Assembly: GCA_021162365.1 (NCBI GenBank)
Contig: JAGGYW010000020.1
Location: 9,154-73,153 of the forward strand
Direction: 5' to 3'
Source of the DNA: Nanobdellota archaeon
GTDB lineage: Archaea; Nanobdellota; Nanobdellia; CSSed11-243R1
DNA length: 64,000 bases
Shown: piece after piece, positions 1 through 64,000 of the stretch
Layout of the letters: the number at the start of each line of letters is the position of its first letter
How positions within the stretch are numbered: the first letter of the stretch is position 1
Made by a program: the position numbers and the translations under genes
The notes under the pieces: generated by a model
What the model saw: the letters and a program-made list of their open reading frames with translations, nothing else
What the model was told of the DNA's origin: nothing
The model's database searches: none

Positions 1-3000
1 ACACTTTCCATAGTGGAACCGATATAGATTGGATAAAATTCGAGTGTATACAAAATGAATCATACAATATTTCTGTGAGCGACTTAAATATCTACATTCA
101 GGTATATGTCCCTGATGGCTCCTCTCTCTCTTTAGATAGTTTTAACTACTACTATGATGGAAGCAGTTATAACATAAAGAGCTCGAAGGTCGTTTTTTAT
201 TGTAGCGAGAATAGCACGGTATATGTTAAATTAGAGTATAAATATTACGCAACAGCAACATACACTGTAAGTGTTATAAACACAAGTGTGCCAGCCAATG
301 AGTGGGATAACTACTACTTTAATGCTTCTTCAATTTCAACAGATGGTACATTGGTTTCAAAATCCTTCTCGTTCTTTTCTAATGATAAAGACTACTTCAA
401 ATTTGATGCAACTGCTGGAAGTATCTATGTAATTGAAACGAATAATGAGTCTGCAAATGTGGACACATATCTAACTCTTTTTGACACTGATGGAAAGACG
501 ATTATTAAAGAGAATGATGATGCTTCCGTTTATCTTAATTCAAGGATTGTGTGGAAGTGCCCTTCAGATGATACATACTACATTAGGGTTTGGGATAGAT
601 ATGGGAGAGAGGGAGATTATACACTTAAAGTATACTCCCCCACAATCACATCTCTACAGACAGATGGAACAAATGTAGGAAAAACATTTTCTAATGGGGA
701 TGCACACTACTTTAGTTTTTCAGCTACTACCGGCAACAGATATATTATAAAAACAATAAATACCTCCGCAAGCACAGATACTTATCTTAAAGTCTACAAT
801 TCCACATTTGATTTGGTCCAATACAATGATGATACATATTATACTGGCTTGCAAGATAAAAACTCATTGACGACAATATACGCGACAAATACGGACACTT
901 ATTATGTTGAAGTTTCAGACTACTATGTTGCTGGCGGAAGCTATGACATTTCTGTAGACTCGAATGTGCCGACCAAGTATAATGATAATTTTGAAGTTGA
1001 TGATGATTTCGCTCTTTCGAATTCAATTTCAGTTGACGGAACACCACAAACACATTCCTTTTATTACTATGGCGAATCCGATTTTGTCAATTTCTCTGCA
1101 ATTGCAGGAAACACATACAGAATTAAAACAGATAACATTGGTGGTAGAATAGTTGATACTTACTTGGTTCTCTACGATAGCAGTCATAAACTAATAGATT
1201 ATAATGATGACATTGGTAGTAGTTGCAGTCTAACCAACATAGACGATTGTCTTTCGGAGATTGACTTTACGCCAGACACATCAGGTGTTTATTATCTCAA
1301 GATTTGGGATATATCTTCTGCTGGAAATAACTACACCCTCTCTGTAGAACAAAACGGGACAATAACAACCACACTTGTAACACCTTCTGCAGATGTAAAT
1401 GTGACCAAGACCGGAATCTTTGAGTTTACTGTTAATGTTTCATGTAGTGGCGGGAGTTGTGGGGATGTTTCTGTTTATTTAGATCCAAAATATTCTGATA
1501 AAGTTGTGGAGAAGAAGGTATATGCCTCAAAAGAATTGCCAACAACAAGGGGAAGATACATCGTCATATTGAAGAATCCTTCCAGTGAATTTTCTACTTC
1601 ATCTGTAAGTTCTGATGTTAAATCCCTTCAGAAGAAGTTTTTGGATACAGCGCCAGATTTGAAGGTTGTCCGAGAGTATTCCTCATTCCCACTATTGTCT
1701 GTTGAATTAACAGGTGAGCAGCTAAGCGCGCTAAAGGACAATCCTTACATACTAGATGTAGTTCCGGATAGGGTTTTCCATGCTACATTAGATGAGAGTG
1801 TGCCACAAATAAAAGCAAATGATACTTGGAATGTTCAATATGCAAACACAAACATTACAGGATTATACCAAACGGTTTGCATACTTGATACAGGAGTTAA
1901 TTATTCTCATCCAGCACTAGCACATGCATATCTTGGTGGCTATGATTTTGTGAATAACGATAGTGATCCTATGGATGATTCTACTGGGAAAGCATATAGT
2001 CATGGGACACATGTTGCCGGTATAATTGTGTCTAATGACACTATCTACCGAGGCGTTGCTCCAAACGCTAAGTTTGTTGCTATTAAGGTTTTGAATTCAG
2101 TTGGTGGCGGGCAGGCGAGTGACATTCTCGCAGGCATTGATTGGTGTATTAACCATTCTTCACAATATAATATTTCTGTAATATCTATGAGTCTAGGTAC
2201 CGAAGGTGTTGGATGGAATGATACAACTTCGTGCGAGCAGGATAACAAAGAATGGATAGACCCCATCCAAACTGCTGTATCTAACGGTATCGCAGTTGTA
2301 GCTGCTTCAGGTAATGATGGATTCTCTGATAAGATAAATGCGCCAGCTTGCTTAGGGGATGTTATTTCTGTTGGTGCAGTTGACAAGAGCGATGAAGTGA
2401 CTAGTTATTCAAATGCAGCATCCATTTTAGATCTACTCGCTCCTGGAAGTGAAATAAATTCTACATGTAGAAATTGTGGATTTATGAGCATGTCTGGTAC
2501 ATCAATGGCAACACCACATGTTTCGGGAGCAATCTTGCTTTTGAATCAATATGAGAAGCTTCGTTTGGGTAGAAACTTAAAGCCAGACGAGGCATTAAAT
2601 TATCTAAAATCTTCTGGCAAGTCTATTTTAGATCCACGAAATGGGTTATCTTTCCCAAGGGTTGATGTGCTTGCAGCAGTTGAGCTTATGAATGGAACGA
2701 AAGATTTAGTGCCCATGGATTCGGGTACCCCATTCTTTACAACAACACACCCACAATACACAAACACAAGTCAAAACCCCTTTACAAATACTTGCCTTAG
2801 TAATATGAAAGATGGGGACTCATGTTTTGTTACATGGGTGGTTAATGCCACTGGAGCTGAAGATACTACATGGGAGTTTTATGCAGAATCAAAGGGTAAC
2901 TTTGCTGGAAGTGAATTAGATTCAATTTCCTCTAAAGTTAATGTGACTATAATCGCAGATGATTTGCCCCCAAATGTGGTTATAATATCTCCTCTAGATA

Positions 3001-5396
3001 GTCAAGTGTTTGGTAGGGGTGAAGTTCATATTAATGCGAGTTCAACGTGCCCTACCTCCCTTATTTCTCAGGTTTCATTTAAGCTTTTCAATTCAACAGG
3101 TGGGTTGGTGAAAAGCGGTAATTTAACAAAAGTTGTTGGAACATTCTATTGGAATACTTCATTTGATACAGCCAATCTAGCTTCTGGGGATTACATTCTA
3201 AATGTGACATCTGTTAATTCGCTAGGTAAATTGAGCTATGCTACGCGGGCAATAGTTATTGATGGTATTTCGCCAAATGTTATAATTCACACAAGTTACC
3301 CACAAAATTCTAGCACGCCTTATTTTAATTTCACAGCAACAGATGATCATAATCTAAGTTATGTATGGTATAAACTTAATGGAGTCGATGTTGCGAAGTA
3401 TCCTGCAAGCGGAACTTCTTTTTCAAGGAATGATACGCTTAATTTAAACTATCCCGGATGGAATTATGTTAAAATCTATGTAAATGATACCTCAAATAAT
3501 ACAATTAGTCGTATAAAAGAGTTTTATGAAATCTCTAAGATGAATGCAACTAAATGGGTGGATGAACACAACGCAACAATCTCCCCGAGTGGAGATGCAA
3601 TATGGAACAATCAAACATTTAACATATCTTTAAGTACAACACACTTTAACGTTACATTATATGATGTCAATGGAGAGCATGTTTGGTGGGATTATGATTT
3701 CTCTTTTGAGGAGAACAACACTGCCTTGAATAATATCACAGAAGATTATGGATTGACTCCCTACATAAACCTTTATCTTGATGAGAATTTAATTAGAGAT
3801 ACCATTTGCGATGGGGCTAACTGCGAGAATCTTACGAATAACGATTACGCAGAGGTTACCTTCTCTCCTAATTCGACAGGATATTATGCTATATACTCCT
3901 GTGGCAGGGGGATTCCAAGCGACTTTTCTTCATGTGAAAAGTTGGATGAATGTAACTCAACAAACAACATGAATTGTTATAATGATACTCCAACGAAAAC
4001 AATTGTTTACCTAAGTCGATTTTCGACATTAGTTGTAGTGAATGACACTACTCCGCCAAATGTTACTATAAATTCGCCAGAAGATAAAGCATATGATATA
4101 AGTAGTGGAATTTTGGTTAACGTTAGTTCTTCTCCAGATACAGTTGTATGTAATTATTCCATCGACAATGGAGCAAATAGTTCATTATCTAAGAATGGAG
4201 ATTATTTCATATCTACATTTGGTCCGATAAAAAATGGAAACCATAACCTGACTGTGTATTGTTGGGATGGTGCAGGTAATTTAGGGAATGATAGTGTTGA
4301 TTTCACAATTTATGATACTAACGCACCTTCAGTAAGTAGTGTGATTACGGATACTTCTAAGACAGCTGTGGAAATAGACTGGACAACAAATGAACCCTCA
4401 GATGGGAAAGTGACTCTTTATTCTGATAGTGCTTGTGGAAGTGAAAAGACATATAAAACAAGCAACACAATGTCACAGGCGCACTCACTAACGTTCGAGG
4501 ATTTATCCCCTGCTACAGATTACAGTTTTAAGGTCACATCAACTGATTATCAGGGAAATGAAGGCACTTCAATATGTTATACCTTTACAACAGATCCTCT
4601 TGAATCTCAGTCAGATGAAGGTGGAGGGGGTGGAGGAAATAGAACAACACAAACAGTAAGGGAAACTTTCTTCTGGAGCACTATCTCTCAAGGGGAGAGC
4701 GTTGTAGCAGATGTCAGAAGTGAATACATACCTGTAGATTCTTTAGAAATTTATTTGTCGAGTGAGATGATTAATGCAAAGTTGGAAGTCGAGTCCTATG
4801 ATGATAATCCACCACCAGGTGTACCTGAAGCACCCGTAGACATAATATACAAGTACTTTGGGATATCCACCAATTTTAATCAATACATAAATTGGATAAA
4901 GATAAAAATTAAAGTTCCAGCAAGTTGGTTTACTAACAATAACTATGACCCCAACAATGTTAGTTTGTATCATTACAGTTATATTTCTGAGAGGTGGGAA
5001 GAGGAGAATATAACTTATCTTGGTGAGTCAGATGGATATCACTTATATAGTGCCATAGTAAATAGCTTGTCTCCTTTTGCCATTTCTGCCGCAGAGCTTG
5101 AAGTCAAAGAATATTGTGGTAATGGAATATGTAACCAAAGTGCTGGCGAAAATTGTTCCACTTGCGAGGTAGATTGCGGGCTTTGTTTAACTAAAATCAT
5201 AAAAAATGAAACGCAAGGCAATTACACGGCAAGTTCCAACATTACTCCTCCCGAGAGCAATAATAACTTTGAAGTTGGATATTTTGAATATGTATTGATA
5301 GGTGTTGCTGTGGGGATAATTGGATTTTTTGTTATTCAGTTTAAATTACTGTCGAGGATGGAAAGACCAAAAAGAAAGAAGAGAAAGAGGCGATGA
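1..5396 (+). CDS. Surface-anchored subtilisin-like (S8) serine protease, 5'-partial (reading frame open to window start; ORF track start at 75 is an internal GTG)
   Basis: Catalytic triad motifs DTGVNYSHP (Asp), HGTHVAGII (His), GTSMATPHVSGA (Ser). Upstream I9-like propeptide. At least 4 N-terminal ~100-aa PPC-like repeats (pattern YYF..S...DG....SF.F.S..DYFKF.A.AG..Y.I.T.N.....DTYL.L.D..G.....NDD). Multiple Ig/FN3-like beta domains downstream. C-terminal TM helix followed by basic tail PKRKKRKRR. Very many N-x-S/T sequons. No stop codon in frame between nt 3 and 75. Confidence 0.85.
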   Translation, partial: TFHSGTDIDWIKFECIQNESYNISVSDLNIYIQVYVPDGSSLSLDSFNYYYDGSSYNIKSSKVVFYCSENSTVYVKLEYKYYATATYTVSVINTSVPANEWDNYYFNASSISTDGTLVSKSFSFFSNDKDYFKFDATAGSIYVIETNNESANVDTYLTLFDTDGKTIIKENDDASVYLNSRIVWKCPSDDTYYIRVWDRYGREGDYTLKVYSPTITSLQTDGTNVGKTFSNGDAHYFSFSATTGNRYIIKTINTSASTDTYLKVYNSTFDLVQYNDDTYYTGLQDKNSLTTIYATNTDTYYVEVSDYYVAGGSYDISVDSNVPTKYNDNFEVDDDFALSNSISVDGTPQTHSFYYYGESDFVNFSAIAGNTYRIKTDNIGGRIVDTYLVLYDSSHKLIDYNDDIGSSCSLTNIDDCLSEIDFTPDTSGVYYLKIWDISSAGNNYTLSVEQNGTITTTLVTPSADVNVTKTGIFEFTVNVSCSGGSCGDVSVYLDPKYSDKVVEKKVYASKELPTTRGRYIVILKNPSSEFSTSSVSSDVKSLQKKFLDTAPDLKVVREYSSFPLLSVELTGEQLSALKDNPYILDVVPDRVFHATLDESVPQIKANDTWNVQYANTNITGLYQTVCILDTGVNYSHPALAHAYLGGYDFVNNDSDPMDDSTGKAYSHGTHVAGIIVSNDTIYRGVAPNAKFVAIKVLNSVGGGQASDILAGIDWCINHSSQYNISVISMSLGTEGVGWNDTTSCEQDNKEWIDPIQTAVSNGIAVVAASGNDGFSDKINAPACLGDVISVGAVDKSDEVTSYSNAASILDLLAPGSEINSTCRNCGFMSMSGTSMATPHVSGAILLLNQYEKLRLGRNLKPDEALNYLKSSGKSILDPRNGLSFPRVDVLAAVELMNGTKDLVPMDSGTPFFTTTHPQYTNTSQNPFTNTCLSNMKDGDSCFVTWVVNATGAEDTTWEFYAESKGNFAGSELDSISSKVNVTIIADDLPPNVVIISPLDSQVFGRGEVHINASSTCPTSLISQVSFKLFNSTGGLVKSGNLTKVVGTFYWNTSFDTANLASGDYILNVTSVNSLGKLSYATRAIVIDGISPNVIIHTSYPQNSSTPYFNFTATDDHNLSYVWYKLNGVDVAKYPASGTSFSRNDTLNLNYPGWNYVKIYVNDTSNNTISRIKEFYEISKMNATKWVDEHNATISPSGDAIWNNQTFNISLSTTHFNVTLYDVNGEHVWWDYDFSFEENNTALNNITEDYGLTPYINLYLDENLIRDTICDGANCENLTNNDYAEVTFSPNSTGYYAIYSCGRGIPSDFSSCEKLDECNSTNNMNCYNDTPTKTIVYLSRFSTLVVVNDTTPPNVTINSPEDKAYDISSGILVNVSSSPDTVVCNYSIDNGANSSLSKNGDYFISTFGPIKNGNHNLTVYCWDGAGNLGNDSVDFTIYDTNAPSVSSVITDTSKTAVEIDWTTNEPSDGKVTLYSDSACGSEKTYKTSNTMSQAHSLTFEDLSPATDYSFKVTSTDYQGNEGTSICYTFTTDPLESQSDEGGGGGGNRTTQTVRETFFWSTISQGESVVADVRSEYIPVDSLEIYLSSEMINAKLEVESYDDNPPPGVPEAPVDIIYKYFGISTNFNQYINWIKIKIKVPASWFTNNNYDPNNVSLYHYSYISERWEEENITYLGESDGYHLYSAIVNSLSPFAISAAELEVKEYCGNGICNQSAGENCSTCEVDCGLCLTKIIKNETQGNYTASSNITPPESNNNFEVGYFEYVLIGVAVGIIGFFVIQFKLLSRMERPKRKKRKRR

Positions 5397-5959
5397 ATCC
5401 AATGAAAAGAGTATTCTTAGGGATCAAAATTCCGCAGGGTGTTTCAAAAGAGGTGTCCCTTTTTCAAAAAGAGTTGAAGAAGATTGATATTGATGCTAAG
5501 TTTGTTGAGGAAGAAAATTTACATATTAATCTTAAGTTTTTTGGCTCCCAGAGTGATGAGATAATTGACAAAATAATAGATGTTGTCAGTAATGTTGTGA
5601 AAGAATTTCAAGGTTTTAAGGTAACCCTCAAGGGAGTGGGTGCTTTTCCAAGTCAAAATTTTATACGGGTTGTCTGGATCGGCGTTCTTTCCAAAGAACT
5701 ACATGAGCTGTTCAACAGATTAGAGGAAAGGTTTGTTGAAATAGGCATCCTTAGTGAAGGTAGAGAATTCACACCACATCTTACGCTTGCGAGGTTGAGA
5801 TCACAAAAAAATAAAAATTTATTAATTGAAAAAATAAGAAGTAGCACAAACAAAGAGTTTGGTGAATTTTTTGTTTCGGAGATATATTTGATTGAAAGCA
5901 AGCTTTCGCCAAAAGGTCCAACATATTCGGATGTGAAAGTTTTCAGGTTAGGAAAATGA
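5393..5959 (+). CDS. 2H phosphoesterase, LigT/ThpR-like (RNA 2',3'-cyclic phosphodiesterase / 2'-5' RNA ligase family)
   Basis: About 185 aa. Two H-x-T/S-x-like motifs (LHINLKF and PHLTLARL) at the expected spacing. ATGA overlap with the upstream stop. Confidence 0.55.
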   Translation: MNPMKRVFLGIKIPQGVSKEVSLFQKELKKIDIDAKFVEEENLHINLKFFGSQSDEIIDKIIDVVSNVVKEFQGFKVTLKGVGAFPSQNFIRVVWIGVLSKELHELFNRLEERFVEIGILSEGREFTPHLTLARLRSQKNKNLLIEKIRSSTNKEFGEFFVSEIYLIESKLSPKGPTYSDVKVFRLGK

Positions 5960-8028
5960 AGAAGACAATAATCATTTGTGAAAAACCAACTGCTGCGAAA
6001 AAGATAGCTACTGCACTTTCTAATGGGAAATTAAAAGTAAAGGAATCAAAGGAAGGAGTTAAGTTTTATGAGTTTAAAATTAAGAATAGGAAGTATATAG
6101 CTGTTCCGGCTGTAGGGCACATATTTGCTTTGAAAGACACAAAGAAAGGATGGGATTACCCCATATTTGATATGGAATGGGTCCCTGTTTTTGAGGCAAA
6201 TAAAAGAGCAGAGTATGCTAAGAAATATTTTGAAACATTTAAAGAAGTTGCTGAAGGCGCAGATGAATTTATTGTTGCTACAGATTTAGATGAGGAAGGA
6301 AGTGTAATTGGATACAATATCCTTCGATTTTTATTTAACAAAAAAGATGCTAAGAGAATGATGTTCTCCACATTAACTAAAGATGATTTACAGAAGGCAT
6401 TCGAAAATTTGAGCAAACATCTTGACTTTGGTAGGATTGAATCAGGACTTACAAGACATTACTTAGATTTTCTTTGGGGTGTAAATGTTTCGAGAGCGTT
6501 AACCCTTTCTATTAAGCACTTTGGCAAAAAACTTAATCACTACTTATTATCTGCAGGAAGAGTACAGACACCCATGCTTTACTTTTTAATAAAGAGAGAA
6601 AAGGAGATTGCTGCCTTCAAGCCAAAACCATACTGGGAGTTGTATGCAGAAATAGCTACGAAGCCAGAGCTAAAAGCACATCACAGAAAACTTAAATTTT
6701 GGAAAAAGGGAGAGGTGGATAAAGCATATAAACATGCTGCAAAAAAGGTGGCGGTTGTAAAGAAGGTATCGAAGACAAAAACAAAAAAGGACCCACCGAA
6801 TCCATTTGATTTGACTTCTCTGCAAACAGAAGCATATAGGTTTTTTGGGTACTCCCCGAAAAGAACTTCGGACATTGCCCAAAATCTTTACACAAAAGGG
6901 TATATATCTTATCCAAGAACCTCCTCTCAAAAATTACCCAAGCAAATAGGGTATGCCTCTATCTTGAAGAACATAGCAAAAATAAAGAAATATGAAAAAG
7001 TTGCAAAGAAGCTTTTGTCAAAAAAAGAGTTGGTACCAAAGGAGGGAAAGAAGAGTGACCCAGCCCACCCAGCAATTTATCCAACAAAGGAAGTGCCAGA
7101 TATATCTAAGCTTCGTCCAGAGGAGAAGAAGCTTTATGATTTAATTGTAAGAAGGTTCCTTGCAGTGTTTGGAGAGCCAGCTATTAGAGAGTCAACTAAG
7201 GTTGTATTTGATATTGGTGGGGAAGATTTTGTTGCAACTGGTTCTAAAACTATAGAAAAAAATTGGATGGAATTTTATGGACCATATGCCAAGTTTGAGG
7301 AGGCAGAATTCCCAGATATTAGTGAAGGAGATAAGTTTAAAGTTAAGAAGTTGGACTTAGTTGAGAAGCAAACTCAACCGCCATCTAGATATTCCCAGGG
7401 ATCGATAGTTAAGGAATTAGAAAAGAGGAATTTGGGAACGAAGGCAACAAGGGCGTCCATTTTACAGACATTATACGATAGAGGGTACATAGAAGGAAAA
7501 AGCATTAAGGTTACTAAATTAGGAATGGCTGTCGGTAAGACCCTTGCGGAAAGTGTGCCTGACTTAACTTCAGAAAATTTAACGAGACAGTTCGAAAAGG
7601 AGATGGAGAAGGTAGAGAAAGGAAAGGTAAAGAGGGAGAAAGTAATTGCTGACGCGATTAAGGTTATTAAGAAAATTTCAAAAGAGTTTAAGGAGAATGA
7701 AAAGAGGATTGGACTAAAAATTGAAAAAGCAATATTAGATACTCAAGAGGAACAAAGCATACTCGGTGAGTGTCCGAAGTGTAAAACTGGTCAACTTAAG
7801 ATTCTTTATTCTCCTAAGACAAAGAAAAGGTTTGTTGGATGCACCAATTACCCTAAGTGTAACAATATCTACCCATTACCTGGAGGTGCAAAGGTTATAA
7901 ATACGGGGAGGATTTGCGAACATTGCCACACACCCATTGTAAAGATTATACGAAAAGGTAAGAGGCCATTTAACATGTGCTTGGATCCAAAGTGCAAAAC
8001 AAAGGAGAGTTGGGGTAAGAAAAAATAA
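5956..8028 (+). CDS. topA: Type IA DNA topoisomerase (topoisomerase I/III-like)
   Basis: N-terminal Toprim motif (IICEKPTAAKKIA, DLDEEG). Active-site tyrosine motif GYISYPRTSS. C-terminal Zn-ribbon repeats (CPKCKTG...CTNYPKC, CEHCHTP). No helicase domain, so not reverse gyrase. Confidence 0.85.
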   Translation: MKKTIIICEKPTAAKKIATALSNGKLKVKESKEGVKFYEFKIKNRKYIAVPAVGHIFALKDTKKGWDYPIFDMEWVPVFEANKRAEYAKKYFETFKEVAEGADEFIVATDLDEEGSVIGYNILRFLFNKKDAKRMMFSTLTKDDLQKAFENLSKHLDFGRIESGLTRHYLDFLWGVNVSRALTLSIKHFGKKLNHYLLSAGRVQTPMLYFLIKREKEIAAFKPKPYWELYAEIATKPELKAHHRKLKFWKKGEVDKAYKHAAKKVAVVKKVSKTKTKKDPPNPFDLTSLQTEAYRFFGYSPKRTSDIAQNLYTKGYISYPRTSSQKLPKQIGYASILKNIAKIKKYEKVAKKLLSKKELVPKEGKKSDPAHPAIYPTKEVPDISKLRPEEKKLYDLIVRRFLAVFGEPAIRESTKVVFDIGGEDFVATGSKTIEKNWMEFYGPYAKFEEAEFPDISEGDKFKVKKLDLVEKQTQPPSRYSQGSIVKELEKRNLGTKATRASILQTLYDRGYIEGKSIKVTKLGMAVGKTLAESVPDLTSENLTRQFEKEMEKVEKGKVKREKVIADAIKVIKKISKEFKENEKRIGLKIEKAILDTQEEQSILGECPKCKTGQLKILYSPKTKKRFVGCTNYPKCNNIYPLPGGAKVINTGRICEHCHTPIVKIIRKGKRPFNMCLDPKCKTKESWGKKK

Positions 8029-8083
8029 TCCCCCACAAGGAGATAACGGCATGTCAATTTTTTCTAATTCTTTTCCATTCCCA

Positions 8084-8091
8084 TTTATACA
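8084..8091 (+). promoter_or_regulatory. Candidate TATA box (TTTATACA) about 25-30 nt upstream of the TrmB-family gene ATG; suggests a leaderless or short-leader transcript
   Basis: AT-rich TATA-like octamer at the canonical archaeal distance from the start codon; not otherwise supported. Confidence 0.25.
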
Positions 8092-8113
8092 AAAGGAATG
8101 AATTATAATATAT

Positions 8114-8872
8114 ATGGTAAACGCGAAAGTGCTTTCATCCCTTAATGCAATTGGCTTGACGCAGTATGAGGCTAAGGTATACACAGCTCTTGCATCTGAA
8201 GGGGTGGCAACTGCAAAGGACATAAGTAATATTTGTGGCATACCTTATGGCAAAGTATACGAGATTTTAACTTCTCTTGCGAATAAAGGATTCATCCTGG
8301 TGCTCCCATCAAAGCCAATGAAATATAAGGTAGTGAATCCTGACAAGGTAGTTGACATCATAAAGAGTAATAATTTAAAGAAAATTGAGGATGCAAAGAA
8401 AGTTATTCTTAAAGAACTACTTCCCATTTTTAATAAACACGATTCATCTGGTTTTGAGGATGTTTATTGGGTGATTCACGGAAGGTCTGCAATTAATAAA
8501 AAGATTTCTGAGCTATTGAGTAAGGCAAAGAAGTATATCTACATCTTAACTTCTCCTAATGGAATAATTCGTTTAGGTTGTTGTGCAGAGTTAATAACGA
8601 AAGCTGCAAAAAAAGGAGTGAATGTTGTAATAATCTCCAAAGTTACGGATGAAAATAAGCAAATAGTAAAGCAGTTTAAATCATGTAAGATAATTAATTC
8701 AGATGTAAAGGGACATCTTGTATTAATAGATGGGAAAGAAGTTCTATTTTTTGACGCCATCCCAGATGATACTGATGTTAACTATGGGAGAGATAGTGGC
8801 ATTTTATCTCAGAATCCTGCCTTTGTGCAGTTCATGGAGTCATTTTTTGAGCTTCGCAGCAAATTCAAGTAG
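8114..8872 (+). CDS. TrmB-family transcriptional regulator (wHTH plus C-terminal sugar-binding-like domain)
   Basis: N-terminal motif LTQYEAKVYTALASEGVATAKDISNICGIPYGKVYEILTSLANKGFI is typical of the archaeal TrmB HTH; about 250 aa. Confidence 0.65.
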   Translation: MVNAKVLSSLNAIGLTQYEAKVYTALASEGVATAKDISNICGIPYGKVYEILTSLANKGFILVLPSKPMKYKVVNPDKVVDIIKSNNLKKIEDAKKVILKELLPIFNKHDSSGFEDVYWVIHGRSAINKKISELLSKAKKYIYILTSPNGIIRLGCCAELITKAAKKGVNVVIISKVTDENKQIVKQFKSCKIINSDVKGHLVLIDGKEVLFFDAIPDDTDVNYGRDSGILSQNPAFVQFMESFFELRSKFK

Positions 8873-9755
8873 TTACAATTGGAGAATCTAACAGCAAAAT
8901 TGTGTGCTCTGTTTGGGCGACCATCCCTCCACTTTCCTCTTTTAACACAGAGAAGTTATGCAGAATTCCATTTCTGGTTAGCTCTCTAAGTCCAAGCTCT
9001 AATCCAAAAGTACCTACTTCTTTTGCTAGCCATCTTTTCCCAAATGGCAATGTTTGATAATTCTCGCTAACAAAGTTTAAGATTTTTCTTGCAGTTTGAC
9101 TTCGTATCGGCTTCGGGTTCTCTAACATGAAAATATCTGATTTCATTGCATCTATTACTCTGCCAACACCATTTGTTGCAAATGGTTCAATTGCTATTGC
9201 CATTCCTTCTTCTAATTTTAAGGTGCTCCTGTTATCAAAATTTGGTATTGTTGGTGGTGTGTGATTTTGGTATTGCTCTAATCCGTGCCCGGAAAGATTA
9301 GCAATTGGAACAAAACCTTTTGACTTTATCGCATCTTCAATCACAGCACCAATTTTCGATATTTCTACCCCAGGCTTTGCAACATCAATTGCTGCCTTAA
9401 CCGCTTCTTCGCTTGCTTTTATTAGCTCATTCCAATTTTTAGTTCCAACCTCTATTGTTATTGCTGTATCAGCAATGTGTCCATCGACATGTACACCAAC
9501 ATCAACTTTTACCAAATCTCCTTTTTTGAATATAGTTTCATCATTAACTGTTGGTGTCCAGTGTGCGGCGATTTCATTTACAGAAAGATTCATGGGCCAC
9601 GCTGGCTTTCCACTAAGTTTAATTATTTCTTTCTCAAGTTTTTCTGCAACATCTAATGTTTTTGCATTTTCTTTTATTATCTCTCTTGCCAATTCTTTTA
9701 TTTTTTTGGCAATCTCACCTGCTTTTTTGTACTTTTCAATTACTTCTTCTTCCAT
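8865..9755 (-). CDS. map: Methionine aminopeptidase type 2 (archaeal MetAP2)
   Basis: Pita-bread metalloprotease motifs (AHWTPT, DLVKVDVGVHVDGHIADTAITI, HG..., metal-binding E/H residues). Start set at the internal Met (MEEEV) to avoid a 44-nt overlap with the polB stop; the ORF-track start at 9800 remains possible. Confidence 0.8.
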   Translation of the reverse strand: MEEEVIEKYKKAGEIAKKIKELAREIIKENAKTLDVAEKLEKEIIKLSGKPAWPMNLSVNEIAAHWTPTVNDETIFKKGDLVKVDVGVHVDGHIADTAITIEVGTKNWNELIKASEEAVKAAIDVAKPGVEISKIGAVIEDAIKSKGFVPIANLSGHGLEQYQNHTPPTIPNFDNRSTLKLEEGMAIAIEPFATNGVGRVIDAMKSDIFMLENPKPIRSQTARKILNFVSENYQTLPFGKRWLAKEVGTFGLELGLRELTRNGILHNFSVLKEESGGMVAQTEHTILLLDSPIVTT

Positions 9756-9756
9756 C

Positions 9757-12216
9757 TCAACCACCAAAAAATCCTCCAAGTTTTGTTTGGCGCTTCCCAA
9801 GCAGTTCGTCTTTACTTACACCTATAACTTCAAAAATTCTTTCTACTGCTGGTAACACTTGATTGTTTATATAATACTCGGGGTCATATTCTAACTTTCT
9901 CTCCAAAACTTCTTCTAATATAAATGCTTTGTCGGATATACTACCACTACCTTTAACAATTACATATTTAATTATTTGCCCTGGCTCAAATGTGTATCCT
10001 TTTTCTCTTGCTTTAATTGCTGCAGAAACATGCGGACCTATTGATTCATAATCCTCTATTCTTCTCGTCAACTGTGTGTAGATGGTTACTTCCTCGACTG
10101 GCATGTCTCCTGCTTTTAGCTTCTTAATTGTGTCAAGAACTATGTTGATTGCTTCTTCTTTTGAGCCATCTATCAGAATTGCTCTTAACACTTTCATCTG
10201 GGTGTCTTTTGCAATTTTTGACCAATCTCTTCTTACCCACTCTAACCCTTTTATGGTTAAGTTTCCTAAAGTGTCTGCTAATGCGTATCTTTTTTTTGCT
10301 ATGAAAATGCCCCTTGAGTAAAATCCTTGGAAGTCAAGTTCCATCATTTCTGGGAGGGATGAATTAACCTCTTCTATGAACTTTTCAGCTTCCTCCAAGC
10401 TTTTGTTTTCTAGAGATATAAAAAGCGAATCTGTGTCTGCATACAACACTTTGAACTCTCTTTTTTCAGCTTCATCAATTACTTTTTTGATATAATGTCT
10501 TCCAAGAGCAGTTATGCTTGCGGCACACTCCCAGCAATACCATCTGCTTCGGGCAAACCCAAGATACCCATACATTGCATTTGCAATTGTTTTAATGGCA
10601 TAACTTCTTGCAGATAATATTGTATAATCCTCATCTTCTTTAGTTAGAGTTTTTAAGATTTCTTTAATTCTCACTCTTCTGTTTATTAAATCTTCTAGCA
10701 GCTGTGGGATGAACCCCTTATGTTTCTTGCAGAAGGAATATTTTTTTCCCTCTATCTCTGGGGTGGTATACCCTTCTTTGCAACAATCACAGAAAAGTGT
10801 TGTAGGGCAAATGTTGTACGATACAATTATGCTTGGATAAAGCGAACGAAAGTCATAAACTACCACGTTTTCATAAAGTCCAAGTGCAGGGGAGTGAACA
10901 TATGCACCCTCATACGATCTGCTTAATCTATTTGTTACAAAACTGCCAACCGGTTTTGGTGGGATTAGCTCCTTGAATTCATGTGCATTTTTTGCCAAAA
11001 ACCATTCTACACACTGTCCATAAGTCATTCTGCTGACATCAAACGGGGTCTGCCCAACAATTTTTGTGAGCTCTACTATTAATGCAAATAATTTTTCCAT
11101 GAGCTTAAGTGTTATCTCTGCATCCTTCATAGAATACTCAATCATTTTCTTTAGGTCTTCTCCACCACTATCCCACATTTTAGATATTTCAGTCCAGTGG
11201 AACCCATCCACCTTTGTTTCACCGATTAGCTCGTCTGCGACGGAATTCAAGTCGTAAGTTTCCGTTTTTAATGTTGGACCGAGTATGTTTTTAATAAACA
11301 AGTACAAATCAATATGAGGTATTCCAATAATCTTGGCGGAATGTCCTATGCCTCGTCTGTTAATTTTTAGCTTTGAATTATCTACTCCAAGTGTTAGGTC
11401 AATTTTGTATTTCTTTGCCCTCTCGTTTATATAAGGGAAGTCAAAATTGTCGCTGTTATATCCAACAATTATGTGTGGTTTTTCTTTTTCTATAGTTTCC
11501 ATGAACTTGATTAATACATCCATCTCTGATTCGACGATCTCCGCGTATTCTGAGTTACACCTTTTCCAAGTTATCACTTTATTTGTCCCATAATTTGTGG
11601 CTATCGAAATCATGAGAATGGGGTCTTTACTCGGTCGCGGATTCCCAATCGGATTATATGTCTCTATGTCCACCGCCATTATCTTTACATTCTCCATGAA
11701 CTCACTACTTGTTTCTTCAATATCCTCCGCTTCTAAGATATAATCCGCCTTATACTTTTTTGAGTCAATTCGTTCCCCCTCGCATCTGACCCTTGTAAAC
11801 ATTTTGAATTTCTTATCCATCAAATATCTTTTTTTGATTCCTATGTCTGTTTCCACTACCTCACTGACACCTGGCAGAGTTTTGATTACATCTTTAATGT
11901 GCCGTATGTCAGAGAATTTTTCCACCCACACTTTTAAAGAATTCACTTTTCTTCCAATTAAGTTTAATTCGTACTCCTCAACTTTTATTGGTTTTATCTT
12001 TTCTTCTCCATTGCTTAATTCAAGTTCCTTTAAGATGTTAATTACTTCTTCTTTTTTGTCTTTATCTACTATAACAAAAAAATACGGCCTAAAAGATTTA
12101 TCTACAACAATTACTCTCTCTCCACCTTTTGTATATCCAAATATCACTATTGCTTCGTCCTTTTCGTCGTAATCTACATCAAATGGATAAAATTCAATTA
12201 TTGTTTTCCCCATCAA
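9757..12216 (-). CDS. polB: Family B DNA polymerase (PolB); no intein apparent
   Basis: Exonuclease motifs (VDIETYN), polymerase motif A (DFRSLYPSII) and motif C (YADTDSLF). 819 aa, a normal length for an intein-free archaeal PolB. Confidence 0.9.
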   Translation of the reverse strand: MMGKTIIEFYPFDVDYDEKDEAIVIFGYTKGGERVIVVDKSFRPYFFVIVDKDKKEEVINILKELELSNGEEKIKPIKVEEYELNLIGRKVNSLKVWVEKFSDIRHIKDVIKTLPGVSEVVETDIGIKKRYLMDKKFKMFTRVRCEGERIDSKKYKADYILEAEDIEETSSEFMENVKIMAVDIETYNPIGNPRPSKDPILMISIATNYGTNKVITWKRCNSEYAEIVESEMDVLIKFMETIEKEKPHIIVGYNSDNFDFPYINERAKKYKIDLTLGVDNSKLKINRRGIGHSAKIIGIPHIDLYLFIKNILGPTLKTETYDLNSVADELIGETKVDGFHWTEISKMWDSGGEDLKKMIEYSMKDAEITLKLMEKLFALIVELTKIVGQTPFDVSRMTYGQCVEWFLAKNAHEFKELIPPKPVGSFVTNRLSRSYEGAYVHSPALGLYENVVVYDFRSLYPSIIVSYNICPTTLFCDCCKEGYTTPEIEGKKYSFCKKHKGFIPQLLEDLINRRVRIKEILKTLTKEDEDYTILSARSYAIKTIANAMYGYLGFARSRWYCWECAASITALGRHYIKKVIDEAEKREFKVLYADTDSLFISLENKSLEEAEKFIEEVNSSLPEMMELDFQGFYSRGIFIAKKRYALADTLGNLTIKGLEWVRRDWSKIAKDTQMKVLRAILIDGSKEEAINIVLDTIKKLKAGDMPVEEVTIYTQLTRRIEDYESIGPHVSAAIKAREKGYTFEPGQIIKYVIVKGSGSISDKAFILEEVLERKLEYDPEYYINNQVLPAVERIFEVIGVSKDELLGKRQTKLGGFFGG

Positions 12217-12251
12217 AAGATATTAATCTTGCGAAGTATTTAAACTATCCT

Positions 12252-14225
12252 ATGAAAGACTCATTAACCTTCATAGAAATTATGGTTTTGATTAGGGAAT
12301 TGAAGGAATTAGTTGGGGCAAGAGTTGAGAAAATATATCAGCTAAGTAGAAATGAAGTTGTCTTTTATTTGTATAAAGGAGAGAAAAAGATATTGAAAAT
12401 TGATGTCCCAAAGGTTGTTTGCCTTACAGAGTATAAAAAGGAAAATCCTGAAACACCATCCCATTTTTCTATGTTTTTGAGGAAGCATCTTAACAATGCA
12501 ATTATAGTAGATGTGTTGCAGCCAGATAATGAAAGGATTATAGAAATTAAATTTAGAAAAGGGGAGAAGAATTATAGTTTATTTTGCGAGCTATTCAGTA
12601 AGGGGAACATTATTCTCTGTGATGATAATAAAAAAATATTGATTCCTTTGTTTGCCCAGTCATGGAGAGATAGGGATATTCGTCATGGTGAGACCTATGT
12701 TTTGCCCCCAAAGAGAGTGGAAGTAAATGATCTAGATTTTAGTAAATTTAGTCAACTTCTAATTGATTCTGGTAAGGATGTAGTTAGAAGTTTGGCAACA
12801 ACGCTTAGTGTTGGGGGGACATATGCAGAAGAACTTTGCTATATTTCAAATATTGATAAGCACGCACTACCGCAAGACCTCTCCCAAGAACAGCTTAGAA
12901 TTTTATTTGATAACTTCATCAAATTAATTGAAAGAGCAAAAATAGGAACAATAGAAGCAAACGTTATCTTTGAGATAAACTCTCCCGTAGATGTCCAACC
13001 CTTTTTGCTTGAGATTTATGCAGATAAGAAAAAAAGGATTTTTAATAGTTACAACGAAGCGCTTGATTTTTACTTTGCGAATTATGTCGCCACATCAACA
13101 ACTAAGCAATATTCAGATGCTGTTTTAAAGGAAATCGTTAAGCAAGAAGCAATCCTTAAACAACACGAGAATTACCTAAAAGAATTGCAAGAAAAGTCGG
13201 CGCTATTTAAAGAACAGGCAGATTTTATATACCAACACCTTGGGGAGATAAGTGACTTATTAAAAGTAATTCATGATGCAAAGGAGAAGGGATATTCTTG
13301 GGACGAAATAATTAATAAGATAGAGTGGAAGAAGAGAGAGGGAAATCGCGAGGCGATGTTAATAAAAGAGATACGTCCAACGGATGCAATTATCGTGCTT
13401 AGTAACGGCACGCAGATAGACATGCGCAAAAGCGCGACCGAGAATGGAAATGAGTTGTACGAGAAGTCAAAAAAGCTTGCATCTAAAATTGATGGTGTAA
13501 AGTCAACAATCTCTCTCGTGAAGGAAAAAATACAGCGTTTGAAAGAAAAAGAGGAAACTATAGAAGTTATTGCTCCGAAGAAGATTGAAAGAAGAGAAAG
13601 AGAATGGTACGAGAAATTTTATTGGTTCTTTACAAGTGGGGGTAAATTGGTGATTGCTGGCAAGGATGCCACACAGAATGAGATTCTAATCAAGAAATAT
13701 CTTGAGCAAAATGACATTGTGTTTCATGCGGATGTTTATGGCTCCCCGTTTGTAATAATGAAGGATGGTAAGAATAGCAATGAAGAAGACAAGAGAGAAG
13801 CAGCCATTTTCACCTTGTGTCACTCAAGGGCTTGGAAGAATAAAAGAGTTGAAAGTGTGTATTGGGTGCTTCCTGAGCAGGTTTCAAAGAAGGCACCAAG
13901 TGGGGAGTACATCGGAAGAGGGGCATTCATGATTTATGGCAGGAAGAATTACATTAAAGATGTTGAATTGAGGTTTGGCGTGGGCGTCCAGCTTGATCCA
14001 TTTAGGGTTGTGTCGGGTCCTGTTGAAAATGTCAGAAGAAGGGCAAAATATTACGCTGTTTTAATACCAGGGGATAAGAGCAAGGATGCAATTGCAAAAG
14101 AGGTTAAAACTTATTTACAAAATGTTGCAAGGGAAGAGCATAAACAAATGATTAATAGTATCTCTATAGAAGAAATAAAACAACATGTTTTAGATAGTTC
14201 TAATGTATTTGGTGTGGTAGAATGA
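12252..14225 (+). CDS. NFACT-family protein (Rqc2/NEMF/FbpA homolog; ribosome quality-control factor)
   Basis: N-terminal NFACT-N-like region, central coiled coil, and C-terminal NFACT-R/DUF814-like segment (FHADVYGSPFVIMKDGK). Start moved to ATG 12252 (MKDSL...) because the 12129 start overlaps polB. Confidence 0.65.
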   Translation: MKDSLTFIEIMVLIRELKELVGARVEKIYQLSRNEVVFYLYKGEKKILKIDVPKVVCLTEYKKENPETPSHFSMFLRKHLNNAIIVDVLQPDNERIIEIKFRKGEKNYSLFCELFSKGNIILCDDNKKILIPLFAQSWRDRDIRHGETYVLPPKRVEVNDLDFSKFSQLLIDSGKDVVRSLATTLSVGGTYAEELCYISNIDKHALPQDLSQEQLRILFDNFIKLIERAKIGTIEANVIFEINSPVDVQPFLLEIYADKKKRIFNSYNEALDFYFANYVATSTTKQYSDAVLKEIVKQEAILKQHENYLKELQEKSALFKEQADFIYQHLGEISDLLKVIHDAKEKGYSWDEIINKIEWKKREGNREAMLIKEIRPTDAIIVLSNGTQIDMRKSATENGNELYEKSKKLASKIDGVKSTISLVKEKIQRLKEKEETIEVIAPKKIERREREWYEKFYWFFTSGGKLVIAGKDATQNEILIKKYLEQNDIVFHADVYGSPFVIMKDGKNSNEEDKREAAIFTLCHSRAWKNKRVESVYWVLPEQVSKKAPSGEYIGRGAFMIYGRKNYIKDVELRFGVGVQLDPFRVVSGPVENVRRRAKYYAVLIPGDKSKDAIAKEVKTYLQNVAREEHKQMINSISIEEIKQHVLDSSNVFGVVE

Positions 14226-14620
14226 TGGAAATAACTTTGCCAACTTCGAAGAAGTATGAATTAATTGATATAACTGAAAAGGTTGCTAGGTTTGTTAAAG
14301 ATATTAAAGATGGCATTTGTTTAGTTTATACACCACATGCTACTGCAGGAATAATAATTAACGAAAATTGGGATGAAAGTGTTCAGGATGATTTTATTAA
14401 TTTGCTTAACAAGCTAATCCCAGAAGGAAAGTGGAAGCATGATAAAATTGATGGAAACGGTGCTGCTCACTTAAAGGCTTCAATTGTTGGTCCAAGCGAG
14501 ATGATTCCAGTTAAAGATGGAAAACTTCAGCTTGGAAGGTGGCAAAATATATTCTTCTGCGAGTTTGATGGCCCGCGCAAGGAGAGAAAAATAATTGTAA
14601 AGGTGGTAAAATGCATGTAG
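14222..14620 (+). CDS. yjbQ: YjbQ/UPF0047 family protein (secondary thiamine-phosphate synthase enzyme family)
   Basis: 132 aa with conserved stretches (VYTPHATAGIIINENWDE, DGNGAAHLKASIVGPS, LQLGRWQNIFFCEFDGPR) typical of YjbQ. Confidence 0.7.
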   Translation: MMEITLPTSKKYELIDITEKVARFVKDIKDGICLVYTPHATAGIIINENWDESVQDDFINLLNKLIPEGKWKHDKIDGNGAAHLKASIVGPSEMIPVKDGKLQLGRWQNIFFCEFDGPRKERKIIVKVVKCM

Positions 14621-15291
14621 GAATTATAATGGATGGCAACAGAAGATATGCGAAGATGAAGAAACTTTTTCCAAGATTTAGAGGGCATCTTGAAGGGAAA
14701 AAAGCATTAGAAACTCTTTTGAAGGCATGGATTAAGATGAAGGAACCAAAATATCTTACCCTATATGCCTTCTCACTTTATAACTTTAAGAATAGAAGTT
14801 CTCTAGAAAAGAAGTTTATATTCGCTCTTTTAAAAAAGGGATTTATGGAGCTACTTAAGTATGAGGATGTATTCAAGCGTGAAGTCAGAATTAATTTCAT
14901 AGGTGATACCACTAAATGTCCTAAGAGCTTGCTAAATGTTATAGATGAGGTTATTGAAAAAACAAAGAATCACAAAAAGAAGTTTCTCACATTTGCAATT
15001 TGTTATGATGGTCAGCAGGAAATAGTTGATGCAGTTAACGAGATTCTAACCTCCAAAGGGAAGAAGGTGACAGTGAATAACTTCAAAAAGTATCTTTATA
15101 CAAGGGAGTTGCCCCCAGTTGATTTGATAGTTCGCACTGGAGGGGAGAAGAGGTTATCGGGATTTTTACTTTGGGATACATCGTATGCGGAGTTAATCTT
15201 TAGAGAAGAAACTTGGCCAGAGTACAATGTTACCATGTTGAAACAGGACATTTCTGAATTCAGAAGAAGAAAGAGAAGATTCGGAAAGTAA
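14611..15291 (+). CDS. uppS: Undecaprenyl/dolichyl-type cis-prenyl diphosphate synthase (UPP synthase family)
   Basis: HVGIIMDGNRRYA matches the UppS signature (GIIMDGNRRWA). Conserved C-terminal RTGGEKRLSGFLLW motif. Confidence 0.85.
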   Translation: MHVGIIMDGNRRYAKMKKLFPRFRGHLEGKKALETLLKAWIKMKEPKYLTLYAFSLYNFKNRSSLEKKFIFALLKKGFMELLKYEDVFKREVRINFIGDTTKCPKSLLNVIDEVIEKTKNHKKKFLTFAICYDGQQEIVDAVNEILTSKGKKVTVNNFKKYLYTRELPPVDLIVRTGGEKRLSGFLLWDTSYAELIFREETWPEYNVTMLKQDISEFRRRKRRFGK

Positions 15292-15319
15292 TAAAAATGC
15301 GTAGATTTTTGGTGTTAGT

Positions 15320-16333
15320 ATGGAATTAATTGATAAGTTTAATCTTGTAAAGCAAAACACAGTTGAGATTTTGACAGAAGATGAATTAAAAGAATTATTG
15401 GAGTCAAAAAAGAATCCAACAGCTTATTGGGGGATTGCCCCCACAGGACCAGTTCATATGGGTTACTTGGCTACGATGGGTAAAATTTTTGACTTTATGA
15501 AAGCAGGAATAAAAACAAAAATATTAATTGCTGATATTCATGCTGCCTTAGATGACTTAAAAGCACCTTGGGGAGAAATAGAAAAAAGAAGAGAGTATGT
15601 TAAAAAATGCCTTGAGCTTGCAATTCCTTGGGAGAAAAAACCAGAATTTGTTTTTGGCTCCGATTATGAGTTATCAAGAGAATACCAGGCAGATGTTTTA
15701 AAGATGGCTTCGATAACAACCGTAAAAAGAGCTATGCGTGCTGCTTCTGAAGTAACCCGTATGAAAAACCCAAAGGTTTCGGAGTTAATTTACCCAATTA
15801 TGCAGTCTCTCGATGAAGAATACCTTGGGGTAGATATACAACTTGGTGGAATAGATCAAAGGCATATTCTTGCTTTTGCAAGGGAGTACCTCCCAAAGCT
15901 TGGATATAAAGCAAGGGTTGAAGTGATGACCCCTTTGATTGTAAGCTTAAAAGGTCCAGGAGTTAAAATGAGTGCATCTATCCCTGAAACAAGTATCAAG
16001 GTTCATGATTCAGAAGAGGCGATTAGGGAAAAAATAAAGAAGGCATATTGCCCAGCAGGTGAGGTGAAGGATAATCCTATTTTGCAGCTTTTCAAATATG
16101 TTGTTTTCCCAATTAGGGGGAGCGTCACAATTGAGCGTCCGGAGAAATTTGGCGGGAACGTCAGTTTTGAATTTTATGAAGATTTAGAGAGGATGTTTAA
16201 GGAAAAAGAATTGCATCCACTTGATGTAAAAGCCGCACTCACGAATGAGTTAGTTGAGATATTTTCTAAGGTTAGAAACTACTTTGAAAAACACAAAGAT
16301 GAATTAAAGGAACTAGGCGAACAGTTTGTATAA
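15320..16333 (+). CDS. tyrS: Tyrosyl-tRNA synthetase, archaeal type
   Basis: HIGH-like motif (PTGPVHMGY) and KMSAS (KMSKS) motif. Strong resemblance to archaeal TyrRS (KKAYCPAG, RPEKFGG, KELHP segments). Confidence 0.8.
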   Translation: MELIDKFNLVKQNTVEILTEDELKELLESKKNPTAYWGIAPTGPVHMGYLATMGKIFDFMKAGIKTKILIADIHAALDDLKAPWGEIEKRREYVKKCLELAIPWEKKPEFVFGSDYELSREYQADVLKMASITTVKRAMRAASEVTRMKNPKVSELIYPIMQSLDEEYLGVDIQLGGIDQRHILAFAREYLPKLGYKARVEVMTPLIVSLKGPGVKMSASIPETSIKVHDSEEAIREKIKKAYCPAGEVKDNPILQLFKYVVFPIRGSVTIERPEKFGGNVSFEFYEDLERMFKEKELHPLDVKAALTNELVEIFSKVRNYFEKHKDELKELGEQFV

Positions 16334-16348
16334 TGTTTTTTAATAAAT

Positions 16349-16400
16349 CTTCTTTCTTTTAGTGCAGGTTTTCTTTCTTTTTAAGAAAGAAAAAGTGCTA
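16349..16400. terminator. T-rich tract plus about 11-bp hairpin (TTTTCTTTCTTT/AAGAAAGAAAAA) between convergent tyrS and the helicase gene; candidate bidirectional terminator; copy A of a repeated ~47-nt element
   Basis: Perfect inverted repeat flanked by oligo-T tracts, located between two gene 3' ends. A near-identical copy lies at 56111-56158. Confidence 0.45.
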
Positions 16401-19166
16401 CCAGAAAATCCTCGTTTCTATGAATTGTTTCTCAGCTTTTATTATATCCTTTATTAAAGCATCTTCATCTTCATGGAACCTATTTAGGATTCTTTTTCCT
16501 ACTTTTGGGCCAATTCCATATCCAGAAAGAACAAATACTGCTTTCCACCCATAGTTAATAAACATCTCTGCTGTTTCTTCAAACTTGGTGAGGAATCTTA
16601 TCTCTTCTTGTTTAAGTTTTTGTTTTGATATATACCTCTTAAGAATATTTTTTGCGAGTTCGCTTTCTTTAAAAGGCACAAACCCAATTAATTTTGCTCC
16701 ACATTTTGGACACTTTAGTTCCTTAGGTAAGTTTCTTACGGAGAAAACACCAATTGACTCGCCACAATTTAGGCATCCAAACCAAAACTTCCTGCTCAAG
16801 AGACGTTCTTTTACTAAGGTATATACTTCTTTTATTTTTCCCTTTGGTTTTATGAGGTGAGTGGTATACCTTAATCCTTCAACGCCAAGCGGAGAAATTT
16901 CATAATTAGGAGAGTTAATTATCTCTATCTCCCCATTTTTTATTTTCTTTAGTATGTCAACTGCATTCTTGACGTCAAGTTTTTCTCTTAGTATTTCTTT
17001 CACAGCTTCTAAGTAGATGAAGGTGTTGTTGTAAACGTTTGTCAGCCGTGATACAACATATTGGGAAAATTCTGCATCTTTGCTTACCACGCCGAAGCGT
17101 TTGGCCACCTGATAAAATCTAAATAAAAACACAGATGTATTCTTTAAGGATTTTATTATTATATCATCTACCCATTCGGGTTGTGTCTCCTTTATCGCTT
17201 CAAATATTTGCTCTTGCCCAATTATTTCTGGCATCTTAAATATCAATCTGTATGCATCATTATGCACTCCTATGGATGTCCCGACTTTGGAGGCAAGCAT
17301 AGCACCAATTGCTTTCGATAATGTTTGATTTACTTTGCTACCAAAGCATGAGTGGACAATCGTATAGTCCTCATACGACTCAATAAACATTTTCTTGCTT
17401 GTTGGGATGACAAATTCTTCTTTTTGTTTTTTAAGCTCGCCCAGCGTAAATTCTTCTCTCAAATCACCCGCAAGCTTTGCAATCTCCATAGGGACAGGTA
17501 TTAACTCCCCTTCCCAACTTGGTATTGCACCTTCACCCTCTTCGCTGGATACTACAATGACTTTGTCCTCTTCAACATCTACTACTCTCCATACCTCCCC
17601 TTTCATTATGAATTGAGCTCCTCTTTTTACATGCTCTGCTACAAATCCTTGATGAAGTATCCCAATCACTTTGTTGAGGTCCGATGCAAACACTTTATAA
17701 TCCTTCTCGTGAGGGATCATGGATAAATTTTCAAAGTAGTAAAGTAGCCCCTTTCTTGTTCGATATATTCCATTCTCCTTTTCCCCAATTAGTCGTATAT
17801 CCTTCATTAGGTCAATCATTGCTTCTATCTCTTTCATTGTTAAATCTCTATAAGGGTATGCTTTTGATACAATTGAAAATATATCCTCTTTTGTAGGTGT
17901 TTTTTCCTCATTTTGGAAATCCATACATATTCCAACAATTTGGTGGGCTAAGACATCAAATGGCTTCTCAGGAATTGTAGGCTCCTCAAGCCACCCTTCT
18001 CTTATCTTCTTCACAATTGCAAGCGACTCTAAGTAATCATCTATTGTATTACAAATAATCTCTCCTTTAGAGATTCTACCAACTCCATGACCGCTTCTTC
18101 CAACCCGTTGAATCAACTTTGTTGCCTGCCTTGGGGATCCATATTGAATAACCAAATCCACACTTCCAATATCTATCCCAAGCTCTAAAGAGGATGTGGA
18201 TATAATTGCTTTTAGTTCACCATTTTTGAATTTTTTTTCAACATCTAATCTAACATCTTTTGAAAGGGAAGAATGATGAACGGCAATTTTGGCATCAGGC
18301 TGCCATGTTTTAAATTTAACTCCCAAAGATTCAGCTGTTTCTCTTGTGTTCACAAAAATAATTGTCGACCTACTTTTCTTTATTAAATCATCCATTTTCC
18401 TCAGGCAGTATGCTATGTTTGGAGTAGTCCCAAGCTCTTTTGCAAGGGAAAAATCTTCTATTGTTGGCTTAGGGTAATCTACGTTGAATTCGTATTTCTT
18501 TTCAGAGCGCGCATCAATGATTTCACATTCTTTATTTGTTAGAAATTTAGCTATCCTCTTTGGGTCTCCTATTGTTGCAGACAGCCCGATTCGTTGAAAC
18601 TCTCGTTTGCATAACAATCTTAGTCTTTCTAATGCAAGTGTAAGCTGCGCTCCTCTCTTGTTTTCGCAGAGCTCATGTATTTCATCAATAATTACATATT
18701 CTACATTTTTTAGAAGCTCTCTAAACCGTTTGCCAATTAGTATCGCCTGAAGAGTTTCTGGCGTAGAAATTAGAACATCCGCCGGGTCAACAAGTTGTTG
18801 TGCTCTTTCCTTTTTTGTGGTGTCCCCATGCCTTAAATCTACTTCCAACCCAATATAACTTGCAAGTTTTATTATTCTATCAAGGATATCCCTATTTAGG
18901 CTTTTTAATGGAGTAATATACAACAATCTTATTCCTTTTTTGTTCTTGTTTTCAATAAGTTTGTTGAATATTGGTAAAATTGCCGCTAAAGTTTTGCCAT
19001 GTCCTGTTGGAGCAATGATTAATATATCCTTCCCCTTTGATATGTTTGGAATGGCTAATTTTTGAGGGAGAGTGCTATCTAAGTAACCTTGTTTTTTAAG
19101 CCATTCTTGTATTTTTGGAGTAAGTACTTCAAACGACATATTACCACTATTTTTTAAAGTTTGCAC
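16398..19166 (-). CDS. lhr: Lhr-type superfamily-2 ATP-dependent helicase with C-terminal zinc ribbon
   Basis: Walker A (APTGHGKT) and DEIHE (DEAH) box. Lhr-like N-terminus (LTPKIQEWLKKQGY...LPQKLAIPNISKGKDILIIAPTGHGKTLAAILP...LYITPLKSLNRD). 922 aa. C-terminal CLNCGESIG...CPKCGAKL. Confidence 0.8.
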   Translation of the reverse strand: MQTLKNSGNMSFEVLTPKIQEWLKKQGYLDSTLPQKLAIPNISKGKDILIIAPTGHGKTLAAILPIFNKLIENKNKKGIRLLYITPLKSLNRDILDRIIKLASYIGLEVDLRHGDTTKKERAQQLVDPADVLISTPETLQAILIGKRFRELLKNVEYVIIDEIHELCENKRGAQLTLALERLRLLCKREFQRIGLSATIGDPKRIAKFLTNKECEIIDARSEKKYEFNVDYPKPTIEDFSLAKELGTTPNIAYCLRKMDDLIKKSRSTIIFVNTRETAESLGVKFKTWQPDAKIAVHHSSLSKDVRLDVEKKFKNGELKAIISTSSLELGIDIGSVDLVIQYGSPRQATKLIQRVGRSGHGVGRISKGEIICNTIDDYLESLAIVKKIREGWLEEPTIPEKPFDVLAHQIVGICMDFQNEEKTPTKEDIFSIVSKAYPYRDLTMKEIEAMIDLMKDIRLIGEKENGIYRTRKGLLYYFENLSMIPHEKDYKVFASDLNKVIGILHQGFVAEHVKRGAQFIMKGEVWRVVDVEEDKVIVVSSEEGEGAIPSWEGELIPVPMEIAKLAGDLREEFTLGELKKQKEEFVIPTSKKMFIESYEDYTIVHSCFGSKVNQTLSKAIGAMLASKVGTSIGVHNDAYRLIFKMPEIIGQEQIFEAIKETQPEWVDDIIIKSLKNTSVFLFRFYQVAKRFGVVSKDAEFSQYVVSRLTNVYNNTFIYLEAVKEILREKLDVKNAVDILKKIKNGEIEIINSPNYEISPLGVEGLRYTTHLIKPKGKIKEVYTLVKERLLSRKFWFGCLNCGESIGVFSVRNLPKELKCPKCGAKLIGFVPFKESELAKNILKRYISKQKLKQEEIRFLTKFEETAEMFINYGWKAVFVLSGYGIGPKVGKRILNRFHEDEDALIKDIIKAEKQFIETRIFW

Positions 19167-19181
19167 AGATTATATTTTACT

Positions 19182-20429
19182 ATGGATTCCATACTCAAAA
19201 AGGTGTTGAAAAAGATAACTCCAACGAAAGTAGAGATAGATAAATTAAATTCTGTTATAAACCTTTCTAAGTCAAAACTTGAGGAGCAGATAGATAAAAT
19301 GAAAATAAATGCAGAAGTTTTTGTTGGTGGAAGTATTGCAAAAGGAACATGGTTAAAGGGAAAACATGATGTTGATTTATTTGTTAGGTTTGATGGGTAT
19401 AATGAAGATGAAATTGGAGATATACTAACAAAAATTGTAAAATCTGCTTTTGGTAAGTGTATAATAATGCATGGGAGCAGAGATTATTGCAAAGTTAATT
19501 TCAAGGGATATGAAATTGAGTTTGTCCCAGTTATGAAGATTGCATCACCAGGCGATGCAAGGAACAGCATGGACGCTTCATTATTTCATGTTGGTTATGT
19601 AAAAGAAAAAATTCTAAGGGATCCCAAGCTTGCAGATGAGATTAGATTATTCAAGGCATTCGCAAGGACGTGTGGAGTATATGGTGCAGAAACACACATT
19701 TCTGGAATTTCGGGATATGTCAGTGAACTTCTTATGATTTACTTTGGTTCATTTAGAAATTTAGTTGAAAAGTCAGACGAGCTTAAACCTCCAATTTTCA
19801 TAGATATAGAACATCACTACCCTTCTATATCCACCATTAAGAATGCACTGTCAAGTTCTAAGTTAAAATCACCCATTATTTTGATAGACCCTGTCTTAAA
19901 AAGCAGGAATGCATGTGCAGCCCTCAGTTACACAACTTTTTCACATCTCTTACTTTCATTGAGATTGTTCAAGAGAAAGCCATCTGCATCCTTCTTCAGG
20001 GAGCGTAAGGTTTCTCTTGATGACATAAAGAAGAGAAGTAGGATTAGGGGGACAATACTTGTTATGGAGAAAGTAAAATTAAGTAAGGACACAAAAAAAG
20101 ATATATTTCTTGCTAAATTAAACAAACTTCTTAATAGAATTAGATCTTCAATTGAAAGAGAGGGTATAGAAGTGTATGGCTTTGGATATATTGTTGAGGA
20201 TAAGTTCGTTTTAATTTATTTTGAGATTGAAACTCTAAAGCTTTCGAAAGTAAAGAAGCACTATGGGCCACCGGTATGGGTCCCAAAAGAGCATTTTGAT
20301 GCGTTTGTTAAAAAGTGGAAGAAAGTGTATATAGAAGGTGTGAATTTGGTTTGCGATGTTAAACGTAAGGAAACAAATGTTCGAAAAATTGTTAAATCAA
20401 TAGTTAGCAAGGGTCTTAAAGATGTATGA
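19182..20429 (+). CDS. cca: CCA-adding enzyme (archaeal class I tRNA nucleotidyltransferase)
   Basis: GGSIAKGTWLKGKHDVDLFVRF nucleotidyltransferase motif at the N-terminus; about 415 aa. Start set at MDSILKK to avoid a divergent overlap with lhr. Confidence 0.85.
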   Translation: MDSILKKVLKKITPTKVEIDKLNSVINLSKSKLEEQIDKMKINAEVFVGGSIAKGTWLKGKHDVDLFVRFDGYNEDEIGDILTKIVKSAFGKCIIMHGSRDYCKVNFKGYEIEFVPVMKIASPGDARNSMDASLFHVGYVKEKILRDPKLADEIRLFKAFARTCGVYGAETHISGISGYVSELLMIYFGSFRNLVEKSDELKPPIFIDIEHHYPSISTIKNALSSSKLKSPIILIDPVLKSRNACAALSYTTFSHLLLSLRLFKRKPSASFFRERKVSLDDIKKRSRIRGTILVMEKVKLSKDTKKDIFLAKLNKLLNRIRSSIEREGIEVYGFGYIVEDKFVLIYFEIETLKLSKVKKHYGPPVWVPKEHFDAFVKKWKKVYIEGVNLVCDVKRKETNVRKIVKSIVSKGLKDV

Positions 20430-21345
20430 GGACTATTCAAAATTTCTTCTTAATAGATTTAAGAAACTTTTTAAAGATGATTTCAAAAAAGTTATGAAGG
20501 TATATTCTACTCAGCCACGTAAAGCAATTAGAGTAAATACTTTAAAAACAAGTGTTGGGTGGTGTCTCTCAAGATTGGAAAAGAAAGGATTTAAGTTTTC
20601 AAAGGTCCCTTGGAGTGGATATACTTTTTTTGTAGAAAAAGAGCCAAAGGCACTTTCATCTACTACAGAATACTTGCTCGGCTTTTTTTACATTTTGGAC
20701 CCAACAAGTGTGCTTCCACCTATTGAGCTTTCTCCCAAGGTAGGAGAGGTTGTTCTGGATATGACTGCTGCTCCTGGAGGGAAGACAACACACTTATCTC
20801 AGATGATGAAAAATAAAGGGGTAATCGTCGCGTTAGAAAAGAACAAGCAAAGAATACACTCACTAGTTAATAATATTGAGCGAATGGGCTCTGAAAATGT
20901 GATTGTTGTCAAATTAGACGCAAGAAATGCGAGGAAATTAAACATAAAATTTGATAAGGTCTTGTTGGATACACCTTGTTCATCAGATGGCACTATAGGT
21001 AAGAATCCAGAGTTAAAGAAGAGAATTAAAAAGGAAGATTACTTAAAATTCCCAAAGATGCAGCGTTCCCTTGTGAGAGCAGCACATTCTGTCCTTAAAA
21101 GAGGAGGTATTTTGCTTTACTCTACTTGCTCCACAGCTCCAGAAGAAAATGAGGAAGTTGTTGAGTTTGCAGTAGAAAATCTTGGATTTAAACTGCTCCC
21201 ATTAAAGACGAAGGAATTTCTTTATGAAGGGATGACAGAATTTTTTGGGAAGCCACATAGCGAATATCTAAGTAGGTGTGGGAGGATTATGCCTTTTCAG
21301 TACAACACCCAAGCATTTTTCCTTGCAAAACTTAAGAAGACATAA
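20422..21345 (+). CDS. NOL1/NOP2/Sun-family RNA cytosine-C5 methyltransferase
   Basis: SAM-binding (DMTAAPGGKT) and catalytic Cys motifs (DTPCSSDG, STCS) of the NSUN/RsmB family. Confidence 0.8.
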   Translation: MYEDYSKFLLNRFKKLFKDDFKKVMKVYSTQPRKAIRVNTLKTSVGWCLSRLEKKGFKFSKVPWSGYTFFVEKEPKALSSTTEYLLGFFYILDPTSVLPPIELSPKVGEVVLDMTAAPGGKTTHLSQMMKNKGVIVALEKNKQRIHSLVNNIERMGSENVIVVKLDARNARKLNIKFDKVLLDTPCSSDGTIGKNPELKKRIKKEDYLKFPKMQRSLVRAAHSVLKRGGILLYSTCSTAPEENEEVVEFAVENLGFKLLPLKTKEFLYEGMTEFFGKPHSEYLSRCGRIMPFQYNTQAFFLAKLKKT

Positions 21346-21514
21346 TCTTTTTTGAGAGTAGATGTAGAAGCGCCCCAGCAATTACCAATATACTTGAAAT
21401 TAATTTGTCCCAGAAAAATGAGATAAACCCACTCACTACAAGCACCAATGCAATTAAGTTTAAAACAATATGTTTTTCCATAGGCTTATATTTAAGTTTT
21501 TCATCTTTAAATTT

Positions 21515-22006
21515 ATGGGTTTCGTAAAAGTAGACGCAAGGGAATTTAAATGGCTAGACTCTATTCTGCCTAAAGTTACTTCCCTTTTTAATGATAAAGT
21601 CTTGCTTTTGAAAGATGGGAAAGAATTATATCTCCTTACGGATGATGTATATACTTCATTTAAAAAGTTAAACAAACCTCCGGAGTTTGCGGGCGTTTTA
21701 TTTGCAAACATTTCAGATGAAGTAAAGTTTAGTTTTTATGTTGCGGATAACTATTTTAAATTCGGTAAAAGAAAGGTTATAGTTAACAAATACGGGGAGG
21801 AAAAATTTCTCTACAAGCGAAATCTGACAGGTAAACACATAATAAGTTTTACCAACGACTTTTCTGAAGGGGACCTTGTTTTAGTTGTAAACAAGGTGGG
21901 GGATGTATTAGGGTTTGGCAAAGCTCTTTTTTCAGCTAAAGATGGAATCAGGCAAGGGACATTAATTAAAAATGTATTAGATAAAGGTTACTTTGTCAAA
22001 CATTAG
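21515..22006 (+). CDS. PUA-domain protein, Nip7-like (60S biogenesis factor homolog)
   Basis: About 163 aa. C-terminal PUA-like segment (GDLVLVVNKVGDVLGFGKALFSAKDG). Size and architecture as in archaeal Nip7. Start taken at MGFVKV. Confidence 0.45.
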   Translation: MGFVKVDAREFKWLDSILPKVTSLFNDKVLLLKDGKELYLLTDDVYTSFKKLNKPPEFAGVLFANISDEVKFSFYVADNYFKFGKRKVIVNKYGEEKFLYKRNLTGKHIISFTNDFSEGDLVLVVNKVGDVLGFGKALFSAKDGIRQGTLIKNVLDKGYFVKH

Positions 22007-22008
22007 TT

Positions 22009-22698
22009 TTAAACTCTTGTTAAATCTATGAGGATTACTCCCGTCTTTTTTATTGCTTTTGAGAGAGGCCCACTTGGTTCGGAAGAATATCCAGAAACAA
22101 GTGGATTAAAAGAAGGCATTATTATTACATTTATCATTTTGTCGCTTTTATATCTCTTTAGTTTATCAATCTCCAATTCTCCAACTATCCAGCACGGGTA
22201 TTTGTGAGTAACACCAGATTTGTCTTTGAGTTTAAGTGTTGGGTGAGTATGTGCCATTACTATCAATTTACTTTTTAAGATGGCTTCGCTTGGATATTTA
22301 TGCCCATGGATGAAGAGCACATCATCTATTTTTAATTCACCCACTACAACAATATTCTTCGTAGGAATTAATTTTTCAATGTTGCCATCATGATTCCCTT
22401 TTATAATTACTATTTCATCAAATAGTTCTGAGATTGCCCTTAGAAATCGTTTTACTTCAAATGTTTCTTCCAAAGTTATGTGGGGTATGTTGTGCTTGAC
22501 ATCCCCAAGTAAAATTAATTTGTTTGTGTTTGTTTTATCTCTTAATCTTTTTATTCTTTCTACAAAGCTTTTTGATTGGCGGGGAATAGTGTATCCCTTC
22601 TCTTTTAGTACTTTTCCGTATCCAAGATGTAAGTCTGCAATAACTAAGTAATCTTTATACACTAACACCCCTTCATTTTTTACGAATTGTATTTCCAT
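22009..22698 (-). CDS. Calcineurin-like metallophosphoesterase (small Mre11/SbcD-like phosphoesterase)
   Basis: Phosphoesterase motifs DLHLG, GDVKHN, GNHD, GH...HTH in canonical order; 229 aa. Confidence 0.7.
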   Translation of the reverse strand: MEIQFVKNEGVLVYKDYLVIADLHLGYGKVLKEKGYTIPRQSKSFVERIKRLRDKTNTNKLILLGDVKHNIPHITLEETFEVKRFLRAISELFDEIVIIKGNHDGNIEKLIPTKNIVVVGELKIDDVLFIHGHKYPSEAILKSKLIVMAHTHPTLKLKDKSGVTHKYPCWIVGELEIDKLKRYKSDKMINVIIMPSFNPLVSGYSSEPSGPLSKAIKKTGVILIDLTRV

Positions 22699-22735
22699 CC
22701 AAAGTTATTTATTCTTTAATCATATTTAAAATCCT

Positions 22736-23263
22736 ATGGAGCAATGTATTTTTTGTAACATAGTTGCAGGGAAAATCCCGAGTTACAAAGTTTACGAAGA
22801 TGAGTTTCTTGTAGCTATTTTGGACATAAACCCAGCAAATCCAGGGCATATCGTTTTGCTCCCCAAGCCACACATAAGGTCGATTATGGAGTTGTCCCCA
22901 CAGCAACTTTCAAAGTTAGCAATTGTTGCTCGTGCCCTTTCGCTAGCATTACTAGAATTTGGTGCTGAAGGCGTAAATTTTTTGTATTCTATGGGTGAAG
23001 CTGCTGGCCAGAGGAGCCCTCATCTTTTAATTCACATAATCCCAAGATACAAAGAGGACAAAGTCAGGTTTATTTGGGAACCAAAGAAATTCTCAGAAGA
23101 GGATTTAAAAAAGCACCAGCAGAAGCTTTCTTCGTTAATAAATAAAAGCGTCCAAACACAGCAACAAGTCCACCAGCCGCCGCAACAACGGGTTGTCAAA
23201 AAAGAAGAACCACAGCAGAAACGAATTTATTCTCTTGAGCCCAGACATGGTGGGTATTGGTAG
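22736..23263 (+). CDS. HIT-family (histidine triad) nucleotide hydrolase with Q/P-rich C-terminal tail
   Basis: N-terminal CIFCNIVAGKIPSYKVYEDE and histidine-triad region (HLLIHIIPRY). The last ~45 aa are Q/P-rich low complexity. Confidence 0.7.
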   Translation: MEQCIFCNIVAGKIPSYKVYEDEFLVAILDINPANPGHIVLLPKPHIRSIMELSPQQLSKLAIVARALSLALLEFGAEGVNFLYSMGEAAGQRSPHLLIHIIPRYKEDKVRFIWEPKKFSEEDLKKHQQKLSSLINKSVQTQQQVHQPPQQRVVKKEEPQQKRIYSLEPRHGGYW

Positions 23264-24085
23264 CTAAATAAAAAGAAGTTTCAGTAGGATGTTTCCAAAC
23301 AATATTGTTATTATCAACGATATTAGGAAGGATGGAACGAATGGAATCCCTATTTTAATTTTTACTTTCTTTATCTTTGATTTCGCTTTTTTGAGCTTTT
23401 TAATATCCGAAATTGTTAGGCCAATATTTCGTTTTTTAACATACACTTTCCCATTTAATTTTATGTCGTTAACGAGCCAATCTCCTTCAGTTAGTTTGTC
23501 AATTGGGACATACCTCTCCATTAATTTGTTTTCTATTTTTTTGATGAACAATAGTGATGTAAGGGATATAACCACTATTGCGCCAAGGAATGCAACTGCA
23601 GGAGGCAGAGTATAAAACATTGCAATTATTAATCCCATCGACACAATAAGAGAAAGCTTTTGGTATATGTTAAACTTAAGTTTCTTATGGCTTTTGAGTG
23701 CTAAGATTGCTATTCCGGCAATCCCATAAAATGCACCGACAAACAAGGTGTTTAGTAGGAAGTTTGCGAAAAATGGTATTCTTTCTCCAGGGAAGGAGCA
23801 CATTAAAATACCAATTCCCGCCATTATTTTTACATCTCCTCCCCCCCATTGACCTGTTTTGTACATCATGTATGCAAATCCAGCAAGGGCTGCGAATGAG
23901 ATGGGGACCCAAAGAAGTACACTCACATCTTTACTGAAGATATACCAAATGATTCTTATTGCAATTGCAATTGCAATAAAAAAGTAGCTTAAGAAGTCCG
24001 GGACTTCACGTGTTTTTATGTCATTTATGCTTGCTATAGTTAGCATTATCAATGATGTGGTAATTGCAATTAGTTGAAACAACAT
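23264..24085 (-). CDS. A24-family type IV prepilin / preflagellin peptidase (PibD/FlaK-like)
   Basis: Polytopic membrane protein carrying both catalytic Asp motifs (NDIKTREVPDFL and WGGGDVKIMAGIG). Confidence 0.65.
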   Translation of the reverse strand: MLFQLIAITTSLIMLTIASINDIKTREVPDFLSYFFIAIAIAIRIIWYIFSKDVSVLLWVPISFAALAGFAYMMYKTGQWGGGDVKIMAGIGILMCSFPGERIPFFANFLLNTLFVGAFYGIAGIAILALKSHKKLKFNIYQKLSLIVSMGLIIAMFYTLPPAVAFLGAIVVISLTSLLFIKKIENKLMERYVPIDKLTEGDWLVNDIKLNGKVYVKKRNIGLTISDIKKLKKAKSKIKKVKIKIGIPFVPSFLISLIITILFGNILLKLLFI

Positions 24086-24122
24086 AAAAAAGATTAAAAA
24101 AGTATTGTTTATAATTCTTGTT

Positions 24123-24878
24123 ATGGCACTTTACTTAATTGGACTTGGATTGTATGATGAGAAGGACATCTCCGTTAAGGGACTGGAAGCTGCTAAAAAG
24201 TGTAATAAACTCTTCATGGAAGAGTATACTTCCAAGCTTGGTGTTGATAAATCAAAAGTGGAAAGCTTAATTGGAAAAGAAATAATCCTTCTGCGAAGAA
24301 GAGATGTAGAGCAATCTGATCTTTTAATTAACGAAGCATCAAAAGGGGATGTTGCTTTTCTTGTGGGCGGGGATCCGTTAACTGCTACAACTCATATTGA
24401 TATTCTAATCCAAGCAAGAAAGAAGGGGATTAAAACAAAAGTTATACACGCTTCTTCCATTTATACTTCTGTTTGCGAATCCGGGCTTTTCATCTACAAA
24501 TTTGGGAAGAGTTGTTCTATTCCTTTTCCAACGGAAAATTATAATCCAAGCTCCTTTTATGACACAATTGTTGAAAACTTAAAGATGGGACTGCACACAA
24601 TCGTATTTTTAGATATTCACGGGGAAGAAAATAGATTTATGACAGTTAATGAAGGACTTAAAAGAATTCTTGAGGTAGCAAAAGAGAGGAAGGATAATCA
24701 AATTAACGAGGAAACTCTTGCAGTTGGTTTTGCAAGAATGGGATCGGATGACCAAGTAATTAAATTTGGTAAGATAAAATATTTAATTAACTTTGATTTC
24801 GGAGCACCGCAACACATTTTAGTAATTCCTGGAAAGCTACATTTTGTAGAAGAAGAGGCACTTAAATTGTATCAATAA
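24123..24878 (+). CDS. dph5: Diphthine synthase
   Basis: N-terminus MALYLIGLGLYDEKDISVKGLEAAKK matches the diphthine synthase signature; about 250 aa tetrapyrrole-methylase fold. Confidence 0.85.
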   Translation: MALYLIGLGLYDEKDISVKGLEAAKKCNKLFMEEYTSKLGVDKSKVESLIGKEIILLRRRDVEQSDLLINEASKGDVAFLVGGDPLTATTHIDILIQARKKGIKTKVIHASSIYTSVCESGLFIYKFGKSCSIPFPTENYNPSSFYDTIVENLKMGLHTIVFLDIHGEENRFMTVNEGLKRILEVAKERKDNQINEETLAVGFARMGSDDQVIKFGKIKYLINFDFGAPQHILVIPGKLHFVEEEALKLYQ

Positions 24879-25702
24879 ATTTTAAAGTCAACAACGACCC
24901 TCCAAATTCGTGGTGCAAGTTGCCCACATTTTCTCTTCCGTAAGATTCTTGTTTTCCTTCTCAATTTTTTCTCTGCATCTTTTATTTTCTTAATTGCACC
25001 TTTAAACAATTCTTCCTCTGGAAGGAAGAAGTAACAATGCACAATTGCATTTGGTTTTGCTACATAGAAAGCAACATCAAGAAATTCCCACGCATGCATA
25101 GGTAGATTCATTATGATTCTATCTGCCCTGTGTTTCCATCTGTGTTTTTTCACTACTTTTCTACAATCTCCAACATATGCCTCAATCTTGTCTTCAACTT
25201 TGTTTAGCTTTGCATTTTCTTTTAGGTACTTTATCGCGTGCGGATTTATATCAATTACAACAACTTTTTTGGCTCTTTTTGCAGCAGGAATTGCATAGGG
25301 GCCAACGCCTGAAAATAGATCAAAGACAACTTCATCCTTCTTTATTTGATTTACAACTCTCAGGTGTTCTGTTCCAAGCCGTGGCGAGAAGTAAACCTTG
25401 TTTATATCTAATTTTAACCTTACCCCATTCTCAACATGAATTGTTTCTGTCCTTTTTTCTCCTGCAATTACTTTGACTGGTCTTACCCTCTCTTCTCCTG
25501 AGGTAGGTCCTATCTTTTTTACAACAACTTTCACATTCTTATGTAGCTTCATTATCGCGTCCGCAATTATTTTTTCTTTTTTTTCAATATTTGGTGGTAT
25601 CTCTATCTGTGCTATATCCCCCACTATGTCAAAACCACGTCTAACTGAAGCTAATTCCTCCTTACTTAGCTTGCCTTTGAGAATTTCTTTAAGAGTTGCC
25701 AT
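24872..25702 (-). CDS. Met-10+-like class I SAM-dependent tRNA methyltransferase (Trm5/Taw2 family)
   Basis: VFDLFSGVGPYAIPAA SAM motif and NPH...NLP motif characteristic of Trm5/Taw2. Confidence 0.7.
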   Translation of the reverse strand: MATLKEILKGKLSKEELASVRRGFDIVGDIAQIEIPPNIEKKEKIIADAIMKLHKNVKVVVKKIGPTSGEERVRPVKVIAGEKRTETIHVENGVRLKLDINKVYFSPRLGTEHLRVVNQIKKDEVVFDLFSGVGPYAIPAAKRAKKVVVIDINPHAIKYLKENAKLNKVEDKIEAYVGDCRKVVKKHRWKHRADRIIMNLPMHAWEFLDVAFYVAKPNAIVHCYFFLPEEELFKGAIKKIKDAEKKLRRKTRILRKRKCGQLAPRIWRVVVDFKIY

Positions 25703-26654
25703 TGTTTAACACAGAACCCCTTCCAAGAGTTGTTGAGATTTTTACCCCATCTCCAATTTTACACCCAATGTCTAAAATTGAGTTTACAATATGGCAATTG
25801 TTTCCTATTTTATTATCTTCAAATATAACTGAATTTTTTATTATGCAGTCCCTACCAATTTCTGTCCCGTTATATATTACTACAGGACCAACAAGTTTTG
25901 TTCCTTCACCTATTTTTACATTCTCATCTATCCAGTTTTCTTTTCCATATTTTCTTAATATATACGCTGTTGCTTCAAGATAAGAAGATGGTCTCCCCAC
26001 ATCGACCCAAAATGAATCACTTACAAAGCCATTTATCTTTCCACCCTTTTGTAATATTAGTGGGAATAGCATGCCTGTTGAATCGAGAAATTTCTTTGGT
26101 ATATACTCTATGATCTTTGGCTCCATTATGTATACACCCGTAGAAATCAAGTTGCTCGGCTCTTTTCCAATTGGTGGTTTTTCAACAAACTCAGTTATTC
26201 TAATCCCATCCAATTTTGCAACACCATACCTCCATGGCGTCTCCGTTTTGGCTAGAGCTATTGTGACAACAGCAGGGTTTTCTTTATGAAACCCAAACAT
26301 TTCTTTTAAGTTTATATCAGTAATATTATCTCCAAGAACTAATGCAAATGTTTCATTTATCTTAGATTTTTCAACAGCATATTTTATTGCTCCTGCACCA
26401 CCCAGTCTTTGGGGCTCTTTTATGAAATAGATATTTGCATTTACCTTATTTTCAGAAAAATATTTCTCAATTGCTTCAAATAACTCGTGGCTCCCTATTG
26501 ATATCCATATTTCATTAACCCCATTTTCAATTAAGTAATCAACGATGTGTCTTAGCATAGGTTTATCTACAATAGGGAGCATGTGTTTTGGCCTAACAAA
26601 TGTGAGCGGTTGCAGCCGTGTTCCAAAACCACCGGCTAAGATTATTGCTTTCAT
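25689..26654 (-). CDS. Sugar-1-phosphate nucleotidylyltransferase with C-terminal left-handed beta-helix (hexapeptide) domain
   Basis: MKAIILAGGFGTRLQPLT NTP-transferase signature. C-terminal hexapeptide repeats (IGEGTKLVGPVVI..., IGNNCHIVNSIL...). Confidence 0.8.
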   Translation of the reverse strand: MKAIILAGGFGTRLQPLTFVRPKHMLPIVDKPMLRHIVDYLIENGVNEIWISIGSHELFEAIEKYFSENKVNANIYFIKEPQRLGGAGAIKYAVEKSKINETFALVLGDNITDINLKEMFGFHKENPAVVTIALAKTETPWRYGVAKLDGIRITEFVEKPPIGKEPSNLISTGVYIMEPKIIEYIPKKFLDSTGMLFPLILQKGGKINGFVSDSFWVDVGRPSSYLEATAYILRKYGKENWIDENVKIGEGTKLVGPVVIYNGTEIGRDCIIKNSVIFEDNKIGNNCHIVNSILDIGCKIGDGVKISTTLGRGSVLNNGNS

Positions 26655-27568
26655 TTTTTGTCCCTCAAATAGTTTAAGGTGTCAATAATTGCTTCCTTTA
26701 TGTTATACTTGGGTGCCCATCCAAGCGACTTTAGTTTCTTAATTGAAAGCAACATTTGTGGGATGTCCCCAGGCCAACCAATCTTCCCACCAGTAAACTT
26801 AAATTTGACATTACTTAGTCCAAGTTCATTAACAATTAGTTCTGCAATTCCCTTAACAGAAATCTGTTCTTCGCTTCCCACATTAAATACATCATATTTT
26901 TTGTTTAACTTTTCTGCTGTGAAAACTGTTGCATCAACACAATCTTTTACATGCAAGTATGATTTCTTTTGTGTTCCATCGCCAAGGATTTCAAGTTCAT
27001 TTGGATTTTTCAATAACTTGTGATAAAAATCAAATATTATTCCATGCGTTGATTTCGGGCCAATGATATTTGCATATCTTAACGATAGGCAGTTTATTCC
27101 ATACAAATTTGAGTAACTCATCATATAATTTTCACTTGATGCTTTTGCGGCCCCGTAGTTGCTGATGGGCTTTATTGGTGCTTCTTCAGGTGTTGGAATT
27201 TCAGCTATCCCATATACAACAGAACTTGATGAGAAAACAAATTTCTTGACATCATTTATTCTTGCTGCTTCCAGGACATTAAGCGTTCCCTTTGCATCAA
27301 TTTCAAAGTTTTTAATTGGTTCATAATAGCTCTTTCTGACATCTGGGTCTGCAGCAAGGTGATAGATAATCTCTACATCCTTTGCGGCTTCTTTTAGTTT
27401 TTCTAAATCTAGGATACTTCCTTTGATTATTTCACAGTTTATTCCATCTAAAAATTCCTTTTTTCCGCTCGAAAAGTTGTCATAAACAATTACTTCACGT
27501 TCTTTTGAGAGTTTTTCAACTAAGTGACTCCCAATGAATCCTGCCCCACCCGTTACTAATATTTTCAT
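26651..27568 (-). CDS. NAD-dependent nucleotide-sugar epimerase/dehydratase (UDP-glucose 4-epimerase family)
   Basis: MKILVTGGAGFIGSHL Rossmann motif and YxxxK catalytic region. Confidence 0.8.
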   Translation of the reverse strand: MKILVTGGAGFIGSHLVEKLSKEREVIVYDNFSSGKKEFLDGINCEIIKGSILDLEKLKEAAKDVEIIYHLAADPDVRKSYYEPIKNFEIDAKGTLNVLEAARINDVKKFVFSSSSVVYGIAEIPTPEEAPIKPISNYGAAKASSENYMMSYSNLYGINCLSLRYANIIGPKSTHGIIFDFYHKLLKNPNELEILGDGTQKKSYLHVKDCVDATVFTAEKLNKKYDVFNVGSEEQISVKGIAELIVNELGLSNVKFKFTGGKIGWPGDIPQMLLSIKKLKSLGWAPKYNIKEAIIDTLNYLRDKK

Positions 27569-27643
27569 AAAGACTCTTAGATTTTTAACATTAAAAAAGG
27601 TTGCTTAATAAGTTTTTTAACTAATTATCTGTGTATATCATAT

Positions 27644-28285
27644 ATGGTAAAACCAATTTTTATTGGAATGGGTGGTAGCTCAGGTTCTGGAAAAACAACT
27701 GTTGCAAGGAAATTACTTGAGGAACTCCCTAAGATAAGTAAAAAGATAGGGAAAGAATTGAAGGGTGTTGTTATATCCATGGATGATTACTACAAAGATT
27801 TATCTCATCTACCTTTAAGCGAAAGGAAGAAAGTTAACTTAGATGACCCAAGGCAAATTGATTTTAACTTGTTAAATAGGCAAATGAATCAGCTTTTGAA
27901 GAGAAGGGCCATTAAGAAGCCAATTCATTCTTTTGAAAAGTTTACTCAATTGAAGAGGAGGGAGTTGGTTGGCCCCGTTGATGTAATAATCCTTGAGGGG
28001 ATATTTGCTCTCTATAACAAGAAGTTGTTAAGTAAAATGGATTATAAGGTGTTTGTAATGACAGACCCAAGAATATCCATCCTACGTAGAATTTATAGGG
28101 ATACTATTGAACGTGGAAGAGATTTGAAAGATTCAATAGAGTATACTTTAAACGTTGTTATCCCCATGCATGATAAATATGTTTTTCCGACGCGGAAAAA
28201 TGCAGATTTTTTAATAATTTGGGAAGGTAATGCAACTAGGGCAATCAGTGGGCTAAAAGCATTAATTATTGACTATTTCGAATAA
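27644..28285 (+). CDS. udk: Uridine kinase
   Basis: P-loop GMGGSSGSGKTT, DDYYKD, and the udk hallmark RRIYRDTIERGRD. Confidence 0.8.
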   Translation: MVKPIFIGMGGSSGSGKTTVARKLLEELPKISKKIGKELKGVVISMDDYYKDLSHLPLSERKKVNLDDPRQIDFNLLNRQMNQLLKRRAIKKPIHSFEKFTQLKRRELVGPVDVIILEGIFALYNKKLLSKMDYKVFVMTDPRISILRRIYRDTIERGRDLKDSIEYTLNVVIPMHDKYVFPTRKNADFLIIWEGNATRAISGLKALIIDYFE

Positions 28286-28320
28286 AAATATTTATTAACT
28301 CCTCTTAGGTTTCCTTATTT

Positions 28321-29763
28321 ATGTCAGAGTTAAGAAAAATAGTTAAAAGCTCAATTTATGTTTTTGCAGCGTTTGTAATTGCTGCTGTATTTGGATACCT
28401 TTCTAAAGTTTTGTTGGCAAGGATGCTTGGTCCATCCGAGTTTGGTATGTTCACTCTCTCACTTACTGTTACATATATTTTCTCTGCTTTTGCAATAGCA
28501 GGTGTCGGTACATCTATCACATACTATCTATCCAAAGAAAAAGACAAAAGTAGGAGAAATGCATTTTTCTCTGCGTTATTTTTAATTTCGGTTTTATCTC
28601 TCTTACTGCTTTCAGTTGTGCTTATTTTATTTCCTTCAAAAATCGCATCTATATTTGGAAACACTAATCTGGTAAATATCTCATATTTCCTTGCGGGGTT
28701 CACTTTTCTTTATGGGATTACACGCGTTATGTATTCTATACTTCGTGGGGAGGAAAAATCGAAAGTGTTTGCAATATTCTATGCAGCAATTCCCACATTA
28801 TATTTTACTCTAATCTACTTACTAAAAGTGTCTACGGCACGTCAAGCGCTTCTGTTTTACGTCGTTACATATCTTTCAATTGATTTGTTTTTGTTTCCAT
28901 ATATCTCCAAAAAAGTTAAGTTTGTAAAACCAGATTTTAATCTTGTTAAGAAGGTGTTTTCTTTTTCTGTTGTGTTGTTTTTGGTTGAGGTCCTTTTTAG
29001 CTTAAGAAGATGGACAGATGTTTGGATGCTTAGCTTGCTTTCAAGTGTAGCAAATATTGGGTTTTATAATGTTGCCGCGCTTTCTGCTTTTGCATTTAAC
29101 ATGGCGTTGATGTCTATGAACTTTTTATATCTCCCAGTATCAAATAAGTTATTCCATCAAAACAAGTTATCCCGTCTCCGCGAAGTGTACAACAAAATTT
29201 GTTTTATACTGACGATGGTAGTTTCCCCATTTGCCATTGCTCTTACTATATTTGCCCCACAGTTTATCTCGCTTGTGTTTGGAAGGACCTATCTTCCTTC
29301 TGTAGCTCCTTTTTCAATTTTAATGGTATCCACTTTAGTGAATGTTATGTTCGGCCCTAATTGGACAAATTTAGTAATAAGGCAAGAGAAAAGACTTTTA
29401 GTTTTATTTGCATTGTTTGCACTTATATTGAATGCTATCCTTAACTATTTGTTTATACCAACTTGGGGTATTGCTGGCGCCGCAATAGCAACAGCAGTTT
29501 CAATTATTGCGTGGAATGTAATAACTACAATTGCTATTTGGAAAAAGCAGAAGATGACGCCTTTCTCTAAGAGCATGTTTAAATCTTTGTCTCTTGCATT
29601 GGTAGTCTCAATTCCATTCTTGGTTGCAAGATACTTTGTTTCTCTTTCGGTTCTTTGGGCAATAATCTTTGGAATAGGATATTTATCCCTTTATACATTG
29701 CTTGTAGATAGATTTGTAATAAAATTAAGGAAGGTAGTTAGTTTTGTATTTAGACTTTCATAA
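28321..29763 (+). CDS. Wzx-like oligosaccharide flippase (MOP/polysaccharide biosynthesis family, about 12 TM)
   Basis: 480-aa polytopic membrane protein with the repeated 6+6 TM topology typical of PST/Wzx flippases, inside the glycosylation cluster. Confidence 0.6.
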   Translation: MSELRKIVKSSIYVFAAFVIAAVFGYLSKVLLARMLGPSEFGMFTLSLTVTYIFSAFAIAGVGTSITYYLSKEKDKSRRNAFFSALFLISVLSLLLLSVVLILFPSKIASIFGNTNLVNISYFLAGFTFLYGITRVMYSILRGEEKSKVFAIFYAAIPTLYFTLIYLLKVSTARQALLFYVVTYLSIDLFLFPYISKKVKFVKPDFNLVKKVFSFSVVLFLVEVLFSLRRWTDVWMLSLLSSVANIGFYNVAALSAFAFNMALMSMNFLYLPVSNKLFHQNKLSRLREVYNKICFILTMVVSPFAIALTIFAPQFISLVFGRTYLPSVAPFSILMVSTLVNVMFGPNWTNLVIRQEKRLLVLFALFALILNAILNYLFIPTWGIAGAAIATAVSIIAWNVITTIAIWKKQKMTPFSKSMFKSLSLALVVSIPFLVARYFVSLSVLWAIIFGIGYLSLYTLLVDRFVIKLRKVVSFVFRLS

Positions 29764-29797
29764 GGTTTTTGAATAATTGATATGACGTTGGAGAATA

Positions 29798-31105
29798 CTA
29801 TGTGAGGATATTCCTTACTATCTCAGCTGGTTTTTTAGATAATTTCTTAACTTTTGGAATGTTCTTTCTTAACTTTTCTTTTATCTTTGTTTTGTTGTGT
29901 AATAATTGTTCAAACTTATCTTTTAAGATATTAAGAGACACCTTGTCTATGGGGATCACATATTCTTCTAGATTTAGCATTCTCATTATTCCTCTTGTTT
30001 TTGGTAGATATTCTATCGCGATTGTCGGTACGTACATAGATAACGCGAATATGTTAGAGTGCATTCGTGTCCCTACGAAATAGTCCATACCACCTATGAG
30101 TGCCTTTATTTCAAGTGGGGAAAGATCTTCTTTTATGATAATAAATTTACTTTTGTGCTTAACTCTAGTTTTTATTAGACTTGCTATTTCTCTGTCGTCA
30201 CTATACTTTTCGATGTTTACACTTTTGACGGAAGGAGTTAATATGACTTGTGGGATAAACACAGTGTGCATTTTATATTTTACCCACAAGAAGTCGATGA
30301 ATCTTGCTATTGTATTGATATAATTTTCAATTCTTTCTTTTTTATCCTTTGAGTGTGGGAATTTCCAGTATCTTACAGTTAGCCCAACCCTTTTTTTAGG
30401 TAAGTCGTATCTTTTTGATATAGAAGCTATGTCACTGCTGGATGGATTTGGTAAGCTAAATGCTGCGTCAGCGACTAATATTGCTTCTTTTTTTACTTTC
30501 ATTTTTTTTAAATATTCTAATGATACCTTCTCCCTTACAGTAATTAGTGTGACTCTGTTTAACACGTATCTTGCGAACATAATTAAAATTTTTGAGTAGA
30601 AAGGGCCTATAGACTGTGCATATATCACCACTGGTTTTTTCAGCAATATCCCAAAAAATATATTTAATAAATGAATTACACTCCCAAAACCACCGAGCAA
30701 GAATCCACCACCACAGCTTATGATTATATCTGCTGAAATATACTTGTCAATAGCTAGTTTCTCTTCTTTTGTTAATAACTTGTATATTCTAATGTTAAAT
30801 ACCCTCATTAACAATATAAAAAGTAGTATCCTTACTGCTATTACTGAGAGCATCATTGCCCACACAATCTTAGATTTTGAGTTTGTAAATGGTGTGTTAT
30901 ATCTTGGTGAGCCAATAAGATTTCTAACAACTGTTATGTTGTATTTTTGATATAGTTTTATATCTTCTTGTGGTGTAAATGTAGCAACACTAATCGATGG
31001 ATTATCTAGAGTTTTGTTTAAGTCATTAATCATTCCTAGTATTATCCCCGCGTCTCCTTTGTTTAGTCGGGTGCATAAGTCAATTATATGTATTTTCGTT
31101 TCCAT
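29798..31105 (-). CDS. Polysaccharide pyruvyl transferase family protein (CsaB/WcaK-like)
   Basis: N-terminal N-x-GD motif (LNKGDAGIILG) and the size class of pyruvyl transferases. Start chosen at METKIHII. Confidence 0.45.
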   Translation of the reverse strand: METKIHIIDLCTRLNKGDAGIILGMINDLNKTLDNPSISVATFTPQEDIKLYQKYNITVVRNLIGSPRYNTPFTNSKSKIVWAMMLSVIAVRILLFILLMRVFNIRIYKLLTKEEKLAIDKYISADIIISCGGGFLLGGFGSVIHLLNIFFGILLKKPVVIYAQSIGPFYSKILIMFARYVLNRVTLITVREKVSLEYLKKMKVKKEAILVADAAFSLPNPSSSDIASISKRYDLPKKRVGLTVRYWKFPHSKDKKERIENYINTIARFIDFLWVKYKMHTVFIPQVILTPSVKSVNIEKYSDDREIASLIKTRVKHKSKFIIIKEDLSPLEIKALIGGMDYFVGTRMHSNIFALSMYVPTIAIEYLPKTRGIMRMLNLEEYVIPIDKVSLNILKDKFEQLLHNKTKIKEKLRKNIPKVKKLSKKPAEIVRNILT

Positions 31106-32183
31106 TTTTGGATAGCCCCATATATACATTGAGTATTTTTTTTATTATGGTATCCCACGCAAATATTTTTTTTACGGTGTTTGTAGCGTTTCTTGACAAT
31201 TTAATTCTAAGTTTTTTGTCGTTGTGGAGTTTAGTGATTGCTCTTGTAAGACTCCTTACCGAATTTGGTTTGATTAAAATTCCATTCTTGCCGTCTTTGA
31301 TCATCTCTGGGATACCACCCACATTGGTTGCGATTACTGGTTTTCCATAGCTCATTGTTTCGAGAATAGCAATTGGAAATGCTTCATGTAGTGATGGGAA
31401 AACAACCATTTCAGCGGATAGTATCTCCTTTTTGAGCTTGCTGTATGGGAGGTACCCAAGTAACTTCACATTTTTTATTTTTTTATGTTTAATATATTCC
31501 TTTATTCTATTGTATAAAGGACCTTTCCCCACGATGTAAAATGTAAACCCTGTTAGAACTCGCGCGGCATCTAATAGGGTGAAGATCCCCTTTTCCTTAC
31601 TTAATCTTCCGAAAAAAAGAATTTTTCTTTGTGCGTATTTATGGTTGCTCACTTTTGTCGTATTAACTCCATTGTAAATAACTTTAATTTTACTTTTAGA
31701 CACACCACTTCTTAAGAGGATTTCTTTGGAGTAATTAGAGACAGCGATTATATTATCGGATTTATTTAGGTAGTGCACCAATATTTTTCTAAGTATTATG
31801 TTAGTTATTGATTTATGCCCGCCAGTTAGATGAAAAGTTACACTCACAGTTTTCCCACAAAATTTTAGCAAAGGGATGAGAAAAACAAAAGGAAACTCCC
31901 CAAGTTGTATTGAGAATAACTTGGGTAGTTTATCTCTGTTTAATAGGACATACAAGTATGCATACAATACGAAGGAAATGCTTCTTATGTATCTCCCAAA
32001 ATTTATAAATGGGATCTTATGGATTTTAATTTTTTTTAGATAATATGAGGGGTACTTATATGTAATTACTTCGACGTGGACTCCTTTTCTTTTAAGTAAT
32101 CTTATCATATCTTCTGCATATTTTGTGACACCCCCGCCTTTGTACCATTTGCTCTTTAATGGAGTTATAATGCATATTTCCAT
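31080..32183 (-). CDS. GT4-family glycosyltransferase
   Basis: C-terminal E-x7-E motif region (EAFPIAILETMSYGKPVIAT). Confidence 0.8.
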   Translation of the reverse strand: MEICIITPLKSKWYKGGGVTKYAEDMIRLLKRKGVHVEVITYKYPSYYLKKIKIHKIPFINFGRYIRSISFVLYAYLYVLLNRDKLPKLFSIQLGEFPFVFLIPLLKFCGKTVSVTFHLTGGHKSITNIILRKILVHYLNKSDNIIAVSNYSKEILLRSGVSKSKIKVIYNGVNTTKVSNHKYAQRKILFFGRLSKEKGIFTLLDAARVLTGFTFYIVGKGPLYNRIKEYIKHKKIKNVKLLGYLPYSKLKKEILSAEMVVFPSLHEAFPIAILETMSYGKPVIATNVGGIPEMIKDGKNGILIKPNSVRSLTRAITKLHNDKKLRIKLSRNATNTVKKIFAWDTIIKKILNVYMGLSKNGNENTYN

Positions 32184-33238
32184 TATTTCACCAACGTAAT
32201 TATTTCCTTAACAATCTTATCCCAGCTATATTCTTTTTTCACTTTCTTAAATCCATTTTCCGCGATTTTTTGGCGTAGTTTTTTATTTTTTGCAAGTTTG
32301 TTTATCCACATTTCTAATTTTGATATGTCTCCCTTCGTTAGTATCACTAGTTCTTTTCCGCTTTTGAATCTTTTTTTAATGTCTCCGATATCATATGCGA
32401 TACATGCAGTCCTTGCTGCCATCGCTTCTAATAATACTATTGGCATACCCTCATAATAAGAAGGCATCACAAAAATGTCAGCGTGCTTTAGGTAGGGAGT
32501 AACATCATTAACAAACCCAATAAAGTGACAGTTTGGTATTCTATCACACATCTTTTTTACTTTATCCTTTTCTGGGCCTTTTCCAATGATATAAACACCA
32601 ATCTCTTTTGACAATTGCTTGGATACTCTTATAATATCATAAACACCTTTTGATGGGATAAGTCTACCTACAAAAAGGACATTAACTTCATACTTGAACA
32701 CTTTCGGCTTCTTAACTCTTTTTCTGAATTTATTAATATCAACCCCATTTGGGATAACTGGCACTTTTTTTCCTCTAACTTTGGATACTTCCTTTGCGCT
32801 TTCATAATCAACCGCGAATACTTTGGTAGCGTGTTTAAAAGTGTAATGCTCCATTAACTTTAATATAAACTTTACAGGTTTTGGCCAGTCGCTCCTTAAA
32901 TATCCTATACCGTGTGCAACATAAACTATTGGAATCTTTTTGAAAAAGAAAGTTGTTCCAAAACCATGGACTGCATCATTTACATAAATCACGTCTGGCT
33001 TTATTTTTCTAAGTTCTAGAAGCGAGAAAGGTAGCATGGAAAGTTTATTTGTGTATCTACCAGGTATATAATATACTCTATGTATTTTAACCCCATTGAG
33101 TCTTACTTTGTTGTCTTTATTAACAATTAAGTGGACTTCGTTTCCAAGCTTTGCCAATCTAGGAGCTACATTTTTTATGTGTGTTTCAATTCCACCCGGT
33201 TCATTTAGGTTTTTTAGTCCAACGATTGCAACTCTCAT
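32183..33238 (-). CDS. GT4-family glycosyltransferase
   Basis: EGMPIVLLEAMAARTACIAYD motif. Start set at MRVAIVG, which abuts the upstream gene stop. Confidence 0.8.
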   Translation of the reverse strand: MRVAIVGLKNLNEPGGIETHIKNVAPRLAKLGNEVHLIVNKDNKVRLNGVKIHRVYYIPGRYTNKLSMLPFSLLELRKIKPDVIYVNDAVHGFGTTFFFKKIPIVYVAHGIGYLRSDWPKPVKFILKLMEHYTFKHATKVFAVDYESAKEVSKVRGKKVPVIPNGVDINKFRKRVKKPKVFKYEVNVLFVGRLIPSKGVYDIIRVSKQLSKEIGVYIIGKGPEKDKVKKMCDRIPNCHFIGFVNDVTPYLKHADIFVMPSYYEGMPIVLLEAMAARTACIAYDIGDIKKRFKSGKELVILTKGDISKLEMWINKLAKNKKLRQKIAENGFKKVKKEYSWDKIVKEIITLVK

Positions 33239-33615
33239 TTCCACACCACCATAACCACACCAGCTACGATGGTAAATATCCCTATCCATCTAATTAATGT
33301 GATTCTCTCGCCTAAGACGAAGACAGACAATATCGCCGCTACTATATAACTTACTGCGATTATAGGGTATAACATACTTAGCTCTCCTTTTGAAAGGGCT
33401 GCAAGATAAATAATCGTTGAAATGGCATATATAACCACCCCGGCTAAGATATATCTGTTTGTTGCGATTATCTTTAAGAATTGCTTTGTCATTTCTATAA
33501 CAGATATCTCTCCAACATCTGTCATTCCTTTTTTGAAGAGCACTTGGGCACTTCCACCCAAAATTGCCGCACTTACTACAAGCAACAATATAATTACCTC
33601 CATTTTACCACCCAT
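33235..33615 (-). CDS. Small 4-TM DMT/EamA-type membrane protein (ArnE/ArnF-like candidate lipid-linked sugar flippase subunit)
   Basis: 126 aa, four predicted TM helices, conserved G/E in the middle helices; context in the glycosylation operon. Confidence 0.4.
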   Translation of the reverse strand: MGGKMEVIILLLVVSAAILGGSAQVLFKKGMTDVGEISVIEMTKQFLKIIATNRYILAGVVIYAISTIIYLAALSKGELSMLYPIIAVSYIVAAILSVFVLGERITLIRWIGIFTIVAGVVMVVWK

Positions 33616-33619
33616 TTTC

Positions 33620-34063
33620 TCACCAAATTATGTTTAGCACACCAATTGTGCTAAGGGTTACAATTACTCCTGCAATTGTTACCCCAATAGATATCACAAT
33701 GAAGGATTTCCACCATTCGATATCAAATAACCAAGCAATTATTGTTCCAGTCCATGCGCCAGTTAGAGGTAGGGGGATTGCAACAAAAGGGATCAATCCC
33801 CATATGCCATACTTCTCCATTTGTTTATGTCCTTTTTTTCTAATCCTTTCGATTTGCTTATGCATAAAATTATTTTTTCTTAAATGTTCGTAAAAAAATT
33901 CGAGCCCGAAGTATATGGGAAAAAACACTAACGAATTAAATATCACTGCAACAATAAAAACAATAAGTGGATTCATTCCAAGCGCGATTCCTGTGGGAAT
34001 TGCCCCACGTAGTTCGCTTATTGGTATAACTGAAAGTAAAATTACAACTAATTCATTAATCAT
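33620..34063 (-). CDS. Small polytopic membrane protein, COG2426-like
   Basis: SELRGAIPTGIALG motif and a 4-TM layout. The family name 'small multidrug export protein' is from memory. Start chosen at MINELVV, abutting the aglH-like stop. Confidence 0.35.
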   Translation of the reverse strand: MINELVVILLSVIPISELRGAIPTGIALGMNPLIVFIVAVIFNSLVFFPIYFGLEFFYEHLRKNNFMHKQIERIRKKGHKQMEKYGIWGLIPFVAIPLPLTGAWTGTIIAWLFDIEWWKSFIVISIGVTIAGVIVTLSTIGVLNIIW

Positions 34064-35106
34064 ATCATCACCAAAAACACAACAGAGCACCATATAACGA
34101 ATGAGAGTATAATTATTAAACTAACTTGCCATTCCTTAAACCTACCTAGCTTCATTACAACATGTGTGAGGGAATACACTTTTCTGTATGGTGCTTTCAG
34201 AGTCTCATCTTTTTGTAGTACACCAAAGTTTTCTGCTTTAAACTTACTCCTTGCTTTTAGGATTAACTCGATAAACCATGGGGCAAAGAGAAGCAATGCG
34301 AATTTTTCTACATTTCCGATTATTGCTACAATTGCCGTAGCACCGCCAATTAAATAATCGAGACCGCCAGGGAAAATTTTTGCAGGATACCAATTATATC
34401 TTATAAAAGCAATTAGCGTTGCTACGAGTACAAATGAGATTATTGTAGCACCATATGCTCCGTGAACGTATGAATACATCCCTAGAAATGACAATAATAC
34501 AATACCTAACCCCGGCGTTAATCCATTAAATCCAGCAAGCATGTTTGTCGCATTTGCAGCTCCAAGAACTGCAATTGGAATTATAACAAGTGGATATAAA
34601 ATTCCAACTTCAATGGCGCCAAAGAAAGGAAGGTGTAATATGTGCTCTCCAGCACCTGTTGCCATTAATGGTAATGCTGCAAGCGCCATAAGCAGTGGTT
34701 GTTGGTATTGTGCTAATCCAATTCTTTTATGTTTTTCAAATCCATTCTTCCCTTCTCTTTTTTTAATAAGTGTAGTTAATTCATCGAGCGAGGCAATGAA
34801 TGTTAGGATAATTAGTGATGTAATTGCACTTAAAAAGTATAGTAATTCTTTTTCCGTCATTGAATGAATTATGTATTGCTGGGCAAATATGTATGCAAAC
34901 ACCCCAATTATAAACCCAAATATGATTGGTGGTGCACCCATTTCCGGGATTTTAGGATTTCCTCTTTTCATCAGATCTCTGCCTACAATACCCTCAAGTT
35001 TTAGGATTCTAATAAATTGTGGTGTTATTGCATACGTTGTTAAGAATGCAAGAAAGGAAGGGATTAAAATGGAAAGATACATCTTACCACCCCTCTTCAT
35101 TTTCAA
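34060..35106 (-). CDS. Polyprenyl-phosphate N-acetylhexosamine-1-phosphate transferase (MraY/WecA/AglH family, GT4 Pfam PF00953)
   Basis: Polytopic membrane protein with the conserved NATNMLAGFNGL motif (N-x-x-N-x-x-D-G-hh-D-G-L equivalent). Confidence 0.75.
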   Translation of the reverse strand: MKMKRGGKMYLSILIPSFLAFLTTYAITPQFIRILKLEGIVGRDLMKRGNPKIPEMGAPPIIFGFIIGVFAYIFAQQYIIHSMTEKELLYFLSAITSLIILTFIASLDELTTLIKKREGKNGFEKHKRIGLAQYQQPLLMALAALPLMATGAGEHILHLPFFGAIEVGILYPLVIIPIAVLGAANATNMLAGFNGLTPGLGIVLLSFLGMYSYVHGAYGATIISFVLVATLIAFIRYNWYPAKIFPGGLDYLIGGATAIVAIIGNVEKFALLLFAPWFIELILKARSKFKAENFGVLQKDETLKAPYRKVYSLTHVVMKLGRFKEWQVSLIIILSFVIWCSVVFLVMI

Positions 35107-37669
35107 GAGCAGTCCAGTTGTACTTGTATATTCTTATGATTGGACCAGCACCTCTTGCCGTATTTACATCAAGTTTGTACCCATTGTCGTATACCTTTTC
35201 GAATCCACTTATATTTCTGTCAAGAAGGAAAAGTTGTGTGAATAGGATATCCTTTGATTTGTATGGAATATTTATAATTCCCCCATCCACAGGAAGAGCA
35301 CATGTTGGTACTCCCGTTACATTTAACTCAAAACATCCTTTGTGTTCAACACATATACATTCAACTGGAAGTACTTCCATACTCCTAGTTACTTCATCAT
35401 ATATCTGTGCAAGTAAAGGCCCTGTCGTATTTTGGGTTGCAGGCTGTATGTAACTCATTAAATGTGTTTTCTCCCCATTGTACATCATGCTCCCGACTCT
35501 AAAATCTTTCATGATTGGAGGGTATCCTGTTAAAGGATGATAAATAATTAAAAGAGGATACTCTTTGTATTCTTTTAGGTTATTTGGAACGACGCTTTGG
35601 TCTCTTACCAGCCCATACACGCTAAATGTCATTTCTCTACCATGTGTGCCTTCGCTTAAGCTACCAAGCCTCGCTATTTGTACAAATTTTAATATGTCTT
35701 CAGATGGGATTACAAAATAAACATCCTTCCCAGTAAGGTGATATTTGTCTGTAAACCAAAGAATTTCAGAATAGTTAAATGCATTAAATACATGACCTCC
35801 AATGTCGTAGTTTCTCACAACATGAAAATTACCTGGATCGCCAACGGTTGGTCTATTTGCCATAGTTTGGATTAAATAACCATAATCCCACCAGTGAGTA
35901 AATATTGAATCTTGTGGTGTATTCTCTTTTATCCAATCTGTTGCTTCATACCACTTGCTAAGGCTTGCTCCAGGATTCATATGTGCTACTGCTGTGGATA
36001 CGGCAAAAAATGACGGGACTATTACGAGAATGCTTAACACAATTGCAGCAACAATTACCCAATTTTCTTTATGTGATCCCCCCCACTTTATTAACCATTT
36101 GATGAAGTATCCTGCAAGAATTGCAGCTGGTGTAGCCATAATGAAGAATAATCTAACTGCTCCGTTGGTTGCAATTATTGATATTAAATACCACGAGATT
36201 AATAATAATCCCATAGAATCAATTTTCTTTAGCTCTTCTTTTTTGTTTGCAATTAAAACTGCTAAGAGAACAGCGCCGAATATACCTGCGTACACAATTT
36301 GCGGGGAAAATATCGTATTTACCCACGCGTATTTGAAATCATTAGTGAAATGTTCAAATGTAAGCGCTAGTGTAAATATTGCAAATGCCCAAGTTAGATA
36401 ATTCCCATATTTTATCTCTTTGAATTTATCCCTAAATAAGAGAATCGCTCCTGTAAAGAACATTAAAAATACTAGCCCGAATGACACATAGGTGTTGCCC
36501 ATCCCAATAGATATGCCAAACACATTCCACCAGCTTGTTCCACCACCAATAAATGTTGGAGGTTGATTTTCGCTAACAGTCTGCCCAAATACATTTAACG
36601 TTAATGGGGTTGACAACCTACCCACCATATAATTTATTCTATCAGAAACAAATGAAGGACCTAATAGAATTGTTGCACCAACTAAAAGGATTGCAACTCC
36701 AATTAAAATTGCAGTTATCCCCGTAGGGATTATCTTGATTTTTTCTTTTAGCTTCCTCATAAAACTTAGCTTGTCAAATGAAACAAATACTCCACCAATT
36801 ACTATTGCAGCAATTGGTATTTGGAATTGTATTGATTTGTAAAATTTAAGGAACCCACCATACTTTAGGGTTAGTAGTGACGTGAATATGTATGTAAATA
36901 GCAGCCATACTAAGAATGTTTTTAATTTTCTTTCATCAAGTTTTTCAAACAATACTTCAAATATTAGGAACAAAGAGATGTATAAAACTATAAATATAAA
37001 CAACCCTGATGAAAATGCTGCAAGCCCTGTGAATATGCCTGCTGCGATGCTTAGTAAGTAGTGTTTGCGTTGTTCTTTTTCCTTATACGCTTTTATGAAT
37101 AAATACATAGAAATCATAAATAGTGGAAGGAATAATGGTTCTTTTTCTAGGAATCCCCCAACCGTTCTTAAGAGAATTGCTGGGGAAAACGCCAATATAC
37201 CTGTTGAAATTAAAGCAATCTTCTCATCATTTAGTAATTCTTTGGACAGGAAGAAAAATGCTATGAGCGCTATTACAAACAGTGATGGCGCATAATACGC
37301 CGCTATGTCGAACATATTTACGTTTGGATTTAATTTATGCACAAAGTTATAAATATAACCTGCTAAATATGCTGTAAATGCATTTTCTCTTTTTGTATCA
37401 AATCCTTCGGGGTAGTACCTTAGTGTATCATTTGCTGGTAGACTTCCTTTTTCAGCGACAATAGTAGAATATCTCAAGAACACGTATGGGTCGTCTGGGC
37501 TTATCAAATATTTATGTTGTAATTGAGGGACGTCTCTTGTTCTAGAATAAAATCCACCTAATAGTAGGAGTATAAGTAAAATGTATGTAATTATCTTTTG
37601 ATTTCTTTTGAAGAAATCAAAAATCTTGTCAAAGTCAATTTCTATTTCTTTTTTTTCATTTTCATCCAT
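35084..37669 (-). CDS. aglB: Archaeal oligosaccharyltransferase AglB (STT3 homolog)
   Basis: 861 aa, N-terminal 13-TM domain, and the diagnostic WWDYG motif (FTHWWDYGYLIQ). Confidence 0.9.
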   Translation of the reverse strand: MDENEKKEIEIDFDKIFDFFKRNQKIITYILLILLLLGGFYSRTRDVPQLQHKYLISPDDPYVFLRYSTIVAEKGSLPANDTLRYYPEGFDTKRENAFTAYLAGYIYNFVHKLNPNVNMFDIAAYYAPSLFVIALIAFFFLSKELLNDEKIALISTGILAFSPAILLRTVGGFLEKEPLFLPLFMISMYLFIKAYKEKEQRKHYLLSIAAGIFTGLAAFSSGLFIFIVLYISLFLIFEVLFEKLDERKLKTFLVWLLFTYIFTSLLTLKYGGFLKFYKSIQFQIPIAAIVIGGVFVSFDKLSFMRKLKEKIKIIPTGITAILIGVAILLVGATILLGPSFVSDRINYMVGRLSTPLTLNVFGQTVSENQPPTFIGGGTSWWNVFGISIGMGNTYVSFGLVFLMFFTGAILLFRDKFKEIKYGNYLTWAFAIFTLALTFEHFTNDFKYAWVNTIFSPQIVYAGIFGAVLLAVLIANKKEELKKIDSMGLLLISWYLISIIATNGAVRLFFIMATPAAILAGYFIKWLIKWGGSHKENWVIVAAIVLSILVIVPSFFAVSTAVAHMNPGASLSKWYEATDWIKENTPQDSIFTHWWDYGYLIQTMANRPTVGDPGNFHVVRNYDIGGHVFNAFNYSEILWFTDKYHLTGKDVYFVIPSEDILKFVQIARLGSLSEGTHGREMTFSVYGLVRDQSVVPNNLKEYKEYPLLIIYHPLTGYPPIMKDFRVGSMMYNGEKTHLMSYIQPATQNTTGPLLAQIYDEVTRSMEVLPVECICVEHKGCFELNVTGVPTCALPVDGGIINIPYKSKDILFTQLFLLDRNISGFEKVYDNGYKLDVNTARGAGPIIRIYKYNWTALENEEGW

Positions 37670-37679
37670 AACATCACCT

Positions 37680-38639
37680 TCAGCTAAATAACAGTGGCGT
37701 CACACTCACTTCAAGTAATGCACCAATTATTAACAGCAACACAGCTAATGCAATTAAGTCAAAAGAATCAAGCACAATTTCATAAAACTTTGGGTCCTTA
37801 TAATCTGACTTAACAACAGCGGCAGAAATTATTCCTCCCGCGATTGCTCCAAGGAAATAGGCACCTATCTCCGGGAGGCCATGTATCATGTATCTTGCTA
37901 CACCGAGAGAACTGGCTTTGAAGTATGCGGAGACTCCACCACCTAATGTACCTATTTGTCTCTTGATGAAGTTGCCCATAGCTACTGCAAGTATGCTTGA
38001 GTTCCATGCGAGGATAAATATTGCTCCTGCACCGTATAAAAATGAGAATAACAAGGAGAATAAAAGCACCTTGAAATTATTTAGCAGTATAATCTTTAAA
38101 CTTTCTTCTGCTGTGAAGGCACCTTGGATTGCACTTCCTGAGAAATTTGAAGGACCCAATATTGAAGTGATAGTTTTAATTTGCTTAGAGAAAAGTAAAT
38201 TTACTGTTTCGCTGGGGAGGAAAATATATGTGAATATAAACAATACTAAAAATCCAAAGAACATATAAGTGAACACTAAAAATACATCCATGTGTGATCT
38301 TATCAGTGGCATTTTTTTCGCAATTTTTAGGGTCTCCATTTCCTCTTCTTCTTCCACTGTTAGCACATTTATCAGAAGTGGAAGTGCGGCGAGCGTTGTA
38401 AGGAAAATTATAGAAATGCTTGGATCATCGGGAAATATAAAATATGCAAGAACGACAGCTACTGCAGCATAAAATATTCCTAGCATGAATGCGCTTGTTG
38501 GTTTTTCTCTGACATGTGTTGGGCTTAAAATGTTTTCTAAAACCATAAACAAAATTAAAAAAAGAAAAGTTATATAGCTTACTGAATTAATTTTTTGTAT
38601 GGGTGTTAATTTAAAGGACCTCATACTTGCGAAAGACAT
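37680..38639 (-). CDS. DUF95/SpoIIM-family polytopic membrane protein
   Basis: Conserved HGLPEIGAYFLGAIAGG motif of DUF95. The start is uncertain: 38639 would overlap the divergent fen start, and an internal Met near 38549 is plausible. Confidence 0.5.
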   Translation of the reverse strand: MSFASMRSFKLTPIQKINSVSYITFLFLILFMVLENILSPTHVREKPTSAFMLGIFYAAVAVVLAYFIFPDDPSISIIFLTTLAALPLLINVLTVEEEEEMETLKIAKKMPLIRSHMDVFLVFTYMFFGFLVLFIFTYIFLPSETVNLLFSKQIKTITSILGPSNFSGSAIQGAFTAEESLKIILLNNFKVLLFSLLFSFLYGAGAIFILAWNSSILAVAMGNFIKRQIGTLGGGVSAYFKASSLGVARYMIHGLPEIGAYFLGAIAGGIISAAVVKSDYKDPKFYEIVLDSFDLIALAVLLLIIGALLEVSVTPLLFS

Positions 38640-39609
38640 CAGGCTTAAAGATCTTTCTGGAAAAAAAATTGGAATAGATGCGTATAACTGGACCTATCAA
38701 TTCCTTTCCACCATACGACTAAGGACAGGTGAGCTTTTAACGGATAGTAAGGGAAGGGTGACCTCCCACCTAATTGGGATATTCAACAGGACAATTAACT
38801 TGTTAAGAGAGGGAATAAAACCTGTCTATGTTTGGGATGGAGCGCCCCCTCCATTTAAACACAAAACTTTGGAGGAGAGAGAAAGGATTAAACAAAGAGC
38901 TGAGGAGGCGTTTAAAAAGGCTGAAACCGAAGAAGAGAGAAGGAAGTATGCACAGCAAATCTCACGCCTGACAGAGGATATGATTTCTGACGCAAACAAA
39001 CTTCTTGAATTGATGGGTGTTCCGTACTTAAATGCCCCAAGTGAAGGTGAAGCACAGATTTCACACATGGTTTCCAGGGGAGATTTATGGGCTTGTGCAT
39101 CTCAGGACTGGGATTCCCTGCTTTTTGGCAGTAAAATACTTGTTAGGAATCTTTCTATCTCAGGGAAAAAGAAATTACCACGTACCAGAATTTTTAGGAC
39201 TATCAATCCTCAGATAATTTTGTTGGATGAAAATTTGAGGAGACTTGGTATAAGTAGGGAGCAGTTAATTATAATTGGCATGTTGATAGGCACTGACTAC
39301 TGCAGCGGTGTTAGAGGATTCGGTCCGAAGAAGTCTTTAGAGCTTGTTAAAAAGGAGAGAACATTAGATAATGTGTTGAAGGTTGTTAAATGGGAGTGCG
39401 AAGCAGACCCACACAAAATTTTTGATTGGTTTTTGCATCCAAAGGTGACAGATAACTATTCTTTAGAATGGGAAGAAATAGATAAGGAGAAGTTGACTAA
39501 ATTCTTAGTTGATGAGCATGATTTTAGCTTGGAGAGGGTTGAAAGTCAATTGAAGCAAATCTCGGAAGAAAACACTAAGCAAACAGGTTTAGGTAAATTT
39601 TTAAAGTAG
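38599..39609 (+). CDS. fen: Flap endonuclease 1
   Basis: N-terminal MGVNLKDLI...KKIGIDAYNWTYQFL (XPG-N), XPG-I acidic residues and helix-hairpin-helix region; 336 aa. Confidence 0.9.
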   Translation: MGVNLKDLILAKDIRLKDLSGKKIGIDAYNWTYQFLSTIRLRTGELLTDSKGRVTSHLIGIFNRTINLLREGIKPVYVWDGAPPPFKHKTLEERERIKQRAEEAFKKAETEEERRKYAQQISRLTEDMISDANKLLELMGVPYLNAPSEGEAQISHMVSRGDLWACASQDWDSLLFGSKILVRNLSISGKKKLPRTRIFRTINPQIILLDENLRRLGISREQLIIIGMLIGTDYCSGVRGFGPKKSLELVKKERTLDNVLKVVKWECEADPHKIFDWFLHPKVTDNYSLEWEEIDKEKLTKFLVDEHDFSLERVESQLKQISEENTKQTGLGKFLK

Positions 39610-39628
39610 CAATTAACTCTTTCTTTTC

Positions 39629-40444
39629 ATGGTTAATAACACATTTGTAGAGGTAATATTGTCAGCTCTTCCTGGTGAGGGAATCTTGCCATATATTGCA
39701 ACTTTTTTAATTATACTTTTCTTCGGATGGATAACAGGCAAAATCATAAGATGGGTTGTACATAAGATTTTACACATTGTTGGTGTTGATAAATTCACAA
39801 AATCAACAAATAGAGTAGTTAGTAAGTTAGGATATCGGGGAACAACAGTTGACTTTGTTTCCGACTTATGTAAATGGGTGGTTTATTTAATTTTTATTAG
39901 CATTGCAGCCCAGCTAATATTTGGTGAGCAGCTTTTAAGTAATATGCTCCTATCCACCATGACATACCTACCAAAAGTAGTTGTTGCAATTATTTTCATA
40001 ATTGGTGGTTTAATAATTGGGGACCTTCTTGGAGCAATTGTTTCAAACCTAGTTAGCAGATTCCCATTAAAACTGGAAGAAAAGAGTCTAATTGTTTCAT
40101 TATCTTCAGCGGTCACTAAAGTTTTGGTTGTACTTGTCGCCATAGTAATTGCGCTTAATGTTATTGGAGTGTATGTAGAGATACTAACAGTTGGATTTGG
40201 TATAATTGCACTGACAATATCTTTGTTTATTCTAATTGGCACAAAGGATTTGGCAATTAATATTTTTGCAGGGATGTACCTCCATTCTTTTAAAAATTTC
40301 AGAAAGGGAATAAACGTGGAAGTTGATGGAATAAGGGGAACAATTAAAGAGATAGGTTTAGTTTTTACAACAATAACAAACGGAAAGAGTGAGTTTCATA
40401 TCCCCAATTACATTTTTATGAGGAAGAGCTTTGTGATTAAGTGA
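39629..40444 (+). CDS. Small-conductance mechanosensitive channel (MscS family)
   Basis: Three N-terminal TM helices plus C-terminal MscS beta-domain (GINVEVDGIRGTIKEIGLVFTTITNGKSEFHIPN). Confidence 0.75.
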   Translation: MVNNTFVEVILSALPGEGILPYIATFLIILFFGWITGKIIRWVVHKILHIVGVDKFTKSTNRVVSKLGYRGTTVDFVSDLCKWVVYLIFISIAAQLIFGEQLLSNMLLSTMTYLPKVVVAIIFIIGGLIIGDLLGAIVSNLVSRFPLKLEEKSLIVSLSSAVTKVLVVLVAIVIALNVIGVYVEILTVGFGIIALTISLFILIGTKDLAINIFAGMYLHSFKNFRKGINVEVDGIRGTIKEIGLVFTTITNGKSEFHIPNYIFMRKSFVIK

Positions 40445-40448
40445 TATT

Positions 40449-40814
40449 ATGAAAAAGGTAGTAATTGGATTAGTTGAGCCTGTAAAGGTTATTGGTAAGA
40501 AAAGGGCAGTTAAACTTTTAGCAAAAATTGATACTGGCGCAGCAAGGAGTAGCTTAGATGAGGGAGTTGCAGAGCAACTTGATTTGGGACCCGTTGTTAA
40601 GTTTGTAAGGGTAAAATCTGCTGTTGCGGATAAGATGTACGATAGGCGCCCGGTTTACAGAGCAAGAATTGAAATTGGTGGTAAAAAAATTCCAGTCGAA
40701 ATAAGTACTGCAGATAGAAGAAGGTTGAAGTATAAGATGATTATTGGTAGAGACATTCTTCGTTCTAATTTCATAGTTGATGTAGAACACACATATAAGA
40801 CTGTTAAGAGGTGA
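40449..40814 (+). CDS. RimK-associated retropepsin-like putative protease (Pfam Zn_protease/DUF785)
   Basis: 121 aa with a DTGAARSS motif in the position of the DUF785 aspartyl-protease-like fold. Immediately upstream of two ATP-grasp genes. Confidence 0.6.
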   Translation: MKKVVIGLVEPVKVIGKKRAVKLLAKIDTGAARSSLDEGVAEQLDLGPVVKFVRVKSAVADKMYDRRPVYRARIEIGGKKIPVEISTADRRRLKYKMIIGRDILRSNFIVDVEHTYKTVKR

Positions 40815-41692
40815 CTATGGTAAACTTACTTGTTTTAGCGCCAAGGAAGAAGTCTATTTCCACAGATATGTTGATTTCGGCAGCTAAAAGAATGTTTAAG
40901 AGAGTAGATTTTGTGCCGTTGAGAGAAGTTTCACTTGAAGTGTCAGATAAATTTGGTGTGTTACATGATGAAATTTCTCTTTTAGATTATGATTATGTTC
41001 TCCCACGAATCGATTCAAAGCACGCAAGTTTTGGATACCACATAATTAAGATGCTTGATTTCTTTGATGTGAAAAAACCTTATCCAGCAGAGAGCATATT
41101 AATTGCTCACAATAAATTTGCCACAATATTTGAAGCAAAAAAGAATGGCGTACCCGTTCCACGCACCATTTATACTTTCTCACAAAAGTCTGCAAATGAA
41201 ACAATACACCGTATGAGTTTTCCTGTAGTAGTTAAATTGGTAAGCTCTTTCGGTGGGAAGGGTGTTCTTTTTGTTGAAGGGGAAACTGCCGCAAGGAGTG
41301 TTTTCAAGACGATGGATGTTTTAAAACAAGATTTACTGATAGAGGATTATATAGAAAACCCTGGAGAAGACATACGTGGAATTGTTGCAGGGGACGAGAT
41401 TGTAGGTAGTTTCAAGAGGGTCGCAAGAAAAGGAGAGAAACGTTCTAATTTTTTCCTTGGTGGGAAGCCAAAGGAGTATACCTTAACCGAGGAAGAGAAG
41501 GAGATTTGTTTCAAGGCAGCAGAGGCAGTTAAGTCAAAAATAGTAGCGGTGGATATGATACAAAGTAAAGAAGGACCAAAGGTTATTGAGGTTAATTTAA
41601 ATCCAGGGATAAAGGCAATGGCGCAGACAGAAACAGGTAAGGATGTGGCTAAAAAAATAGTTCGTTTTTGCCATAATGAAACAAAGAGGTAA
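40811..41692 (+). CDS. RimK-family ATP-grasp ligase (alpha-L-glutamate ligase-like)
   Basis: ATP-grasp motifs: glycine-rich loop SSFGGKGVLFV, catalytic region ...DMIQSKEGPKVIEVNLNPG. Confidence 0.75.
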   Translation: MTMVNLLVLAPRKKSISTDMLISAAKRMFKRVDFVPLREVSLEVSDKFGVLHDEISLLDYDYVLPRIDSKHASFGYHIIKMLDFFDVKKPYPAESILIAHNKFATIFEAKKNGVPVPRTIYTFSQKSANETIHRMSFPVVVKLVSSFGGKGVLFVEGETAARSVFKTMDVLKQDLLIEDYIENPGEDIRGIVAGDEIVGSFKRVARKGEKRSNFFLGGKPKEYTLTEEEKEICFKAAEAVKSKIVAVDMIQSKEGPKVIEVNLNPGIKAMAQTETGKDVAKKIVRFCHNETKR

Positions 41693-41695
41693 GTT

Positions 41696-42583
41696 ATGAG
41701 AATTTGTTATGTTGGCCAAAATAGTAAGAAAGAAACTGACGAGCTCCTTATTAGTAACTTTAAGGAGCTGGGTGAAGTTAAGTATGTCAAAATATCTAAT
41801 ATCTCCCTTCTTATAGATGGTGGGATCAACTTTGTATATGAGTATGAAGATTTGTCTAAATTCAATATCATCTTTTTTAGGGTCCCCCGCTCTAAGTATA
41901 CATTGGCGGCTTCAATTCTTGAGGCGCTCCCAGAGAGTGTGATTCACTTAAATTCGCCGAGGTCGTTTTACAACGCATCTTCTCGCTTGTCTTTATATCG
42001 GAATTTATCCCATGCAGGAATTAATGTCCCCAAAGTAATCTTTGCGGACAACCCTCAAACATCCATTTTTGATTTGAAACTTTTGAGATTCCCAATTTTG
42101 ATAAAGGTCCCGACAGATAAAAACAAAGTTATGCTTGCAAATTCCCAGCAAGAAGCAAAGTCTATGGTAGATGCACTTCAGGTGTTGGAGCAACCGATAC
42201 TTTTTGAAGAGTATTATCCAGAGGCGAGAGTTATTCAAGCGTATGTTTTGGGGGATGAGGTGATTGCAACGCTAGTTAAAGACCCCGAAGATATAAATTA
42301 TGCTGGTGGGGAAGTTAAGAAGCACACACCTTCTAAAAAGATAATACGGACGGCATTAGATGTTGCAAATGCTCTAAATGCAGAATACATGCGTGTAGAT
42401 ATATTAGATACAGCCAGACCAATTGTAATTGATGTTAATTTGTGTCCTTTTTTAAGTGAGGCAATTAAAGCTAGTGGTGTTGATATTGCAAAAAAAGTTG
42501 CGTCTTATCTAAAGTCAAAGTATGAATCTATAGAGAATGCATCAAAACTTTTTGATGAGGTAAAATCAATGTTTACTCCTTGA
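41696..42583 (+). CDS. Divergent RimK-like ATP-grasp paralog with degenerate glycine-rich loop
   Basis: Same overall ATP-grasp layout (…RVDILDTARPIVIDVNLCP) but the glycine-rich phosphate-binding loop is replaced by KVPTDKNKVMLA. Confidence 0.55.
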   Translation: MRICYVGQNSKKETDELLISNFKELGEVKYVKISNISLLIDGGINFVYEYEDLSKFNIIFFRVPRSKYTLAASILEALPESVIHLNSPRSFYNASSRLSLYRNLSHAGINVPKVIFADNPQTSIFDLKLLRFPILIKVPTDKNKVMLANSQQEAKSMVDALQVLEQPILFEEYYPEARVIQAYVLGDEVIATLVKDPEDINYAGGEVKKHTPSKKIIRTALDVANALNAEYMRVDILDTARPIVIDVNLCPFLSEAIKASGVDIAKKVASYLKSKYESIENASKLFDEVKSMFTP

Positions 42584-43205
42584 AACCATATTTGCCAATT
42601 AACGGCACGAACACAAACGGACCCAAATCAATCTTTTCTATATTTTTCTTTTTAATGATGAGCATCAACCTTTGTAAGTGTTCTTTTTCTCCAACTGGGA
42701 TGACCATCCTCCCCCCAAATGAGAGTTGGTCTACTAAAACTTCTGGGATTTTTGGTGCACATGCGGTAACAATAATACAATCAAACGGTGCTTTTTCTTT
42801 TAGTCCTTCACTACCATCGCCGTGTATAACTTCCACATTTTTGTAATTCCTTAAATTCTTCTTTGCAAATTCAACAAGCTCCTTTATTCGCTCAATAGTG
42901 TATACTTTGCCCGGCTTTACTATCTCTGCTAATATTGCAGCTTGATAACCGCTACCTGTTCCTATCTCTAAAACTTTATCTCCTTTATGTGGCTGTAGTG
43001 CTTCAGTCATGATTGCTACGGTTGTTGGTTGTGAAATTGTTTGTCCTGCAAGAATTGGAAGCGGCTGGTCAACATACGCTAACTTTTTGTATTCATTGAC
43101 ACAAAAATCCTTCCTATCTACTTTTAAGAATGCTGAGATTATTTCTTTTGTCTTCAAACTACCATTGCTTACCAAATGATTTACAAGCTCTTCGTTTGAA
43201 TTCAT
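42573..43205 (-). CDS. pcm: Protein-L-isoaspartate O-methyltransferase
   Basis: SAM motif LEIGTGSGYQAAILAEIV and the PIMT-typical N-terminal QTISQP and C-terminal regions. Confidence 0.85.
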   Translation of the reverse strand: MNSNEELVNHLVSNGSLKTKEIISAFLKVDRKDFCVNEYKKLAYVDQPLPILAGQTISQPTTVAIMTEALQPHKGDKVLEIGTGSGYQAAILAEIVKPGKVYTIERIKELVEFAKKNLRNYKNVEVIHGDGSEGLKEKAPFDCIIVTACAPKIPEVLVDQLSFGGRMVIPVGEKEHLQRLMLIIKKKNIEKIDLGPFVFVPLIGKYGFKE

Positions 43206-44137
43206 CTTAACATACCTCTTATAATTACATCCGTGGCTTCTCCTTCAGTAAGTCCTTTTGACATAAGTGATTCAAGCTGTTTCCTATTTACCTTACCTAA
43301 AGAAGCTTCATGGGTTACTCTAGCGTTCTTGTTATATACCTCAACGATAGGGATTGCTGAGATTTTCCCGTTTCCTTCAATTATTTCAGTGCAATCAACA
43401 TGCCCAACACTTCCATCCCCTATACCTTTCATCACGCTCTTAACAATACATGAGGAATTTTCTGCTGTAGCAACTCTGCTCTTAAGAAGCCCGTGGGAAT
43501 TCCTCCCAGCTAGCTCCATATACTCTATGATAGAAATTATATCTTTCTTCTTGCCAAAAGCTTTTGTGCACACATCCCCACGTGCATTGTCCAACAATAT
43601 AATTTTATAATTCAACTCTAGCCTGCCCAACACCCCTTCCTTTGAAGCAAAAATAGATTTATATGACGCCCTATCTCCTGCCTCAATTTCAACATCTGCT
43701 TTTACGTGTGCACCGTGTTTTCCATGAAAATGCTCTTCTTCATAAATTAACTTTGAGTTTTTACCAATTTCGAACTTGCCTTTCATGAAGTGCTTAACAT
43801 CTTTTGAGTTTGGGAAGAAACAATGCGACAAAATTTTCATTTCCGAATTGGACTCCATTTTCAAATTAACAATTATCCTTTGCGCCCATTCTTTTTTTAT
43901 CACACCCATACACATATGAACAGGAATTTTTAATTTTACATTTCTCTTTAGAATTAAATCAATATAAATTGAACTTCCCCTTTTTCTCGTGTTTATAATT
44001 AATCCTTCTATATCTTTTTTATCCAAAACTTTGCTCTCATTAATTATCACTCTCGGACTAGATAGCAAATCTTCTGAAACAAAACCACTTTTCTCATACT
44101 CTTCTATAAACTTTTTGAATTCTTCTTCGAAATTCAT
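43202..44137 (-). CDS. SufB/SufD-family Fe-S cluster assembly protein (short archaeal SufBD)
   Basis: Beta-helix core and conserved C-terminal segment (KGLTEGEATDVIIRGML). Operon with sufC (4-nt overlap). Confidence 0.7.
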   Translation of the reverse strand: MNFEEEFKKFIEEYEKSGFVSEDLLSSPRVIINESKVLDKKDIEGLIINTRKRGSSIYIDLILKRNVKLKIPVHMCMGVIKKEWAQRIIVNLKMESNSEMKILSHCFFPNSKDVKHFMKGKFEIGKNSKLIYEEEHFHGKHGAHVKADVEIEAGDRASYKSIFASKEGVLGRLELNYKIILLDNARGDVCTKAFGKKKDIISIIEYMELAGRNSHGLLKSRVATAENSSCIVKSVMKGIGDGSVGHVDCTEIIEGNGKISAIPIVEVYNKNARVTHEASLGKVNRKQLESLMSKGLTEGEATDVIIRGMLR

Positions 44138-44808
44138 TTTAATCCCTTAAAGAGTTTGTTAATTTCCTTAGGTGCCCCACTTGCTACAATTTTACCATTA
44201 ACCATTAAGTGAGCTTTATCTGCAATTGAAGTCATACTTTCTTTATGGGTGATTAATAAAATAGTGCTCCCATTCTTATTCATCTCAAGAATAATTTTTT
44301 TTATTCTATTTATAGAAACCATGTCAATTCCAGAATCAGGCTCATCTAAGATAATTAACTCTGGATTCGCTGCAAGAAGAGATGCTAATTCCACCCTTTT
44401 CCTTTCTCCACCACTTAAACTATCATCTAAAAACCTCTCCGAATATTTAGCAGGAAGCCCAACTTTTTCCAGTATTTTTCTAATTTCTTCAATTGATTTT
44501 GCGCTATCTATTTTAATATATTCTCTAATTTTTATACCCTCAAAAGATGGGGGGCTTTGTTGCATAAATCGTATACCTTGCTTAGCTCTTTTAGTTATAG
44601 AAAGGTTAGATATTTCCCTCTCTTTAAATAAAATTTTTCCATTTGCTTTTTCTATACCCATAATTGCTCTTGCAAGGGTTGATTTGCCTGCCCCATTTGC
44701 ACCAAGAACAGCATGTATTTCTCCTTTATTTATCGAAAAAGAAATGTTTCTAAGGATGCTTCTTCCTTCCTTTTCCAAAGAGACATCTACTAACCTTAGG
44801 ATGTGCAT
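44134..44808 (-). CDS. sufC: SufC Fe-S cluster assembly ABC ATPase
   Basis: Walker A GANGAGKSTL, ABC signature LSGGE, Walker B ILDEPDSGID, and H-loop. Confidence 0.85.
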   Translation of the reverse strand: MHILRLVDVSLEKEGRSILRNISFSINKGEIHAVLGANGAGKSTLARAIMGIEKANGKILFKEREISNLSITKRAKQGIRFMQQSPPSFEGIKIREYIKIDSAKSIEEIRKILEKVGLPAKYSERFLDDSLSGGERKRVELASLLAANPELIILDEPDSGIDMVSINRIKKIILEMNKNGSTILLITHKESMTSIADKAHLMVNGKIVASGAPKEINKLFKGLK

Positions 44809-44881
44809 ATGTCAGGATAGATATTATCTGCTTAAAAGTTTAATGATTAGTTTTAAAAAGAGAGGAATTTTGTTCCAAATC

Positions 44882-45934
44882 ATGTGTCTACCAAAAATTA
44901 GGGGTGTTAAGGGTAGGAAGATTGCAGTAGCCATGAGTGGGGGGGTTGATAGTTCTGTTACTGCCTTTTTACTTAAAGAATCTGGAGCAGAAGTTTTTGG
45001 TATAACTATGAAAACAATTCCAGCTACATTTGAAGATGTGAAGCAAGCGAAAATTGTAGCGAAACAACTTGAAATACCTCACTATGTAATTGATTTAAAG
45101 AAAATTTTTGAAAAGGAAGTAATTGATTATTTTGTGAAGGAAAGTTTGAAGGGGAAGAATCCAAACCCATGTGTGCCCTGTAATCAAAAGGTTAAGTTCG
45201 GGGCTCTAGTTAGAGAAGCAAAGAAACTTGGCGCTGAGTTAGTTGCCACAGGACATTATGCACGACTAACAAAAAGAGGAAACAAAGTTACCTTAAGGCG
45301 GCCGGTTGACATTAGAAAGGATCAGTCATATGTTCTTTCTATGCTTCCAAAGAAGGTTTTCTTTGATCTTTTGTTTCCCATAGGAAACTTTACAAAAGAA
45401 GAAGTGAGGAAAATTGCAAAAGAGGATGATATTCATGTTTTTAACAAGCCAGAAAATCAGGATCTCTGTTTTCTTGATAAAGAAAAAGGTGATTTTATTG
45501 AAGAAAGAATTCACAAAAAAGTAGGTGAGGGATATATTGTTGATAAGCGTGGGAATATCTTAGGAAAGCATAAAGGATACATCCACTACACTGTCGGGCA
45601 ACGAAAAGGTTTGGGATTAAATACTCATAAAAAATTATATGTTATAGATATACATCCAAGAAAAAATGAAGTTGTTGTTGGTGAGAGAAAAGATTTATTT
45701 TATGATCACTTTTATGTTAATAGATTAAATTGGGTTTCAATAGAACCTCCAGAGAAACCAATCTTAGCACAAGTGTTGGTAAGAAATAAAACACAGCCAA
45801 AAAGAGTAAGAATAATTCCTGAAGGAAAAAAAGCAAAAGTTGTTCCATTAGAACCGATATGGGCTGTCTCGCCGGGGCAGATAGCTGTTTTTATTAAGAA
45901 AGATGTTGTACTTGGAGGGGGTTGGATAATTTGA
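44882..45934 (+). CDS. mnmA: tRNA-specific 2-thiouridylase MnmA
   Basis: PP-loop AVAMSGGVDSSV, catalytic Cys region CNQKVKFG, C-terminal beta-barrel. The ORF-track N-terminal 211 aa (44249-44881) is antisense to sufC and rejected. An alternative start at ATG 44843 is possible. Confidence 0.85.
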   Translation: MCLPKIRGVKGRKIAVAMSGGVDSSVTAFLLKESGAEVFGITMKTIPATFEDVKQAKIVAKQLEIPHYVIDLKKIFEKEVIDYFVKESLKGKNPNPCVPCNQKVKFGALVREAKKLGAELVATGHYARLTKRGNKVTLRRPVDIRKDQSYVLSMLPKKVFFDLLFPIGNFTKEEVRKIAKEDDIHVFNKPENQDLCFLDKEKGDFIEERIHKKVGEGYIVDKRGNILGKHKGYIHYTVGQRKGLGLNTHKKLYVIDIHPRKNEVVVGERKDLFYDHFYVNRLNWVSIEPPEKPILAQVLVRNKTQPKRVRIIPEGKKAKVVPLEPIWAVSPGQIAVFIKKDVVLGGGWII

Positions 45935-46488
45935 AGTTACCTTCGAGAGAAGAGTGTTTCAAGCTTTTGGAGAAGTATGAATCTTTTCCCCATATTGTTG
46001 AACACAGTAAATTAGTAAATAAAATTGCAGTATATCTGGCTAAAAAACTTAAGGAAAAAGGAGTTAACATAAATGTTGAGTTAGTTGATAGGGCTTCTCT
46101 TCTTCATGACATTGGCAAATCTATTGTTATAAGGATGGACGCTCAAAGGGCAAATACAATTGAGGACAATCACCATATTGTCGGTGAGGAAATTTTAACA
46201 AAGGAAGGCTATCCTGAGCTGGCAAAGATCGTTAGGAAGCACTCCCTTAAAGAAATCCAAAATTTAGAAACGTGGGAAGAAAAGGTTGTTCATTACGCCG
46301 ACTTGAGAGTTAGGCATTCTTCGATTGTAGGTGTGAAAGAAAGGGTTGAAGATATTGTGAGAAGATATAAAGTCCCTCCAGAGAAAAGAATTGATAAAAA
46401 AGTAATTTTTGCTCTTGAAAAAGAGATTTATGGTATAATTGGGGGCTCGCCAGATAAGCTAAAAGAGGAGATTAAAAGTGAACATTAA
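45922..46488 (+). CDS. HD-domain phosphohydrolase
   Basis: H...HD...H...D metal-binding pattern (LLHDIGK, HH, HYAD). Confidence 0.6.
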   Translation: MDNLKLPSREECFKLLEKYESFPHIVEHSKLVNKIAVYLAKKLKEKGVNINVELVDRASLLHDIGKSIVIRMDAQRANTIEDNHHIVGEEILTKEGYPELAKIVRKHSLKEIQNLETWEEKVVHYADLRVRHSSIVGVKERVEDIVRRYKVPPEKRIDKKVIFALEKEIYGIIGGSPDKLKEEIKSEH

Positions 46489-46741
46489 GGTAGCTGCTGA
46501 GCGCGAGATGAAGAGGATGGAAGAAATTTTTAATAACATCAAAATTTCGAATAACAAAAAAGCTGACGAGTTTTATTCCTTTGCTGAGAATTATTTCATG
46601 GATGGAAAATATTTTTTTGGGAAGAAGAAATACATAGAATCATTTGAAGCGTTTATAATTTCATGGGCATACTTGGATATTGGACTAAAACTAAAGTTAT
46701 TTAAAGTTGATAAATCTGTTAAGAAATATTTTACTTCTTAA
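46478..46741 (+). CDS. Hypothetical small protein
   Basis: 87-aa ORF overlapping the HD gene stop (likely co-transcribed); no family recognised. Confidence 0.3.
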   Translation: MNIKVAAEREMKRMEEIFNNIKISNNKKADEFYSFAENYFMDGKYFFGKKKYIESFEAFIISWAYLDIGLKLKLFKVDKSVKKYFTS

Positions 46742-46792
46742 CTTTGTTTTTATAATTTTCAATTGCCTTTTTGAGGTTTTTTATGTGTTGAT

Positions 46793-46987
46793 TCATATGC
46801 TTTTTATACACTTTACATATGGTGATTCGGTGGAGGCATTTGCTTCCTTTTCTTTTAATAGCAAAGATAGCGCCTCTCCTTCAACTCCTTCGAACCAAAA
46901 TCCAACTAAGTTCTCTTTTGAAGTTTCGAATTTATGACTCCCTTTATTTTCTAAATTTCTTCCATTAGCTTGTTTTTTTAGGCCCAT
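46793..46987 (-). CDS. Hypothetical small basic protein
   Basis: 64-aa ORF whose start abuts the cysteine desulfurase stop (possible operon partner). The overlapping plus-strand ORF 46707-46937 looks spurious (low complexity). Confidence 0.25.
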   Translation of the reverse strand: MGLKKQANGRNLENKGSHKFETSKENLVGFWFEGVEGEALSLLLKEKEANASTESPYVKCIKSI

Positions 46988-48205
46988 TTAATTCACCATC
47001 TCAGCGATTTCCTTCACAGCATTTACGAATTTTTCTACTTCATTTAAATTATTATACAGATATAAGGATGCTCTTACAGAACCGTTTATTCCGATTTTTT
47101 TGTGCATAGGCATTGTACAATGATGTCCACTTCTCACACAAATGTTATATTTTGAATCAAGAATTGCAGCAACATCATGGCAATCCAGTCCGGAAATGTT
47201 AAAAGAAACGAGACCGCCACGCTTGCTCCACTCTTTTGGACCATAAATTACTACCTCTTCTATTTTTTGTAGCTCCTCAAGGGCATATTTAATCAACTTT
47301 TGTTCATGTGCCCATATCTTTTCCATTCCAATTTTTGATAGAAAGTCAATTGCAACCCCAAACGCATATCCATCTGCAATGTTTGCAGTCCCAGCCTCGA
47401 ATTTCCATGGAAGTTTGTTTACTTTGTATTGGTTGTAATCCACTTCAGATATCATGTCTCCTCCTCCGAGGAACGGGCTTAATTCTTCAAGTTTCTCTTT
47501 TTTACCATATAAAACACCAATCCCGGTTGGACCACACATTTTGTGGGATGAAAAAGCTAAGAAGTCGCAGCCAATTTTCTTTACATCAATTGGCATGTGG
47601 GGTACTGACTGCGCGCCATCCACAATAAATGTTATACCCTTTTCTTTTGCTATCCTTCCAATTTCTTTGACTGGATTTATTGTTCCTAAAAAATTGGATA
47701 TGTGTACTGTGCTAATCACTTTCGTCTTTTTAGTAAGCATTTCATTTAAATTATCAATGTTAATCTCTCCATTTTCATTGACTTTTAAGTACTTCAATAT
47801 CACACCCTTGTCTTTCAGCATCATCCATGGAACAAGATTGGAGTGGTGCTCCATTTCTGTTACAATTACTTCATCCCCCTTTGATAAGTTAAGTGATTTT
47901 GCTACTAAGTTAATTGACTCTGTGGTGTTTTTAGTGAACACTATTTCCTCTCTCCCATCTGCATTAATAAATTTGGCAACTTTGTCATGCGCTTCCTCGT
48001 ACATTTCTGATGCTTCTTGCGATAACTTATAAAGCCCTCTGTGGATGTTCGCGTAATGGTTTTCGTAAAAATCTTTAAGTGCATTTATCACAACCCGTGG
48101 TTTTTGCGTAGATGCAGCATTGTCTAAGAAAATTATTGATTTTCCATTTATTTTTCTTTTAAGGAACGGGAAGTTTTCCCTTATCTTCTCATTCAAGCAT
48201 TTCAC
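46988..48205 (-). CDS. sufS: Cysteine desulfurase (class V aminotransferase, SufS/Csd type)
   Basis: PLP-lysine motif SSHKMCGPTGIGVLYG and conserved HHSN, TGxxxD regions. Confidence 0.85.
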   Translation of the reverse strand: MKCLNEKIRENFPFLKRKINGKSIIFLDNAASTQKPRVVINALKDFYENHYANIHRGLYKLSQEASEMYEEAHDKVAKFINADGREEIVFTKNTTESINLVAKSLNLSKGDEVIVTEMEHHSNLVPWMMLKDKGVILKYLKVNENGEINIDNLNEMLTKKTKVISTVHISNFLGTINPVKEIGRIAKEKGITFIVDGAQSVPHMPIDVKKIGCDFLAFSSHKMCGPTGIGVLYGKKEKLEELSPFLGGGDMISEVDYNQYKVNKLPWKFEAGTANIADGYAFGVAIDFLSKIGMEKIWAHEQKLIKYALEELQKIEEVVIYGPKEWSKRGGLVSFNISGLDCHDVAAILDSKYNICVRSGHHCTMPMHKKIGINGSVRASLYLYNNLNEVEKFVNAVKEIAEMVN

Positions 48206-48578
48206 CTTTTGATTTATACTCTCTGTGTAATTTTTCCACTCTTCGTCGAGTTACGTAGTTTTTATGATGTTTAAACCCCCCACCCATACTAAAGGGTACA
48301 TGAAGTAATTCGTGGATTATTACTTTTTCTTTTTCATGAGGTGGTAAGTTGTCAAAATTTTCAGATATAACCTCAATTACATAGTGCCCTTTAATCCCTA
48401 ATGCCTTCTGCCAAATTTTCGAGAGTGCATGGCATCTTGCAATTGTCCTTTTTGCCTTAGAGCCCCTACTTTTTACACAAATTATTCTGTTTAGGTCGAT
48501 GTGATTCATATTTAGTTTTTTGACTATGTCTTTGACTTTTGATTCTATCTCAGGAGAAAGCTCATATTTTATTGCCAT
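48189..48578 (-). CDS. Minimal HExxH zinc metallopeptidase-like protein (SprT/Wss1-like)
   Basis: 129 aa; the single conserved motif is KVIIHELLHV followed by G/H-rich GGGFKHH. Confidence 0.4.
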   Translation of the reverse strand: MAIKYELSPEIESKVKDIVKKLNMNHIDLNRIICVKSRGSKAKRTIARCHALSKIWQKALGIKGHYVIEVISENFDNLPPHEKEKVIIHELLHVPFSMGGGFKHHKNYVTRRRVEKLHREYKSKGEMLE

Positions 48579-48580
48579 TT

Positions 48581-48946
48581 TTATCTTACTATGACTTTTC
48601 CTGTCATTTCTGGATTAAACTCAGATGAGTAAATATACACCCCACTTTCATCAAATACGTGTTCATATCTCTCGTTTGGAAGTAATATTGGACTTTTGAA
48701 ATCCGCGCCGACAACCCTTTGCCTAGTTTCACATTTATTTACCCATACTATTTTATCGCCTGCATTAATTGTGATTTCTTCTGGAGTGAATCCCTCGTCT
48801 TCTATGAGAATGGTGTTGGTTCCACCATACTTCTCAGGCTCATTAAATATTCTTACTCTTTCTTCGGGGTATACCATTATTAGATATACTATAAACAATG
48901 CAATTAGAGCTGCAATTATTATTGAAGCTATTGGTGTTTTTCCCAT
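48581..48946 (-). CDS. Membrane-anchored cupredoxin-like small protein lacking canonical Cu ligands
   Basis: N-terminal TM anchor. The pattern F.PEEITINAGDKIVWVN....Q....D.......G.Y.Y.S..NPEMTGKVIV resembles plastocyanin-type beta-sandwiches, but His/Cys/His ligands are absent. Confidence 0.3.
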   Translation of the reverse strand: MGKTPIASIIIAALIALFIVYLIMVYPEERVRIFNEPEKYGGTNTILIEDEGFTPEEITINAGDKIVWVNKCETRQRVVGADFKSPILLPNERYEHVFDESGVYIYSSEFNPEMTGKVIVR

Positions 48947-48977
48947 ATAAATTGGTAGGAATTAGTGGTATAAAAAG

Positions 48978-49862
48978 CTAATCCAACCCAACTTCTTTCC
49001 AAAGTTTTCTTAACATGCTTGGCATAAAGCCTAATGATGGATAGAATACAGGTAAATCTGTCCTTGCCTCAAATTTACCAACATACTTCTGTGGAACAAC
49101 TATTGCTTTGGCGTTTTCAAGTTTGGCTATGTCTACAGCTCTTCCAATTTTGTCTTTAGCGTTAGAAATATTGTAGTAAGTTAATACATCTTCAGTATAG
49201 TAGTATTTTTTGTCAAAATTTTTTGCCCTCTTTTTGTTCTTTCCTGCATCTGCTATAACTATTTCGCATCCTCTCCTTGCCATTAACCACACATTTATCC
49301 ATGATTCAACGTCGTTTGTTGTGAAACAAAGAACTTTACCTTGGGTGCCAATAGGGAGCCCGCCCCAGCCTTTGTAAAACTCATAAAACACATATGTTTC
49401 TTTCTTATCTACCTCAAAAGAAATATTTATATCATATTTTTCTAGGTCAACTTTTGCACCTGTTTTTTCCACAATGTATGCCCCAACTTCCGAACTAATT
49501 TGCATGGAAGTTAATGGGAATTTTTTAAATCTCCTTCTTGTTGTGATTCTAAACTTTTTCTTTTTGCTCTTTTTGTAAATCTTAAGTGCTGTCTTCTTCA
49601 TTTCCTCCAAGTCAGTTTTTATTATCTGCGCAGGGGAATATGAAACAACTCCAAAAACATTTTTAATTACCTTCAACACTTTTTTCATTTGCTTGCACCA
49701 CACATAGATACGCGCCCCCCTCTGTCTTATTTTTTCAATTTCGATTTTATTTTCAAGCAAGGCACGAGAAAGGTTGTCCATAAGTTTCTTTTCAAATTCT
49801 CTTCTAACCCAATATGATTTTATTCCAATTTCTCCATATCTTACGATAATCACTTTTTCCAT
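48978..49862 (-). CDS. ThiI-like protein (N-terminal ferredoxin-like + THUMP domain) with degenerate PP-loop domain
   Basis: N-terminus MEKVIIVRYGEIGIKSYWVRREFEKKL matches the ThiI start. Where ThiI has GKVLVLLSGGIDSPVA this protein has GKVLCFTTNDVESWIN. Only about 295 aa. Confidence 0.55.
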   Translation of the reverse strand: MEKVIIVRYGEIGIKSYWVRREFEKKLMDNLSRALLENKIEIEKIRQRGARIYVWCKQMKKVLKVIKNVFGVVSYSPAQIIKTDLEEMKKTALKIYKKSKKKKFRITTRRRFKKFPLTSMQISSEVGAYIVEKTGAKVDLEKYDINISFEVDKKETYVFYEFYKGWGGLPIGTQGKVLCFTTNDVESWINVWLMARRGCEIVIADAGKNKKRAKNFDKKYYYTEDVLTYYNISNAKDKIGRAVDIAKLENAKAIVVPQKYVGKFEARTDLPVFYPSLGFMPSMLRKLWKEVGLD

Positions 49863-50059
49863 ATTAGCACCCAATAAAAGATGTTTGCCAAAAGCAGAAT
49901 TGTGAGTATAACAGTAAATATTAAAAAATAATCAATTGCTGCGCCAAAAGAGTACGCTGTATAAAGAAGGGCCCACATAATTACCAGTGAAAGAGCCGAG
50001 GAAAAAACCACAACCTCTCTTTTATTTTTGATATTTCCACTTAAAATTTTTCTTAGCAT
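49850..50059 (-). CDS. Possible small 2-TM membrane protein
   Basis: The C-terminal 55 aa of the ORF are strongly hydrophobic. Start trimmed to an internal Met to avoid overlap with the divergent gene at 50135. Weak support. Confidence 0.2.
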   Translation of the reverse strand: MLRKILSGNIKNKREVVVFSSALSLVIMWALLYTAYSFGAAIDYFLIFTVILTILLLANIFYWVLIWKK

Positions 50060-50134
50060 ATAATGTGGTAAGCGAAACACATTTATAATGGTAACTTTTA
50101 GGTTTAACAATAAACATAGATAGGGGTGAAAATT

Positions 50135-51118
50135 TTGAGCGAAGAAAAACACAAGATAAAAATTTCTAAGCTGCAATTGTTCCAAGTTTTAACAGTTGTT
50201 TTAGCAATAGCACTACTTGCTAGCTTTGCAGTAAAGACAACAGGGTGCATGGTTGCAGATGTTGACACTGTTGGCAAGAACACAGTTGACTTTATTAACA
50301 ATAACTTGCTTCCACCCGGAGTATCAGCAACATACATTAATGGGAGGAGTTCGCATGGGATGTACAATTTGTCTGTTACAATAGGTAATCAAACAGGGAA
50401 CTTATTTGTTAGTGCAGATGGAAAACTTTTGTTCATTAACCCAATTGATATGTCACAAAGTATGAGTAATCCACAACAAGACCAACAACAACAAACGGAA
50501 ATTCCAAAGACAGATAAGCCAGTAGTTAAGTTGTTTGTGATGAGCTATTGTCCATTTGGAACACAAATGGAAAAAGGAATAATTCCAGTGATAAAAACAC
50601 TCGGCGACAAGATTGACTTCCAAGTGGAATTTGTGTACTATGCTATGCACGGAGAGAAAGAAATTAAGGAGAATATGTTACAAGTATGTATACAGAAGGA
50701 GTATAGAGACAAATATATTGACTACTTAGAGTGCTTCCTTGAAGCGGGAGATTCGCAGGGTTGTATAGAAAAGATTGGATTTAACAATGCTACATTAACT
50801 ACATGTATGGACAACTTAGATACAGAATATAACATAACTGCAATGTATAACGACCAGAGCACATGGTTGAGCGGCAGATATCCACTTTTCCCTGTAGACA
50901 AAGCAGACAACGATAAGTATAATGTTGGTGGGTCACCAACATTAGTAATCAATGATGTTGTTGTACAAAGTGGAAGAGATTCGGCAAGTTTGCTAAGTAC
51001 AATTTGTTCAGCATTCACAAATCCACCAGAAGAATGTAATACAGAGTTGTCTTCGACAACACCCTCTCCAGGATTTGGATATGAGGGAAGCGGAACAAAC
51101 AGTGGAAGTTGTGGCTAA
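50135..51118 (+). CDS. Secreted/membrane-anchored DsbA-like thioredoxin-fold protein with single-Cys CPFG motif and Q-rich linker
   Basis: N-terminal TM/signal. DsbA-like pattern KLFVMSYCPFG...VEFVYYAMHG...NVGGSPTLVIND, with CxxC replaced by CPFG. Start assigned to TTG 50135, 6 nt after a GGGGTGA Shine-Dalgarno (ORF track uses GTG 50126). Confidence 0.45.
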   Translation: MSEEKHKIKISKLQLFQVLTVVLAIALLASFAVKTTGCMVADVDTVGKNTVDFINNNLLPPGVSATYINGRSSHGMYNLSVTIGNQTGNLFVSADGKLLFINPIDMSQSMSNPQQDQQQQTEIPKTDKPVVKLFVMSYCPFGTQMEKGIIPVIKTLGDKIDFQVEFVYYAMHGEKEIKENMLQVCIQKEYRDKYIDYLECFLEAGDSQGCIEKIGFNNATLTTCMDNLDTEYNITAMYNDQSTWLSGRYPLFPVDKADNDKYNVGGSPTLVINDVVVQSGRDSASLLSTICSAFTNPPEECNTELSSTTPSPGFGYEGSGTNSGSCG

Positions 51119-51393
51119 AGAAGCTTTTCATAAATTTTTTTTATTATTTCTTTTGCTTTTTCTTCATCTTTAATTTCTTTGACTAGAACTCTACCATCCT
51201 TGAATATATTGATTGTGTATTTGTTTTTCGCAATTATCATGTCCTTTAGGGATAGTTTTATTTCGTATCCTTCCTTTTTGAGAATTTCCTTAGCTTTTGA
51301 CATATCTATCTTTACTAACTTCTTGACAACTCCTTGGAAGGCTGCGCCGGTTGTACAAGGTTTGAATATATAATAGTTACTCTTCATTTTCAA
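51115..51393 (-). CDS. Hypothetical small protein
   Basis: 92-aa K-rich ORF in an operon-like arrangement; no family recognised. Confidence 0.3.
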   Translation of the reverse strand: MKMKSNYYIFKPCTTGAAFQGVVKKLVKIDMSKAKEILKKEGYEIKLSLKDMIIAKNKYTINIFKDGRVLVKEIKDEEKAKEIIKKIYEKLL

Positions 51394-51664
51394 TTATCCT
51401 TACAGGGCTTTCCCCCCATTTGTATTCAATGTTTATGTCATCGAGCTTCTTTTTCCACTTTCTTAAATCCATATCTTCTGGCTCAAATATTAGAATAACT
51501 TCATCTGTTTCTGCATAAATACGAAGTACGTTTCCTTTGTCACTTGTATCTAAGTTTATGTAAAACTTTGGATTATCAAGCCTTCCAAACTCTTTTTGGA
51601 ATTCATCCCAGTCATAAATTATTTTTGCTTCCATCCTTTCACCTTCTTTGACATGTAGTACCAT
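51377..51664 (-). CDS. Hypothetical small protein
   Basis: 95-aa ORF overlapping neighbours by a few codons; no family recognised. Confidence 0.3.
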   Translation of the reverse strand: MVLHVKEGERMEAKIIYDWDEFQKEFGRLDNPKFYINLDTSDKGNVLRIYAETDEVILIFEPEDMDLRKWKKKLDDINIEYKWGESPVRIIENEE

Positions 51665-52047
51665 TCCATATGGAAATGATAATCTTTTAACACAGCGTCT
51701 ACTTTTAACCCTTGCTTTTTATAGAATTTTATAGCAGATTTGTTTCTCTCATGCGTTTTTATTATTATCCTGAAGCATCCTTTGTCCTTAGCAAAATTTT
51801 CAACAGCTTTCCAAAGTTTTGTTCCAACGCCTTTACCCCGATGGTCTTTAGAAACAATAAACTCGTCAACATAACATGCTCCACCATTGATAATACATGC
51901 TATGCATCCAAGGATTGTTTTACTTTCTTTGGCGCAAAAAATGTATTTTTTCTCGTCCCAATCTACATTTATTGAGTTGTCATACTCTTCCCATGCTTTT
52001 TCTAAAAAATATTTTGCTTCTTTTTCAGATACTTTCTCTATTTTCAT
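51619..52047 (-). CDS. GNAT-family N-acetyltransferase
   Basis: Acetyl-CoA binding motif (DHRGKGVGTKLWKAVENFAKDKG) and a GNAT C-terminal FYKKQGL segment. Confidence 0.75.
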   Translation of the reverse strand: MKIEKVSEKEAKYFLEKAWEEYDNSINVDWDEKKYIFCAKESKTILGCIACIINGGACYVDEFIVSKDHRGKGVGTKLWKAVENFAKDKGCFRIIIKTHERNKSAIKFYKKQGLKVDAVLKDYHFHMEWYYMSKKVKGWKQK

Positions 52048-52104
52048 AAAATATCTACACGTGGTTGTGAGTTATATTTTAGTGGAAAAAGTGGACAACA
52101 TCTC

Positions 52105-52878
52105 TTGAAATTAATAAATCACTATTTGGTTTCAAATGACATGGATTATATCATCTCAGAGCTTGCTGGTGCTATTGTTGGTGACGGACATATTGTTGAC
52201 AATAGAAAATATTCTTTGTATATCTATGGGAATGCGACGGAAGATTTTTGTTATTTGAGATATTTGTCGTCTCATTTTGAAAAGTTATTTGGCATATCTC
52301 CAAGGTTAGGTATAAGAGTATATAAAAATGGGCGTGCCGCGATATTACAAATCCACAATAAAGATGTCGTAAGATTTTTTACTAAAGTGGTTGGGATCCC
52401 CGCTGGAAACAAAATATACTCAGTGAGCATACCAAGTTTTGTAGATGAAAGTAATATCAAGTATTTTGTAAGGGGGTTATTCGACACGGATGGGTGTATA
52501 GTATTTACGAAGTCTAAAACGAATTCTCTATTTCCTACCTATCCGAGAATTGAAATAAAGACATCTAGTGGTAAGTTGAGTTCACAACTAATAGATGTGT
52601 TAAACAATATAGGGTTTAAAGTAAACTTACGAAGAGATGGAACTTCAAACATAATATACGTTAGTGGAAATCTCCAGGTTGATAAGTGGTTTGGGGAAAT
52701 TGGTTCGAGTAATTTAAAAAATCTAGTTAAGTTCCAATTTTGGAGGTGCTTTGGGTATCACTTGCCTGGATTAGACGTAGGATCTAGATTAAAAATATTA
52801 AAGCGGGCGGGGAGAGTCGAACTCCCTTCTACCGGTGACTGCCAATCATTGCTTAAACAGCTCATCTCACCGAGTTAG
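52105..52878 (+). CDS. Free-standing double-motif LAGLIDADG homing endonuclease
   Basis: Two LAGLIDADG motifs about 100 aa apart (ISELAGAIVGDGHI and FVRGLFDTDGCIV), as in single-chain enzymes like I-DmoI. The last ~25 codons run antisense across the tRNA gene and are probably read-through. Confidence 0.7.
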   Translation: MKLINHYLVSNDMDYIISELAGAIVGDGHIVDNRKYSLYIYGNATEDFCYLRYLSSHFEKLFGISPRLGIRVYKNGRAAILQIHNKDVVRFFTKVVGIPAGNKIYSVSIPSFVDESNIKYFVRGLFDTDGCIVFTKSKTNSLFPTYPRIEIKTSSGKLSSQLIDVLNNIGFKVNLRRDGTSNIIYVSGNLQVDKWFGEIGSSNLKNLVKFQFWRCFGYHLPGLDVGSRLKILKRAGRVELPSTGDCQSLLKQLISPS

Positions 52879-52936
52879 ACCGACTGCAGCTTCGACTCCA
52901 AGTGGAACGGTCGCATAGCCGGTCTGCCACGCCCGC
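52802..52936 (-). tRNA. tRNA gene with about 55-60 nt of inserted intron sequence; isotype unresolved (a UUCCACU loop after a GACCG stem could indicate anticodon CCA/Trp, unconfirmed)
   Basis: Minus-strand transcript begins GCGGGCG-U. It ends GGGAG-UUCGACU-CUCCC-CGCCCGC-U: canonical T-arm with TPsiCGA-like loop, plus a perfect 7-bp acceptor stem. About 103 nt lie between the acceptor 5' strand and the T-arm where about 41 are expected. CCA is not encoded. Confidence 0.6.
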
Positions 52937-52976
52937 ACAACTGAAACTAAATGGCTTTGTTTTAAATTCTTTTTCT

Positions 52977-53414
52977 TTAATCAAGAATTGTTTCTAATTG
53001 TGGTTCTTTTTGTGTTATATAAAATTTAAATCTCCCAATATTGTTTTTTACTATTTTTATAGACATATCTATTATTCTTTCACATTCCCCAGGAAAAGAT
53101 GGGATAATTTGCCTGCTGGCGTACCCTCCTGGCTTAACCTTTCTGTGGACTTCTTCATATACCTCGGGATGTTGATTTAAAAATGATTTGAATTTTTTCC
53201 TGTGTATTGGACTCCATTTTTTTTCAGAATCTTTGTAATCCTCAAATAGCCCCATTCCAATTATTGCTTGAACCAAATTATCATAAAATTCATTAACATT
53301 GTTAATCCCAAATTCCTTAGATTCAGTCACAGCACCATACTCGGTCATTACTTTTATGTATATATCTATAAATGGCGTGCATCTGGCTTTTACATGCTCA
53401 TAAACAGTAACCAA
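52977..53414 (-). CDS. Hypothetical protein
   Basis: 145-aa ORF with good coding bias; no family recognised. Confidence 0.35.
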   Translation of the reverse strand: MVTVYEHVKARCTPFIDIYIKVMTEYGAVTESKEFGINNVNEFYDNLVQAIIGMGLFEDYKDSEKKWSPIHRKKFKSFLNQHPEVYEEVHRKVKPGGYASRQIIPSFPGECERIIDMSIKIVKNNIGRFKFYITQKEPQLETILD

Positions 53415-53458
53415 TTTTTTACACCCCCTTGTGAAGTCAATTAAGCGTTAGTCATTTT

Positions 53459-54880
53459 TTAAATTCTTTTTCTTAACTTTGGACCATCTGGGGTATCCTG
53501 TAACTCCCATCCCATTTCACGAATTTTCTCACGAATTTCATCCGCTTTTCTAAAGTCTTTTTTCTTTCTTGCTTCTTCCCTTTCTTCAACGAGTTTTTTT
53601 ATCTCTTCAGGAACCTCAGCTTTCTCATGTTCTAAAATCCCAAGCACTTTGTCAAACTCAAGCATAACCTCTTTTACCTCTTTAGCATTTTTTTCTCCAA
53701 ATTTGTTATCTGCAATTAATTTATTAATCTCAGACACAAATTCATGAATTGCTGCCATTGCAAGTGGCACATTCAAATCATCATCCATAGCTTCTTCAAA
53801 TTTTTTCTTTGCGTCAGCAATTAGTTCTTTTACTTTCTCATTGTATATCCCTTCATTAATCTCATCAAGTTTTTCCATAAATTCTATCAATCGATTCACT
53901 GTTGTTTCTGCATCTTTCAAACCTTCAAATGTAAAGTTCAGCTGCGAGCGGTAGTGCGCATTCATTAAGAGGTATCTAACTGCCTTTGGTGAATATCCTT
54001 TTGCCAAAACATCACGGAGGGTGTAAAAGTTATTATATCTCTTTGACATCTTCTTTCCTTCTACAAGCACCCACTCATTGTGGAACCAGTATCTAACAAA
54101 CTGCTTTCCGGTTGCTGCCTCGCTTTGTGCAATTTCGTTTTCGTGGTGCGGAAATATTAAATCAACACCCCCAGCATGGATATCTAAAGTTTCTCCAAGG
54201 TATTTCATGCTCATAGCTGAACATTCAATGTGCCAACCTGGGCGCCCGCGAATTGTTTCTTCTTTTCCATCAATGGTAAACTTCACATTCCAGAAAACAT
54301 CTCCATCTTCCGGCGTCCATGCTTTCCAAAGCGCGAAGTCATTAGCTTCTTCTTTCTCATATTCATCTTGTTTTACCCTTGCCCCCACCTTTAACTCGCT
54401 AACTTTTATGCCCGAAAGCTTTCCATATTCTTTGAACTTGGAAACATCATAGTATATTGAGTTATCTTCTCCTTTATAAGCAAAGCCTTTGTCAATTAAG
54501 GTTTGAATTAGTTTTCTCATATCTTCTATGTGTTCAGTTGCTTTTGCATAAACATCTGCGGGCAAAAGATTAAGCTTCTTTGAATCTTCAAAAAATGCTT
54601 TGGTATATCTTTCTGTGAATTCTTTTAGCGAAATCCCTTCTTTTTGACTATCTCTAATGGTTTTGTCATCTACATCTGTTAAGTTCATGACATGCTTTAC
54701 ACTATATCCTTTGTAAAGAAGATACCTTTTGAGTATATCTTGTGCAACATAACTCCTAAAGTTTCCAATATGAGCATAATTGTAAACAGTAGGCCCGCAA
54801 GTATATAATCTCACCAATTTGTCTTCAAGTGGCTTAAATTCTTCCTTTTTTCTTCCAAGAGTGTTAAATAAAACTAACAT
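53459..54880 (-). CDS. cysS: Cysteinyl-tRNA synthetase
   Basis: CGPTVYNYAHIGNFRS (HIGH-type), zinc-binding Cys residues, KMSKR (KMSKS), and anticodon-binding C-terminal domain; 473 aa. Confidence 0.9.
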   Translation of the reverse strand: MLVLFNTLGRKKEEFKPLEDKLVRLYTCGPTVYNYAHIGNFRSYVAQDILKRYLLYKGYSVKHVMNLTDVDDKTIRDSQKEGISLKEFTERYTKAFFEDSKKLNLLPADVYAKATEHIEDMRKLIQTLIDKGFAYKGEDNSIYYDVSKFKEYGKLSGIKVSELKVGARVKQDEYEKEEANDFALWKAWTPEDGDVFWNVKFTIDGKEETIRGRPGWHIECSAMSMKYLGETLDIHAGGVDLIFPHHENEIAQSEAATGKQFVRYWFHNEWVLVEGKKMSKRYNNFYTLRDVLAKGYSPKAVRYLLMNAHYRSQLNFTFEGLKDAETTVNRLIEFMEKLDEINEGIYNEKVKELIADAKKKFEEAMDDDLNVPLAMAAIHEFVSEINKLIADNKFGEKNAKEVKEVMLEFDKVLGILEHEKAEVPEEIKKLVEEREEARKKKDFRKADEIREKIREMGWELQDTPDGPKLRKRI

Positions 54881-55627
54881 TTAATCACCTCCAAAATTAA
54901 AAAGTTGGGTACTAAAATATCTTTCTGCACCATCTGGGAGAACTGTTAGCACAATCCCTTTTAGTTTCTTTGCTACAAAAACATTTGCGCCAGATGAGAC
55001 ACCAACTGCAATTCCTTCCTTTTTTGCTATTTCTCTTGCAGTTTTTATTGCATCTTTGCTGCTTACTTTTACTATTTTGTCAATCTCTATCTTATTAAGT
55101 AATGGTGTTTCTACGTCGTCGCCTATACCTTCTATTTTGTGATTTTTCTCTTTTGGTAGGACGCCAATTATTTTTATCTTAGGAAATTTTTCTTTCAACG
55201 CTTTTCCTATGCCAGAAAGTGTTCCACCAGTTCCAATCCCCGCAACGAAGTAGTCAATTCTGTAGAATACTTTAGCGATTTTCTCCCCCACTTTATAGTG
55301 TGCTATAAAGTTTGCTTCATTTTCAAATTGATTTAAGAATACTCCTTTTTTCTTCTTTGATAGTTTCTTTGCAATTTCTTTTGCTTCTTCCATATTTTTT
55401 AATAGGATTACTTTTGCCCCAAACAACTCAATTAGTTTTTCCCTTTCTTTGCTTGCCCCTTTTTGCATAATGATAGTTACCTTCTTGCCGAGTTTTGCTC
55501 CAATGGCAGCAACAGAAATTCCTGTATTCCCTGTACTTGCTTCAATAATATGTTCCTCTTTAACTCCTTTTAGCATTTCATACACGACTCTATCTTTTAT
55601 GCTTCCTGTCAGATTAAATCTCTCCAC
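54881..55627 (-). CDS. Cysteine synthase (CysK/CysM-like PLP enzyme), compact; non-ATG (GTG) start or N-terminally truncated
   Basis: PLP-lysine motif GSIKDR, asparagine loop TSGNTG-like (STGNTG), glycine loop GTGGT. The motif lysine sits at residue 11 from a GTG start. The in-frame upstream stretch (…LVTKSEVIELRKISKNLFASVERFNLTGSIKDR) still looks CysK-like but has no ATG before a stop 22 codons upstream. Confidence 0.6.
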   Translation of the reverse strand: MERFNLTGSIKDRVVYEMLKGVKEEHIIEASTGNTGISVAAIGAKLGKKVTIIMQKGASKEREKLIELFGAKVILLKNMEEAKEIAKKLSKKKKGVFLNQFENEANFIAHYKVGEKIAKVFYRIDYFVAGIGTGGTLSGIGKALKEKFPKIKIIGVLPKEKNHKIEGIGDDVETPLLNKIEIDKIVKVSSKDAIKTAREIAKKEGIAVGVSSGANVFVAKKLKGIVLTVLPDGAERYFSTQLFNFGGD

Positions 55628-55798
55628 GCTTGCAAATAAGTTTTTAGAAATCTTTCTAAGTTCAATAACTTCCGATTTAGTTACTAAGGCAAACTAAATC
55701 ACCTTTCATTTTACCACCTCCAGAGACAGCTCTAGAAAAATCTTTAGAATTAGTTGCAGAGATAAGCACCTTTCATATTATTCACACTTTGATTGTAG

Positions 55799-55808
55799 TT
55801 TATAAATT
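55799..55808 (+). promoter_or_regulatory. Candidate archaeal TATA box (TTTATAAATT) inside a long intergenic region, not obviously associated with an annotated gene
   Basis: Consensus-like TATA octamer. Region downstream (55835-56110) has locally elevated GC and inverted repeats. See findings. Confidence 0.3.
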
Positions 55809-56110
55809 TTAAGGTTCAGGTGGCCAGCCAAAGAGGGAATTTAGCTTGCGACGCACGACTTTATTTTTGAGCGATATAATTACTGCAATAATCACAATTG
55901 CCAACAATACCCACGGCCAATATACGCTTACTTCGTATGGTAATTCCATGTGGAATTGTAACACTTAAACAATTAAATAAATTTCTTTTTCTTTTGCAAG
56001 CAAAAGCGCCCGGAAAAGTTTCTCTTTGGTGCAGCTTCTTTTCCGCCAGCGCTTTTCTAAAGGGCTGTAAGAAGGTGCTAAGAAAAGCTGTATCAAAAGA
56101 ACCTAAGAGA

Positions 56111-56158
56111 TTTCTTTCTTTAGTGCAGGTTTCTTTCTTTTTAAGAAAGAAAAGTGCG
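56111..56158. repeat. Copy B of the ~47-nt T-tract/hairpin element (TTCTTTCTTTAGTGCAGGTTTCTTTCTTTTTAAGAAAGAAAAGTGC); terminator-like
   Basis: Aligns with 16349-16400 with about 3 single-nt indels. Contains an ~11-bp perfect hairpin. Confidence 0.5.
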
Positions 56159-56295
56159 TGGGGAACTCATTAGCTACCCTGTATCTCATCGGCTTTCGCC
56201 TCGTTGGGTGTTACACTTAATCATCGTTCCCTAATTAAATAAACAACGAATCTTTTATAAGTTTATTACATCTAATAGCTTTTGGGGTGAATTTT

Positions 56296-56421
56296 ATGGT
56301 TTGTAGCGGGTTGCTTGAATATCTGCGAAAAGAGTATGGACTTGTTCCTGTAATCCTTATGCCTCCCTACACTCCTTTAATAGGAGAGCCAGAGGATTAC
56401 AAGCGCAAGGAGAGACCATGA
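56296..56421 (+). CDS. Small upstream ORF (41 aa) translationally coupled to the next gene
   Basis: ATG 6 nt downstream of a GGGGTGA Shine-Dalgarno. Its TGA stop overlaps the ATG of the 56418 gene (ccATGAgg). Its 20-nt leader is identical to that of the 58201 gene. Confidence 0.4.
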   Translation: MVCSGLLEYLRKEYGLVPVILMPPYTPLIGEPEDYKRKERP

Positions 56422-56702
56422 GGAAAAAGGAATTGTGGTATTTTTACTTTGGATTGGCTTCTATTTTTATAGTCATTGGTTTTTTCTGGCTTTTTAGTTA
56501 CTATGCGTCTTTCCCCATTTACATCAAGTCAGCTCTCAACGAAAGCATCCACTCAAATTCTACTACACTTGTTGTTGAAAAACCACCTTTTCCTTGGGTT
56601 GCGCTTTTCCTTGTCATATTTGGCACAGCAACTTTTTTAATCTCTAAATATTTCTATGATAAAGAGGGATATCATGTTAAAAGAACCAGAAAGCATGGAT
56701 GA
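56418..56702 (+). CDS. Small 2-TM membrane protein, hypothetical
   Basis: 94 aa with two hydrophobic helices; SD-like AGGAGAGA upstream. Confidence 0.45.
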   Translation: MRKKELWYFYFGLASIFIVIGFFWLFSYYASFPIYIKSALNESIHSNSTTLVVEKPPFPWVALFLVIFGTATFLISKYFYDKEGYHVKRTRKHG

Positions 56703-56934
56703 ATGTTCCTTTTTTACAAGAAGGATTTTAGATGATGGCACAAAGTTAGTTGCATGGGTGCCTAAGGACACAAATATTGTTAATGTGAAGTATACTTGTG
56801 GCGAATGTGGCAAAAGTGGCGAAATAACACAAGAGTTTAAGAAGCCGATAACTTTTGTCTGTCAGTTTTGTGGTCACAAAATTGTTGTTGAACCATTAAA
56901 CAAGAGAAGGGGCAGAAGAAAGAAAAAAGCTTAG
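56674..56934 (+). CDS. Small zinc-ribbon protein with basic C-terminal tail
   Basis: CGECGK...CQFCGH four-Cys ribbon; C-terminus RRGRRKKKA. Start chosen at ATG 56674 (preceded by GAGGGA SD) rather than 56656. Confidence 0.45.
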   Translation: MLKEPESMDECSFFTRRILDDGTKLVAWVPKDTNIVNVKYTCGECGKSGEITQEFKKPITFVCQFCGHKIVVEPLNKRRGRRKKKA

Positions 56935-57311
56935 ATTCCTTCATATTTGAACATTAGCGTTTCTCCATTTGATACAATGTAATTCTCAATTGATTTATTT
57001 ATCTCTTGGAGTGCCCCATTTTTTATTGAGTATGCATGCCACTCACTTATATCTGTGTTACAATAATCAGCAATGCAATATATACTCCCATTTTGTATGT
57101 CTACAGAGTATGCAAAAGAAGATAGTGCCATCAGGGCTGTTGTGTTTTCTCCAACACCAATTATATTTTTGTATATTTTACCATTGCCCATATCCACTAC
57201 TATTGTTACATCTTGACTTGATGATTTTTTTCCGCTAAACACGACAAGCGTTGAAGACAAGAATATTGCCACTATCACCAATGACACAATTGCTTTCTTG
57301 CTTAGTTTCAT
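56931..57311 (-). CDS. Signal-anchored small secreted beta-rich protein, hypothetical
   Basis: N-terminal TM/signal (AIVSLVIVAIFLSSTLVVF), about 100-aa extracytoplasmic domain with conserved Cys pair. Confidence 0.4.
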   Translation of the reverse strand: MKLSKKAIVSLVIVAIFLSSTLVVFSGKKSSSQDVTIVVDMGNGKIYKNIIGVGENTTALMALSSFAYSVDIQNGSIYCIADYCNTDISEWHAYSIKNGALQEINKSIENYIVSNGETLMFKYEGI

Positions 57312-57398
57312 ACGCCATTAAATTTGATGTCCATTTAAAAAGTTTTCAAATAGCAACATATATAAATTACTATTCTGTAGTAGATACAGGGGTGCACA

Positions 57399-58124
57399 AT
57401 GGGCAAGAAAAAAGAAAATCCATTAGAACCAGAAATAAAATCCTTAGAGGAGGGATTGTTTAATCCTACGGACGATGATGCATTTCCCCCACTTATTGAT
57501 GCAATAGAAAATATAGGAGATGTGAAGAACTATTTGAAATGGATGCAACAGGAATATAATAGAAAGATTATGTCTTTGGAGGAAGAGGTAAGGGAACATG
57601 GAGATGAATTAATTTCTGTTTTAACAGAAGTTAGTTCCCTAAGAGAAAGTGTTGAAACTCTCGGGATGGTAGTTAAGGACGAACTCCCAAAATATATGGA
57701 AAGAGTTGATTCGAACGCTAGAGAAATTTCTAAGGTGTATAAAGAGGTAGAAGAGATTGCTAAAACCCTTACTGCGAGATTAGAAGCTATTGAAGCAAGC
57801 ATCTCTGTTATTTCTAGTTCAAAAAGTGAGACTCCAACGTATAAACCAGAGAAGGAGTACGAGGGGAGGATTATTAGTTATTTAAAAAATGGTAGAGAAA
57901 CAAGAGGAGTTATACCAGGAGAGCCTTATTCTGTCATTGTTAAGTTTGGAGATAACTCTTACAGTGGTCCCGTCGAGGTTGATTTTGAATTGGAAGGTAA
58001 AAGTGAACTTGTTTTAAAAACAAGGTCAGAAGCAGAGAATGGCAGAGCTTTTTGTGAGGATGTGTTTGTGCTACCTAAAGGGTATAAGCTTAAAAGTGTA
58101 AAAATCATTGTCACTAACGAGTAG
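57399..58124 (+). CDS. Hypothetical coiled-coil protein with C-terminal beta domain
   Basis: 241 aa. Acidic/coiled-coil N-terminal two-thirds; compact C-terminal domain. Confidence 0.45.
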   Translation: MGKKKENPLEPEIKSLEEGLFNPTDDDAFPPLIDAIENIGDVKNYLKWMQQEYNRKIMSLEEEVREHGDELISVLTEVSSLRESVETLGMVVKDELPKYMERVDSNAREISKVYKEVEEIAKTLTARLEAIEASISVISSSKSETPTYKPEKEYEGRIISYLKNGRETRGVIPGEPYSVIVKFGDNSYSGPVEVDFELEGKSELVLKTRSEAENGRAFCEDVFVLPKGYKLKSVKIIVTNE

Positions 58125-58200
58125 TTATATACGAAAGATTTATAAAGGGCAAATTCATAACAAAACATAAGAAAATTATAACTCAAAAGGGGTGAATTTT

Positions 58201-58971
58201 ATGGTTTGGCCTTGGAGTAGGAAAAAAGAAGAGGAGGATGATGGTATGGGAAAGTTAGTTTATGAATTGGATGGACCGTTGTCTAACAAATTTATTAAAG
58301 AAGTTTTAGCAGCATCAGAAGAGAAGGCAAGAGAAGTAATTGCAGATATTGTTGGTGAAAATGCAAGTGACGACACAATTAATGATTATGTAAACTTAGC
58401 TGTGGCTGCAGTAGGTGGAATGCTAAAGAGATTTGGAGAGGAATATAGGAGAGGACAAGATACTGAGTTAGAAGTAATCATAGGTCCTGCGGATGAACCT
58501 GGTCTCGCACCAATAGGAACAGATATACATGTTCTTCCACAGAACTACAATAAACCAATCAAAGAAAACAACTTAGGTGTTGGTTCACTTGAGACAATGG
58601 TATATAAGGACAACAATAGACAAGTGGTAGTTCAACCAATTCCATTTGGTGTAGCAGTAAGTGTTGAAAATAAATTTGGAGACAACCTATATTTAGTAGG
58701 TGTGGATGTTGAGAGGAAGATAGTTTATGATAAGGATGTAAAAGATAACTTAATAGTGAAAAAGAAGGAAGTACCAACAGCATTGGAAGATGCAAACATA
58801 ATTGATACAACTCCAGCAGATACAGCATTGATTAGAATGGCATACAACAGGAAGGAAGATTGGGCTGAGGAAAGAGCAATTACAGCTTACACAAAGAGAA
58901 GTAACAATAAGCAACCAGTGCCTAACCCACATAGAAGTAATCCACCAGCTAATCCACCAGCGACACCATAG
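58201..58971 (+). CDS. Hypothetical protein with acidic N-terminus and Pro-rich C-terminal tail
   Basis: 256 aa. ATG 58201 follows GGGGTGA SD (ORF track starts at in-SD GTG 58192). C-terminus PNPHRSNPPANPPATP. No family recognised. Confidence 0.5.
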   Translation: MVWPWSRKKEEEDDGMGKLVYELDGPLSNKFIKEVLAASEEKAREVIADIVGENASDDTINDYVNLAVAAVGGMLKRFGEEYRRGQDTELEVIIGPADEPGLAPIGTDIHVLPQNYNKPIKENNLGVGSLETMVYKDNNRQVVVQPIPFGVAVSVENKFGDNLYLVGVDVERKIVYDKDVKDNLIVKKKEVPTALEDANIIDTTPADTALIRMAYNRKEDWAEERAITAYTKRSNNKQPVPNPHRSNPPANPPATP

Positions 58972-59055
58972 TTTTTTCTTTTTTCTTTGTAGTTTTGTTA
59001 TTTATTAATAATAAACTATTTAATTAATAAATTATTACCAAATATTGGTGATGTA

Positions 59056-60420
59056 ATGGCAGATACCAATCCACTAGCTTCAGTTTTTGGCGTAATTTGG
59101 GGTGCATGGCTCGCTTTAATGACTGCCTTGGACCCTACGACAGTTAATAATCCTATTGCATGTACTTTAGCATCTTTAGTTTTTGGAGTTATATTCTATA
59201 TAATTTTAACAATCGCTATTAGTAAAATTACAGAAGGTCACAACTTAGAAGAAAGTTTAATTAAGTGGGTGAATTTCCTTGTAACTGTAGGGTTCACATT
59301 GTTAATGATTCAGCAGGGATATGTCTACTTGATCGCATCAATGATGTCTTTGATGGTTTTCATGATAGTGTTAATCTTTGGATTGCTTTTCTTCTATTAC
59401 ATATATGCTCATGGCAAGAAGTTTGCCAAGGGTGCATATGAAACATCGAAGAGTGCGAGGTTCCTTAAAGATGCTTTAAGAGAGAGAAGAGAAGAGAAAT
59501 TAAGAAGAAAGGAAGCAATTCTTGAAGAAAATAAAACACTGCAGGAGATGGGAGAACAACTCAGGCTTGTGGACAGGGAATGTAAATACTATCAGGGATT
59601 GGTAGAGTATTTAAAGAATGTTTTTAGAACACTCAAATGGAAAAATCTTTCTTCAGCGTCTAGAAAGGTGATATCAAACTATCTCGCTCAGGTCAAATCT
59701 GCATTGGTTAAATATCAATCTTTGGAATTACACGAGTTAGTTGATATAAACAAGAGAGAGGATATTTTAATATCTCTTCTGAGAAAGGAGGAAAAAGCCG
59801 CAAGAAAACAAATAGCTGATATCGAAAAGATACTAAGTACAATGGATGGGCGCAAAAAGCAAACAAAAGAGTATAAAAAGAAACTGGCCACCCTAAAAGA
59901 AGAACTTAATAAGGAGATAAAGAAATCCGAAAAGTTCATATCTTCACGGATCACCACACTGAAGAATGAGATCACTTCTTTAATGAATGAGAAAAGAAAA
60001 TTGTCTGAGAAGTTGATAAAATTGTTGGATTATAAGTTCGTGGTTGTTAATAAAACAATTCTCAAGACCGCAGAAGAATTGTATGAAAAATGTGTCGAGT
60101 TGTATAAAAAAATAGAAGAAGAGCTTGCTGATGAACGTAGGAGAGCATATACATCTCATGAGTTAGAGAAGATAATAGATGAGATAAATATCCTGCTCAA
60201 CGAAATTCAGAATGCAATGCCTAAAAAACCACCAGTGGGTGGGGAAAATGAGGTTAATTTGATTTTTAATGGTACTAAGGCAGAATGTCCGTTGTGTAAG
60301 AAAGTGATAACAAACAATTATGATAAAAGAAAGCCAAAGACACATAAATGTAGCAAGACAGGTAAAACATATACTATTGATTGGGAGAAGCATATATTGA
60401 AGGTAAAAGGTGGTAAATAA
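59056..60420 (+). CDS. Membrane protein with 4 N-terminal TM helices, about 280-aa coiled coil and C-terminal zinc ribbon
   Basis: Hydrophobic N-terminal about 120 aa, long heptad-rich K/E segment, C-terminal CPLCKKVITNNYDKRKPKTHKCSKTG. Confidence 0.55.
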   Translation: MADTNPLASVFGVIWGAWLALMTALDPTTVNNPIACTLASLVFGVIFYIILTIAISKITEGHNLEESLIKWVNFLVTVGFTLLMIQQGYVYLIASMMSLMVFMIVLIFGLLFFYYIYAHGKKFAKGAYETSKSARFLKDALRERREEKLRRKEAILEENKTLQEMGEQLRLVDRECKYYQGLVEYLKNVFRTLKWKNLSSASRKVISNYLAQVKSALVKYQSLELHELVDINKREDILISLLRKEEKAARKQIADIEKILSTMDGRKKQTKEYKKKLATLKEELNKEIKKSEKFISSRITTLKNEITSLMNEKRKLSEKLIKLLDYKFVVVNKTILKTAEELYEKCVELYKKIEEELADERRRAYTSHELEKIIDEINILLNEIQNAMPKKPPVGGENEVNLIFNGTKAECPLCKKVITNNYDKRKPKTHKCSKTGKTYTIDWEKHILKVKGGK

Positions 60421-60941
60421 TGGCAGAATCAATAATTGTTGGTGGATTGGAAACATTAAGACATATGGGATTTTTTGATTTTTTCCTACCATTCTTGCTA
60501 TTCTTTGCTATAATCTATGCGGCTTTAGATAAAACACAGGTTTTTGGCGCTGATAAGAAAGACACAAACGCCATAATTGCTCTTGTAATTGCTCTTATTG
60601 CTTCAACAACAAGTTGGGTATTAAAGGGCGTAGCAGGTTTCCTTCCATGGGTGGGTTTCATAGCTCTTATTGTTGTCGCCTTTTTAATGCTTGCAGCGTT
60701 AGTATATGGTGGCGAGGTAAATAAATTGTATGAAAGCCCATGGGTAAAAGGGCTCGCTCTTTTATTTGTCGTGATTGCCCTTGGAGCAGGATTATACTAT
60801 GGATTGGGACTTAACGAAACACTTGGTGGAATTGGTAGTGGGATATCAGATGAAGATGTTGCAGTGATTCTTGCTTTGATAATTGGAATTGTTGCTTTTG
60901 CAGTTATAGTCAAAAGTCCAGGTAGCTCAAAAAGTAAGTAG
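60420..60941 (+). CDS. Polytopic membrane protein, paralog 1 of a tandem triplet
   Basis: 173 aa, about 5 TM. N-terminus GFFDFFLPFLLFFAIIYAAL shared with paralog 3; C-terminus ISDEDVAVILALIIGIVAFAVIV shared with paralog 2. Confidence 0.6.
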   Translation: MAESIIVGGLETLRHMGFFDFFLPFLLFFAIIYAALDKTQVFGADKKDTNAIIALVIALIASTTSWVLKGVAGFLPWVGFIALIVVAFLMLAALVYGGEVNKLYESPWVKGLALLFVVIALGAGLYYGLGLNETLGGIGSGISDEDVAVILALIIGIVAFAVIVKSPGSSKSK

Positions 60942-60951
60942 GTGATGTAAG

Positions 60952-61545
60952 ATGGTTACTCTTTCAGGTGTTGTACAAAATCTTTGGGGTATGGCAGTCG
61001 GATTAGTTCCAGCAGGAGTGCAGCCAATCCACTTTTGGCTGACGTTTATGATAACCCTTGCAATAGTATTTTTATTGCTGCAATTTATAAAAATCTTTGA
61101 GGATCATCGCGGCTCCGCTTTCATAGTCGCGGTAGTCATATCCTACTTTGTGGCAAGTAGCGCTTTTGCAACAATTATTATAGCAAAGTTATTCCCAAAT
61201 GTTGGTATCGCGTTAATGGCAATCTTAGGGTTAATGATGGTAATTGCTTTACTATCTCCAAGTTCAATAAGTGGGGGTACAAATTGGTCAAGACTGATTG
61301 TTTTAATTGCGCTTGTATTTGTAATATGGGCGACATATTCGTCTGTCGCGCCGGAGCTGCAAGCAGCAGGGGTTATATCTTCCACAGGTGGCGGTGGAGT
61401 TTCAATTTCGGATCAGGATGCAGCTACAATTGTTGCAGCTTTGATAGTAATTGGTGTAGTATATATGATTGTTTCTCCGAAAAAAGATAATAGAAAATCC
61501 TTCCTAAGGGACTTCTTTAACGCCCTTAAGGGGAAGGAATTGTAG
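60952..61545 (+). CDS. Polytopic membrane protein, paralog 2 of a tandem triplet
   Basis: 197 aa, about 5 TM; G-rich loop GGGGVSISDQDAATIVAALIVIGVVYMIV similar to paralog 1. Confidence 0.6.
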   Translation: MVTLSGVVQNLWGMAVGLVPAGVQPIHFWLTFMITLAIVFLLLQFIKIFEDHRGSAFIVAVVISYFVASSAFATIIIAKLFPNVGIALMAILGLMMVIALLSPSSISGGTNWSRLIVLIALVFVIWATYSSVAPELQAAGVISSTGGGGVSISDQDAATIVAALIVIGVVYMIVSPKKDNRKSFLRDFFNALKGKEL

Positions 61546-61554
61546 GTGATATAA

Positions 61555-62148
61555 ATGGCAACTTTACTTCAATCAATAGGATTTTTCAAGGACCTCTTTG
61601 ACTTTTTCCTACCATTCCTATTAGTGTTTTCAGTAGTTTATGCAATTTTAGTTAAAACAAAGTTCCTTACAGAAGATGCAAATGTTAATGCATTAGTTGC
61701 TCTTGCAATCTCCTTGGTTGTTGTGTTATCAAGGGCAGGGGAGTTTTTGATGCAACTGACACCATTTATGGCGACATTTTTCATAATACTTTTCTTTGTA
61801 TTAATGTTGTTTTTATTCTTCGGGGTAGATTTAAGCAAAGCTATGCAGAGTAAGGCTGTAATTGTTTTGATAATTGTCATTAGCGCAATATTTGTGTTTT
61901 ATGTGTTAGGTAACTTTTTAAGCCCAGAAGCGCAAATGGCTACAGCAGCCACTTCTAATGTTAGTGGTAATGTTACTGTAACAGCGTCACCTGACGTCTT
62001 TGTTGCAAGTGAGAAGACATGTGACTTTTCAGCTATTTCTGGAGGTCATGCAGTAGTTTGCATAATAAGCAATCCTAAATTCCTAGGAGCAATAACAGTA
62101 CTAGGTCTATTAGCAATAGTGACTTTCTTTGTAGTGTATAAACCCTAG
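61555..62148 (+). CDS. Polytopic membrane protein, paralog 3 of a tandem triplet
   Basis: 197 aa. N-terminus LFDFFLPFLLVFSVVYAIL nearly identical to paralog 1. Extracellular T/S/V-rich segment with sequons. Confidence 0.6.
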   Translation: MATLLQSIGFFKDLFDFFLPFLLVFSVVYAILVKTKFLTEDANVNALVALAISLVVVLSRAGEFLMQLTPFMATFFIILFFVLMLFLFFGVDLSKAMQSKAVIVLIIVISAIFVFYVLGNFLSPEAQMATAATSNVSGNVTVTASPDVFVASEKTCDFSAISGGHAVVCIISNPKFLGAITVLGLLAIVTFFVVYKP

Positions 62149-62897
62149 TGTTTTTTCATTTTTTCTACAATTTTTCTAAGTTCTTTTATTTCCTCCGCTA
62201 GTCCTGGGATAAGTTTGCCCATGACTTTTTCTAGTGCTTCCATCTCTGTATTTACATTGTTAATTGTTTCTTTATATTCCTCAGTTTTTGAGACAAGGAC
62301 TTTTGAGAAATCATCAACTCTTTTGTTGAGTTCTGTAACCTTAGCACTTAAGTTGGACACTTTTTCGTCTACTCTTGCTTTCCATGCGTCTAACTTTGAT
62401 ATCTTTTGTTCTACTTCCTTCCACTTTTCTTCGATTATATCTTCAATTATTCTTTGTAGTTCATCTACTAACCCTTCTGTTCCTGCTGGCACGCTTGGTG
62501 CGGGTTGGGAAGGAATCTGTGGAGTTGGTTTTGGCATTTCAGGAGCTGGAGGTACACCTGGCATTGGTGGAAGTTCGGGTGATTCAGGAACTGGAGGCAT
62601 TTCAGGAAGTGGTGGCAATTCTGGAGCTTGAGGTGCTCCTGGCTGTGGAGGTAACTCTGGTGTTGGAGGCATTGGTGGTAATTCTGGGGATGCAACCGCG
62701 CTTTTTATTTCCGCCTGTGAAAGGGCATCCCTAATCTGTTGCAAGCTATATCCTTGTGCCCTTAGCTGATTTGCAATTTGTGCATTTGACAATCCTTGTG
62801 CTTTCATGTTTAGAACTTGTGAAACAGGAATTGTATTGTTTTCAGGTAAAACAGGTATTTCCTCTTCTTTCTTTTTTCCGAACAACTTAAAAGCCAA
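62145..62897 (-). CDS. Hypothetical protein: MxFKLFGKKK N-terminus, HTH-like segment, Pro-rich PELPPMP repeats, C-terminal coiled coil
   Basis: N-terminus MAFKLFGKKKEEE. GLSNAQIANQLRAQGYSLQQIRDAL resembles a sigma-70 region-4/LuxR-type HTH. About 65-aa proline repeat region, then about 110-aa coiled coil. Confidence 0.5.
   Translation of the reverse strand: MAFKLFGKKKEEEIPVLPENNTIPVSQVLNMKAQGLSNAQIANQLRAQGYSLQQIRDALSQAEIKSAVASPELPPMPPTPELPPQPGAPQAPELPPLPEMPPVPESPELPPMPGVPPAPEMPKPTPQIPSQPAPSVPAGTEGLVDELQRIIEDIIEEKWKEVEQKISKLDAWKARVDEKVSNLSAKVTELNKRVDDFSKVLVSKTEEYKETINNVNTEMEALEKVMGKLIPGLAEEIKELRKIVEKMKKH
62489..62690 (-). repeat. Imperfect tandem repeats encoding P-E-L-P-P-M/L-P units within the 62145-62897 CDS
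   Basis: Repeated GGAGG/TGG-rich 18-21-nt DNA units on the plus strand encode a poly-Pro linker. Not CRISPR: no spacers, coding, irregular. Confidence 0.5.
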
Positions 62898-62908
62898 TTT
62901 AGCTCACC

Positions 62909-63319
62909 TCACTTTTTTAATTTTTTGAGTTTTTCTTCAACAATTTCTTCAACATCCTCTCTTGTTATAAATCTCGTAATGTCTATCATGTTTATGTATT
63001 TTTCTAACACTTTAACATCGCTAAGTCTTGCGGTGGATGCCAGCTCTTTTACAACTCTTCTAAGGAGCTCTTTTGCCTCATCAAGCTCTTTTCTTAGAGC
63101 AGAGATTTCTCCCTTTGAATCAGATATCTCATCCATTAAATCTTTTATTTTGGAGGATAATGTTTCGTCTAAAACTTGCAGTTTGTCTCTTGTTTGTTTT
63201 AGTCTTTCTTCTATCAATCTTGTTCTCTCATTTAATTGAGTTATTTTTTTTAAAATGTTTTGCACATCAATTTGTGTGCTTGGTTTTTGTTGCGGCTTAC
63301 CACCGAGCAAGTTTCCCAT
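62909..63319 (-). CDS. Small coiled-coil protein, ESCRT-III/Snf7-like N-terminus (tentative)
   Basis: MGNLLGGKPQQKPSTQIDVQNILKKITQLNERTRLIEERLKQ resembles the Snf7/CHMP4 N-terminus (…FGKxxxxxPTPQEAIQRLRDTEEMLSKKQEFLEKKIEQ). All-helical, about 136 aa. Start at ATG 63319 preceded by AGAGGAG SD. Confidence 0.4.
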   Translation of the reverse strand: MGNLLGGKPQQKPSTQIDVQNILKKITQLNERTRLIEERLKQTRDKLQVLDETLSSKIKDLMDEISDSKGEISALRKELDEAKELLRRVVKELASTARLSDVKVLEKYINMIDITRFITREDVEEIVEEKLKKLKK

Positions 63320-63421
63320 TTTTATCTCCTCTTTAAAAAAGGTAAATATCAATATATAATTATCTATTCCTAAAATATATAATTGCTTGCAAATATAAAA
63401 TATATAGGTTAGGTGAGTCGG

Positions 63422-64000
63422 ATGGTCAAAAAAGAAAGAAAATGTTTTGATTATGAGATAGTTAGAGAAGGTGGAGAAATAAACTTAGTGATAAATACAA
63501 TTGGCTGCCCTTTTTATCCTTCTTTAGAAGATAGCGAAATAACCATGGAGAAAACAATTAACATTCTCATAGAAGTCGGAGGGGTAACAACAATAACATT
63601 TCAGGCGGAAAGAAATTACATCTATCCGTATGAACAAGTAAAACTCTTGAACGAGATTGCATCTGTATATGTTTACCTAATCAAGCAACGGGATATTTTG
63701 AAGATAGATTCAACGGATACAGAGTGCATAGCAACTTATTCTGAGATGATTCATACTGTAAGGCAAATCGTAATGGAACAAATGAAAAGAGATCCTATTG
63801 GTGCATATGTAACAGCTCTGAGAACAAAAAGGGAAAAGAAGGCACAGCTTGAACTTCAGGAAAACAAAAGCAGGTGCCTGAAGAAATTCATTGAAATTTT
63901 GGATGAAATCATAGATAAACTTGGAAGAACATATATGATAAAGCTTGCAAAACCTTACCTTGCAGGATATAAAGTTGGTTCTCGTGACTTGTACTTTAAG
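63422..64000 (+). CDS. Hypothetical protein, 3'-partial (ORF continues beyond window end)
   Basis: Open frame from ATG 63422 to the window end (193 aa so far). Not in the ORF track because no stop is reached. Weak resemblance to N-terminal domains of archaeal GspE/FlaI-type secretion ATPases, unverified. Confidence 0.4.
   Translation, partial: MVKKERKCFDYEIVREGGEINLVINTIGCPFYPSLEDSEITMEKTINILIEVGGVTTITFQAERNYIYPYEQVKLLNEIASVYVYLIKQRDILKIDSTDTECIATYSEMIHTVRQIVMEQMKRDPIGAYVTALRTKREKKAQLELQENKSRCLKKFIEILDEIIDKLGRTYMIKLAKPYLAGYKVGSRDLYFK

Follow-up and report, generated by a model that had tools for sequence, protein, structure and literature searches.

A large predicted cell-surface subtilase of a DPANN archaeon with PPC-like repeats ahead of its propeptide

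The 64,000-nucleotide stretch of DNA analyzed here (the window) opens inside a gene whose product is, judging from its sequence, a large cell-surface subtilisin-type protease of a small archaeon of the symbiotic (DPANN) type. One open frame (window positions 3..5396, + strand), open at its 5' end, encodes 1797 amino acids, in which four PPC-like repeats are followed by a small conserved module, an I9-like propeptide, an S8 catalytic domain, and a β-rich stalk, and then by a Gly-rich linker, a PGF-pre-PGF domain, a six-Cys module, one transmembrane (TM) helix, and a polybasic tail (Table 1). An earlier, sequence-only reading had described a giant extracellular S8 protease, anchored in the membrane at its C terminus and carrying PPC domains N-terminal to I9 and S8, and profile matches and hydropathy bear this out. 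We consider it likely that the protein is a Sec-secreted, type I membrane-anchored S8A zymogen of a Nanoarchaeia/Woesearchaeota-type DPANN archaeon, which is glycosylated, self-cleaved, and held on the cell. As a single gene it is ordinary; it appears to be a fairly ordinary member of a big, uncharacterized, DPANN-wide family of sequon-packed, membrane-anchored subtilases with N-terminal PPC domains.

TABLE 1 Features of the predicted protease and of the glycosylation genes encoded in the same window
Feature	Residues (aa)	Window position	Strand	Basis
PPC-like repeat 1, cut by window edge	1-95	3..287	+	Repeat HMM, P0001-P0003 alignment, AF2 β-sandwich
PPC-like repeat 2	106-212	318..638	+	Pfam PPC best stretch (aa 128-196), repeat HMM, AF2, ColG CBD fold match
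PPC-like repeat 3	214-322	642..968	+	Repeat HMM, AF2 model
PPC-like repeat 4	338-452	1014..1358	+	Repeat HMM
Small conserved module between PPC and I9 (...FEFTVNVSCSGGSCGDVSVYLDP)	453-500	1359..1502	+	Alignment
I9-like propeptide, ending at predicted site L596↓D597	518-596	1554..1790	+	Pfam, PDB alignments
Subtilase S8A catalytic domain	597-895	1791..2687	+	Pfam PF00082, invariant catalytic residues
Postcatalytic conserved domain "st1," two invariant Cys	896-990	2688..2972	+	Conservation after S8
Two Ig-like modules: Big_7; weaker Cadherin-like/Big_7	990-1068; ~1105-1170	2970..3527	+	Segment Pfam scan, AF2
~170-aa region with 6 Cys, no family match	1176-1345	3528..4037	+	Pfam/NCBIfam, AF2
Ig-like module (weak Big_13), then FN3	1384-1436; 1441-1530	4038..4607	+	Segment Pfam scan
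Gly-rich linker SQSDEGGGGGGNRT		4608..4649	+	Translation
PGF-pre-PGF domain (TIGR04213)	1559-1695	4677..5087	+	NCBIfam
Six-Cys juxtamembrane module CGNGICNQSAGENCSTCEVDCGLC	1705-1728	5115..5186	+	Alignment
N/S/T-rich spacer, TM helix, polybasic tail SRMERPKRKKRKRR, stop	1729-1759 (spacer); ~1760-1784 (TM)	5187..5396	+	Hydropathy, translation
N-glycosylation context: NDP-sugar enzymes, flippase, pyruvyl transferase, GT4 genes, AglB		25689..37669	.	Pfam scans

Peptidase_S8 (PF00082) matches residues 623-851 with 160.5 bits (cut-off, 21.8; E = 7e-47), and the catalytic set is intact, with canonical order and motifs: D629 (ILDTG), H667 (HGTHVAG), N771 (SGN), and S834 (GTSMA). These residues are invariant in four orthologues and map to D32, H64, N155, and S221 of subtilisin in PDB alignments. 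The closest PDB relatives of the catalytic domain are a Bacillus-type intracellular subtilase (7Y6M) and Tk-SP (3AFG). Together, these features place the protein in Peptidase S8 subfamily S8A.

The Pfam annotation proposed in the sequence-only reading puts PPC and Peptidase_S8 above their cut-offs and Inhibitor_I9 (PF05922) in the window copy (residues 518-593) just below, at 20.9 bits versus 21.2. Six homologues exceed this threshold, each with its I9 match immediately before S8 (P0001, 23.3 bits; P0002, 29.9; P0004, 37.5; P0005, 27.8; P0069, 26.9; P0096, 24.8). PDB alignments bring the junction between the two domains, HATL↓DESVPQIKA, into register with the maturation site of subtilisin E, Y(-1)↓A1QSVP; the P1 residue is Leu in 70 of 90 relatives. 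The small module that precedes I9 has no Pfam or NCBIfam match; its C481, C486, D494, and P495 are invariant in an alignment of four orthologues, and 58 of the 150 best 50%-identity cluster representatives, the set used for our family survey, contain it.

We propose that the I9-like domain would serve as an intramolecular chaperone and inhibitor and would then be cut off the catalytic domain at L596↓D597. Because the C-terminal TM helix is the only anchor, this cut would free the whole N-terminal piece, comprising four Ca-binding-type PPC or collagen-binding-like sandwiches, the small module, and I9, and autoprocessing at the conserved site would thus part the PPC array from the anchored enzyme. 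The freed piece might be degraded, shed, or kept noncovalently. The active protease would stay on the cell, held off the membrane by a stalk of ~860 aa (st1, Ig/FN3, PGF-pre-PGF, and Cys module), where it may degrade external or host surface proteins.

We regard as improbable that the protein instead remains uncleaved, as an adhesin or structural envelope glycoprotein in which the I9-like domain is a spacer, the PPC repeats form a distal adhesive tip, and proteolysis is secondary. Such a protein would suit the C-terminal anchor, the long β-rich stalk, the distal binding-type domains, and a potential for glycosylation as high as archaeal envelope proteins typically show, as well as an I9 match below cut-off in the window copy; however, the I9 matches of homologues exceed the cut-off, conservation across the family extends to both the catalytic residues and the subtilisin-type junction (Leu at P1), and an intact I9 would leave the enzyme inhibited. 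This alternative comes close to the "S-layer-associated adhesin" of the sequence-only reading. The adhesin claim is weakened further by the location of the PPC array upstream of the predicted cleavage site, since the array would lose its covalent link to the anchored enzyme.

The PPC array had been read as at least four domains continuing upstream of the window. Four repeats are found by both the HMM and the AF2 model; the continuation does not hold up, as colinear orthologues indicate that ~80 aa are missing and that the total is four. Checked against PPC and β-sandwich folds, the repeats fit both: Pfam PPC (PF04151) scores 37.9 bits (cut-off, 25.9) over three stretches, and an AF2 model of residues 1-510 (pLDDT 75) contains four β-sandwiches whose best PDB fold match is the tandem collagen-binding domains of ColG (5IKU; E = 1e-10). 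A custom repeat HMM finds four units in the window protein and likewise four in its orthologue P0001 (E = 1e-26 to 1e-36). At the protein level, the repeats are only 18 to 40% identical to one another, with repeat 3 sharing 35 to 40% identity with repeats 2 and 4. Repeat 4 is the copy common to single-PPC relatives, and many representatives align from query residue ~327 on.

PPC domains owe their name to a position C-terminal to the peptidase domain. All four copies here are instead N-terminal to I9-S8. The sequence-only reading considered this placement unusual; PPC does precede I9-S8, but this is not unusual in the protein's own clade, where 53 of the best 150 representatives carry PPC before S8 and 2 carry it after. 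On these sequence counts, PPC ahead of S8 is the norm for this DPANN clade. PPC-Subt architectures of bacteria already appeared in a 2008 survey, and N-terminal PPC-Subt is rare among bacteria (PMC2605481).

An exact 46-nt search of metagenome contigs for the upstream contig returned no match, and the only other contig with this sequence (L001; JGI 3300017593) is shorter. The N terminus was therefore taken from orthologues: alignment with P0001, P0002, and P0003 indicates that the ~80 aa missing at the 5' end cover the signal peptide, a linker, and the first ~20 aa of repeat 1. Orthologues have Sec-type N termini, e.g., MGVSKGLVLIILLILIFGVAHA↓D, and a Sec-type start is found in 51 proteins with both PPC-like and S8 matches. 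A wider alignment (A2), which took in distant PPC proteins, was poor (identity, 0 to 27%) and was dropped. In the four loci examined, the gene is followed by LigT and then, where the contig reaches, by TopoI; this shared position indicates vertical inheritance.

Downstream of the catalytic domain, "about ten Ig/FN3-like domains" proved to be an overcount, as four modules match a profile and two of these (Big_7 and fn3) exceed the cut-off. Big_7 scores 26.8 bits at residues 990-1068, and the module after it is weak; over these two modules AF2 predicts strands with pLDDT 55 to 80. Farther on, fn3 (30.2 bits; residues 1441-1530) and Pur_ac_phosph_N (32.3 bits) both score above cut-off, and the FN3 domain is modeled with pLDDT ~70 to 76. 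The st1 domain (residues 896-990) is kept after S8 in most relatives, although its AF2 model is of low confidence; neither st1 nor residues 1175-1345 match any family in Pfam or NCBIfam. The 6-Cys region at residues 1176-1345 is conserved in the closest subfamily only and is modeled with pLDDT 30 to 45. For the whole of residues 896-1797, an AF2 model built on a 4-sequence alignment has a mean pLDDT of 51, and its Foldseek matches are generic Ig/FN3/MG strings with TM scores of ≤0.15. The model is consistent with a β-rich, beads-on-a-string stalk and gives no domain count; because it is poor, stalk length and rigidity are guesses. The Gly linker previously read as EGGGGGGN is present at residues 1538-1545 of the translation.

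The linker leads into a PGF-pre-PGF domain (TIGR04213; 56.6 and 63.8 bits versus a cut-off of 28; AF2 pLDDT, 55 to 84), which the sequence-only reading had missed. That reading did recognize the Cys-rich module and the TM helix and polybasic tail after it, all of which we recover. All six Cys are invariant, and the motif is the sole one of its kind in the window; Pfam and NCBIfam hold no curated family for it. A 2496-aa Methanosarcinales protein (L004) ends in the same 6-Cys module, TM helix, and basic tail and has no match to the family S8 profile. In a hydropathy scan the TM helix is the sole hydrophobic segment; 9 K/R in 14 residues follow, and the cytoplasmic tail after the helix is 13 aa long.

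PGF-pre-PGF could mark the protein for an archaeosortase that takes off the C-terminal TM segment and puts a lipid anchor in its place, and both its score well above cut-off and the tripartite look of the C terminus (spacer, TM helix, and basic tail) agree with such processing. However, none of the four orthologues shows a PGF motif or any conserved signature ahead of the TM helix, PGF-CTERM and other sorting-signal models find no match in the last 103 aa, and no archaeosortase gene occurs among the scanned window genes, which are part of the window ORFs. Lacking both the motif and a sorting-signal match, PGF-CTERM/archaeosortase A sorting was rejected, and we consider archaeosortase processing highly improbable.

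The sequence-only reading had estimated several dozen N-x-S/T sequons at very high density; counting confirmed this and showed an excess over what the N/S/T-rich composition would give. The protein contains 63 sequons (N-x-S/T, where x is not P; 3.5 per 100 aa), all N-terminal to the TM helix, against a composition expectation of 30.7 (observed/expected [O/E], 2.05; maximum of 46 in 2000 shuffles; z = 7.0). Read in reverse ([ST]-x-N), the motif is found 32 times, and position +2 is clearly enriched only for T (2.8×) and S (1.45×). Against the background of the other 49 window ORFs (0.55 sequons per 100 aa; O/E, 1.29), the density in the protease is 6.4 times higher. Orthologues reach O/E values of 2.3 to 2.4, all four share 14 conserved sequon columns, and the window copy has the lowest O/E among the four full-length members first aligned. 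Almost all homologues are sequon-rich (median O/E, 2.4 to 2.6); high sequon density is not special to the window copy.

The downstream agl pathway claimed previously was recovered as AglB plus a glycan cluster at 25.7 to 37.7 kb. AglB/STT3 (35084..37669, − strand) adjoins a GT family 4 AglH-like gene; positions 25689-33289 encode two GT4 proteins, a pyruvyl transferase, a flippase, and NDP-sugar enzymes. Since its sequons are extracytoplasmic and the window also encodes AglB, the protease is a predicted AglB substrate, and its ectodomain would be heavily N-glycosylated by this pathway after export, site occupancy being a prediction.

Within the window copy, the PPC array has a sequon O/E of 1.24 versus 2.2 to 2.4 elsewhere in the protein. 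A disposable, sequon-poor PPC array was nevertheless rejected as a family trait because, across 58 homologues, sequons are as dense in the PPC region as in the rest (O/E, 2.79). Sequon-rich PPC domains in relatives are unexpected for a throwaway propeptide and suggest a PPC part with a life of its own. Noncovalently retained profragments are known from the PCSK9 prodomain and Plasmodium SUB1 p31, and CWBP23 is a separate surface protein derived from B. subtilis WprA. The four PPC repeats and I9 might likewise remain bound noncovalently, or persist as a separate surface protein, forming a two-chain surface complex or host-binding device whose N-terminal fragment directs the protease, by targeting or adhesion, to a host S-layer or insoluble substrate. 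We think this unlikely, since classical I9 propeptides are degraded once the enzyme is activated, although several observations speak for it. The PPC fold matches collagen-binding domains, sequons in the PPC part of relatives are as many as in the mature part, suggesting stable extracellular existence, and the β-helix/NosD and DUF11 arrays that precede the cassette in relatives resemble functional passengers more than chaperones. Moreover, the family is DPANN-wide, and surface giants that combine protease and adhesion parts have a DPANN precedent in the SPEARE proteins (PMC6642349).

A tentative extension, to which we likewise give only a small chance, is that the DPANN "PPC-small module-I9-S8" cassette is a general self-cleaving delivery device for N-terminal passengers, which would be exported within the zymogen and would each become a glycosylated host- or substrate-binding factor once released or noncovalently retained by the anchored subtilase. 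If true, this would make the cassette a candidate means by which these episymbionts gain a hold on their hosts and feed from them. The membrane-anchored, self-cleaving zymogen remains our preferred reading.

Database orthologues, such as MDD5239302.1 (Candidatus Nanoarchaeia archaeon) and MBS3107590.1 (Candidatus Woesearchaeota archaeon), belong to the same family; the window protein is distinct from them, being 40 to 57% identical, and PPC copy number ranges from 1 to 5. The whole architecture is common to P0038/P0184, P0001, P0002, P0003, P0039, P0040, and P0041, and relatives carry other large arrays ahead of the cassette (β-helix/NosD and DUF11, >1,300 aa). Named members are "S8 family serine peptidases" of Nanoarchaeia, Woesearchaeota, Micrarchaeota, and Aenigmatarchaeota; many members of the family carry only this label or "hypothetical protein." In one MAG paper, extracellular S08A peptidases of DPANN are simply listed (PMC8561730), and literature searches on DPANN with subtilisin and surface proteins, and on PGF-pre-PGF, found nothing specific. 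The window protein is thus no one-off but part of a large DPANN-wide family whose PPC-module-I9-S8 head is conserved; roughly 5,000 relatives match with E ≤ 1e-30. With their tiny genomes, DPANN archaea rely on other cells, and cell surface proteases are obvious candidates for host binding and amino acid supply. The value of the present analysis lies in a defined family, a predicted maturation site at L596↓D597, and a testable idea on the fate of the PPC array.

Cell-envelope subtilases, including archaeal pyrolysin, lactococcal lactocepin PrtP, and streptococcal C5a peptidase ScpA (MEROPS S8A), likewise run from signal peptide through propeptide to S8 and carry a C-terminal anchor and a long β-sandwich/FN3 C-terminal extension that keeps the enzyme at the cell surface. 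The window protein differs from them in its anchor, which is a TM helix and polybasic tail after PGF-pre-PGF and the 6-Cys module rather than LPXTG, in the four PPC repeats and small module before its propeptide, and in its catalytic domain, which is nearest to plain subtilisins and Tk-SP; a Pfam scan finds no PA-domain insert in it. SPEARE proteins of Nanohaloarchaeota (3,300 to 8,500 aa) share with it a DPANN origin, a mostly extracytoplasmic location, a serine-protease region with binding domains, and a TM segment near the C terminus; they are built around a conserved type III restriction-enzyme region in the cytoplasm, with laminin-G domains outside (PMC6642349). In contrast, the cytoplasmic tail of the window protein is 13 residues long, and the Pfam scan finds no REase or LamG match. 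The PPC/CBD domains of bacterial secreted proteases (PF04151; ColG s3a-s3b, 5IKU) are of the same fold and sequence family and likewise stand in tandem on a secreted protease, but there they lie C-terminal to the catalytic domain, whereas in the window protein they lie upstream of I9.

The protease gene is open in frame 3 of the forward strand from the window edge to a stop codon at 5394-5396, giving 1,797 residues whose domains were assigned by Pfam, NCBIfam and piecewise profile scans. In a four-way alignment with three colinear full-length relatives found by word-index search (P0001, 1881 aa, 54%; P0002, 1891 aa, 40%; P0003, 2222 aa, 34%), D629, H667, N771 and S834 are invariant, as are all six cysteines of the C-terminal module.

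Features of the protease and its surroundings (aa, window protein; nt, window unless a locus is named)
Feature	Position	Support
PPC-like units	aa 1-95, 106-212, 214-322, 338-452	repeat HMM; Pfam PPC, 3 stretches, 37.9 bits
Small module	aa 453-500	zero matches, Pfam and NCBIfam, piecewise scan
Inhibitor_I9	aa 518-593	Pfam, 20.9 bits, marginally below cut-off
Peptidase_S8	aa 623-851	Pfam, E 7e-47
st1 (post-catalytic domain)	aa 896-990	zero matches, same scans
Big_7	aa 990-1068	above cut-off, piecewise scan; also whole-protein
Ig-like	~aa 1105-1170, 1384-1436	weak matches, piecewise scan
Middle region	aa 1175-1345	zero matches, same scans
fn3/Pur_ac_phosph_N	aa 1441-1530	above cut-off, piecewise scan; fn3 also whole-protein
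PGF-pre-PGF (TIGR04213)	aa 1559-1695	NCBIfam, 63.8 bits, above cut-off
6-Cys module	aa 1705-1728	zero matches, same scans
Hydrophobic segment	~aa 1760-1784	sole such segment
Protease stop/LigT-like start	nt 5393-5396	ATGA overlap
LigT stop/topoisomerase I start	nt 5956-5959	ATGA overlap
Peptidase_A24	nt 23264..24085 (-)	
Glycan gene set	nt 25689-37669	
Polysaccharide pyruvyl transferase	nt 29798..31129 (-)	
Opposite-strand long ORFs	nt 44134..44808 (-), 44249..45934 (+)	overlap ~560 nt
Upstream 969-aa ORF	L002 7022..9931; L003 4031..6940	no Pfam match
Methanosarcinales surface protein	L004 3959..11449	

A sequence-only reading had placed at least four PPC-like units ahead of the I9 and S8 domains, in an array running on upstream of the window. 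An HMM built from the protein's own four repeats, the Pfam PPC score and an AlphaFold2 model of aa 1-510 (pLDDT 75), which shows four beta-sandwiches, bear out the four units; in the PDB, the fold of the model best matches ColG in its tandem collagen-binding domains (5IKU, E 1e-10), themselves PPC family members. The array does not run on, because the window copy begins at P0001 residue 81, and the alignment leaves room beyond the edge only for a signal peptide, a brief linker and the first ~20 residues of repeat 1. Applied to relatives, this HMM gives unit counts of four for both P0001 and P0002, five for P0003 and one for P0004. Pairwise identity among the four repeats is 18-40%, which points to old duplications.

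We next consider how common this arrangement is. With aa 1-1200 as query, an exhaustive HMMER search returned 4946 cluster representatives at E <= 1e-30, and family-derived HMMs were mapped onto the best 150; counts from these are not population frequencies, since a PPC-containing query favors PPC-bearing matches in the ranking. Among the best 150 of 4946, PPC-like units precede S8 in 53 (one copy in 43, two in 2, three in 3, four in 4, five in 1) and follow it in 2, the small module accompanies S8 in 58, PGF-pre-PGF occurs in 37, and ~60% have a C-terminal transmembrane (TM) helix. The full architecture (PPC x3-5, small module, I9, S8, st1, Big_7, Ig, mid, Ig, FN3, prePGF) is found in seven clusters, plus fragments; I9 is present in all but one of the seven and the Cys module was detected in 4/7. 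Thus, the placement of PPC before the catalytic domain stands, but the idea that it is unusual does not: judged from these relatives, it is the normal order for this DPANN clade, and bacterial PPC-Subt and (PPC)2-Subt architectures were already listed in a 2008 survey (PMC2605481). The cassette of PPC, small module, I9 and S8 also lies 1,300-3,800 residues deep inside giant DPANN relatives (P0069, P0044, P0058 [5092 aa], and P0113 [5051 aa]). Because it trails a beta-helix/NosD array in P0069 and a DUF11 array in P0044, the N-terminal "passengers" before the propeptide are variable.

The protein carries 63 N-glycosylation sequons (3.5 per 100 aa) versus 30.7 expected from composition, confirming the suspected density. 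This excess is real, because it exceeds global shuffles (n = 2000; maximum, 46; z = 7.0), 60-aa local shuffles (z = 7.0), the reversed motif [ST]-x-N (32 occurrences) and the remaining 49 window ORFs (0.55 per 100 aa; observed/expected [O/E], 1.29; Poisson P = 4e-4 against this baseline). Composition accounts for a share, with N and S+T each at ~2x background, and the rest reflects a further ~2-fold selection for the motif (N-x-T, 2.8x expectation; N-x-S, 1.45x). Orthologues have O/E values of 2.3-2.4, with 14 sequon columns common to all four proteins, and the medians over the best 150 of 4946 relatives are 2.4-2.6; sequon richness is thus a family property. O/E is 2.79 for the PPC regions in 58 relatives and near background, 1.24, for the PPC array of the window copy (aa 1-452, nt 3-1358); the window orthologue seems to have lost sequons specifically within this array. 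A gene set at 25.7-37.7 kb encodes AglB, an AglH-like glycosyltransferase, two GT4 genes, a flippase and NDP-sugar enzymes. Among these sits a pyruvyl transferase gene, a hint of pyruvylation of the N-glycan or of some other surface glycan.

PGF-pre-PGF normally stands ahead of a PGF-CTERM signal. In the window protein, what comes after it is the 6-Cys module, a spacer, the TM helix and a basic tail, SRMERPKRKKRKRR, and neither the four-way alignment nor the NCBIfam scan revealed a PGF motif in this stretch. A cassette of identical type ends a 2496-aa repeat-rich Methanosarcinales surface protein (MAG contig CAYTWW010000011.1) in which the family S8 profile has no match; there, an acidic/Pro linker joins the 6-Cys module (CGDGTCNKYEDCASCAEDCGEC) to a TM helix, and KRKK follows. 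The terminal cassette is therefore a reusable archaeal anchor, and its juxtamembrane 6-Cys module may be a widespread element of such anchors.

PDB alignments equate subtilisin residue 20 with aa 617, D32 with D629 and the subtilisin E N terminus A1-Q-S-V-P with D597-E-S-V-P, placing the maturation bond between L596 and D597. All four orthologues have L596, 70/90 relatives with the xxS[VI]PxI motif have Leu at the equivalent position, and I9 matches exceed the cut-off in homologues; together, these observations argue for a classical autoprocessed propeptide. Because the C-terminal anchor is the only one, cleavage here would detach the PPC array and I9 from the anchored enzyme; the fragment might then be broken down, shed or retained. 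The PPC region of relatives is as rich in sequons as the remainder of the protein, a hint that the fragment may be more than disposable.

The gene is vertically inherited in a DPANN archaeon, as indicated by its neighbors, locus order and relatives. Archaeal housekeeping genes surround it (LigT, TopoI, TrmB, M24, PolB, NFACT, cis-prenyltransferase, TyrRS, Lhr and the CCA-adding enzyme); the order protease-LigT is kept in three other DPANN loci (those of P0001, P0002 and P0003), with TopoI third in the two whose contigs extend far enough (L002 and L006). A 50% identical copy occurs in a GTDB representative, Nanobdellati archaeon, and the named cluster members, annotated as S8 family serine peptidases or as hypothetical proteins, come from Candidatus Nanoarchaeia, Nanoarchaeota, Woesearchaeota, Micrarchaeota and Aenigmatarchaeota. 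Stop/start overlaps between the protease, LigT-like (2',5' RNA ligase/phosphoesterase) and topoisomerase I genes, together with the conserved order, suggest that a surface protease and housekeeping genes share one transcription unit. Directly upstream, the genome of the closest orthologue has a 969-aa ORF that is missing from the P0002 locus, where ProRS is the neighbor. Between the protease and the glycan genes lies a Peptidase_A24 gene, for a leader peptidase of the type IV prepilin/archaellin kind; it bears on attachment by pili, a frequent topic in work on DPANN. Elsewhere, two ORFs overlap on opposite strands, of which one at most is probably genuine, and the 64-kb window contains no tRNA genes (ARAGORN) or Rfam families at gathering threshold.

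The finding is thus real but mostly ordinary: this DPANN subtilase family merits description without being surprising, and an earlier MAG study mentions S08A peptidases of DPANN as extracellular enzymes in passing (PMC8561730). Resemblance to the SPEARE proteins of Nanohaloarchaeota is only loose, and the features that define them, a cytoplasmic restriction-enzyme region and laminin-G domains, are absent from the window protein (PMC6642349). In its predicted mode of working, it is like the cell-envelope subtilases pyrolysin, lactocepin and C5a peptidase, from which it differs in its TM anchor and PPC-bearing pro-region.

Follow-up and report, generated by a model that had tools for sequence, protein, structure and literature searches.

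The MAG of a tiny DPANN archaeon (GenBank label "Nanoarchaeota archaeon") carries a genuine, for the most part unremarkable protein N-glycosylation (agl) gene cluster, whose point of interest lies in three uncharacterized membrane proteins encoded beside the oligosaccharyltransferase AglB. Within the 64,000-nucleotide stretch of DNA that was analyzed (the window), all twelve open reading frames (ORFs) were found where the original prediction had placed them, and its reading of them as an N-glycosylation cluster is supported by gene-by-gene family calls (Table 1). We establish here the gene content, family membership, operon packing, and conservation pattern of the cluster. Pfam and NCBIfam profiles upheld the predicted families, including pyruvyl transferase, GT4, EamA, and PF06695, while the DUF95/SpoIIM call holds only through homologs. 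Function is assigned throughout at the level of the family; the WcaK/CsaB, GalE, ArnF, and MOP flippase matches all missed their NCBIfam equivalog cutoffs.

Table 1. Genes of the cluster and two other genes of the window, with their principal profile matches
Feature	Coordinates	Strand	Length (aa)	Profile match
SpoIIM/DUF95-family polytopic membrane protein	37680..38546	-	288	PF01944, via homologs
AglB oligosaccharyltransferase	35084..37669	-	861	PF02516 STT3, 58.4 bits
AglH/GPT-type UDP-GlcNAc:dolichyl-phosphate GlcNAc-1-P transferase	34060..35082	-	340	PF00953, 86.6 bits
PF06695 "Sm_multidrug_ex" small membrane protein (DedA superfamily)	33620..34063	-	147	PF06695, 128.3 bits
4-TM EamA half-transporter, ArnE/ArnF-like	33235..33615	-	126	EamA, 37.1 bits
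GT4 glycosyltransferase, conserved (GT4b)	32183..33239	-	351 (from ATGA start)	Glycos_transf_1, 112.7 bits
GT4 glycosyltransferase, variable (GT4a)	31080..32183	-	367	Glycos_transf_1, 140.1 bits
Polysaccharide pyruvyl transferase family protein, variable	29798..31105	-	435	PF04230 PS_pyruv_trans, 143.1 bits
Wzx-type MOP flippase	28321..29763	+	480	Polysacc_synt_3, 76 bits; Polysacc_synt, 67 bits
Uridine kinase (udk)	27644..28285	+	213	NF004018, 193.5 bits (cutoff, 180)
NAD-dependent NDP-sugar epimerase/dehydratase, GalE-like	26651..27568	-	305	PF01370, 179.5 bits
Sugar-1-phosphate nucleotidylyltransferase with LbH domain	25689..26654	-	321	PF00483, 151.6 bits
uppS	14611..15291			PF01255, 209.9 bits
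S8 protease	75..5396			

The minus-strand run consists of eight closely packed genes, encoding in order the SpoIIM-family protein, AglB, the GPT/AglH-type enzyme, the PF06695 protein, the 4-TM EamA half, the two GT4 enzymes, and the pyruvyl transferase. Junctions overlap or nearly abut along its whole length: 1 nt separates the AglB stop codon from the ATG of the AglH-type gene, the AglH/PF06695 and EamA half/GT4b junctions are ATGA overlaps, and the gap between PF06695 and the EamA half is 4 nt. For several genes the true start lies downstream of that of the longest ORF (38546, 35082, 34063, 33239, and 31105). The longest SpoIIM-family ORF, for example, reaches 38639 and would overlap FEN1, and the longest AglH-type ORF begins with a TTG at 35106, the start used being the ATG at 35082. 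Next to this run, udk and wzx, both on the plus strand, form a convergent pair, and the epimerase and NDP-sugar pyrophosphorylase genes, both on the minus strand, a divergent pair. The locus thus has two conserved ends, spoIIM-like-aglB-aglH-PF06695-EamA-GT4 and wzx-epimerase-pyrophosphorylase, and a variable, glycan-specifying middle. Relatives at 60 to 80% identity keep both ends, with AglB encoded close to these genes as the original prediction implied, and have no counterpart of GT4a, the pyruvyl transferase, or udk.

The two central enzymes are readily recognized. AglB carries the WWDYG motif at residues 593 to 597 and the motif D658-x-x-K661-x-x-x-I665, both read directly from the sequence and invariant in the homolog alignment; STT3A/B come out as its nearest relatives of solved structure (E = 5e-14), and it is 60 to 64% identical in the relatives. 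Among solved structures, the AglH-type enzyme is closest to human DPAGT1 (E = 3e-10, compared with 3e-5 for MraY). Along the NxxNxLAGxNGL stretch, its segment NATNMLAGFNGL aligns with DPAGT1 NAINILAGINGL. Because the initiating enzyme is GPT/DPAGT1-like, the lipid carrier is expected to be Dol-PP.

The SpoIIM-family protein, mentioned only in passing in the original prediction as a DUF95 protein, proved to be better conserved than any other protein of the cluster (76 to 80% identical in the relatives), and it is the AglB partner that is widely conserved across DPANN. It has no Pfam match of its own, even at E ≤ 10, and its family assignment comes from the 34 of 45 homologs that match PF01944 and from a precomputed PF01944 match on a 288-aa database copy that is 100% identical (P0121). 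Its AF2 model is all-helical (pLDDT, 84), and structure comparison returned no informative relative. Of the 70 informative loci in a census of 80 DPANN species representatives, 39 have a spoIIM-like gene immediately upstream of aglB (median gap, ~7 nt) and 29 have an aglH gene immediately downstream (median gap, ~1 nt); the full triad is found in 24 of 62 loci. We found no published description of the spoIIM-like/aglB adjacency. It could simply be gene order inherited within one DPANN radiation and functionally meaningless, as all 80 census loci come from related DPANN groups, FEN1 and MscS are also close by in some of them, the SpoIIM homolog of an Altiarchaeales-labeled MAG is not beside AglB, and archaeal SpoIIM homologs were found mostly as stand-alone genes in earlier published work. 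We regard this as unlikely, however. The pair persists on the same strand, at that short spacing, where AglB identity is only 26 to 31%, whereas FEN1, the other flanking gene, could be detected in just 14 of the 80 loci, so general synteny has decayed while the pair has been kept. The conservation of the protein itself also argues against mere inheritance, as do its many polar residues invariant across the 45 homologs (E65, H85, Q122, N156, N157, N182, H222, E226, D260, and E279). A functional partnership with AglB is thus the reading that we prefer, and the two genes are probably cotranscribed in most relatives.

Bacillus subtilis SpoIIM and the DUF95 proteins of circular-bacteriocin clusters share PF01944 with the window protein, by homolog membership, and all three are polytopic membrane proteins whose partner machinery acts on outer-face substrates. 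The window protein, by contrast, has diverged too far to be recognized by the Pfam model itself, has AglB as its conserved partner, and lies in a locus with neither SpoIID/SpoIIP partners nor bacteriocin genes.

The PF06695 protein and the EamA half, which the original prediction singled out as two small membrane proteins within the operon, are indeed present and tightly packed, but they are rarely linked to AglB: of the 80 DPANN species representatives, 1 has PF06695 no more than 10 kb from AglB, and 3 have the EamA half at such a distance. Their coupling to AglH is seen in the narrow clade of the window only. There, the PF06695 protein is 69 to 71% identical and syntenic in three related loci (L001 to L003), and the EamA half, with four hydrophobic segments, is 61 to 71% identical. 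It is possible, although we lean against it, that both are passengers, small exporters or transporters of a generic kind, brought into the operon in a single clade and without a role in glycosylation. Besides the confinement to one clade, PF06695 relatives at ~50% identity have translation, purine, or Fe-S genes around them, agl neighbors are absent from all 80 wider PF06695 loci (the commonest same-strand neighbor being PCMT), and the best NCBIfam match of the EamA half, ArnF (NF002816), scores 47.7 bits against a cutoff of 99. Yet aglH and GT4b enclose both genes in tight translational packing through ATGA overlaps, and the position of the two is kept in three further assemblies in which downstream genes have been swapped. 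They also fill the slot directly after aglH that is held by wzx in 12 other DPANN loci, and tandem EamA halves adjoin spoIIM-aglB in two loci (L032 and L053). Moreover, polyprenyl-phosphate flippases are proven in the DedA superfamily.

The original prediction saw both small membrane proteins as candidates for an undescribed flippase component; for PF06695, recycling of dolichyl phosphate appears more plausible than flipping of the glycan-lipid, because its membership of the DedA superfamily makes free-carrier recycling, as by UptA/PopT, the better analogy. PF06695 has been published as the fourth family of that superfamily; the VTT/DedA domain is weakly matched by 8 of 48 family members, and the AF2 model of the window protein has a pLDDT of 91. 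The DedA protein UptA and the DUF368 protein PopT are undecaprenyl-phosphate flippases, and 37% of archaeal DUF368 genes lie within agl clusters, often adjoining aglB (Roney & Rudner; Sit et al.). Like them, the PF06695 protein is a small polytopic membrane protein of a re-entrant-loop family encoded beside a carrier-releasing enzyme, but it is neither DUF368 nor canonical DedA (PF09335), and its agl synteny is limited to one small clade. We found no functional test of any PF06695 member in the literature. The EamA half, in turn, resembles ArnE/ArnF, the Und-P-L-Ara4N flippase of Escherichia coli, in its size (~120 aa), its four-TM EamA/DMT half-transporter type, and its place within a lipid-linked sugar pathway. 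It differs in its subthreshold score and in being a single gene rather than one of a heterodimer pair, and the window holds no GT2 for a Dol-P-monosaccharide substrate.

GT4b (Glyco_transf_4 match, 82 bits) is 68 to 69% identical in L002 and L003, whereas GT4a is at most 32% identical to any GT4 there and 27 to 28% over the full length. For the pyruvyl transferase, apart from a 100% identical database copy (P0241), the next-best homolog is 55% identical, followed by others at ~40%, including some from Firmicutes. PF04230 spans its full length, and WcaK (118.9 bits) and CsaB (104 bits) are its best NCBIfam matches, though below both cutoffs; it has no orthologue in the nearest relatives of the host. 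The predicted pyruvyl transferase gene is real, but a pyruvylated glycan, with no counterpart of the gene in the 60 to 80% relatives, would be a strain-level trait. One could also suppose that Wzx, GT4a, the pyruvyl transferase, the epimerase, and the pyrophosphorylase make a pyruvylated product of their own, a surface polysaccharide or a lipid-linked glycan, and that AglB transfers only a short conserved core. The substrates of characterized PS_pyruv_trans enzymes are mostly exopolysaccharides, capsules, and cell-wall polymers, a review of pyruvyl transferases describes no pyruvylated archaeal N-glycan, and the nearest named homologs, many from Firmicutes, are annotated as colanic acid or amylovoran type. 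We nevertheless consider such a division quite improbable: the pyruvyl transferase gene is the last of the tightly packed aglB-aglH operon, the window showed neither a polymerase (Wzy) nor a chain-length regulator, a single locus is unlikely to serve two pathways in a DPANN genome of this size, and the same review notes pyruvylated N-glycans in Schizosaccharomyces pombe, where Pvg1p shows that N-glycans can be so modified.

At the other conserved end, Wzx is 64% and the epimerase 74% identical in L002, which also has the nucleotidylyltransferase gene at the same position. The epimerase scores 173.9 bits against GalE (TIGR01179; cutoff, 262), and the best NCBIfam matches of the nucleotidylyltransferase (ManC-like, Arch_glmU, and rmlA_long) are all below cutoffs. 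As predicted, udk interrupts the cluster. It shares the plus strand with wzx and runs divergently to the epimerase gene. L002 has no udk between its wzx and epimerase genes, and udk is probably a passenger.

Elsewhere in the window, the uppS gene noted upstream was confirmed, but it sits among housekeeping genes, outside the cluster. The predicted sequon-rich protease at the start of the window, an S8 protease with a C-terminal membrane anchor, contains 61 N-X-S/T sequons (34 per 1,000 aa, compared with 5.4 in the other 60 ORFs); ~30 are expected from its own composition. Describing the cluster as a complete assembly line was an overstatement, as neither a Dol-PP phosphatase nor a dolichol kinase is present within the window.

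In overall composition, the locus matches the agl clusters of Haloferax volcanii, Methanococcus, and Sulfolobus, where AglB likewise occurs with an initiating transferase, soluble glycosyltransferases, NDP-sugar enzymes, and a Wzx-like MOP protein, and where glycosyltransferase content differs between close relatives. It departs from them in its host, an uncultured DPANN archaeon, in its GPT/DPAGT1-like initiating enzyme, in its pyruvyl transferase, and in an operon that opens with a SpoIIM-family gene and contains PF06695 and the EamA half; to our knowledge, these last three are not known among characterized agl clusters.

Taken together, a DPANN N-glycosylation locus with this architecture, the following pathway, and these accessory roles is, we believe, the probable explanation of the region. 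In this pathway, whose sugar identities and order of steps we infer, the GPT/AglH-type enzyme would form Dol-PP-GlcNAc on the cytoplasmic side by loading GlcNAc-1-P on dolichyl phosphate. The conserved and then the strain-specific GT4 would each add a sugar, from donors supplied by the pyrophosphorylase and the GalE-like epimerase, and in this strain the pyruvyl transferase may place a pyruvate ketal on the lipid-linked intermediate. Wzx would flip the finished lipid-linked glycan, and AglB would attach the glycan to surface proteins, for instance the S8 protease, at N-X-S/T sites. For the SpoIIM-family protein, the likeliest role is one alongside AglB in the membrane, either as its accessory or scaffold or in export or the handling of the carrier. 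PF06695 would most likely bring the released dolichyl phosphate back to the cytoplasmic side, the task that the DedA-type protein UptA performs on undecaprenyl phosphate, and the EamA half would most likely flip a lipid-linked sugar in the manner of ArnE/F. These three membrane proteins are thus candidates for the unsolved steps of lipid-carrier handling in archaea.

The block is built as first described: all 12 ORFs named in the original prediction are present, and their family assignments were supported by Pfam and NCBIfam profile searches, with the SpoIIM/DUF95 assignment obtained through homologs. As an interpretation of an agl cluster the prediction was right in outline, although the pyruvyl transferase module proved strain-variable, the small membrane proteins clade-specific, and the SpoIIM-family partner of AglB had been overlooked. 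The cluster is otherwise a standard agl locus in a genome whose sequence and automatic annotation are already public. Eight genes form a single packed unit on the minus strand. udk and wzx converge on this unit from the plus strand, and the epimerase and pyrophosphorylase genes are divergent from udk. Within the unit, 1 nt separates the AglB stop from the AglH ATG (a junction read directly), an ATGA overlap joins the AglH TGA to the PF06695 ATG, a gap of 4 nt precedes the EamA half-transporter, and a second ATGA overlap joins the EamA TGA to the ATG of GT4b, the conserved GT4 glycosyltransferase gene. For several cluster genes the true start is internal to the longest ORF, at a position that agrees with gene lengths in relatives. 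Genes for FEN1, an MscS-like channel, a RimB-like aspartyl protease, and two RimK-type ATP-grasp proteins flank the cluster as a block that is syntenic in close relatives.

Features of the cluster, its surroundings, and related loci. Positions are those of the window unless a locus is named; identities to window proteins are from tblastn against close-relative assemblies.
Feature	Position	Profile match	Identity in relatives
agl cluster	25689-38639		
Packed eight-gene unit	38546 to 29798, minus strand		
Sugar-1-P nucleotidylyltransferase with LbH domain		PF00483, 151.6 bits	
GalE-like epimerase		PF01370, 179.5 bits	74%
Uridine kinase (udk)		NF004018, 193.5 bits (passes NCBIfam equivalog cut-off, 180)	
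Wzx/MOP protein		Polysacc_synt_3, 76 bits; Polysacc_synt, 67 bits (above gathering score)	64%
Pyruvyl transferase		PF04230, 143.1 bits (cut-off 25.3); profile positions 1-278 of 280	
Two GT4 glycosyltransferases		Glycos_transf_1, 140.1 and 112.7 bits	
GT4a			<=32%; 27-28% over full length
GT4b	start 33239		68-69%
EamA half, 126 aa		EamA, 37.1 bits (28.2)	61-71%
PF06695 (Sm_multidrug_ex) protein	start 34063	PF06695, 128.3 bits (gathering score 30.7)	69-71%
AglH-type transferase	ATG 35082	PF00953, 86.6 bits	65-74%
AglB	stop 35084	PF02516 (STT3 N-terminal membrane domain), 58.4 bits (cut-off 24.5)	60-64%
SpoIIM-like protein			76-80%
FEN1-MscS-RimB-RimK block	38599-42583		
PCMT	42573-43205; L001 785-1420		
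S8 protease	75-5396		
G+C minimum	28001-32000		
GT4b segment inverted in L091	32865-33048; L091 2795-2954		
Stand-alone 257-aa ORF	52105-52878	LAGLIDADG_3 homing-endonuclease-like domain	
Stretch with no ORF >=110 aa	55627-56931		
NUDIX gene overlapping PF06695 start	L004 9519-10453; L005 2381-3315		
NUDIX gene after AglH-type gene	L009 12799-13215		
Tandem EamA halves	L032 8389-9088; L053 5811-6535		
Tandem AglB paralogs	L041 11-4841; L068 9866-15383		

The enzymes at the two ends of the pathway could be placed with some precision. AglB carries W593-W-D-Y-G597 and, in its C-terminal domain, D658-I-L-K661-F-V-Q-I665, which is of the DxxKxxx(M/I) type; we take WWDYG and this DK motif to be the signature motifs of AglB. 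W593-G597, D658, and K661 are invariant across our alignment of AglB homologs (A1), and the best solved relatives are STT3A/B (E=5e-14). Together, the PF02516 match and the motifs identify the protein, at the level of sequence, as an STT3-type oligosaccharyltransferase. Two AglB paralogs stand in tandem at the DPANN loci L041 and L068. Among solved structures, AglH, a GPT-type GlcNAc-1-P transferase, comes closest to human DPAGT1 (E=3e-10), with MraY well behind (3e-5); its stretch NATNMLAGFNGL aligns to DPAGT1 NAINILAGINGL, and its scores against the NCBIfam MraY_archaea and WecA models are far under their cut-offs. This closer relation to DPAGT1 than to MraY makes Dol-PP-GlcNAc the most likely carrier-linked intermediate. 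If so, AglB would release Dol-PP, which would have to lose a phosphate and be sent back to the cytoplasmic side of the membrane. Within the 64-kb window, no gene for PAP2, UppP, or DUF368 was found.

The gene immediately upstream of aglB had been listed as DUF95 and passed over, and it proved to be the conserved AglB partner. The window protein itself gave no Pfam match even at E<=10; PF01944 (SpoIIM) was matched by 34 of 45 of its homologs (41-83% identity; best E=2.5e-18), and a GenBank protein 100% identical to it (P0121) has a precomputed PF01944 match. For a census, the AglB alignment was used to collect 80 species-representative loci, all DPANN, whose ORFs were searched with HMMs built from homologs. 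A SpoIIM-like gene lies directly upstream of aglB on the same strand in 39 of the 70 loci with enough upstream sequence, at a median gap of ~7 nt, and anywhere within 10 kb in 45/70. An AglH-type gene lies directly downstream of aglB in 29/70 (median gap, 1 nt), the full SpoIIM-like/AglB/AglH triad is found in 24/62, and wzx follows straight after aglH in 12 loci. FEN1, which adjoins the SpoIIM-like gene in the window, is detectable in 14 of the 80 loci, so gene order in general has been lost while the spoIIM-aglB pair has persisted. The SpoIIM/AglB/PF00953 triad also occurs at loci of SpoIIM-like homologs with 42-52% identity; it was not seen at the SpoIIM homolog of one Altiarchaeales-labelled MAG.

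The polar residues E65, H85, Q122, N156, N157, N182, H222, E226, D260, and E279 are invariant in the SpoIIM-like alignment, a hint that a specific binding or catalytic site fits better than an inert scaffold. We also considered a role as a Dol-PP phosphatase; its sole support was the invariant His, Glu, and Asp residues, and we dropped it. A 2015 paper described the archaeal SpoIIM homologs (arCOG01994) as mostly stand-alone genes with a predicted role in membrane remodelling and drew no connection to AglB, and our literature search for a PF01944-AglB link found no paper. All circular-bacteriocin clusters contain a member of the SpoIIM/DUF95 family, and one knock-out (lcyD) leaves the mature product trapped in the cell.

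Comparison with close relatives divides the locus into two parts. AglB stands beside the same cluster genes in three other assemblies (L001/L011, which are one contig, L002, and L003), where the order FEN1, SpoIIM-like, AglB, AglH, PF06695, EamA half, GT4b is kept. The pyruvyl transferase and udk have no counterpart in these relatives at 60-80% identity by tblastn, and the middle region differs between L002 and L003, though both come from one sample. By these identities and the differing middles, the ends of the locus are conserved and its glycan-specifying middle is variable, which suggests strain-level diversification. The window's G+C minimum (0.33, with most of the rest at 0.35-0.37) falls on the part holding wzx, the pyruvyl transferase, and the variable GT4a beside it, which fits a horizontally exchanged glycan module. 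Wzx scores 48.8 bits against the NCBIfam MOP equivalog, under the cut-off of 273. udk is not present in L002, and we no longer count it as a functional member of the cluster.

The predicted pyruvylated glycan must be read within these bounds: the full-length PF04230 match stands, but the gene belongs to a strain-variable module without a counterpart in relatives. The protein falls under the NCBIfam equivalog cut-offs of both WcaK (118.9 versus 399 bits) and CsaB (104 versus 213 bits), and a PDB sequence search with it gave no match. A GenBank protein (P0241) is 100% identical to it. Its best homolog outside the strain is 55% identical and the next are at ~40% (including many Firmicutes proteins and one from Hodarchaeota), so inferring a pyruvylated glycan would be reasonable for this strain alone.

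GT4b showed one further peculiarity. In L091, which is another assembly of this strain and 100% identical to the window over 13 kb, a ~160-bp segment of GT4b is inverted, splitting the gene. We considered a phase-variable invertible switch and dropped it, as the junctions are not those of a clean inversion: they share only 8-9 nt, 31 bp are duplicated in inverted orientation, and 15 bp are lost. An assembly or amplification chimera is more likely.

The two small membrane proteins matched their proposed families, PF06695 and EamA; their reading as candidates for an undescribed flippase component gave way to that of a clade-specific addition. Published work has established PF06695 as a member of the DedA superfamily, the fourth such family, and its membership rests on that paper. 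In our searches, PF09335 (VTT/DedA) was weakly matched by 8 of 48 PF06695 members (best E=8.5e-4), and the AF2 model has a short helix-break-helix at the invariant P14-E17-R19 and P97-P99-T101-G102. The DedA protein UptA and the DUF368 protein PopT are bacterial undecaprenyl-phosphate flippases, and 37% of archaeal DUF368 genes lie in agl clusters, often beside aglB, and DUF368 proteins have therefore been proposed to recycle dolichyl phosphate. The window's PF06695 protein presents an analogous case from another protein family.

Its gene lies next to aglH/aglB in four assemblies of the window's clade and within 10 kb of AglB in 1 of the 80 census loci (L011). Homologs of ~50% identity have unrelated neighbour genes. 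A metagenome scan with the PF06695 alignment, which recovered distant relatives only (<=50% identity), served as a family-wide control: within 6 kb, none of 80 loci (35-50% identity) had a gene for AglB, AglH, a SpoIIM-like protein, or an EamA half, and no glycan theme was seen among same-strand neighbours at the 80 wider loci. For PF06695, the gene neighbourhood therefore speaks for a part in glycosylation inside the window's clade only. The commonest same-strand neighbour in the wider family (L092-L171) is protein-L-isoaspartate O-methyltransferase (PCMT; 10 of 70 neighbours). The agl cluster of the window, like that of L001, also has a PCMT gene a few kb away. At two Aenigmatarchaeota-labelled loci, L004 and L005, the NUDIX hydrolase genes that overlap the PF06695 start are near HMG-CoA reductase, and another NUDIX gene follows an AglH-type gene in a Nanoarchaeia locus (L009); these genes might point to hydrolysis of pyrophosphate bonds in the metabolism of the carrier or of isoprenoids.

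The EamA half has ArnF (NF002816) as its best NCBIfam match, at 47.7 bits, under the cut-off of 99. ArnE and ArnF are paired half-transporters, whereas only one EamA half gene stands in the window and in each of L001-L003. Such a half lies within 10 kb of AglB at three of the 80 census loci, and at two of these (L032 and L053, in Woesearchaeota-labelled genomes) tandem halves form an ArnE/ArnF-like pair immediately beside spoIIM-like-aglB. For the PF06695 protein and the EamA half, the best analogy is with carrier recycling and lipid-linked sugar flipping, which we regard as candidate roles.

Other parts of the window were also examined. The S8 protease has 61 sequons, or 34 per 1000 aa versus 5.4 per 1000 in other ORFs, where its own N/S/T content would predict ~30; they are densest at residues 870-1410. 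A C-terminal transmembrane segment (1734-1762) is followed by the polybasic tail RPKRKKRKRR, and no obvious signal peptide was found at the listed GTG start. It is plausible that this protein is an AglB substrate. uppS, said to lie 11 kb from the cluster, is a real gene 10.4 kb away, but its neighbours (UPF0047, TyrRS, NFACT, and PolB) are housekeeping genes and we dropped it as a cluster part. No tRNA genes or Rfam families at gathering score were found across the 64-kb window.

Taken together, we tentatively suggest, with confidence well short of even, that in many DPANN archaea AglB works with a co-expressed SpoIIM/DUF95 partner, as an oligosaccharyltransferase subunit or carrier handler, and that the window's clade adds a PF06695 dolichyl phosphate recycler and an EamA half, which together would provide the carrier-translocation steps. 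The locus and its relatives offer three compact, testable candidates for carrier translocation, encoded in the same operon as the enzymes that open and close the pathway.

To our knowledge, the archaeal proteins that move dolichol-linked glycans or free dolichyl phosphate across the membrane are still to be identified, and the same is largely true of eukaryotes. All the related loci come from DPANN MAGs. DPANN archaea rely on surface contact with host cells, and their glycan coat therefore probably matters for this interaction. We regard the locus as a moderately interesting lead, open to experiment, on how carriers are translocated in archaeal N-glycosylation.

Follow-up and report, generated by a model that had tools for sequence, protein, structure and literature searches.

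Why would a tiny symbiotic DPANN (Nanoarchaeota-type) archaeon keep, side by side, a protease, a RimK-type ligase and a second RimK that has lost much of its catalytic equipment? Three co-oriented ORFs on the + strand encode these proteins and span exactly positions 40449-42583 of the window, by which we mean the whole 64-kb stretch of DNA that was analyzed. An earlier note had described them as tightly spaced genes for a DUF785 protease, a RimK ligase and a catalytically degenerate RimK paralogue, together forming a putative module that writes and trims peptide tails. Its coordinates, orientation and spacing are borne out by the ORF positions, and its three gene identities by profile matches (PF05618 and PF08443/TIGR00768). 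Its view of the trio as a unit needs enlarging: the same trio does recur, but an upstream gene for a truncated MscS-like membrane channel also belongs to the unit and had been missed. The locus is a four-gene operon that runs from the MscS-like channel through the RimB-like retropepsin to RimK1 and RimK2.

Layout of the operon, the protease and the ligase

The channel gene (39629-40444, + strand; 271 aa) ends 4 nt upstream of the protease gene (40449-40814, + strand; 121 aa). The latter overlaps the RimK1 gene (40811-41692, + strand) by 4 nt if RimK1 begins at the GTG (293 aa), or precedes it by 2 nt if, as is probable, RimK1 begins at ATG 40817 (291 aa), the start used in orthologues. A further 3 nt separate RimK1 from RimK2 (41696-42583, + strand; 295 aa). 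Because DPANN genomes are compact, such tight spacing alone carries little weight. Both RimK genes are preceded by Shine-Dalgarno-like motifs. The first, AGAGGTGA (40807-40814, + strand), overlaps the protease stop, lies 2 nt before ATG 40817, and would serve as an internal ribosome-binding site within a polycistronic mRNA; the second, a putative AGAGGT (41685-41690, + strand), lies 5 nt ahead of the RimK2 ATG. A TATA-like AT-rich box (aaatttttaaag; 39595-39606, + strand), read from the sequence ~28 nt 5' of the channel ATG, is a possible promoter of a leaderless four-gene transcript in a genome that is itself 64% A+T. The module's neighbors in the window are FEN1, AglB, PIMT, SufBD/C, MnmA and an HD protein. 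A horizontally acquired island was rejected, since GC content is flat (0.35-0.37) across the window, as were an anti-phage defence system (zero PADLOC matches for all four proteins) and a structured RNA or riboswitch (no Rfam match in 38000-44000).

The protease is a RimB-like, retropepsin-type aspartic protease that matches PF05618 (formerly DUF785) at 4.6e-13 (49.7 bits against a cut-off of 27). Its DTGA motif occupies residues 28-31, with Asp28 as the catalytic residue; DTGA, Arg67 and Arg90 are invariant in 22 homologues. Searched with Foldseek, its AF2 model (pLDDT 88) best matched 2pma, 9g58 and 9g59 (DUF785 Lpg0085 and RloA/RloA2), with HIV-1 protease next in rank. Lys26, Arg67 and Arg90 correspond to the K-x-D, RPV and DR motifs through which RloA/RimB coordinate poly-Glu. 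No signal peptide was found, the N-terminus (MKKVVIGLVEP) having no hydrophobic segment. The protein does not reach the RimB equivalog (NF052261; 33.3 bits against 200) and scores far under the cut-offs of the RloA1-3 models.

RimK1 is a catalytically complete RimK-family ATP-grasp ligase. It exceeds the cut-offs of TIGR00768 (175.3 bits against 143.4), PF08443 (2e-39; 135.6 bits against 21) and Rimk_N (28.3 bits against 26.4), and it matches RimK crystal structures in the 33-35% identity range at 1e-34. All 13 key catalytic positions (K100, K141, G148, G150, D187, R189, R203, R211, N213, GG217-218, D248, E260 and N262) are kept in RimK1 and its orthologues (10/10), as they are in canonical RimKs (24/24). 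The equivalog for the bS6--L-glutamate ligase (NF007764) was missed, at 129.8 bits against 331. RimK1 is predicted to be an active alpha-L-amino-acid ligase, in all likelihood one that uses glutamate.

Recurrence in DPANN archaea and the channel gene

The RimK2 family comprises ~30 clusters, and every named member comes from a DPANN archaeon. Of 13 distinct loci, 12 place RimK2 beside an active-type RimK; the RimK2-like gene of L016 has no such partner. The trio recurs in 8 further distinct loci, one of which (L008) has an unrelated genomic context, although most window-type loci share overall synteny and are hence not independent observations. An alignment-based scan of genome contigs recovered the close clade only (5 loci). 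The trio arrangement is not a product of chance and, since DPANN genomes are heavily reduced, retention of a three- or four-gene module implies biological importance. The protease is restricted to one branch of DPANN, and the conserved core consists of RimK and the pseudo-RimK, with the MscS-like gene as a frequent third member. A second gene order (pseudo-RimK, RimK, MscS) occurs in Aenigmarchaeota-type MAGs that have no protease, indicating that the core function does not depend on trimming.

The channel protein matches PF05552 (4.7e-14; 52.4 bits against a cut-off of 22) and PF00924 (2.7e-07; 31 bits against 20.2), and resembles MscS structures at 5e-10 to 5e-11. It carries the PF05552 TM-helix repeats, the pore helix and the beta-domain, whereas the C-terminal alpha/beta domain, and with it a complete MscS cytoplasmic vestibule, is missing: the profile covers only residues 24-172 of the 286 in E. 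coli MscS, and the protein ends at about the equivalent of residue 172. A purpose-built HMM separates its orthologues (314-378 bits) from other MscS proteins (42-74 bits). These orthologues adjoin the RimK pair in 9 of 12 paired loci, where two gene orders occur and the reading frames overlap or abut. Preservation of this adjacency through several rearrangements and in distant DPANN lineages suggests selection for keeping channel and RimK genes together. When metagenomes were scanned with the MscS-like alignment, just 4 distant MscS proteins (42-74 bits) came back, none of them near a RimK, a result that says nothing about the association either way.

The channel gene might instead be a mere neighbor, with the trio modifying a cytosolic protein such as a ribosomal protein or translation factor and having no membrane or osmotic connection. 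Bacterial RimBK would be the model, since RimK of bacteria works on the ribosome (PMC4741518, PMC7343187), and in three trio lineages (L003, L006 and L008) there is indeed no MscS-like gene within 5-6 kb. We nonetheless regard this explanation as unlikely, because in distant DPANN lineages orthologous channel genes are joined to the pair in both rearranged orders, down to overlapping or abutting frames.

The degenerate paralogue RimK2 and its possible roles

RimK2 is a predicted pseudo-ligase with a RimK fold. It matches PF08443 at 9.7e-18 (64.9 bits against a cut-off of 21) and falls under the TIGR00768 cut-off (86.7 bits against 143.4). Its AF2 model (pLDDT 91, pTM 0.88) shows a complete three-domain RimK fold, for which the best Foldseek matches are the RimK structures 5zct, 7qyr and 7qys (TM 0.80-0.83, 23-26% identity); similarity to LysX/ArgX structures is lower (TM 0.70-0.76, 17-18% identity). 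Residues 137-148 of RimK2, the glycine-free string KVPTDKNKVMLA, put PTDKNK in place of the glycine-rich loop and align to the E. coli RimK segment K141-LVEGTQGIGVVLA, being 2 residues shorter. The equivalents of D187, R189 and R211 are lost as well. A residue census extended these findings to the family: D187, R211, N213 and E260 are kept in none of 46 RimK2 sequences, R189 in 4/46 and G148 in 1/46. In the three RimK2 sub-clades D248 is replaced by N, T or S and E260 by G or N, and in clade B the whole 203-216 segment is deleted. The degeneracy of the third gene, claimed earlier from the letters, thus survives proper alignment to RimK, which did not reveal a full set of ATP-binding residues. 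Having lost the phosphate loop and the arginines that stabilize the gamma-phosphate and the acyl-phosphate, RimK2 is, we infer, unable to catalyze ligation.

RimK2 is not a decaying gene; it is under selection. The PTDKNK loop, including P139, T140 and K144, is invariant in its 16 close homologues, and the loop plus flanks (FPILIKVPTDKKKVMLANSQQEAKSMVDALQVLEQP) is nearly invariant among homologues at 50-100% identity; the fold is intact. The protein evolves faster than RimK1: between the same genomes, RimK2 pairs are 72/50/30/20% identical and RimK1 pairs 85/75/49/45%. Several functional positions also persist in the census: K141 is K or R in 43/46 sequences, E178 is kept in 40/46, and R64 (R or K) and S14 (S or T) are each retained in 37/46. 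The equivalents of S14 and R64, which contact poly-Glu in Pseudomonas RimK, are thus still present in RimK2. The window sub-clade keeps the Mg ligands D235, D246 and N248 together with K137 and the EEY hinge (E171/E172), so nucleotide binding is not necessarily lost; "degenerate" would then denote loss of the phosphate and transition-state residues rather than of nucleotide binding.

With the Mg ligands retained, and with an Asn (N201) that could stand in for N213 at a one-residue shift, residual or altered activity may remain. RimK2 could on this basis still be an enzyme of altered chemistry or specificity, adding a different residue or initiating chains before RimK1 elongates them, its Lys-rich loop and Mg ligands substituting for what was lost. 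Paired RimK-family paralogues can both be active, as in the Sulfolobus-type LysX/ArgX pair, and 3vpb and 3vpd are among the structure matches. The conservation of K137, E171/E172, D235, D246 and N248 in the window sub-clade and the invariant P139, T140 and K144 of the loop fit such an enzyme. We consider it quite improbable, since no candidate replacement residue is conserved over the three sub-clades and since R189 and R211, kept in 24/24 canonical RimKs and 10/10 RimK1s, are gone.

Another role for RimK2 would be that of acceptor or carrier, its tail glutamylated by RimK1, much as LysX acts on LysW, and reset by the protease. Past its ATP-grasp core RimK2 does have a conserved C-terminal helix and tail, and in 8 of 10 sequences from the two other sub-clades the last residue is Glu (...WKSHE, ...DLLE); the window sub-clade, however, ends in ...MFTP, ...ENF or ...DVF. 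A full RimK fold of 295 aa would make an odd carrier, and we know of no biochemical precedent for a RimK-fold protein in that role. Weighing these points, we find an acceptor function very unlikely.

The same low probability attaches to a pair that glutamylates a small-molecule cofactor, as MptN does with tetrahydromethanopterin and CofF with F420, the protease and channel being unrelated neighbors. After generic RimK, the best NCBIfam match of RimK1 is MptN, yet at 136.2 bits it is far under the cut-off of 350, as is CofF (89.9 against 300). Directly upstream in L017-L019 there is a pterin-dependent enzyme, a divergent MtrA-thymidylate synthase fusion, but this ThyA neighbor is limited to one closely related set of loci. 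There are zero cofactor-biosynthesis genes in the window or its syntenic relatives, and the presence of a dedicated, translationally coupled endopeptidase of poly-Glu type favors a peptide product. An amino-group-carrier pathway for lysine or arginine biosynthesis, suggested by the RimK-family fold and by LysX, ArgX and LysW complexes among the structural matches, is hardly credible and was rejected, because RimK1 does not reach the LysX equivalog (125.8 bits against 275.6) and the 64 kb hold neither an acidic-tailed LysW-like Zn-ribbon ORF (among ORFs of at least 30 aa) nor, like the syntenic loci, any LysY/Z/J/K-type gene. The earlier observation that LysW, lysine-biosynthesis and methanogen-cofactor genes are absent nearby therefore holds for the 64-kb window and, as regards lysYZJK and cofactor genes, extends to the syntenic loci.

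Proposed function and relation to known systems

Archaea, to our knowledge, have no bS6, which is a bacterial ribosomal protein, and this must mean that either a new acceptor or free poly-alpha-glutamate is involved. Among window ORFs of 30 aa or more, a scan turned up no acidic-tailed small protein near the module. The only acidic-tail ORF of realistic size in the window encodes 95 aa (51377-51664), ends in ENEE and belongs to no Pfam family; it was set aside as a substrate because, with ~70 genes, a single EE ending is close to what chance would give. A 55-aa ORF (5320-5487) inside the large 75-5396 ORF also came up in the scan.

The operon is an archaeal variant of bacterial RimK/RimB tail writing and trimming, for which we propose a plausible mechanism. 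RimK1 would form an acyl-phosphate intermediate and so extend a carboxylate, be it that of a protein C-terminus or of free Glu/oligo-Glu, with glutamate as the presumed substrate. RimK is normally homotetrameric. The adjacency of the two genes suggests a RimK1/RimK2 heteromer, in which RimK2 would be a non-catalytic subunit that replaces some of the protomers and acts as scaffold, substrate holder or regulator, still keeping the adenine-side residues (K137 and the EEY hinge). By analogy with RimB/RloA, the protease may act as a homodimer that cuts the alpha-poly-Glu product and sets chain length. The module would be functionally coupled to the membrane channel, most plausibly through control of the cytoplasmic glutamate/poly-glutamate pool, or through a glutamylated channel-associated target, in osmotic stress. 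As a whole, this reading, with RimK1 as writer, RimK2 as non-catalytic partner, the protease as trimmer and a coupled channel, seems to us evenly poised between right and wrong. A bolder version is speculative and probably goes too far: a lineage-specific DPANN glutamylation machine of writer, pseudo-writer and eraser, with the first RimK-family pseudo-enzyme in an obligate heteromer with an active RimK, coupled physically or functionally to a minimal MscS-like channel. It might glutamylate a protein associated with the channel, or buffer the cytoplasmic glutamate pool by converting it to poly-alpha-glutamate, which is osmotically silent, and so give these ultra-small cells a fast osmotic or host-attachment response.

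We found no prior description of the module in the literature on RimK and mechanosensitive channels, RimK in DPANN, or ATP-grasp pseudoenzymes, with subscription-only papers (e.g., Iyer et al. 2009, on amidoligases) outside the search. RimK/RimB has so far been bacterial and centered on bS6; the same chemistry would here occur in organisms without it. As a pseudo-enzyme partner of a RimK-type ligase, the conserved degenerate paralogue would be the first to be described, and it offers a clean setting in which to ask what an ATP-grasp subunit contributes without catalysis.

Among known systems, LysX/ArgX-LysW (Thermus, Sulfolobus, Thermococcus) likewise employs RimK-family ligases, which act on the C-terminal Glu of a protein and are paired paralogues in some archaea; there, however, both paralogues are active, and LysW and lysYZJK, absent here, are clustered. 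Methanogen MptN and CofF are archaeal RimK-family enzymes that add alpha-linked Glu, but they act on cofactors and are encoded by stand-alone genes with neither a protease nor a pseudo-paralogue. The channel shares its pore-lining TM3 helix and beta-domain with minimal MscS channels (the E. coli MscS core and 171-aa structures such as 9sdg); short MscS proteins that, like it, have no alpha/beta domain are solved heptamers. It differs from them in ~100 extra N-terminal residues with the PF05552 helices, and in that its gene specifically clusters with RimK genes, a behavior described for no MscS in the literature searched.

The rloABC operon of P. aeruginosa, which encodes the retropepsin RloA, the 7TM/inactive-transglutaminase membrane protein RloB and the ATP-grasp enzyme RloC, is needed for hypo-osmotic stress tolerance (PMC12239564). 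It too unites a PF05618 protease, an ATP-grasp enzyme and an integral membrane protein, one component having a catalytically inactive enzyme fold. RloA is secreted, whereas the archaeal protease has no signal peptide; an MscS-like channel takes the place of the transglutaminase-fold membrane partner, Pfam finding no transglutaminase domain in the archaeal operon, and the degenerate component is a ligase paralogue. There is no orthology past the protease and ATP-grasp families, and the likeness is one of analogy. Together with the recurrent channel linkage, the bacterial rlo osmotic phenotype yields a testable hypothesis that links glutamate polymerization to osmotic control.

The closest characterized parallel is Pseudomonas RimK/RimB (RimABK), a writer/eraser pair of RimK and a DUF785 protease whose target is bS6 (PMC7343187, PMC11957791); that part of our model is therefore not new. 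RimB trims the Glu tails made by RimK and stimulates poly-Glu synthesis (PMC11957791). In both systems a RimK-family ligase gene adjoins that of a PF05618 DTG protease, which is cytoplasmic in Pseudomonas and putatively so here; the archaeal protease has counterparts of the basic K-x-D, RPV and DR residues of poly-Glu recognition, and the proposed writer-plus-trimmer logic is the same. The module described here differs in being archaeal and in lacking bS6 as acceptor as well as RimA and c-di-GMP control, and its protease is shorter than RimB (121 aa against about 150 aa), reaching 33 bits against the 200 of the equivalog cut-off. To the bacterial pair, the archaeal operon adds a conserved, catalytically degenerate RimK paralogue and an MscS-like channel gene.

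Gene layout and the protease

The ORF listing places three co-oriented genes exactly where an earlier note had put them: ORF1, the protease (40449-40814, +; 121 aa), RimK1 (40811-41692, +; 293 aa) and RimK2 (41696-42583, +; 295 aa). Consistent with its proposed membership of the RimK-associated (DUF785) family, ORF1 scores 49.7 bits with Pfam PF05618 (formerly DUF785 or "Zn_protease", currently labeled RimB-like), whose cut-off is 27, with only weak matches to the NCBIfam RimB and RloA equivalogs. RimK1 matches PF08443 RimK (2e-39) and, with 175 bits, exceeds the NCBIfam TIGR00768 rimK_fam cut-off of 143; RimK2 (PF08443, 9.7e-18) scores 87 bits, below that cut-off. A Nanoarchaeota MAG encodes a hypothetical protein that matches RimK2 at 100% identity. 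GC content is ~36% throughout the window, which is archaeal in character, and the GC profile reveals no compositional island across it. The gene for protein-L-isoaspartate O-methyltransferase (PIMT; 42573-43205, -) converges on RimK2, with an 11-nt overlap of the 3′ ends, and is present in most syntenic loci, not all.

All 22 homologues carry the DTGA motif noted earlier in the first gene, together with R67 and R90; position 26 holds K or R. In alignments, these residues match by motif (K-x-D-T-G, R-P-V and D-R) those coordinating poly-Glu in RloA and RimB (PMC12239564). The top structural matches of its AlphaFold2 model (pLDDT 88) are the DUF785 protein Lpg0085 and RloA/RloA2; HIV-1 protease and Ddi1 come next. 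Because it carries no signal peptide, the protease should be cytoplasmic, like RimB.

Catalytic residues and conservation of RimK2

In the RimK structure, ADP is contacted by K141, E178, I180, F210, S212 and N213, and poly-Glu by S7, R8, S14, R64, S68, R189 and N262 (PMC10092738). We aligned a reference (Pseudomonas RimK of PDB 7qys, numbered as E. coli RimK) with 10 RimK1 orthologues, 46 RimK2-type sequences from three sub-clades and 24 canonical RimKs. All 10 RimK1 orthologues keep K100, K141, G148, G150, D187, R189, R203, R211, N213, G217/G218, D248, E260 and N262, and the key positions are likewise intact in 24/24 canonical RimKs. As the earlier note had claimed, the glycine-rich loop of the third gene product is replaced: RimK2 residues 137-148, KVPTDKNKVMLA, align to E. 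coli RimK K141-LVEGTQGIGVVLA but are glycine-free and two residues shorter. None of the 46 RimK2-type sequences retains D187, R211, N213 or E260 (D, G or N instead at the last position); R189 is kept in four, G148 in one and D248 in only 24, and one sub-clade has deleted the entire 203-216 segment. The position of K141 holds K or R in 43/46, E178 is kept in 40/46, and the S14 and R64 equivalents are also kept. Since the window's own sub-clade conserves the Mg-ligand positions D235, D246 and N248 and, with a one-residue shift in the alignment, its N201 might replace N213, we call RimK2 degenerate only for the phosphate loop and transition-state arginines, the loss of which can safely be stated from the alignment; loss of nucleotide binding would not necessarily follow.

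These losses do not mark RimK2 as a decaying pseudogene product, because the replaced loop is kept in homologues, the family spans ~30 clusters and the predicted fold is complete. Among the 16 closest homologues, at 50-100% identity, the replaced loop and its surroundings barely vary. When 1.84 billion representatives were searched exhaustively with a profile, 27 clusters fell below 1e-30, and the degenerate pattern was seen in ~30 clusters. The AlphaFold2 model confidently shows a complete RimK fold (pLDDT 91, pTM 0.88), with RimK structures as best PDB matches (TM 0.80-0.83, 23-26% identity) and ArgX and LysX behind. RimK1 and RimK2 share only 21% identity, which points to an old duplication. 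Between the same genome pairs, RimK2 identity is 72, 50, 30 and 20%, versus 85, 75, 49 and 45% for RimK1; such faster divergence would be expected of a non-catalytic yet constrained partner. All family members bearing a name come from DPANN archaea (Nanoarchaeota, Woesearchaeota, Parvarchaeota, Aenigmarchaeota, Nanohaloarchaea or "DPANN group").

The window sub-clade ends in ...MFTP; in other sub-clades, 8/10 sequences carry a C-terminal Glu (...RWKSHE, ...DLLE), among them P0188, P0189 and the RimK2 genes of contigs L017 (5001-5885), L018 (5001-5885) and L019 (1599-2483). RimK and LysX enzymes extend a terminal Glu, so in these lineages RimK2 may itself serve as acceptor. On the archaeal-type contig L009 (5001-6469), the pseudo-ligase is absent, and a protease accompanies a single canonical RimK of 361 aa that is extended by ~70 aa at its C-terminus; the best canonical matches to the RimK2 profile are also RimKs of ~360 aa. 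This extension may play the role of RimK2.

Recurrence of the module and the MscS-like gene

Contigs were fetched for diverse RimK2 members and their ORFs classed with custom HMMs. The order protease-RimK1-RimK2 occurs in nine distinct loci, window included, one of which (L008) has an unrelated genomic context and a RimK2 only 30% identical to that of the window. An active RimK1 adjoins RimK2 in 12 of 13 distinct loci. The sole exception, L016, has a lone RimK2-type gene (5001-5900) flanked by an unknown 209-aa ORF on one side and a HIT-family gene on the other; RimK1, protease and MscS-like gene are all absent within 5 kb.

The trio described earlier thus recurs, but its description missed a fourth gene. 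An MscS-like gene (39629-40444, + in the window; products of 261-275 aa) lies directly upstream of the protease in the window and five related lineages, 4 nt away in the window and overlapping in L005. A TATA-like aaatttttaaag lies ~28 nt ahead of its ATG, and the ATGs of RimK1 (40817) and RimK2 are each preceded by an AGAGGT(GA) Shine-Dalgarno-like motif; these signals would fit an operon whose first gene is leaderless and whose internal genes are SD-led. L017-L019 (labeled Aenigmarchaeota, DPANN-group and Nanohaloarchaea) have the order RimK2-RimK1-MscS-like, with an 8-nt RimK2/RimK1 overlap, RimK1 and channel gene abutting, and the protease missing within 5 kb. Channel proteins from both orders align over their whole length and are orthologues, since a common HMM gives them 314-378 bits and other MscS proteins 42-74 bits. 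Converting one order into the other needs several cluster-preserving rearrangements, which argues for a functional link between the channel gene and the RimK pair. The protein matches Pfam PF05552 and PF00924. Its alignment to E. coli MscS (286 aa) is confined to residues 24-172, which comprise the TM helices, pore helix and beta-domain, and it lacks the C-terminal alpha/beta domain; this truncation need not mean lost function, because heptamer structures are known for MscS proteins of only 171 aa.

In all three RimK2-RimK1-MscS-like loci, an MtrA-like domain-thymidylate synthase fusion lies divergently upstream (L017 3231-4757, L018 3424-4848, L019 2-1429; all -), which could be a pterin-cofactor hint or plain synteny of close relatives.

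Candidate acceptors, proposed mechanism and bacterial counterparts

LysX, MptN, CofF and bS6-ligase identities were rejected, each equivalog cut-off being missed by a wide margin. An ORF scan found no LysW-like ORF or acidic-tailed carrier in the window, in agreement with the earlier statement that lysine-biosynthesis genes are not nearby. The module's neighbors encode FEN1, AglB, a SpoIIM-like protein, PIMT, SufBD/SufC, MnmA and an HD protein; a PADLOC defense-system search with the four proteins and an Rfam search of 38000-44000 gave no matches. The SpoIIM-like membrane protein (37680-38639, -), two genes upstream, has an internal EEEEE run just past a TM segment, partly conserved in orthologues (EEEEE, EEE-TE, EQEEE, EEEE). 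RimB and RloA cut internal poly-Glu runs; RloA requires at least 8 Glu, so this protein would be only a weak candidate substrate. A 95-aa ORF (51377-51664, -; no Pfam family), overlapping the 3′ end of a GNAT acetyltransferase gene, has an acidic, bS6-reminiscent tail (...RIIENEE); one such tail among ~70 genes is near chance expectation. Elsewhere, a very large ORF (75-5396, +; 1773 aa) at the left edge has a basic tail (...KRKKRKRR), and a PF18894 "phage metallopeptidase"-family gene and a cupredoxin-like gene (48189-48578 and 48581-48946, both -) form a pair conserved in all syntenic relatives.

We propose that RimK1 writes alpha-linked Glu onto a carboxylate; its acceptor could not be bS6, because archaea lack bS6. 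In RimK2 the fold, the adenine-side residues and two poly-Glu contacts persist, but the catalytic arginines and Gly loop are gone; RimK2 would be a non-catalytic protomer (holder, scaffold or regulator) inside a RimK oligomer. The protease would trim the RimK1 product, and the channel would link the system to the membrane, plausibly by way of glutamate/poly-glutamate and osmotic homeostasis or because a target associated with the channel is glutamylated. This scheme builds on demonstrated gene identities, residue losses, fold, conservation and clustering; its heteromer, substrate and physiology are inferred.

The earlier observation is confirmed and its interpretation partly supported: the write/erase idea is not new; novelty lies in the conserved pseudo-ligase partner and in the link to an MscS-like gene that DPANN archaea show. 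In the searchable literature we found neither a dead RimK paralogue nor any RimK-MscS association described. In Pseudomonas, RimK and a PF05618 protease are an established writer/trimmer pair: RimB strips Glu residues off poly-glutamylated bS6 and also boosts the synthesis of poly-alpha-Glu by RimK. Fusions of RimB to RimK are known too (PMC11957791; PMC7343187); the survey concerned covered bacteria only. The nearest analogue of the membrane link is P. aeruginosa rloABC, which comprises a PF05618 protease, an ATP-grasp protein and a membrane protein with an inactive enzyme domain, and is required for hypo-osmotic stress tolerance (PMC12239564).
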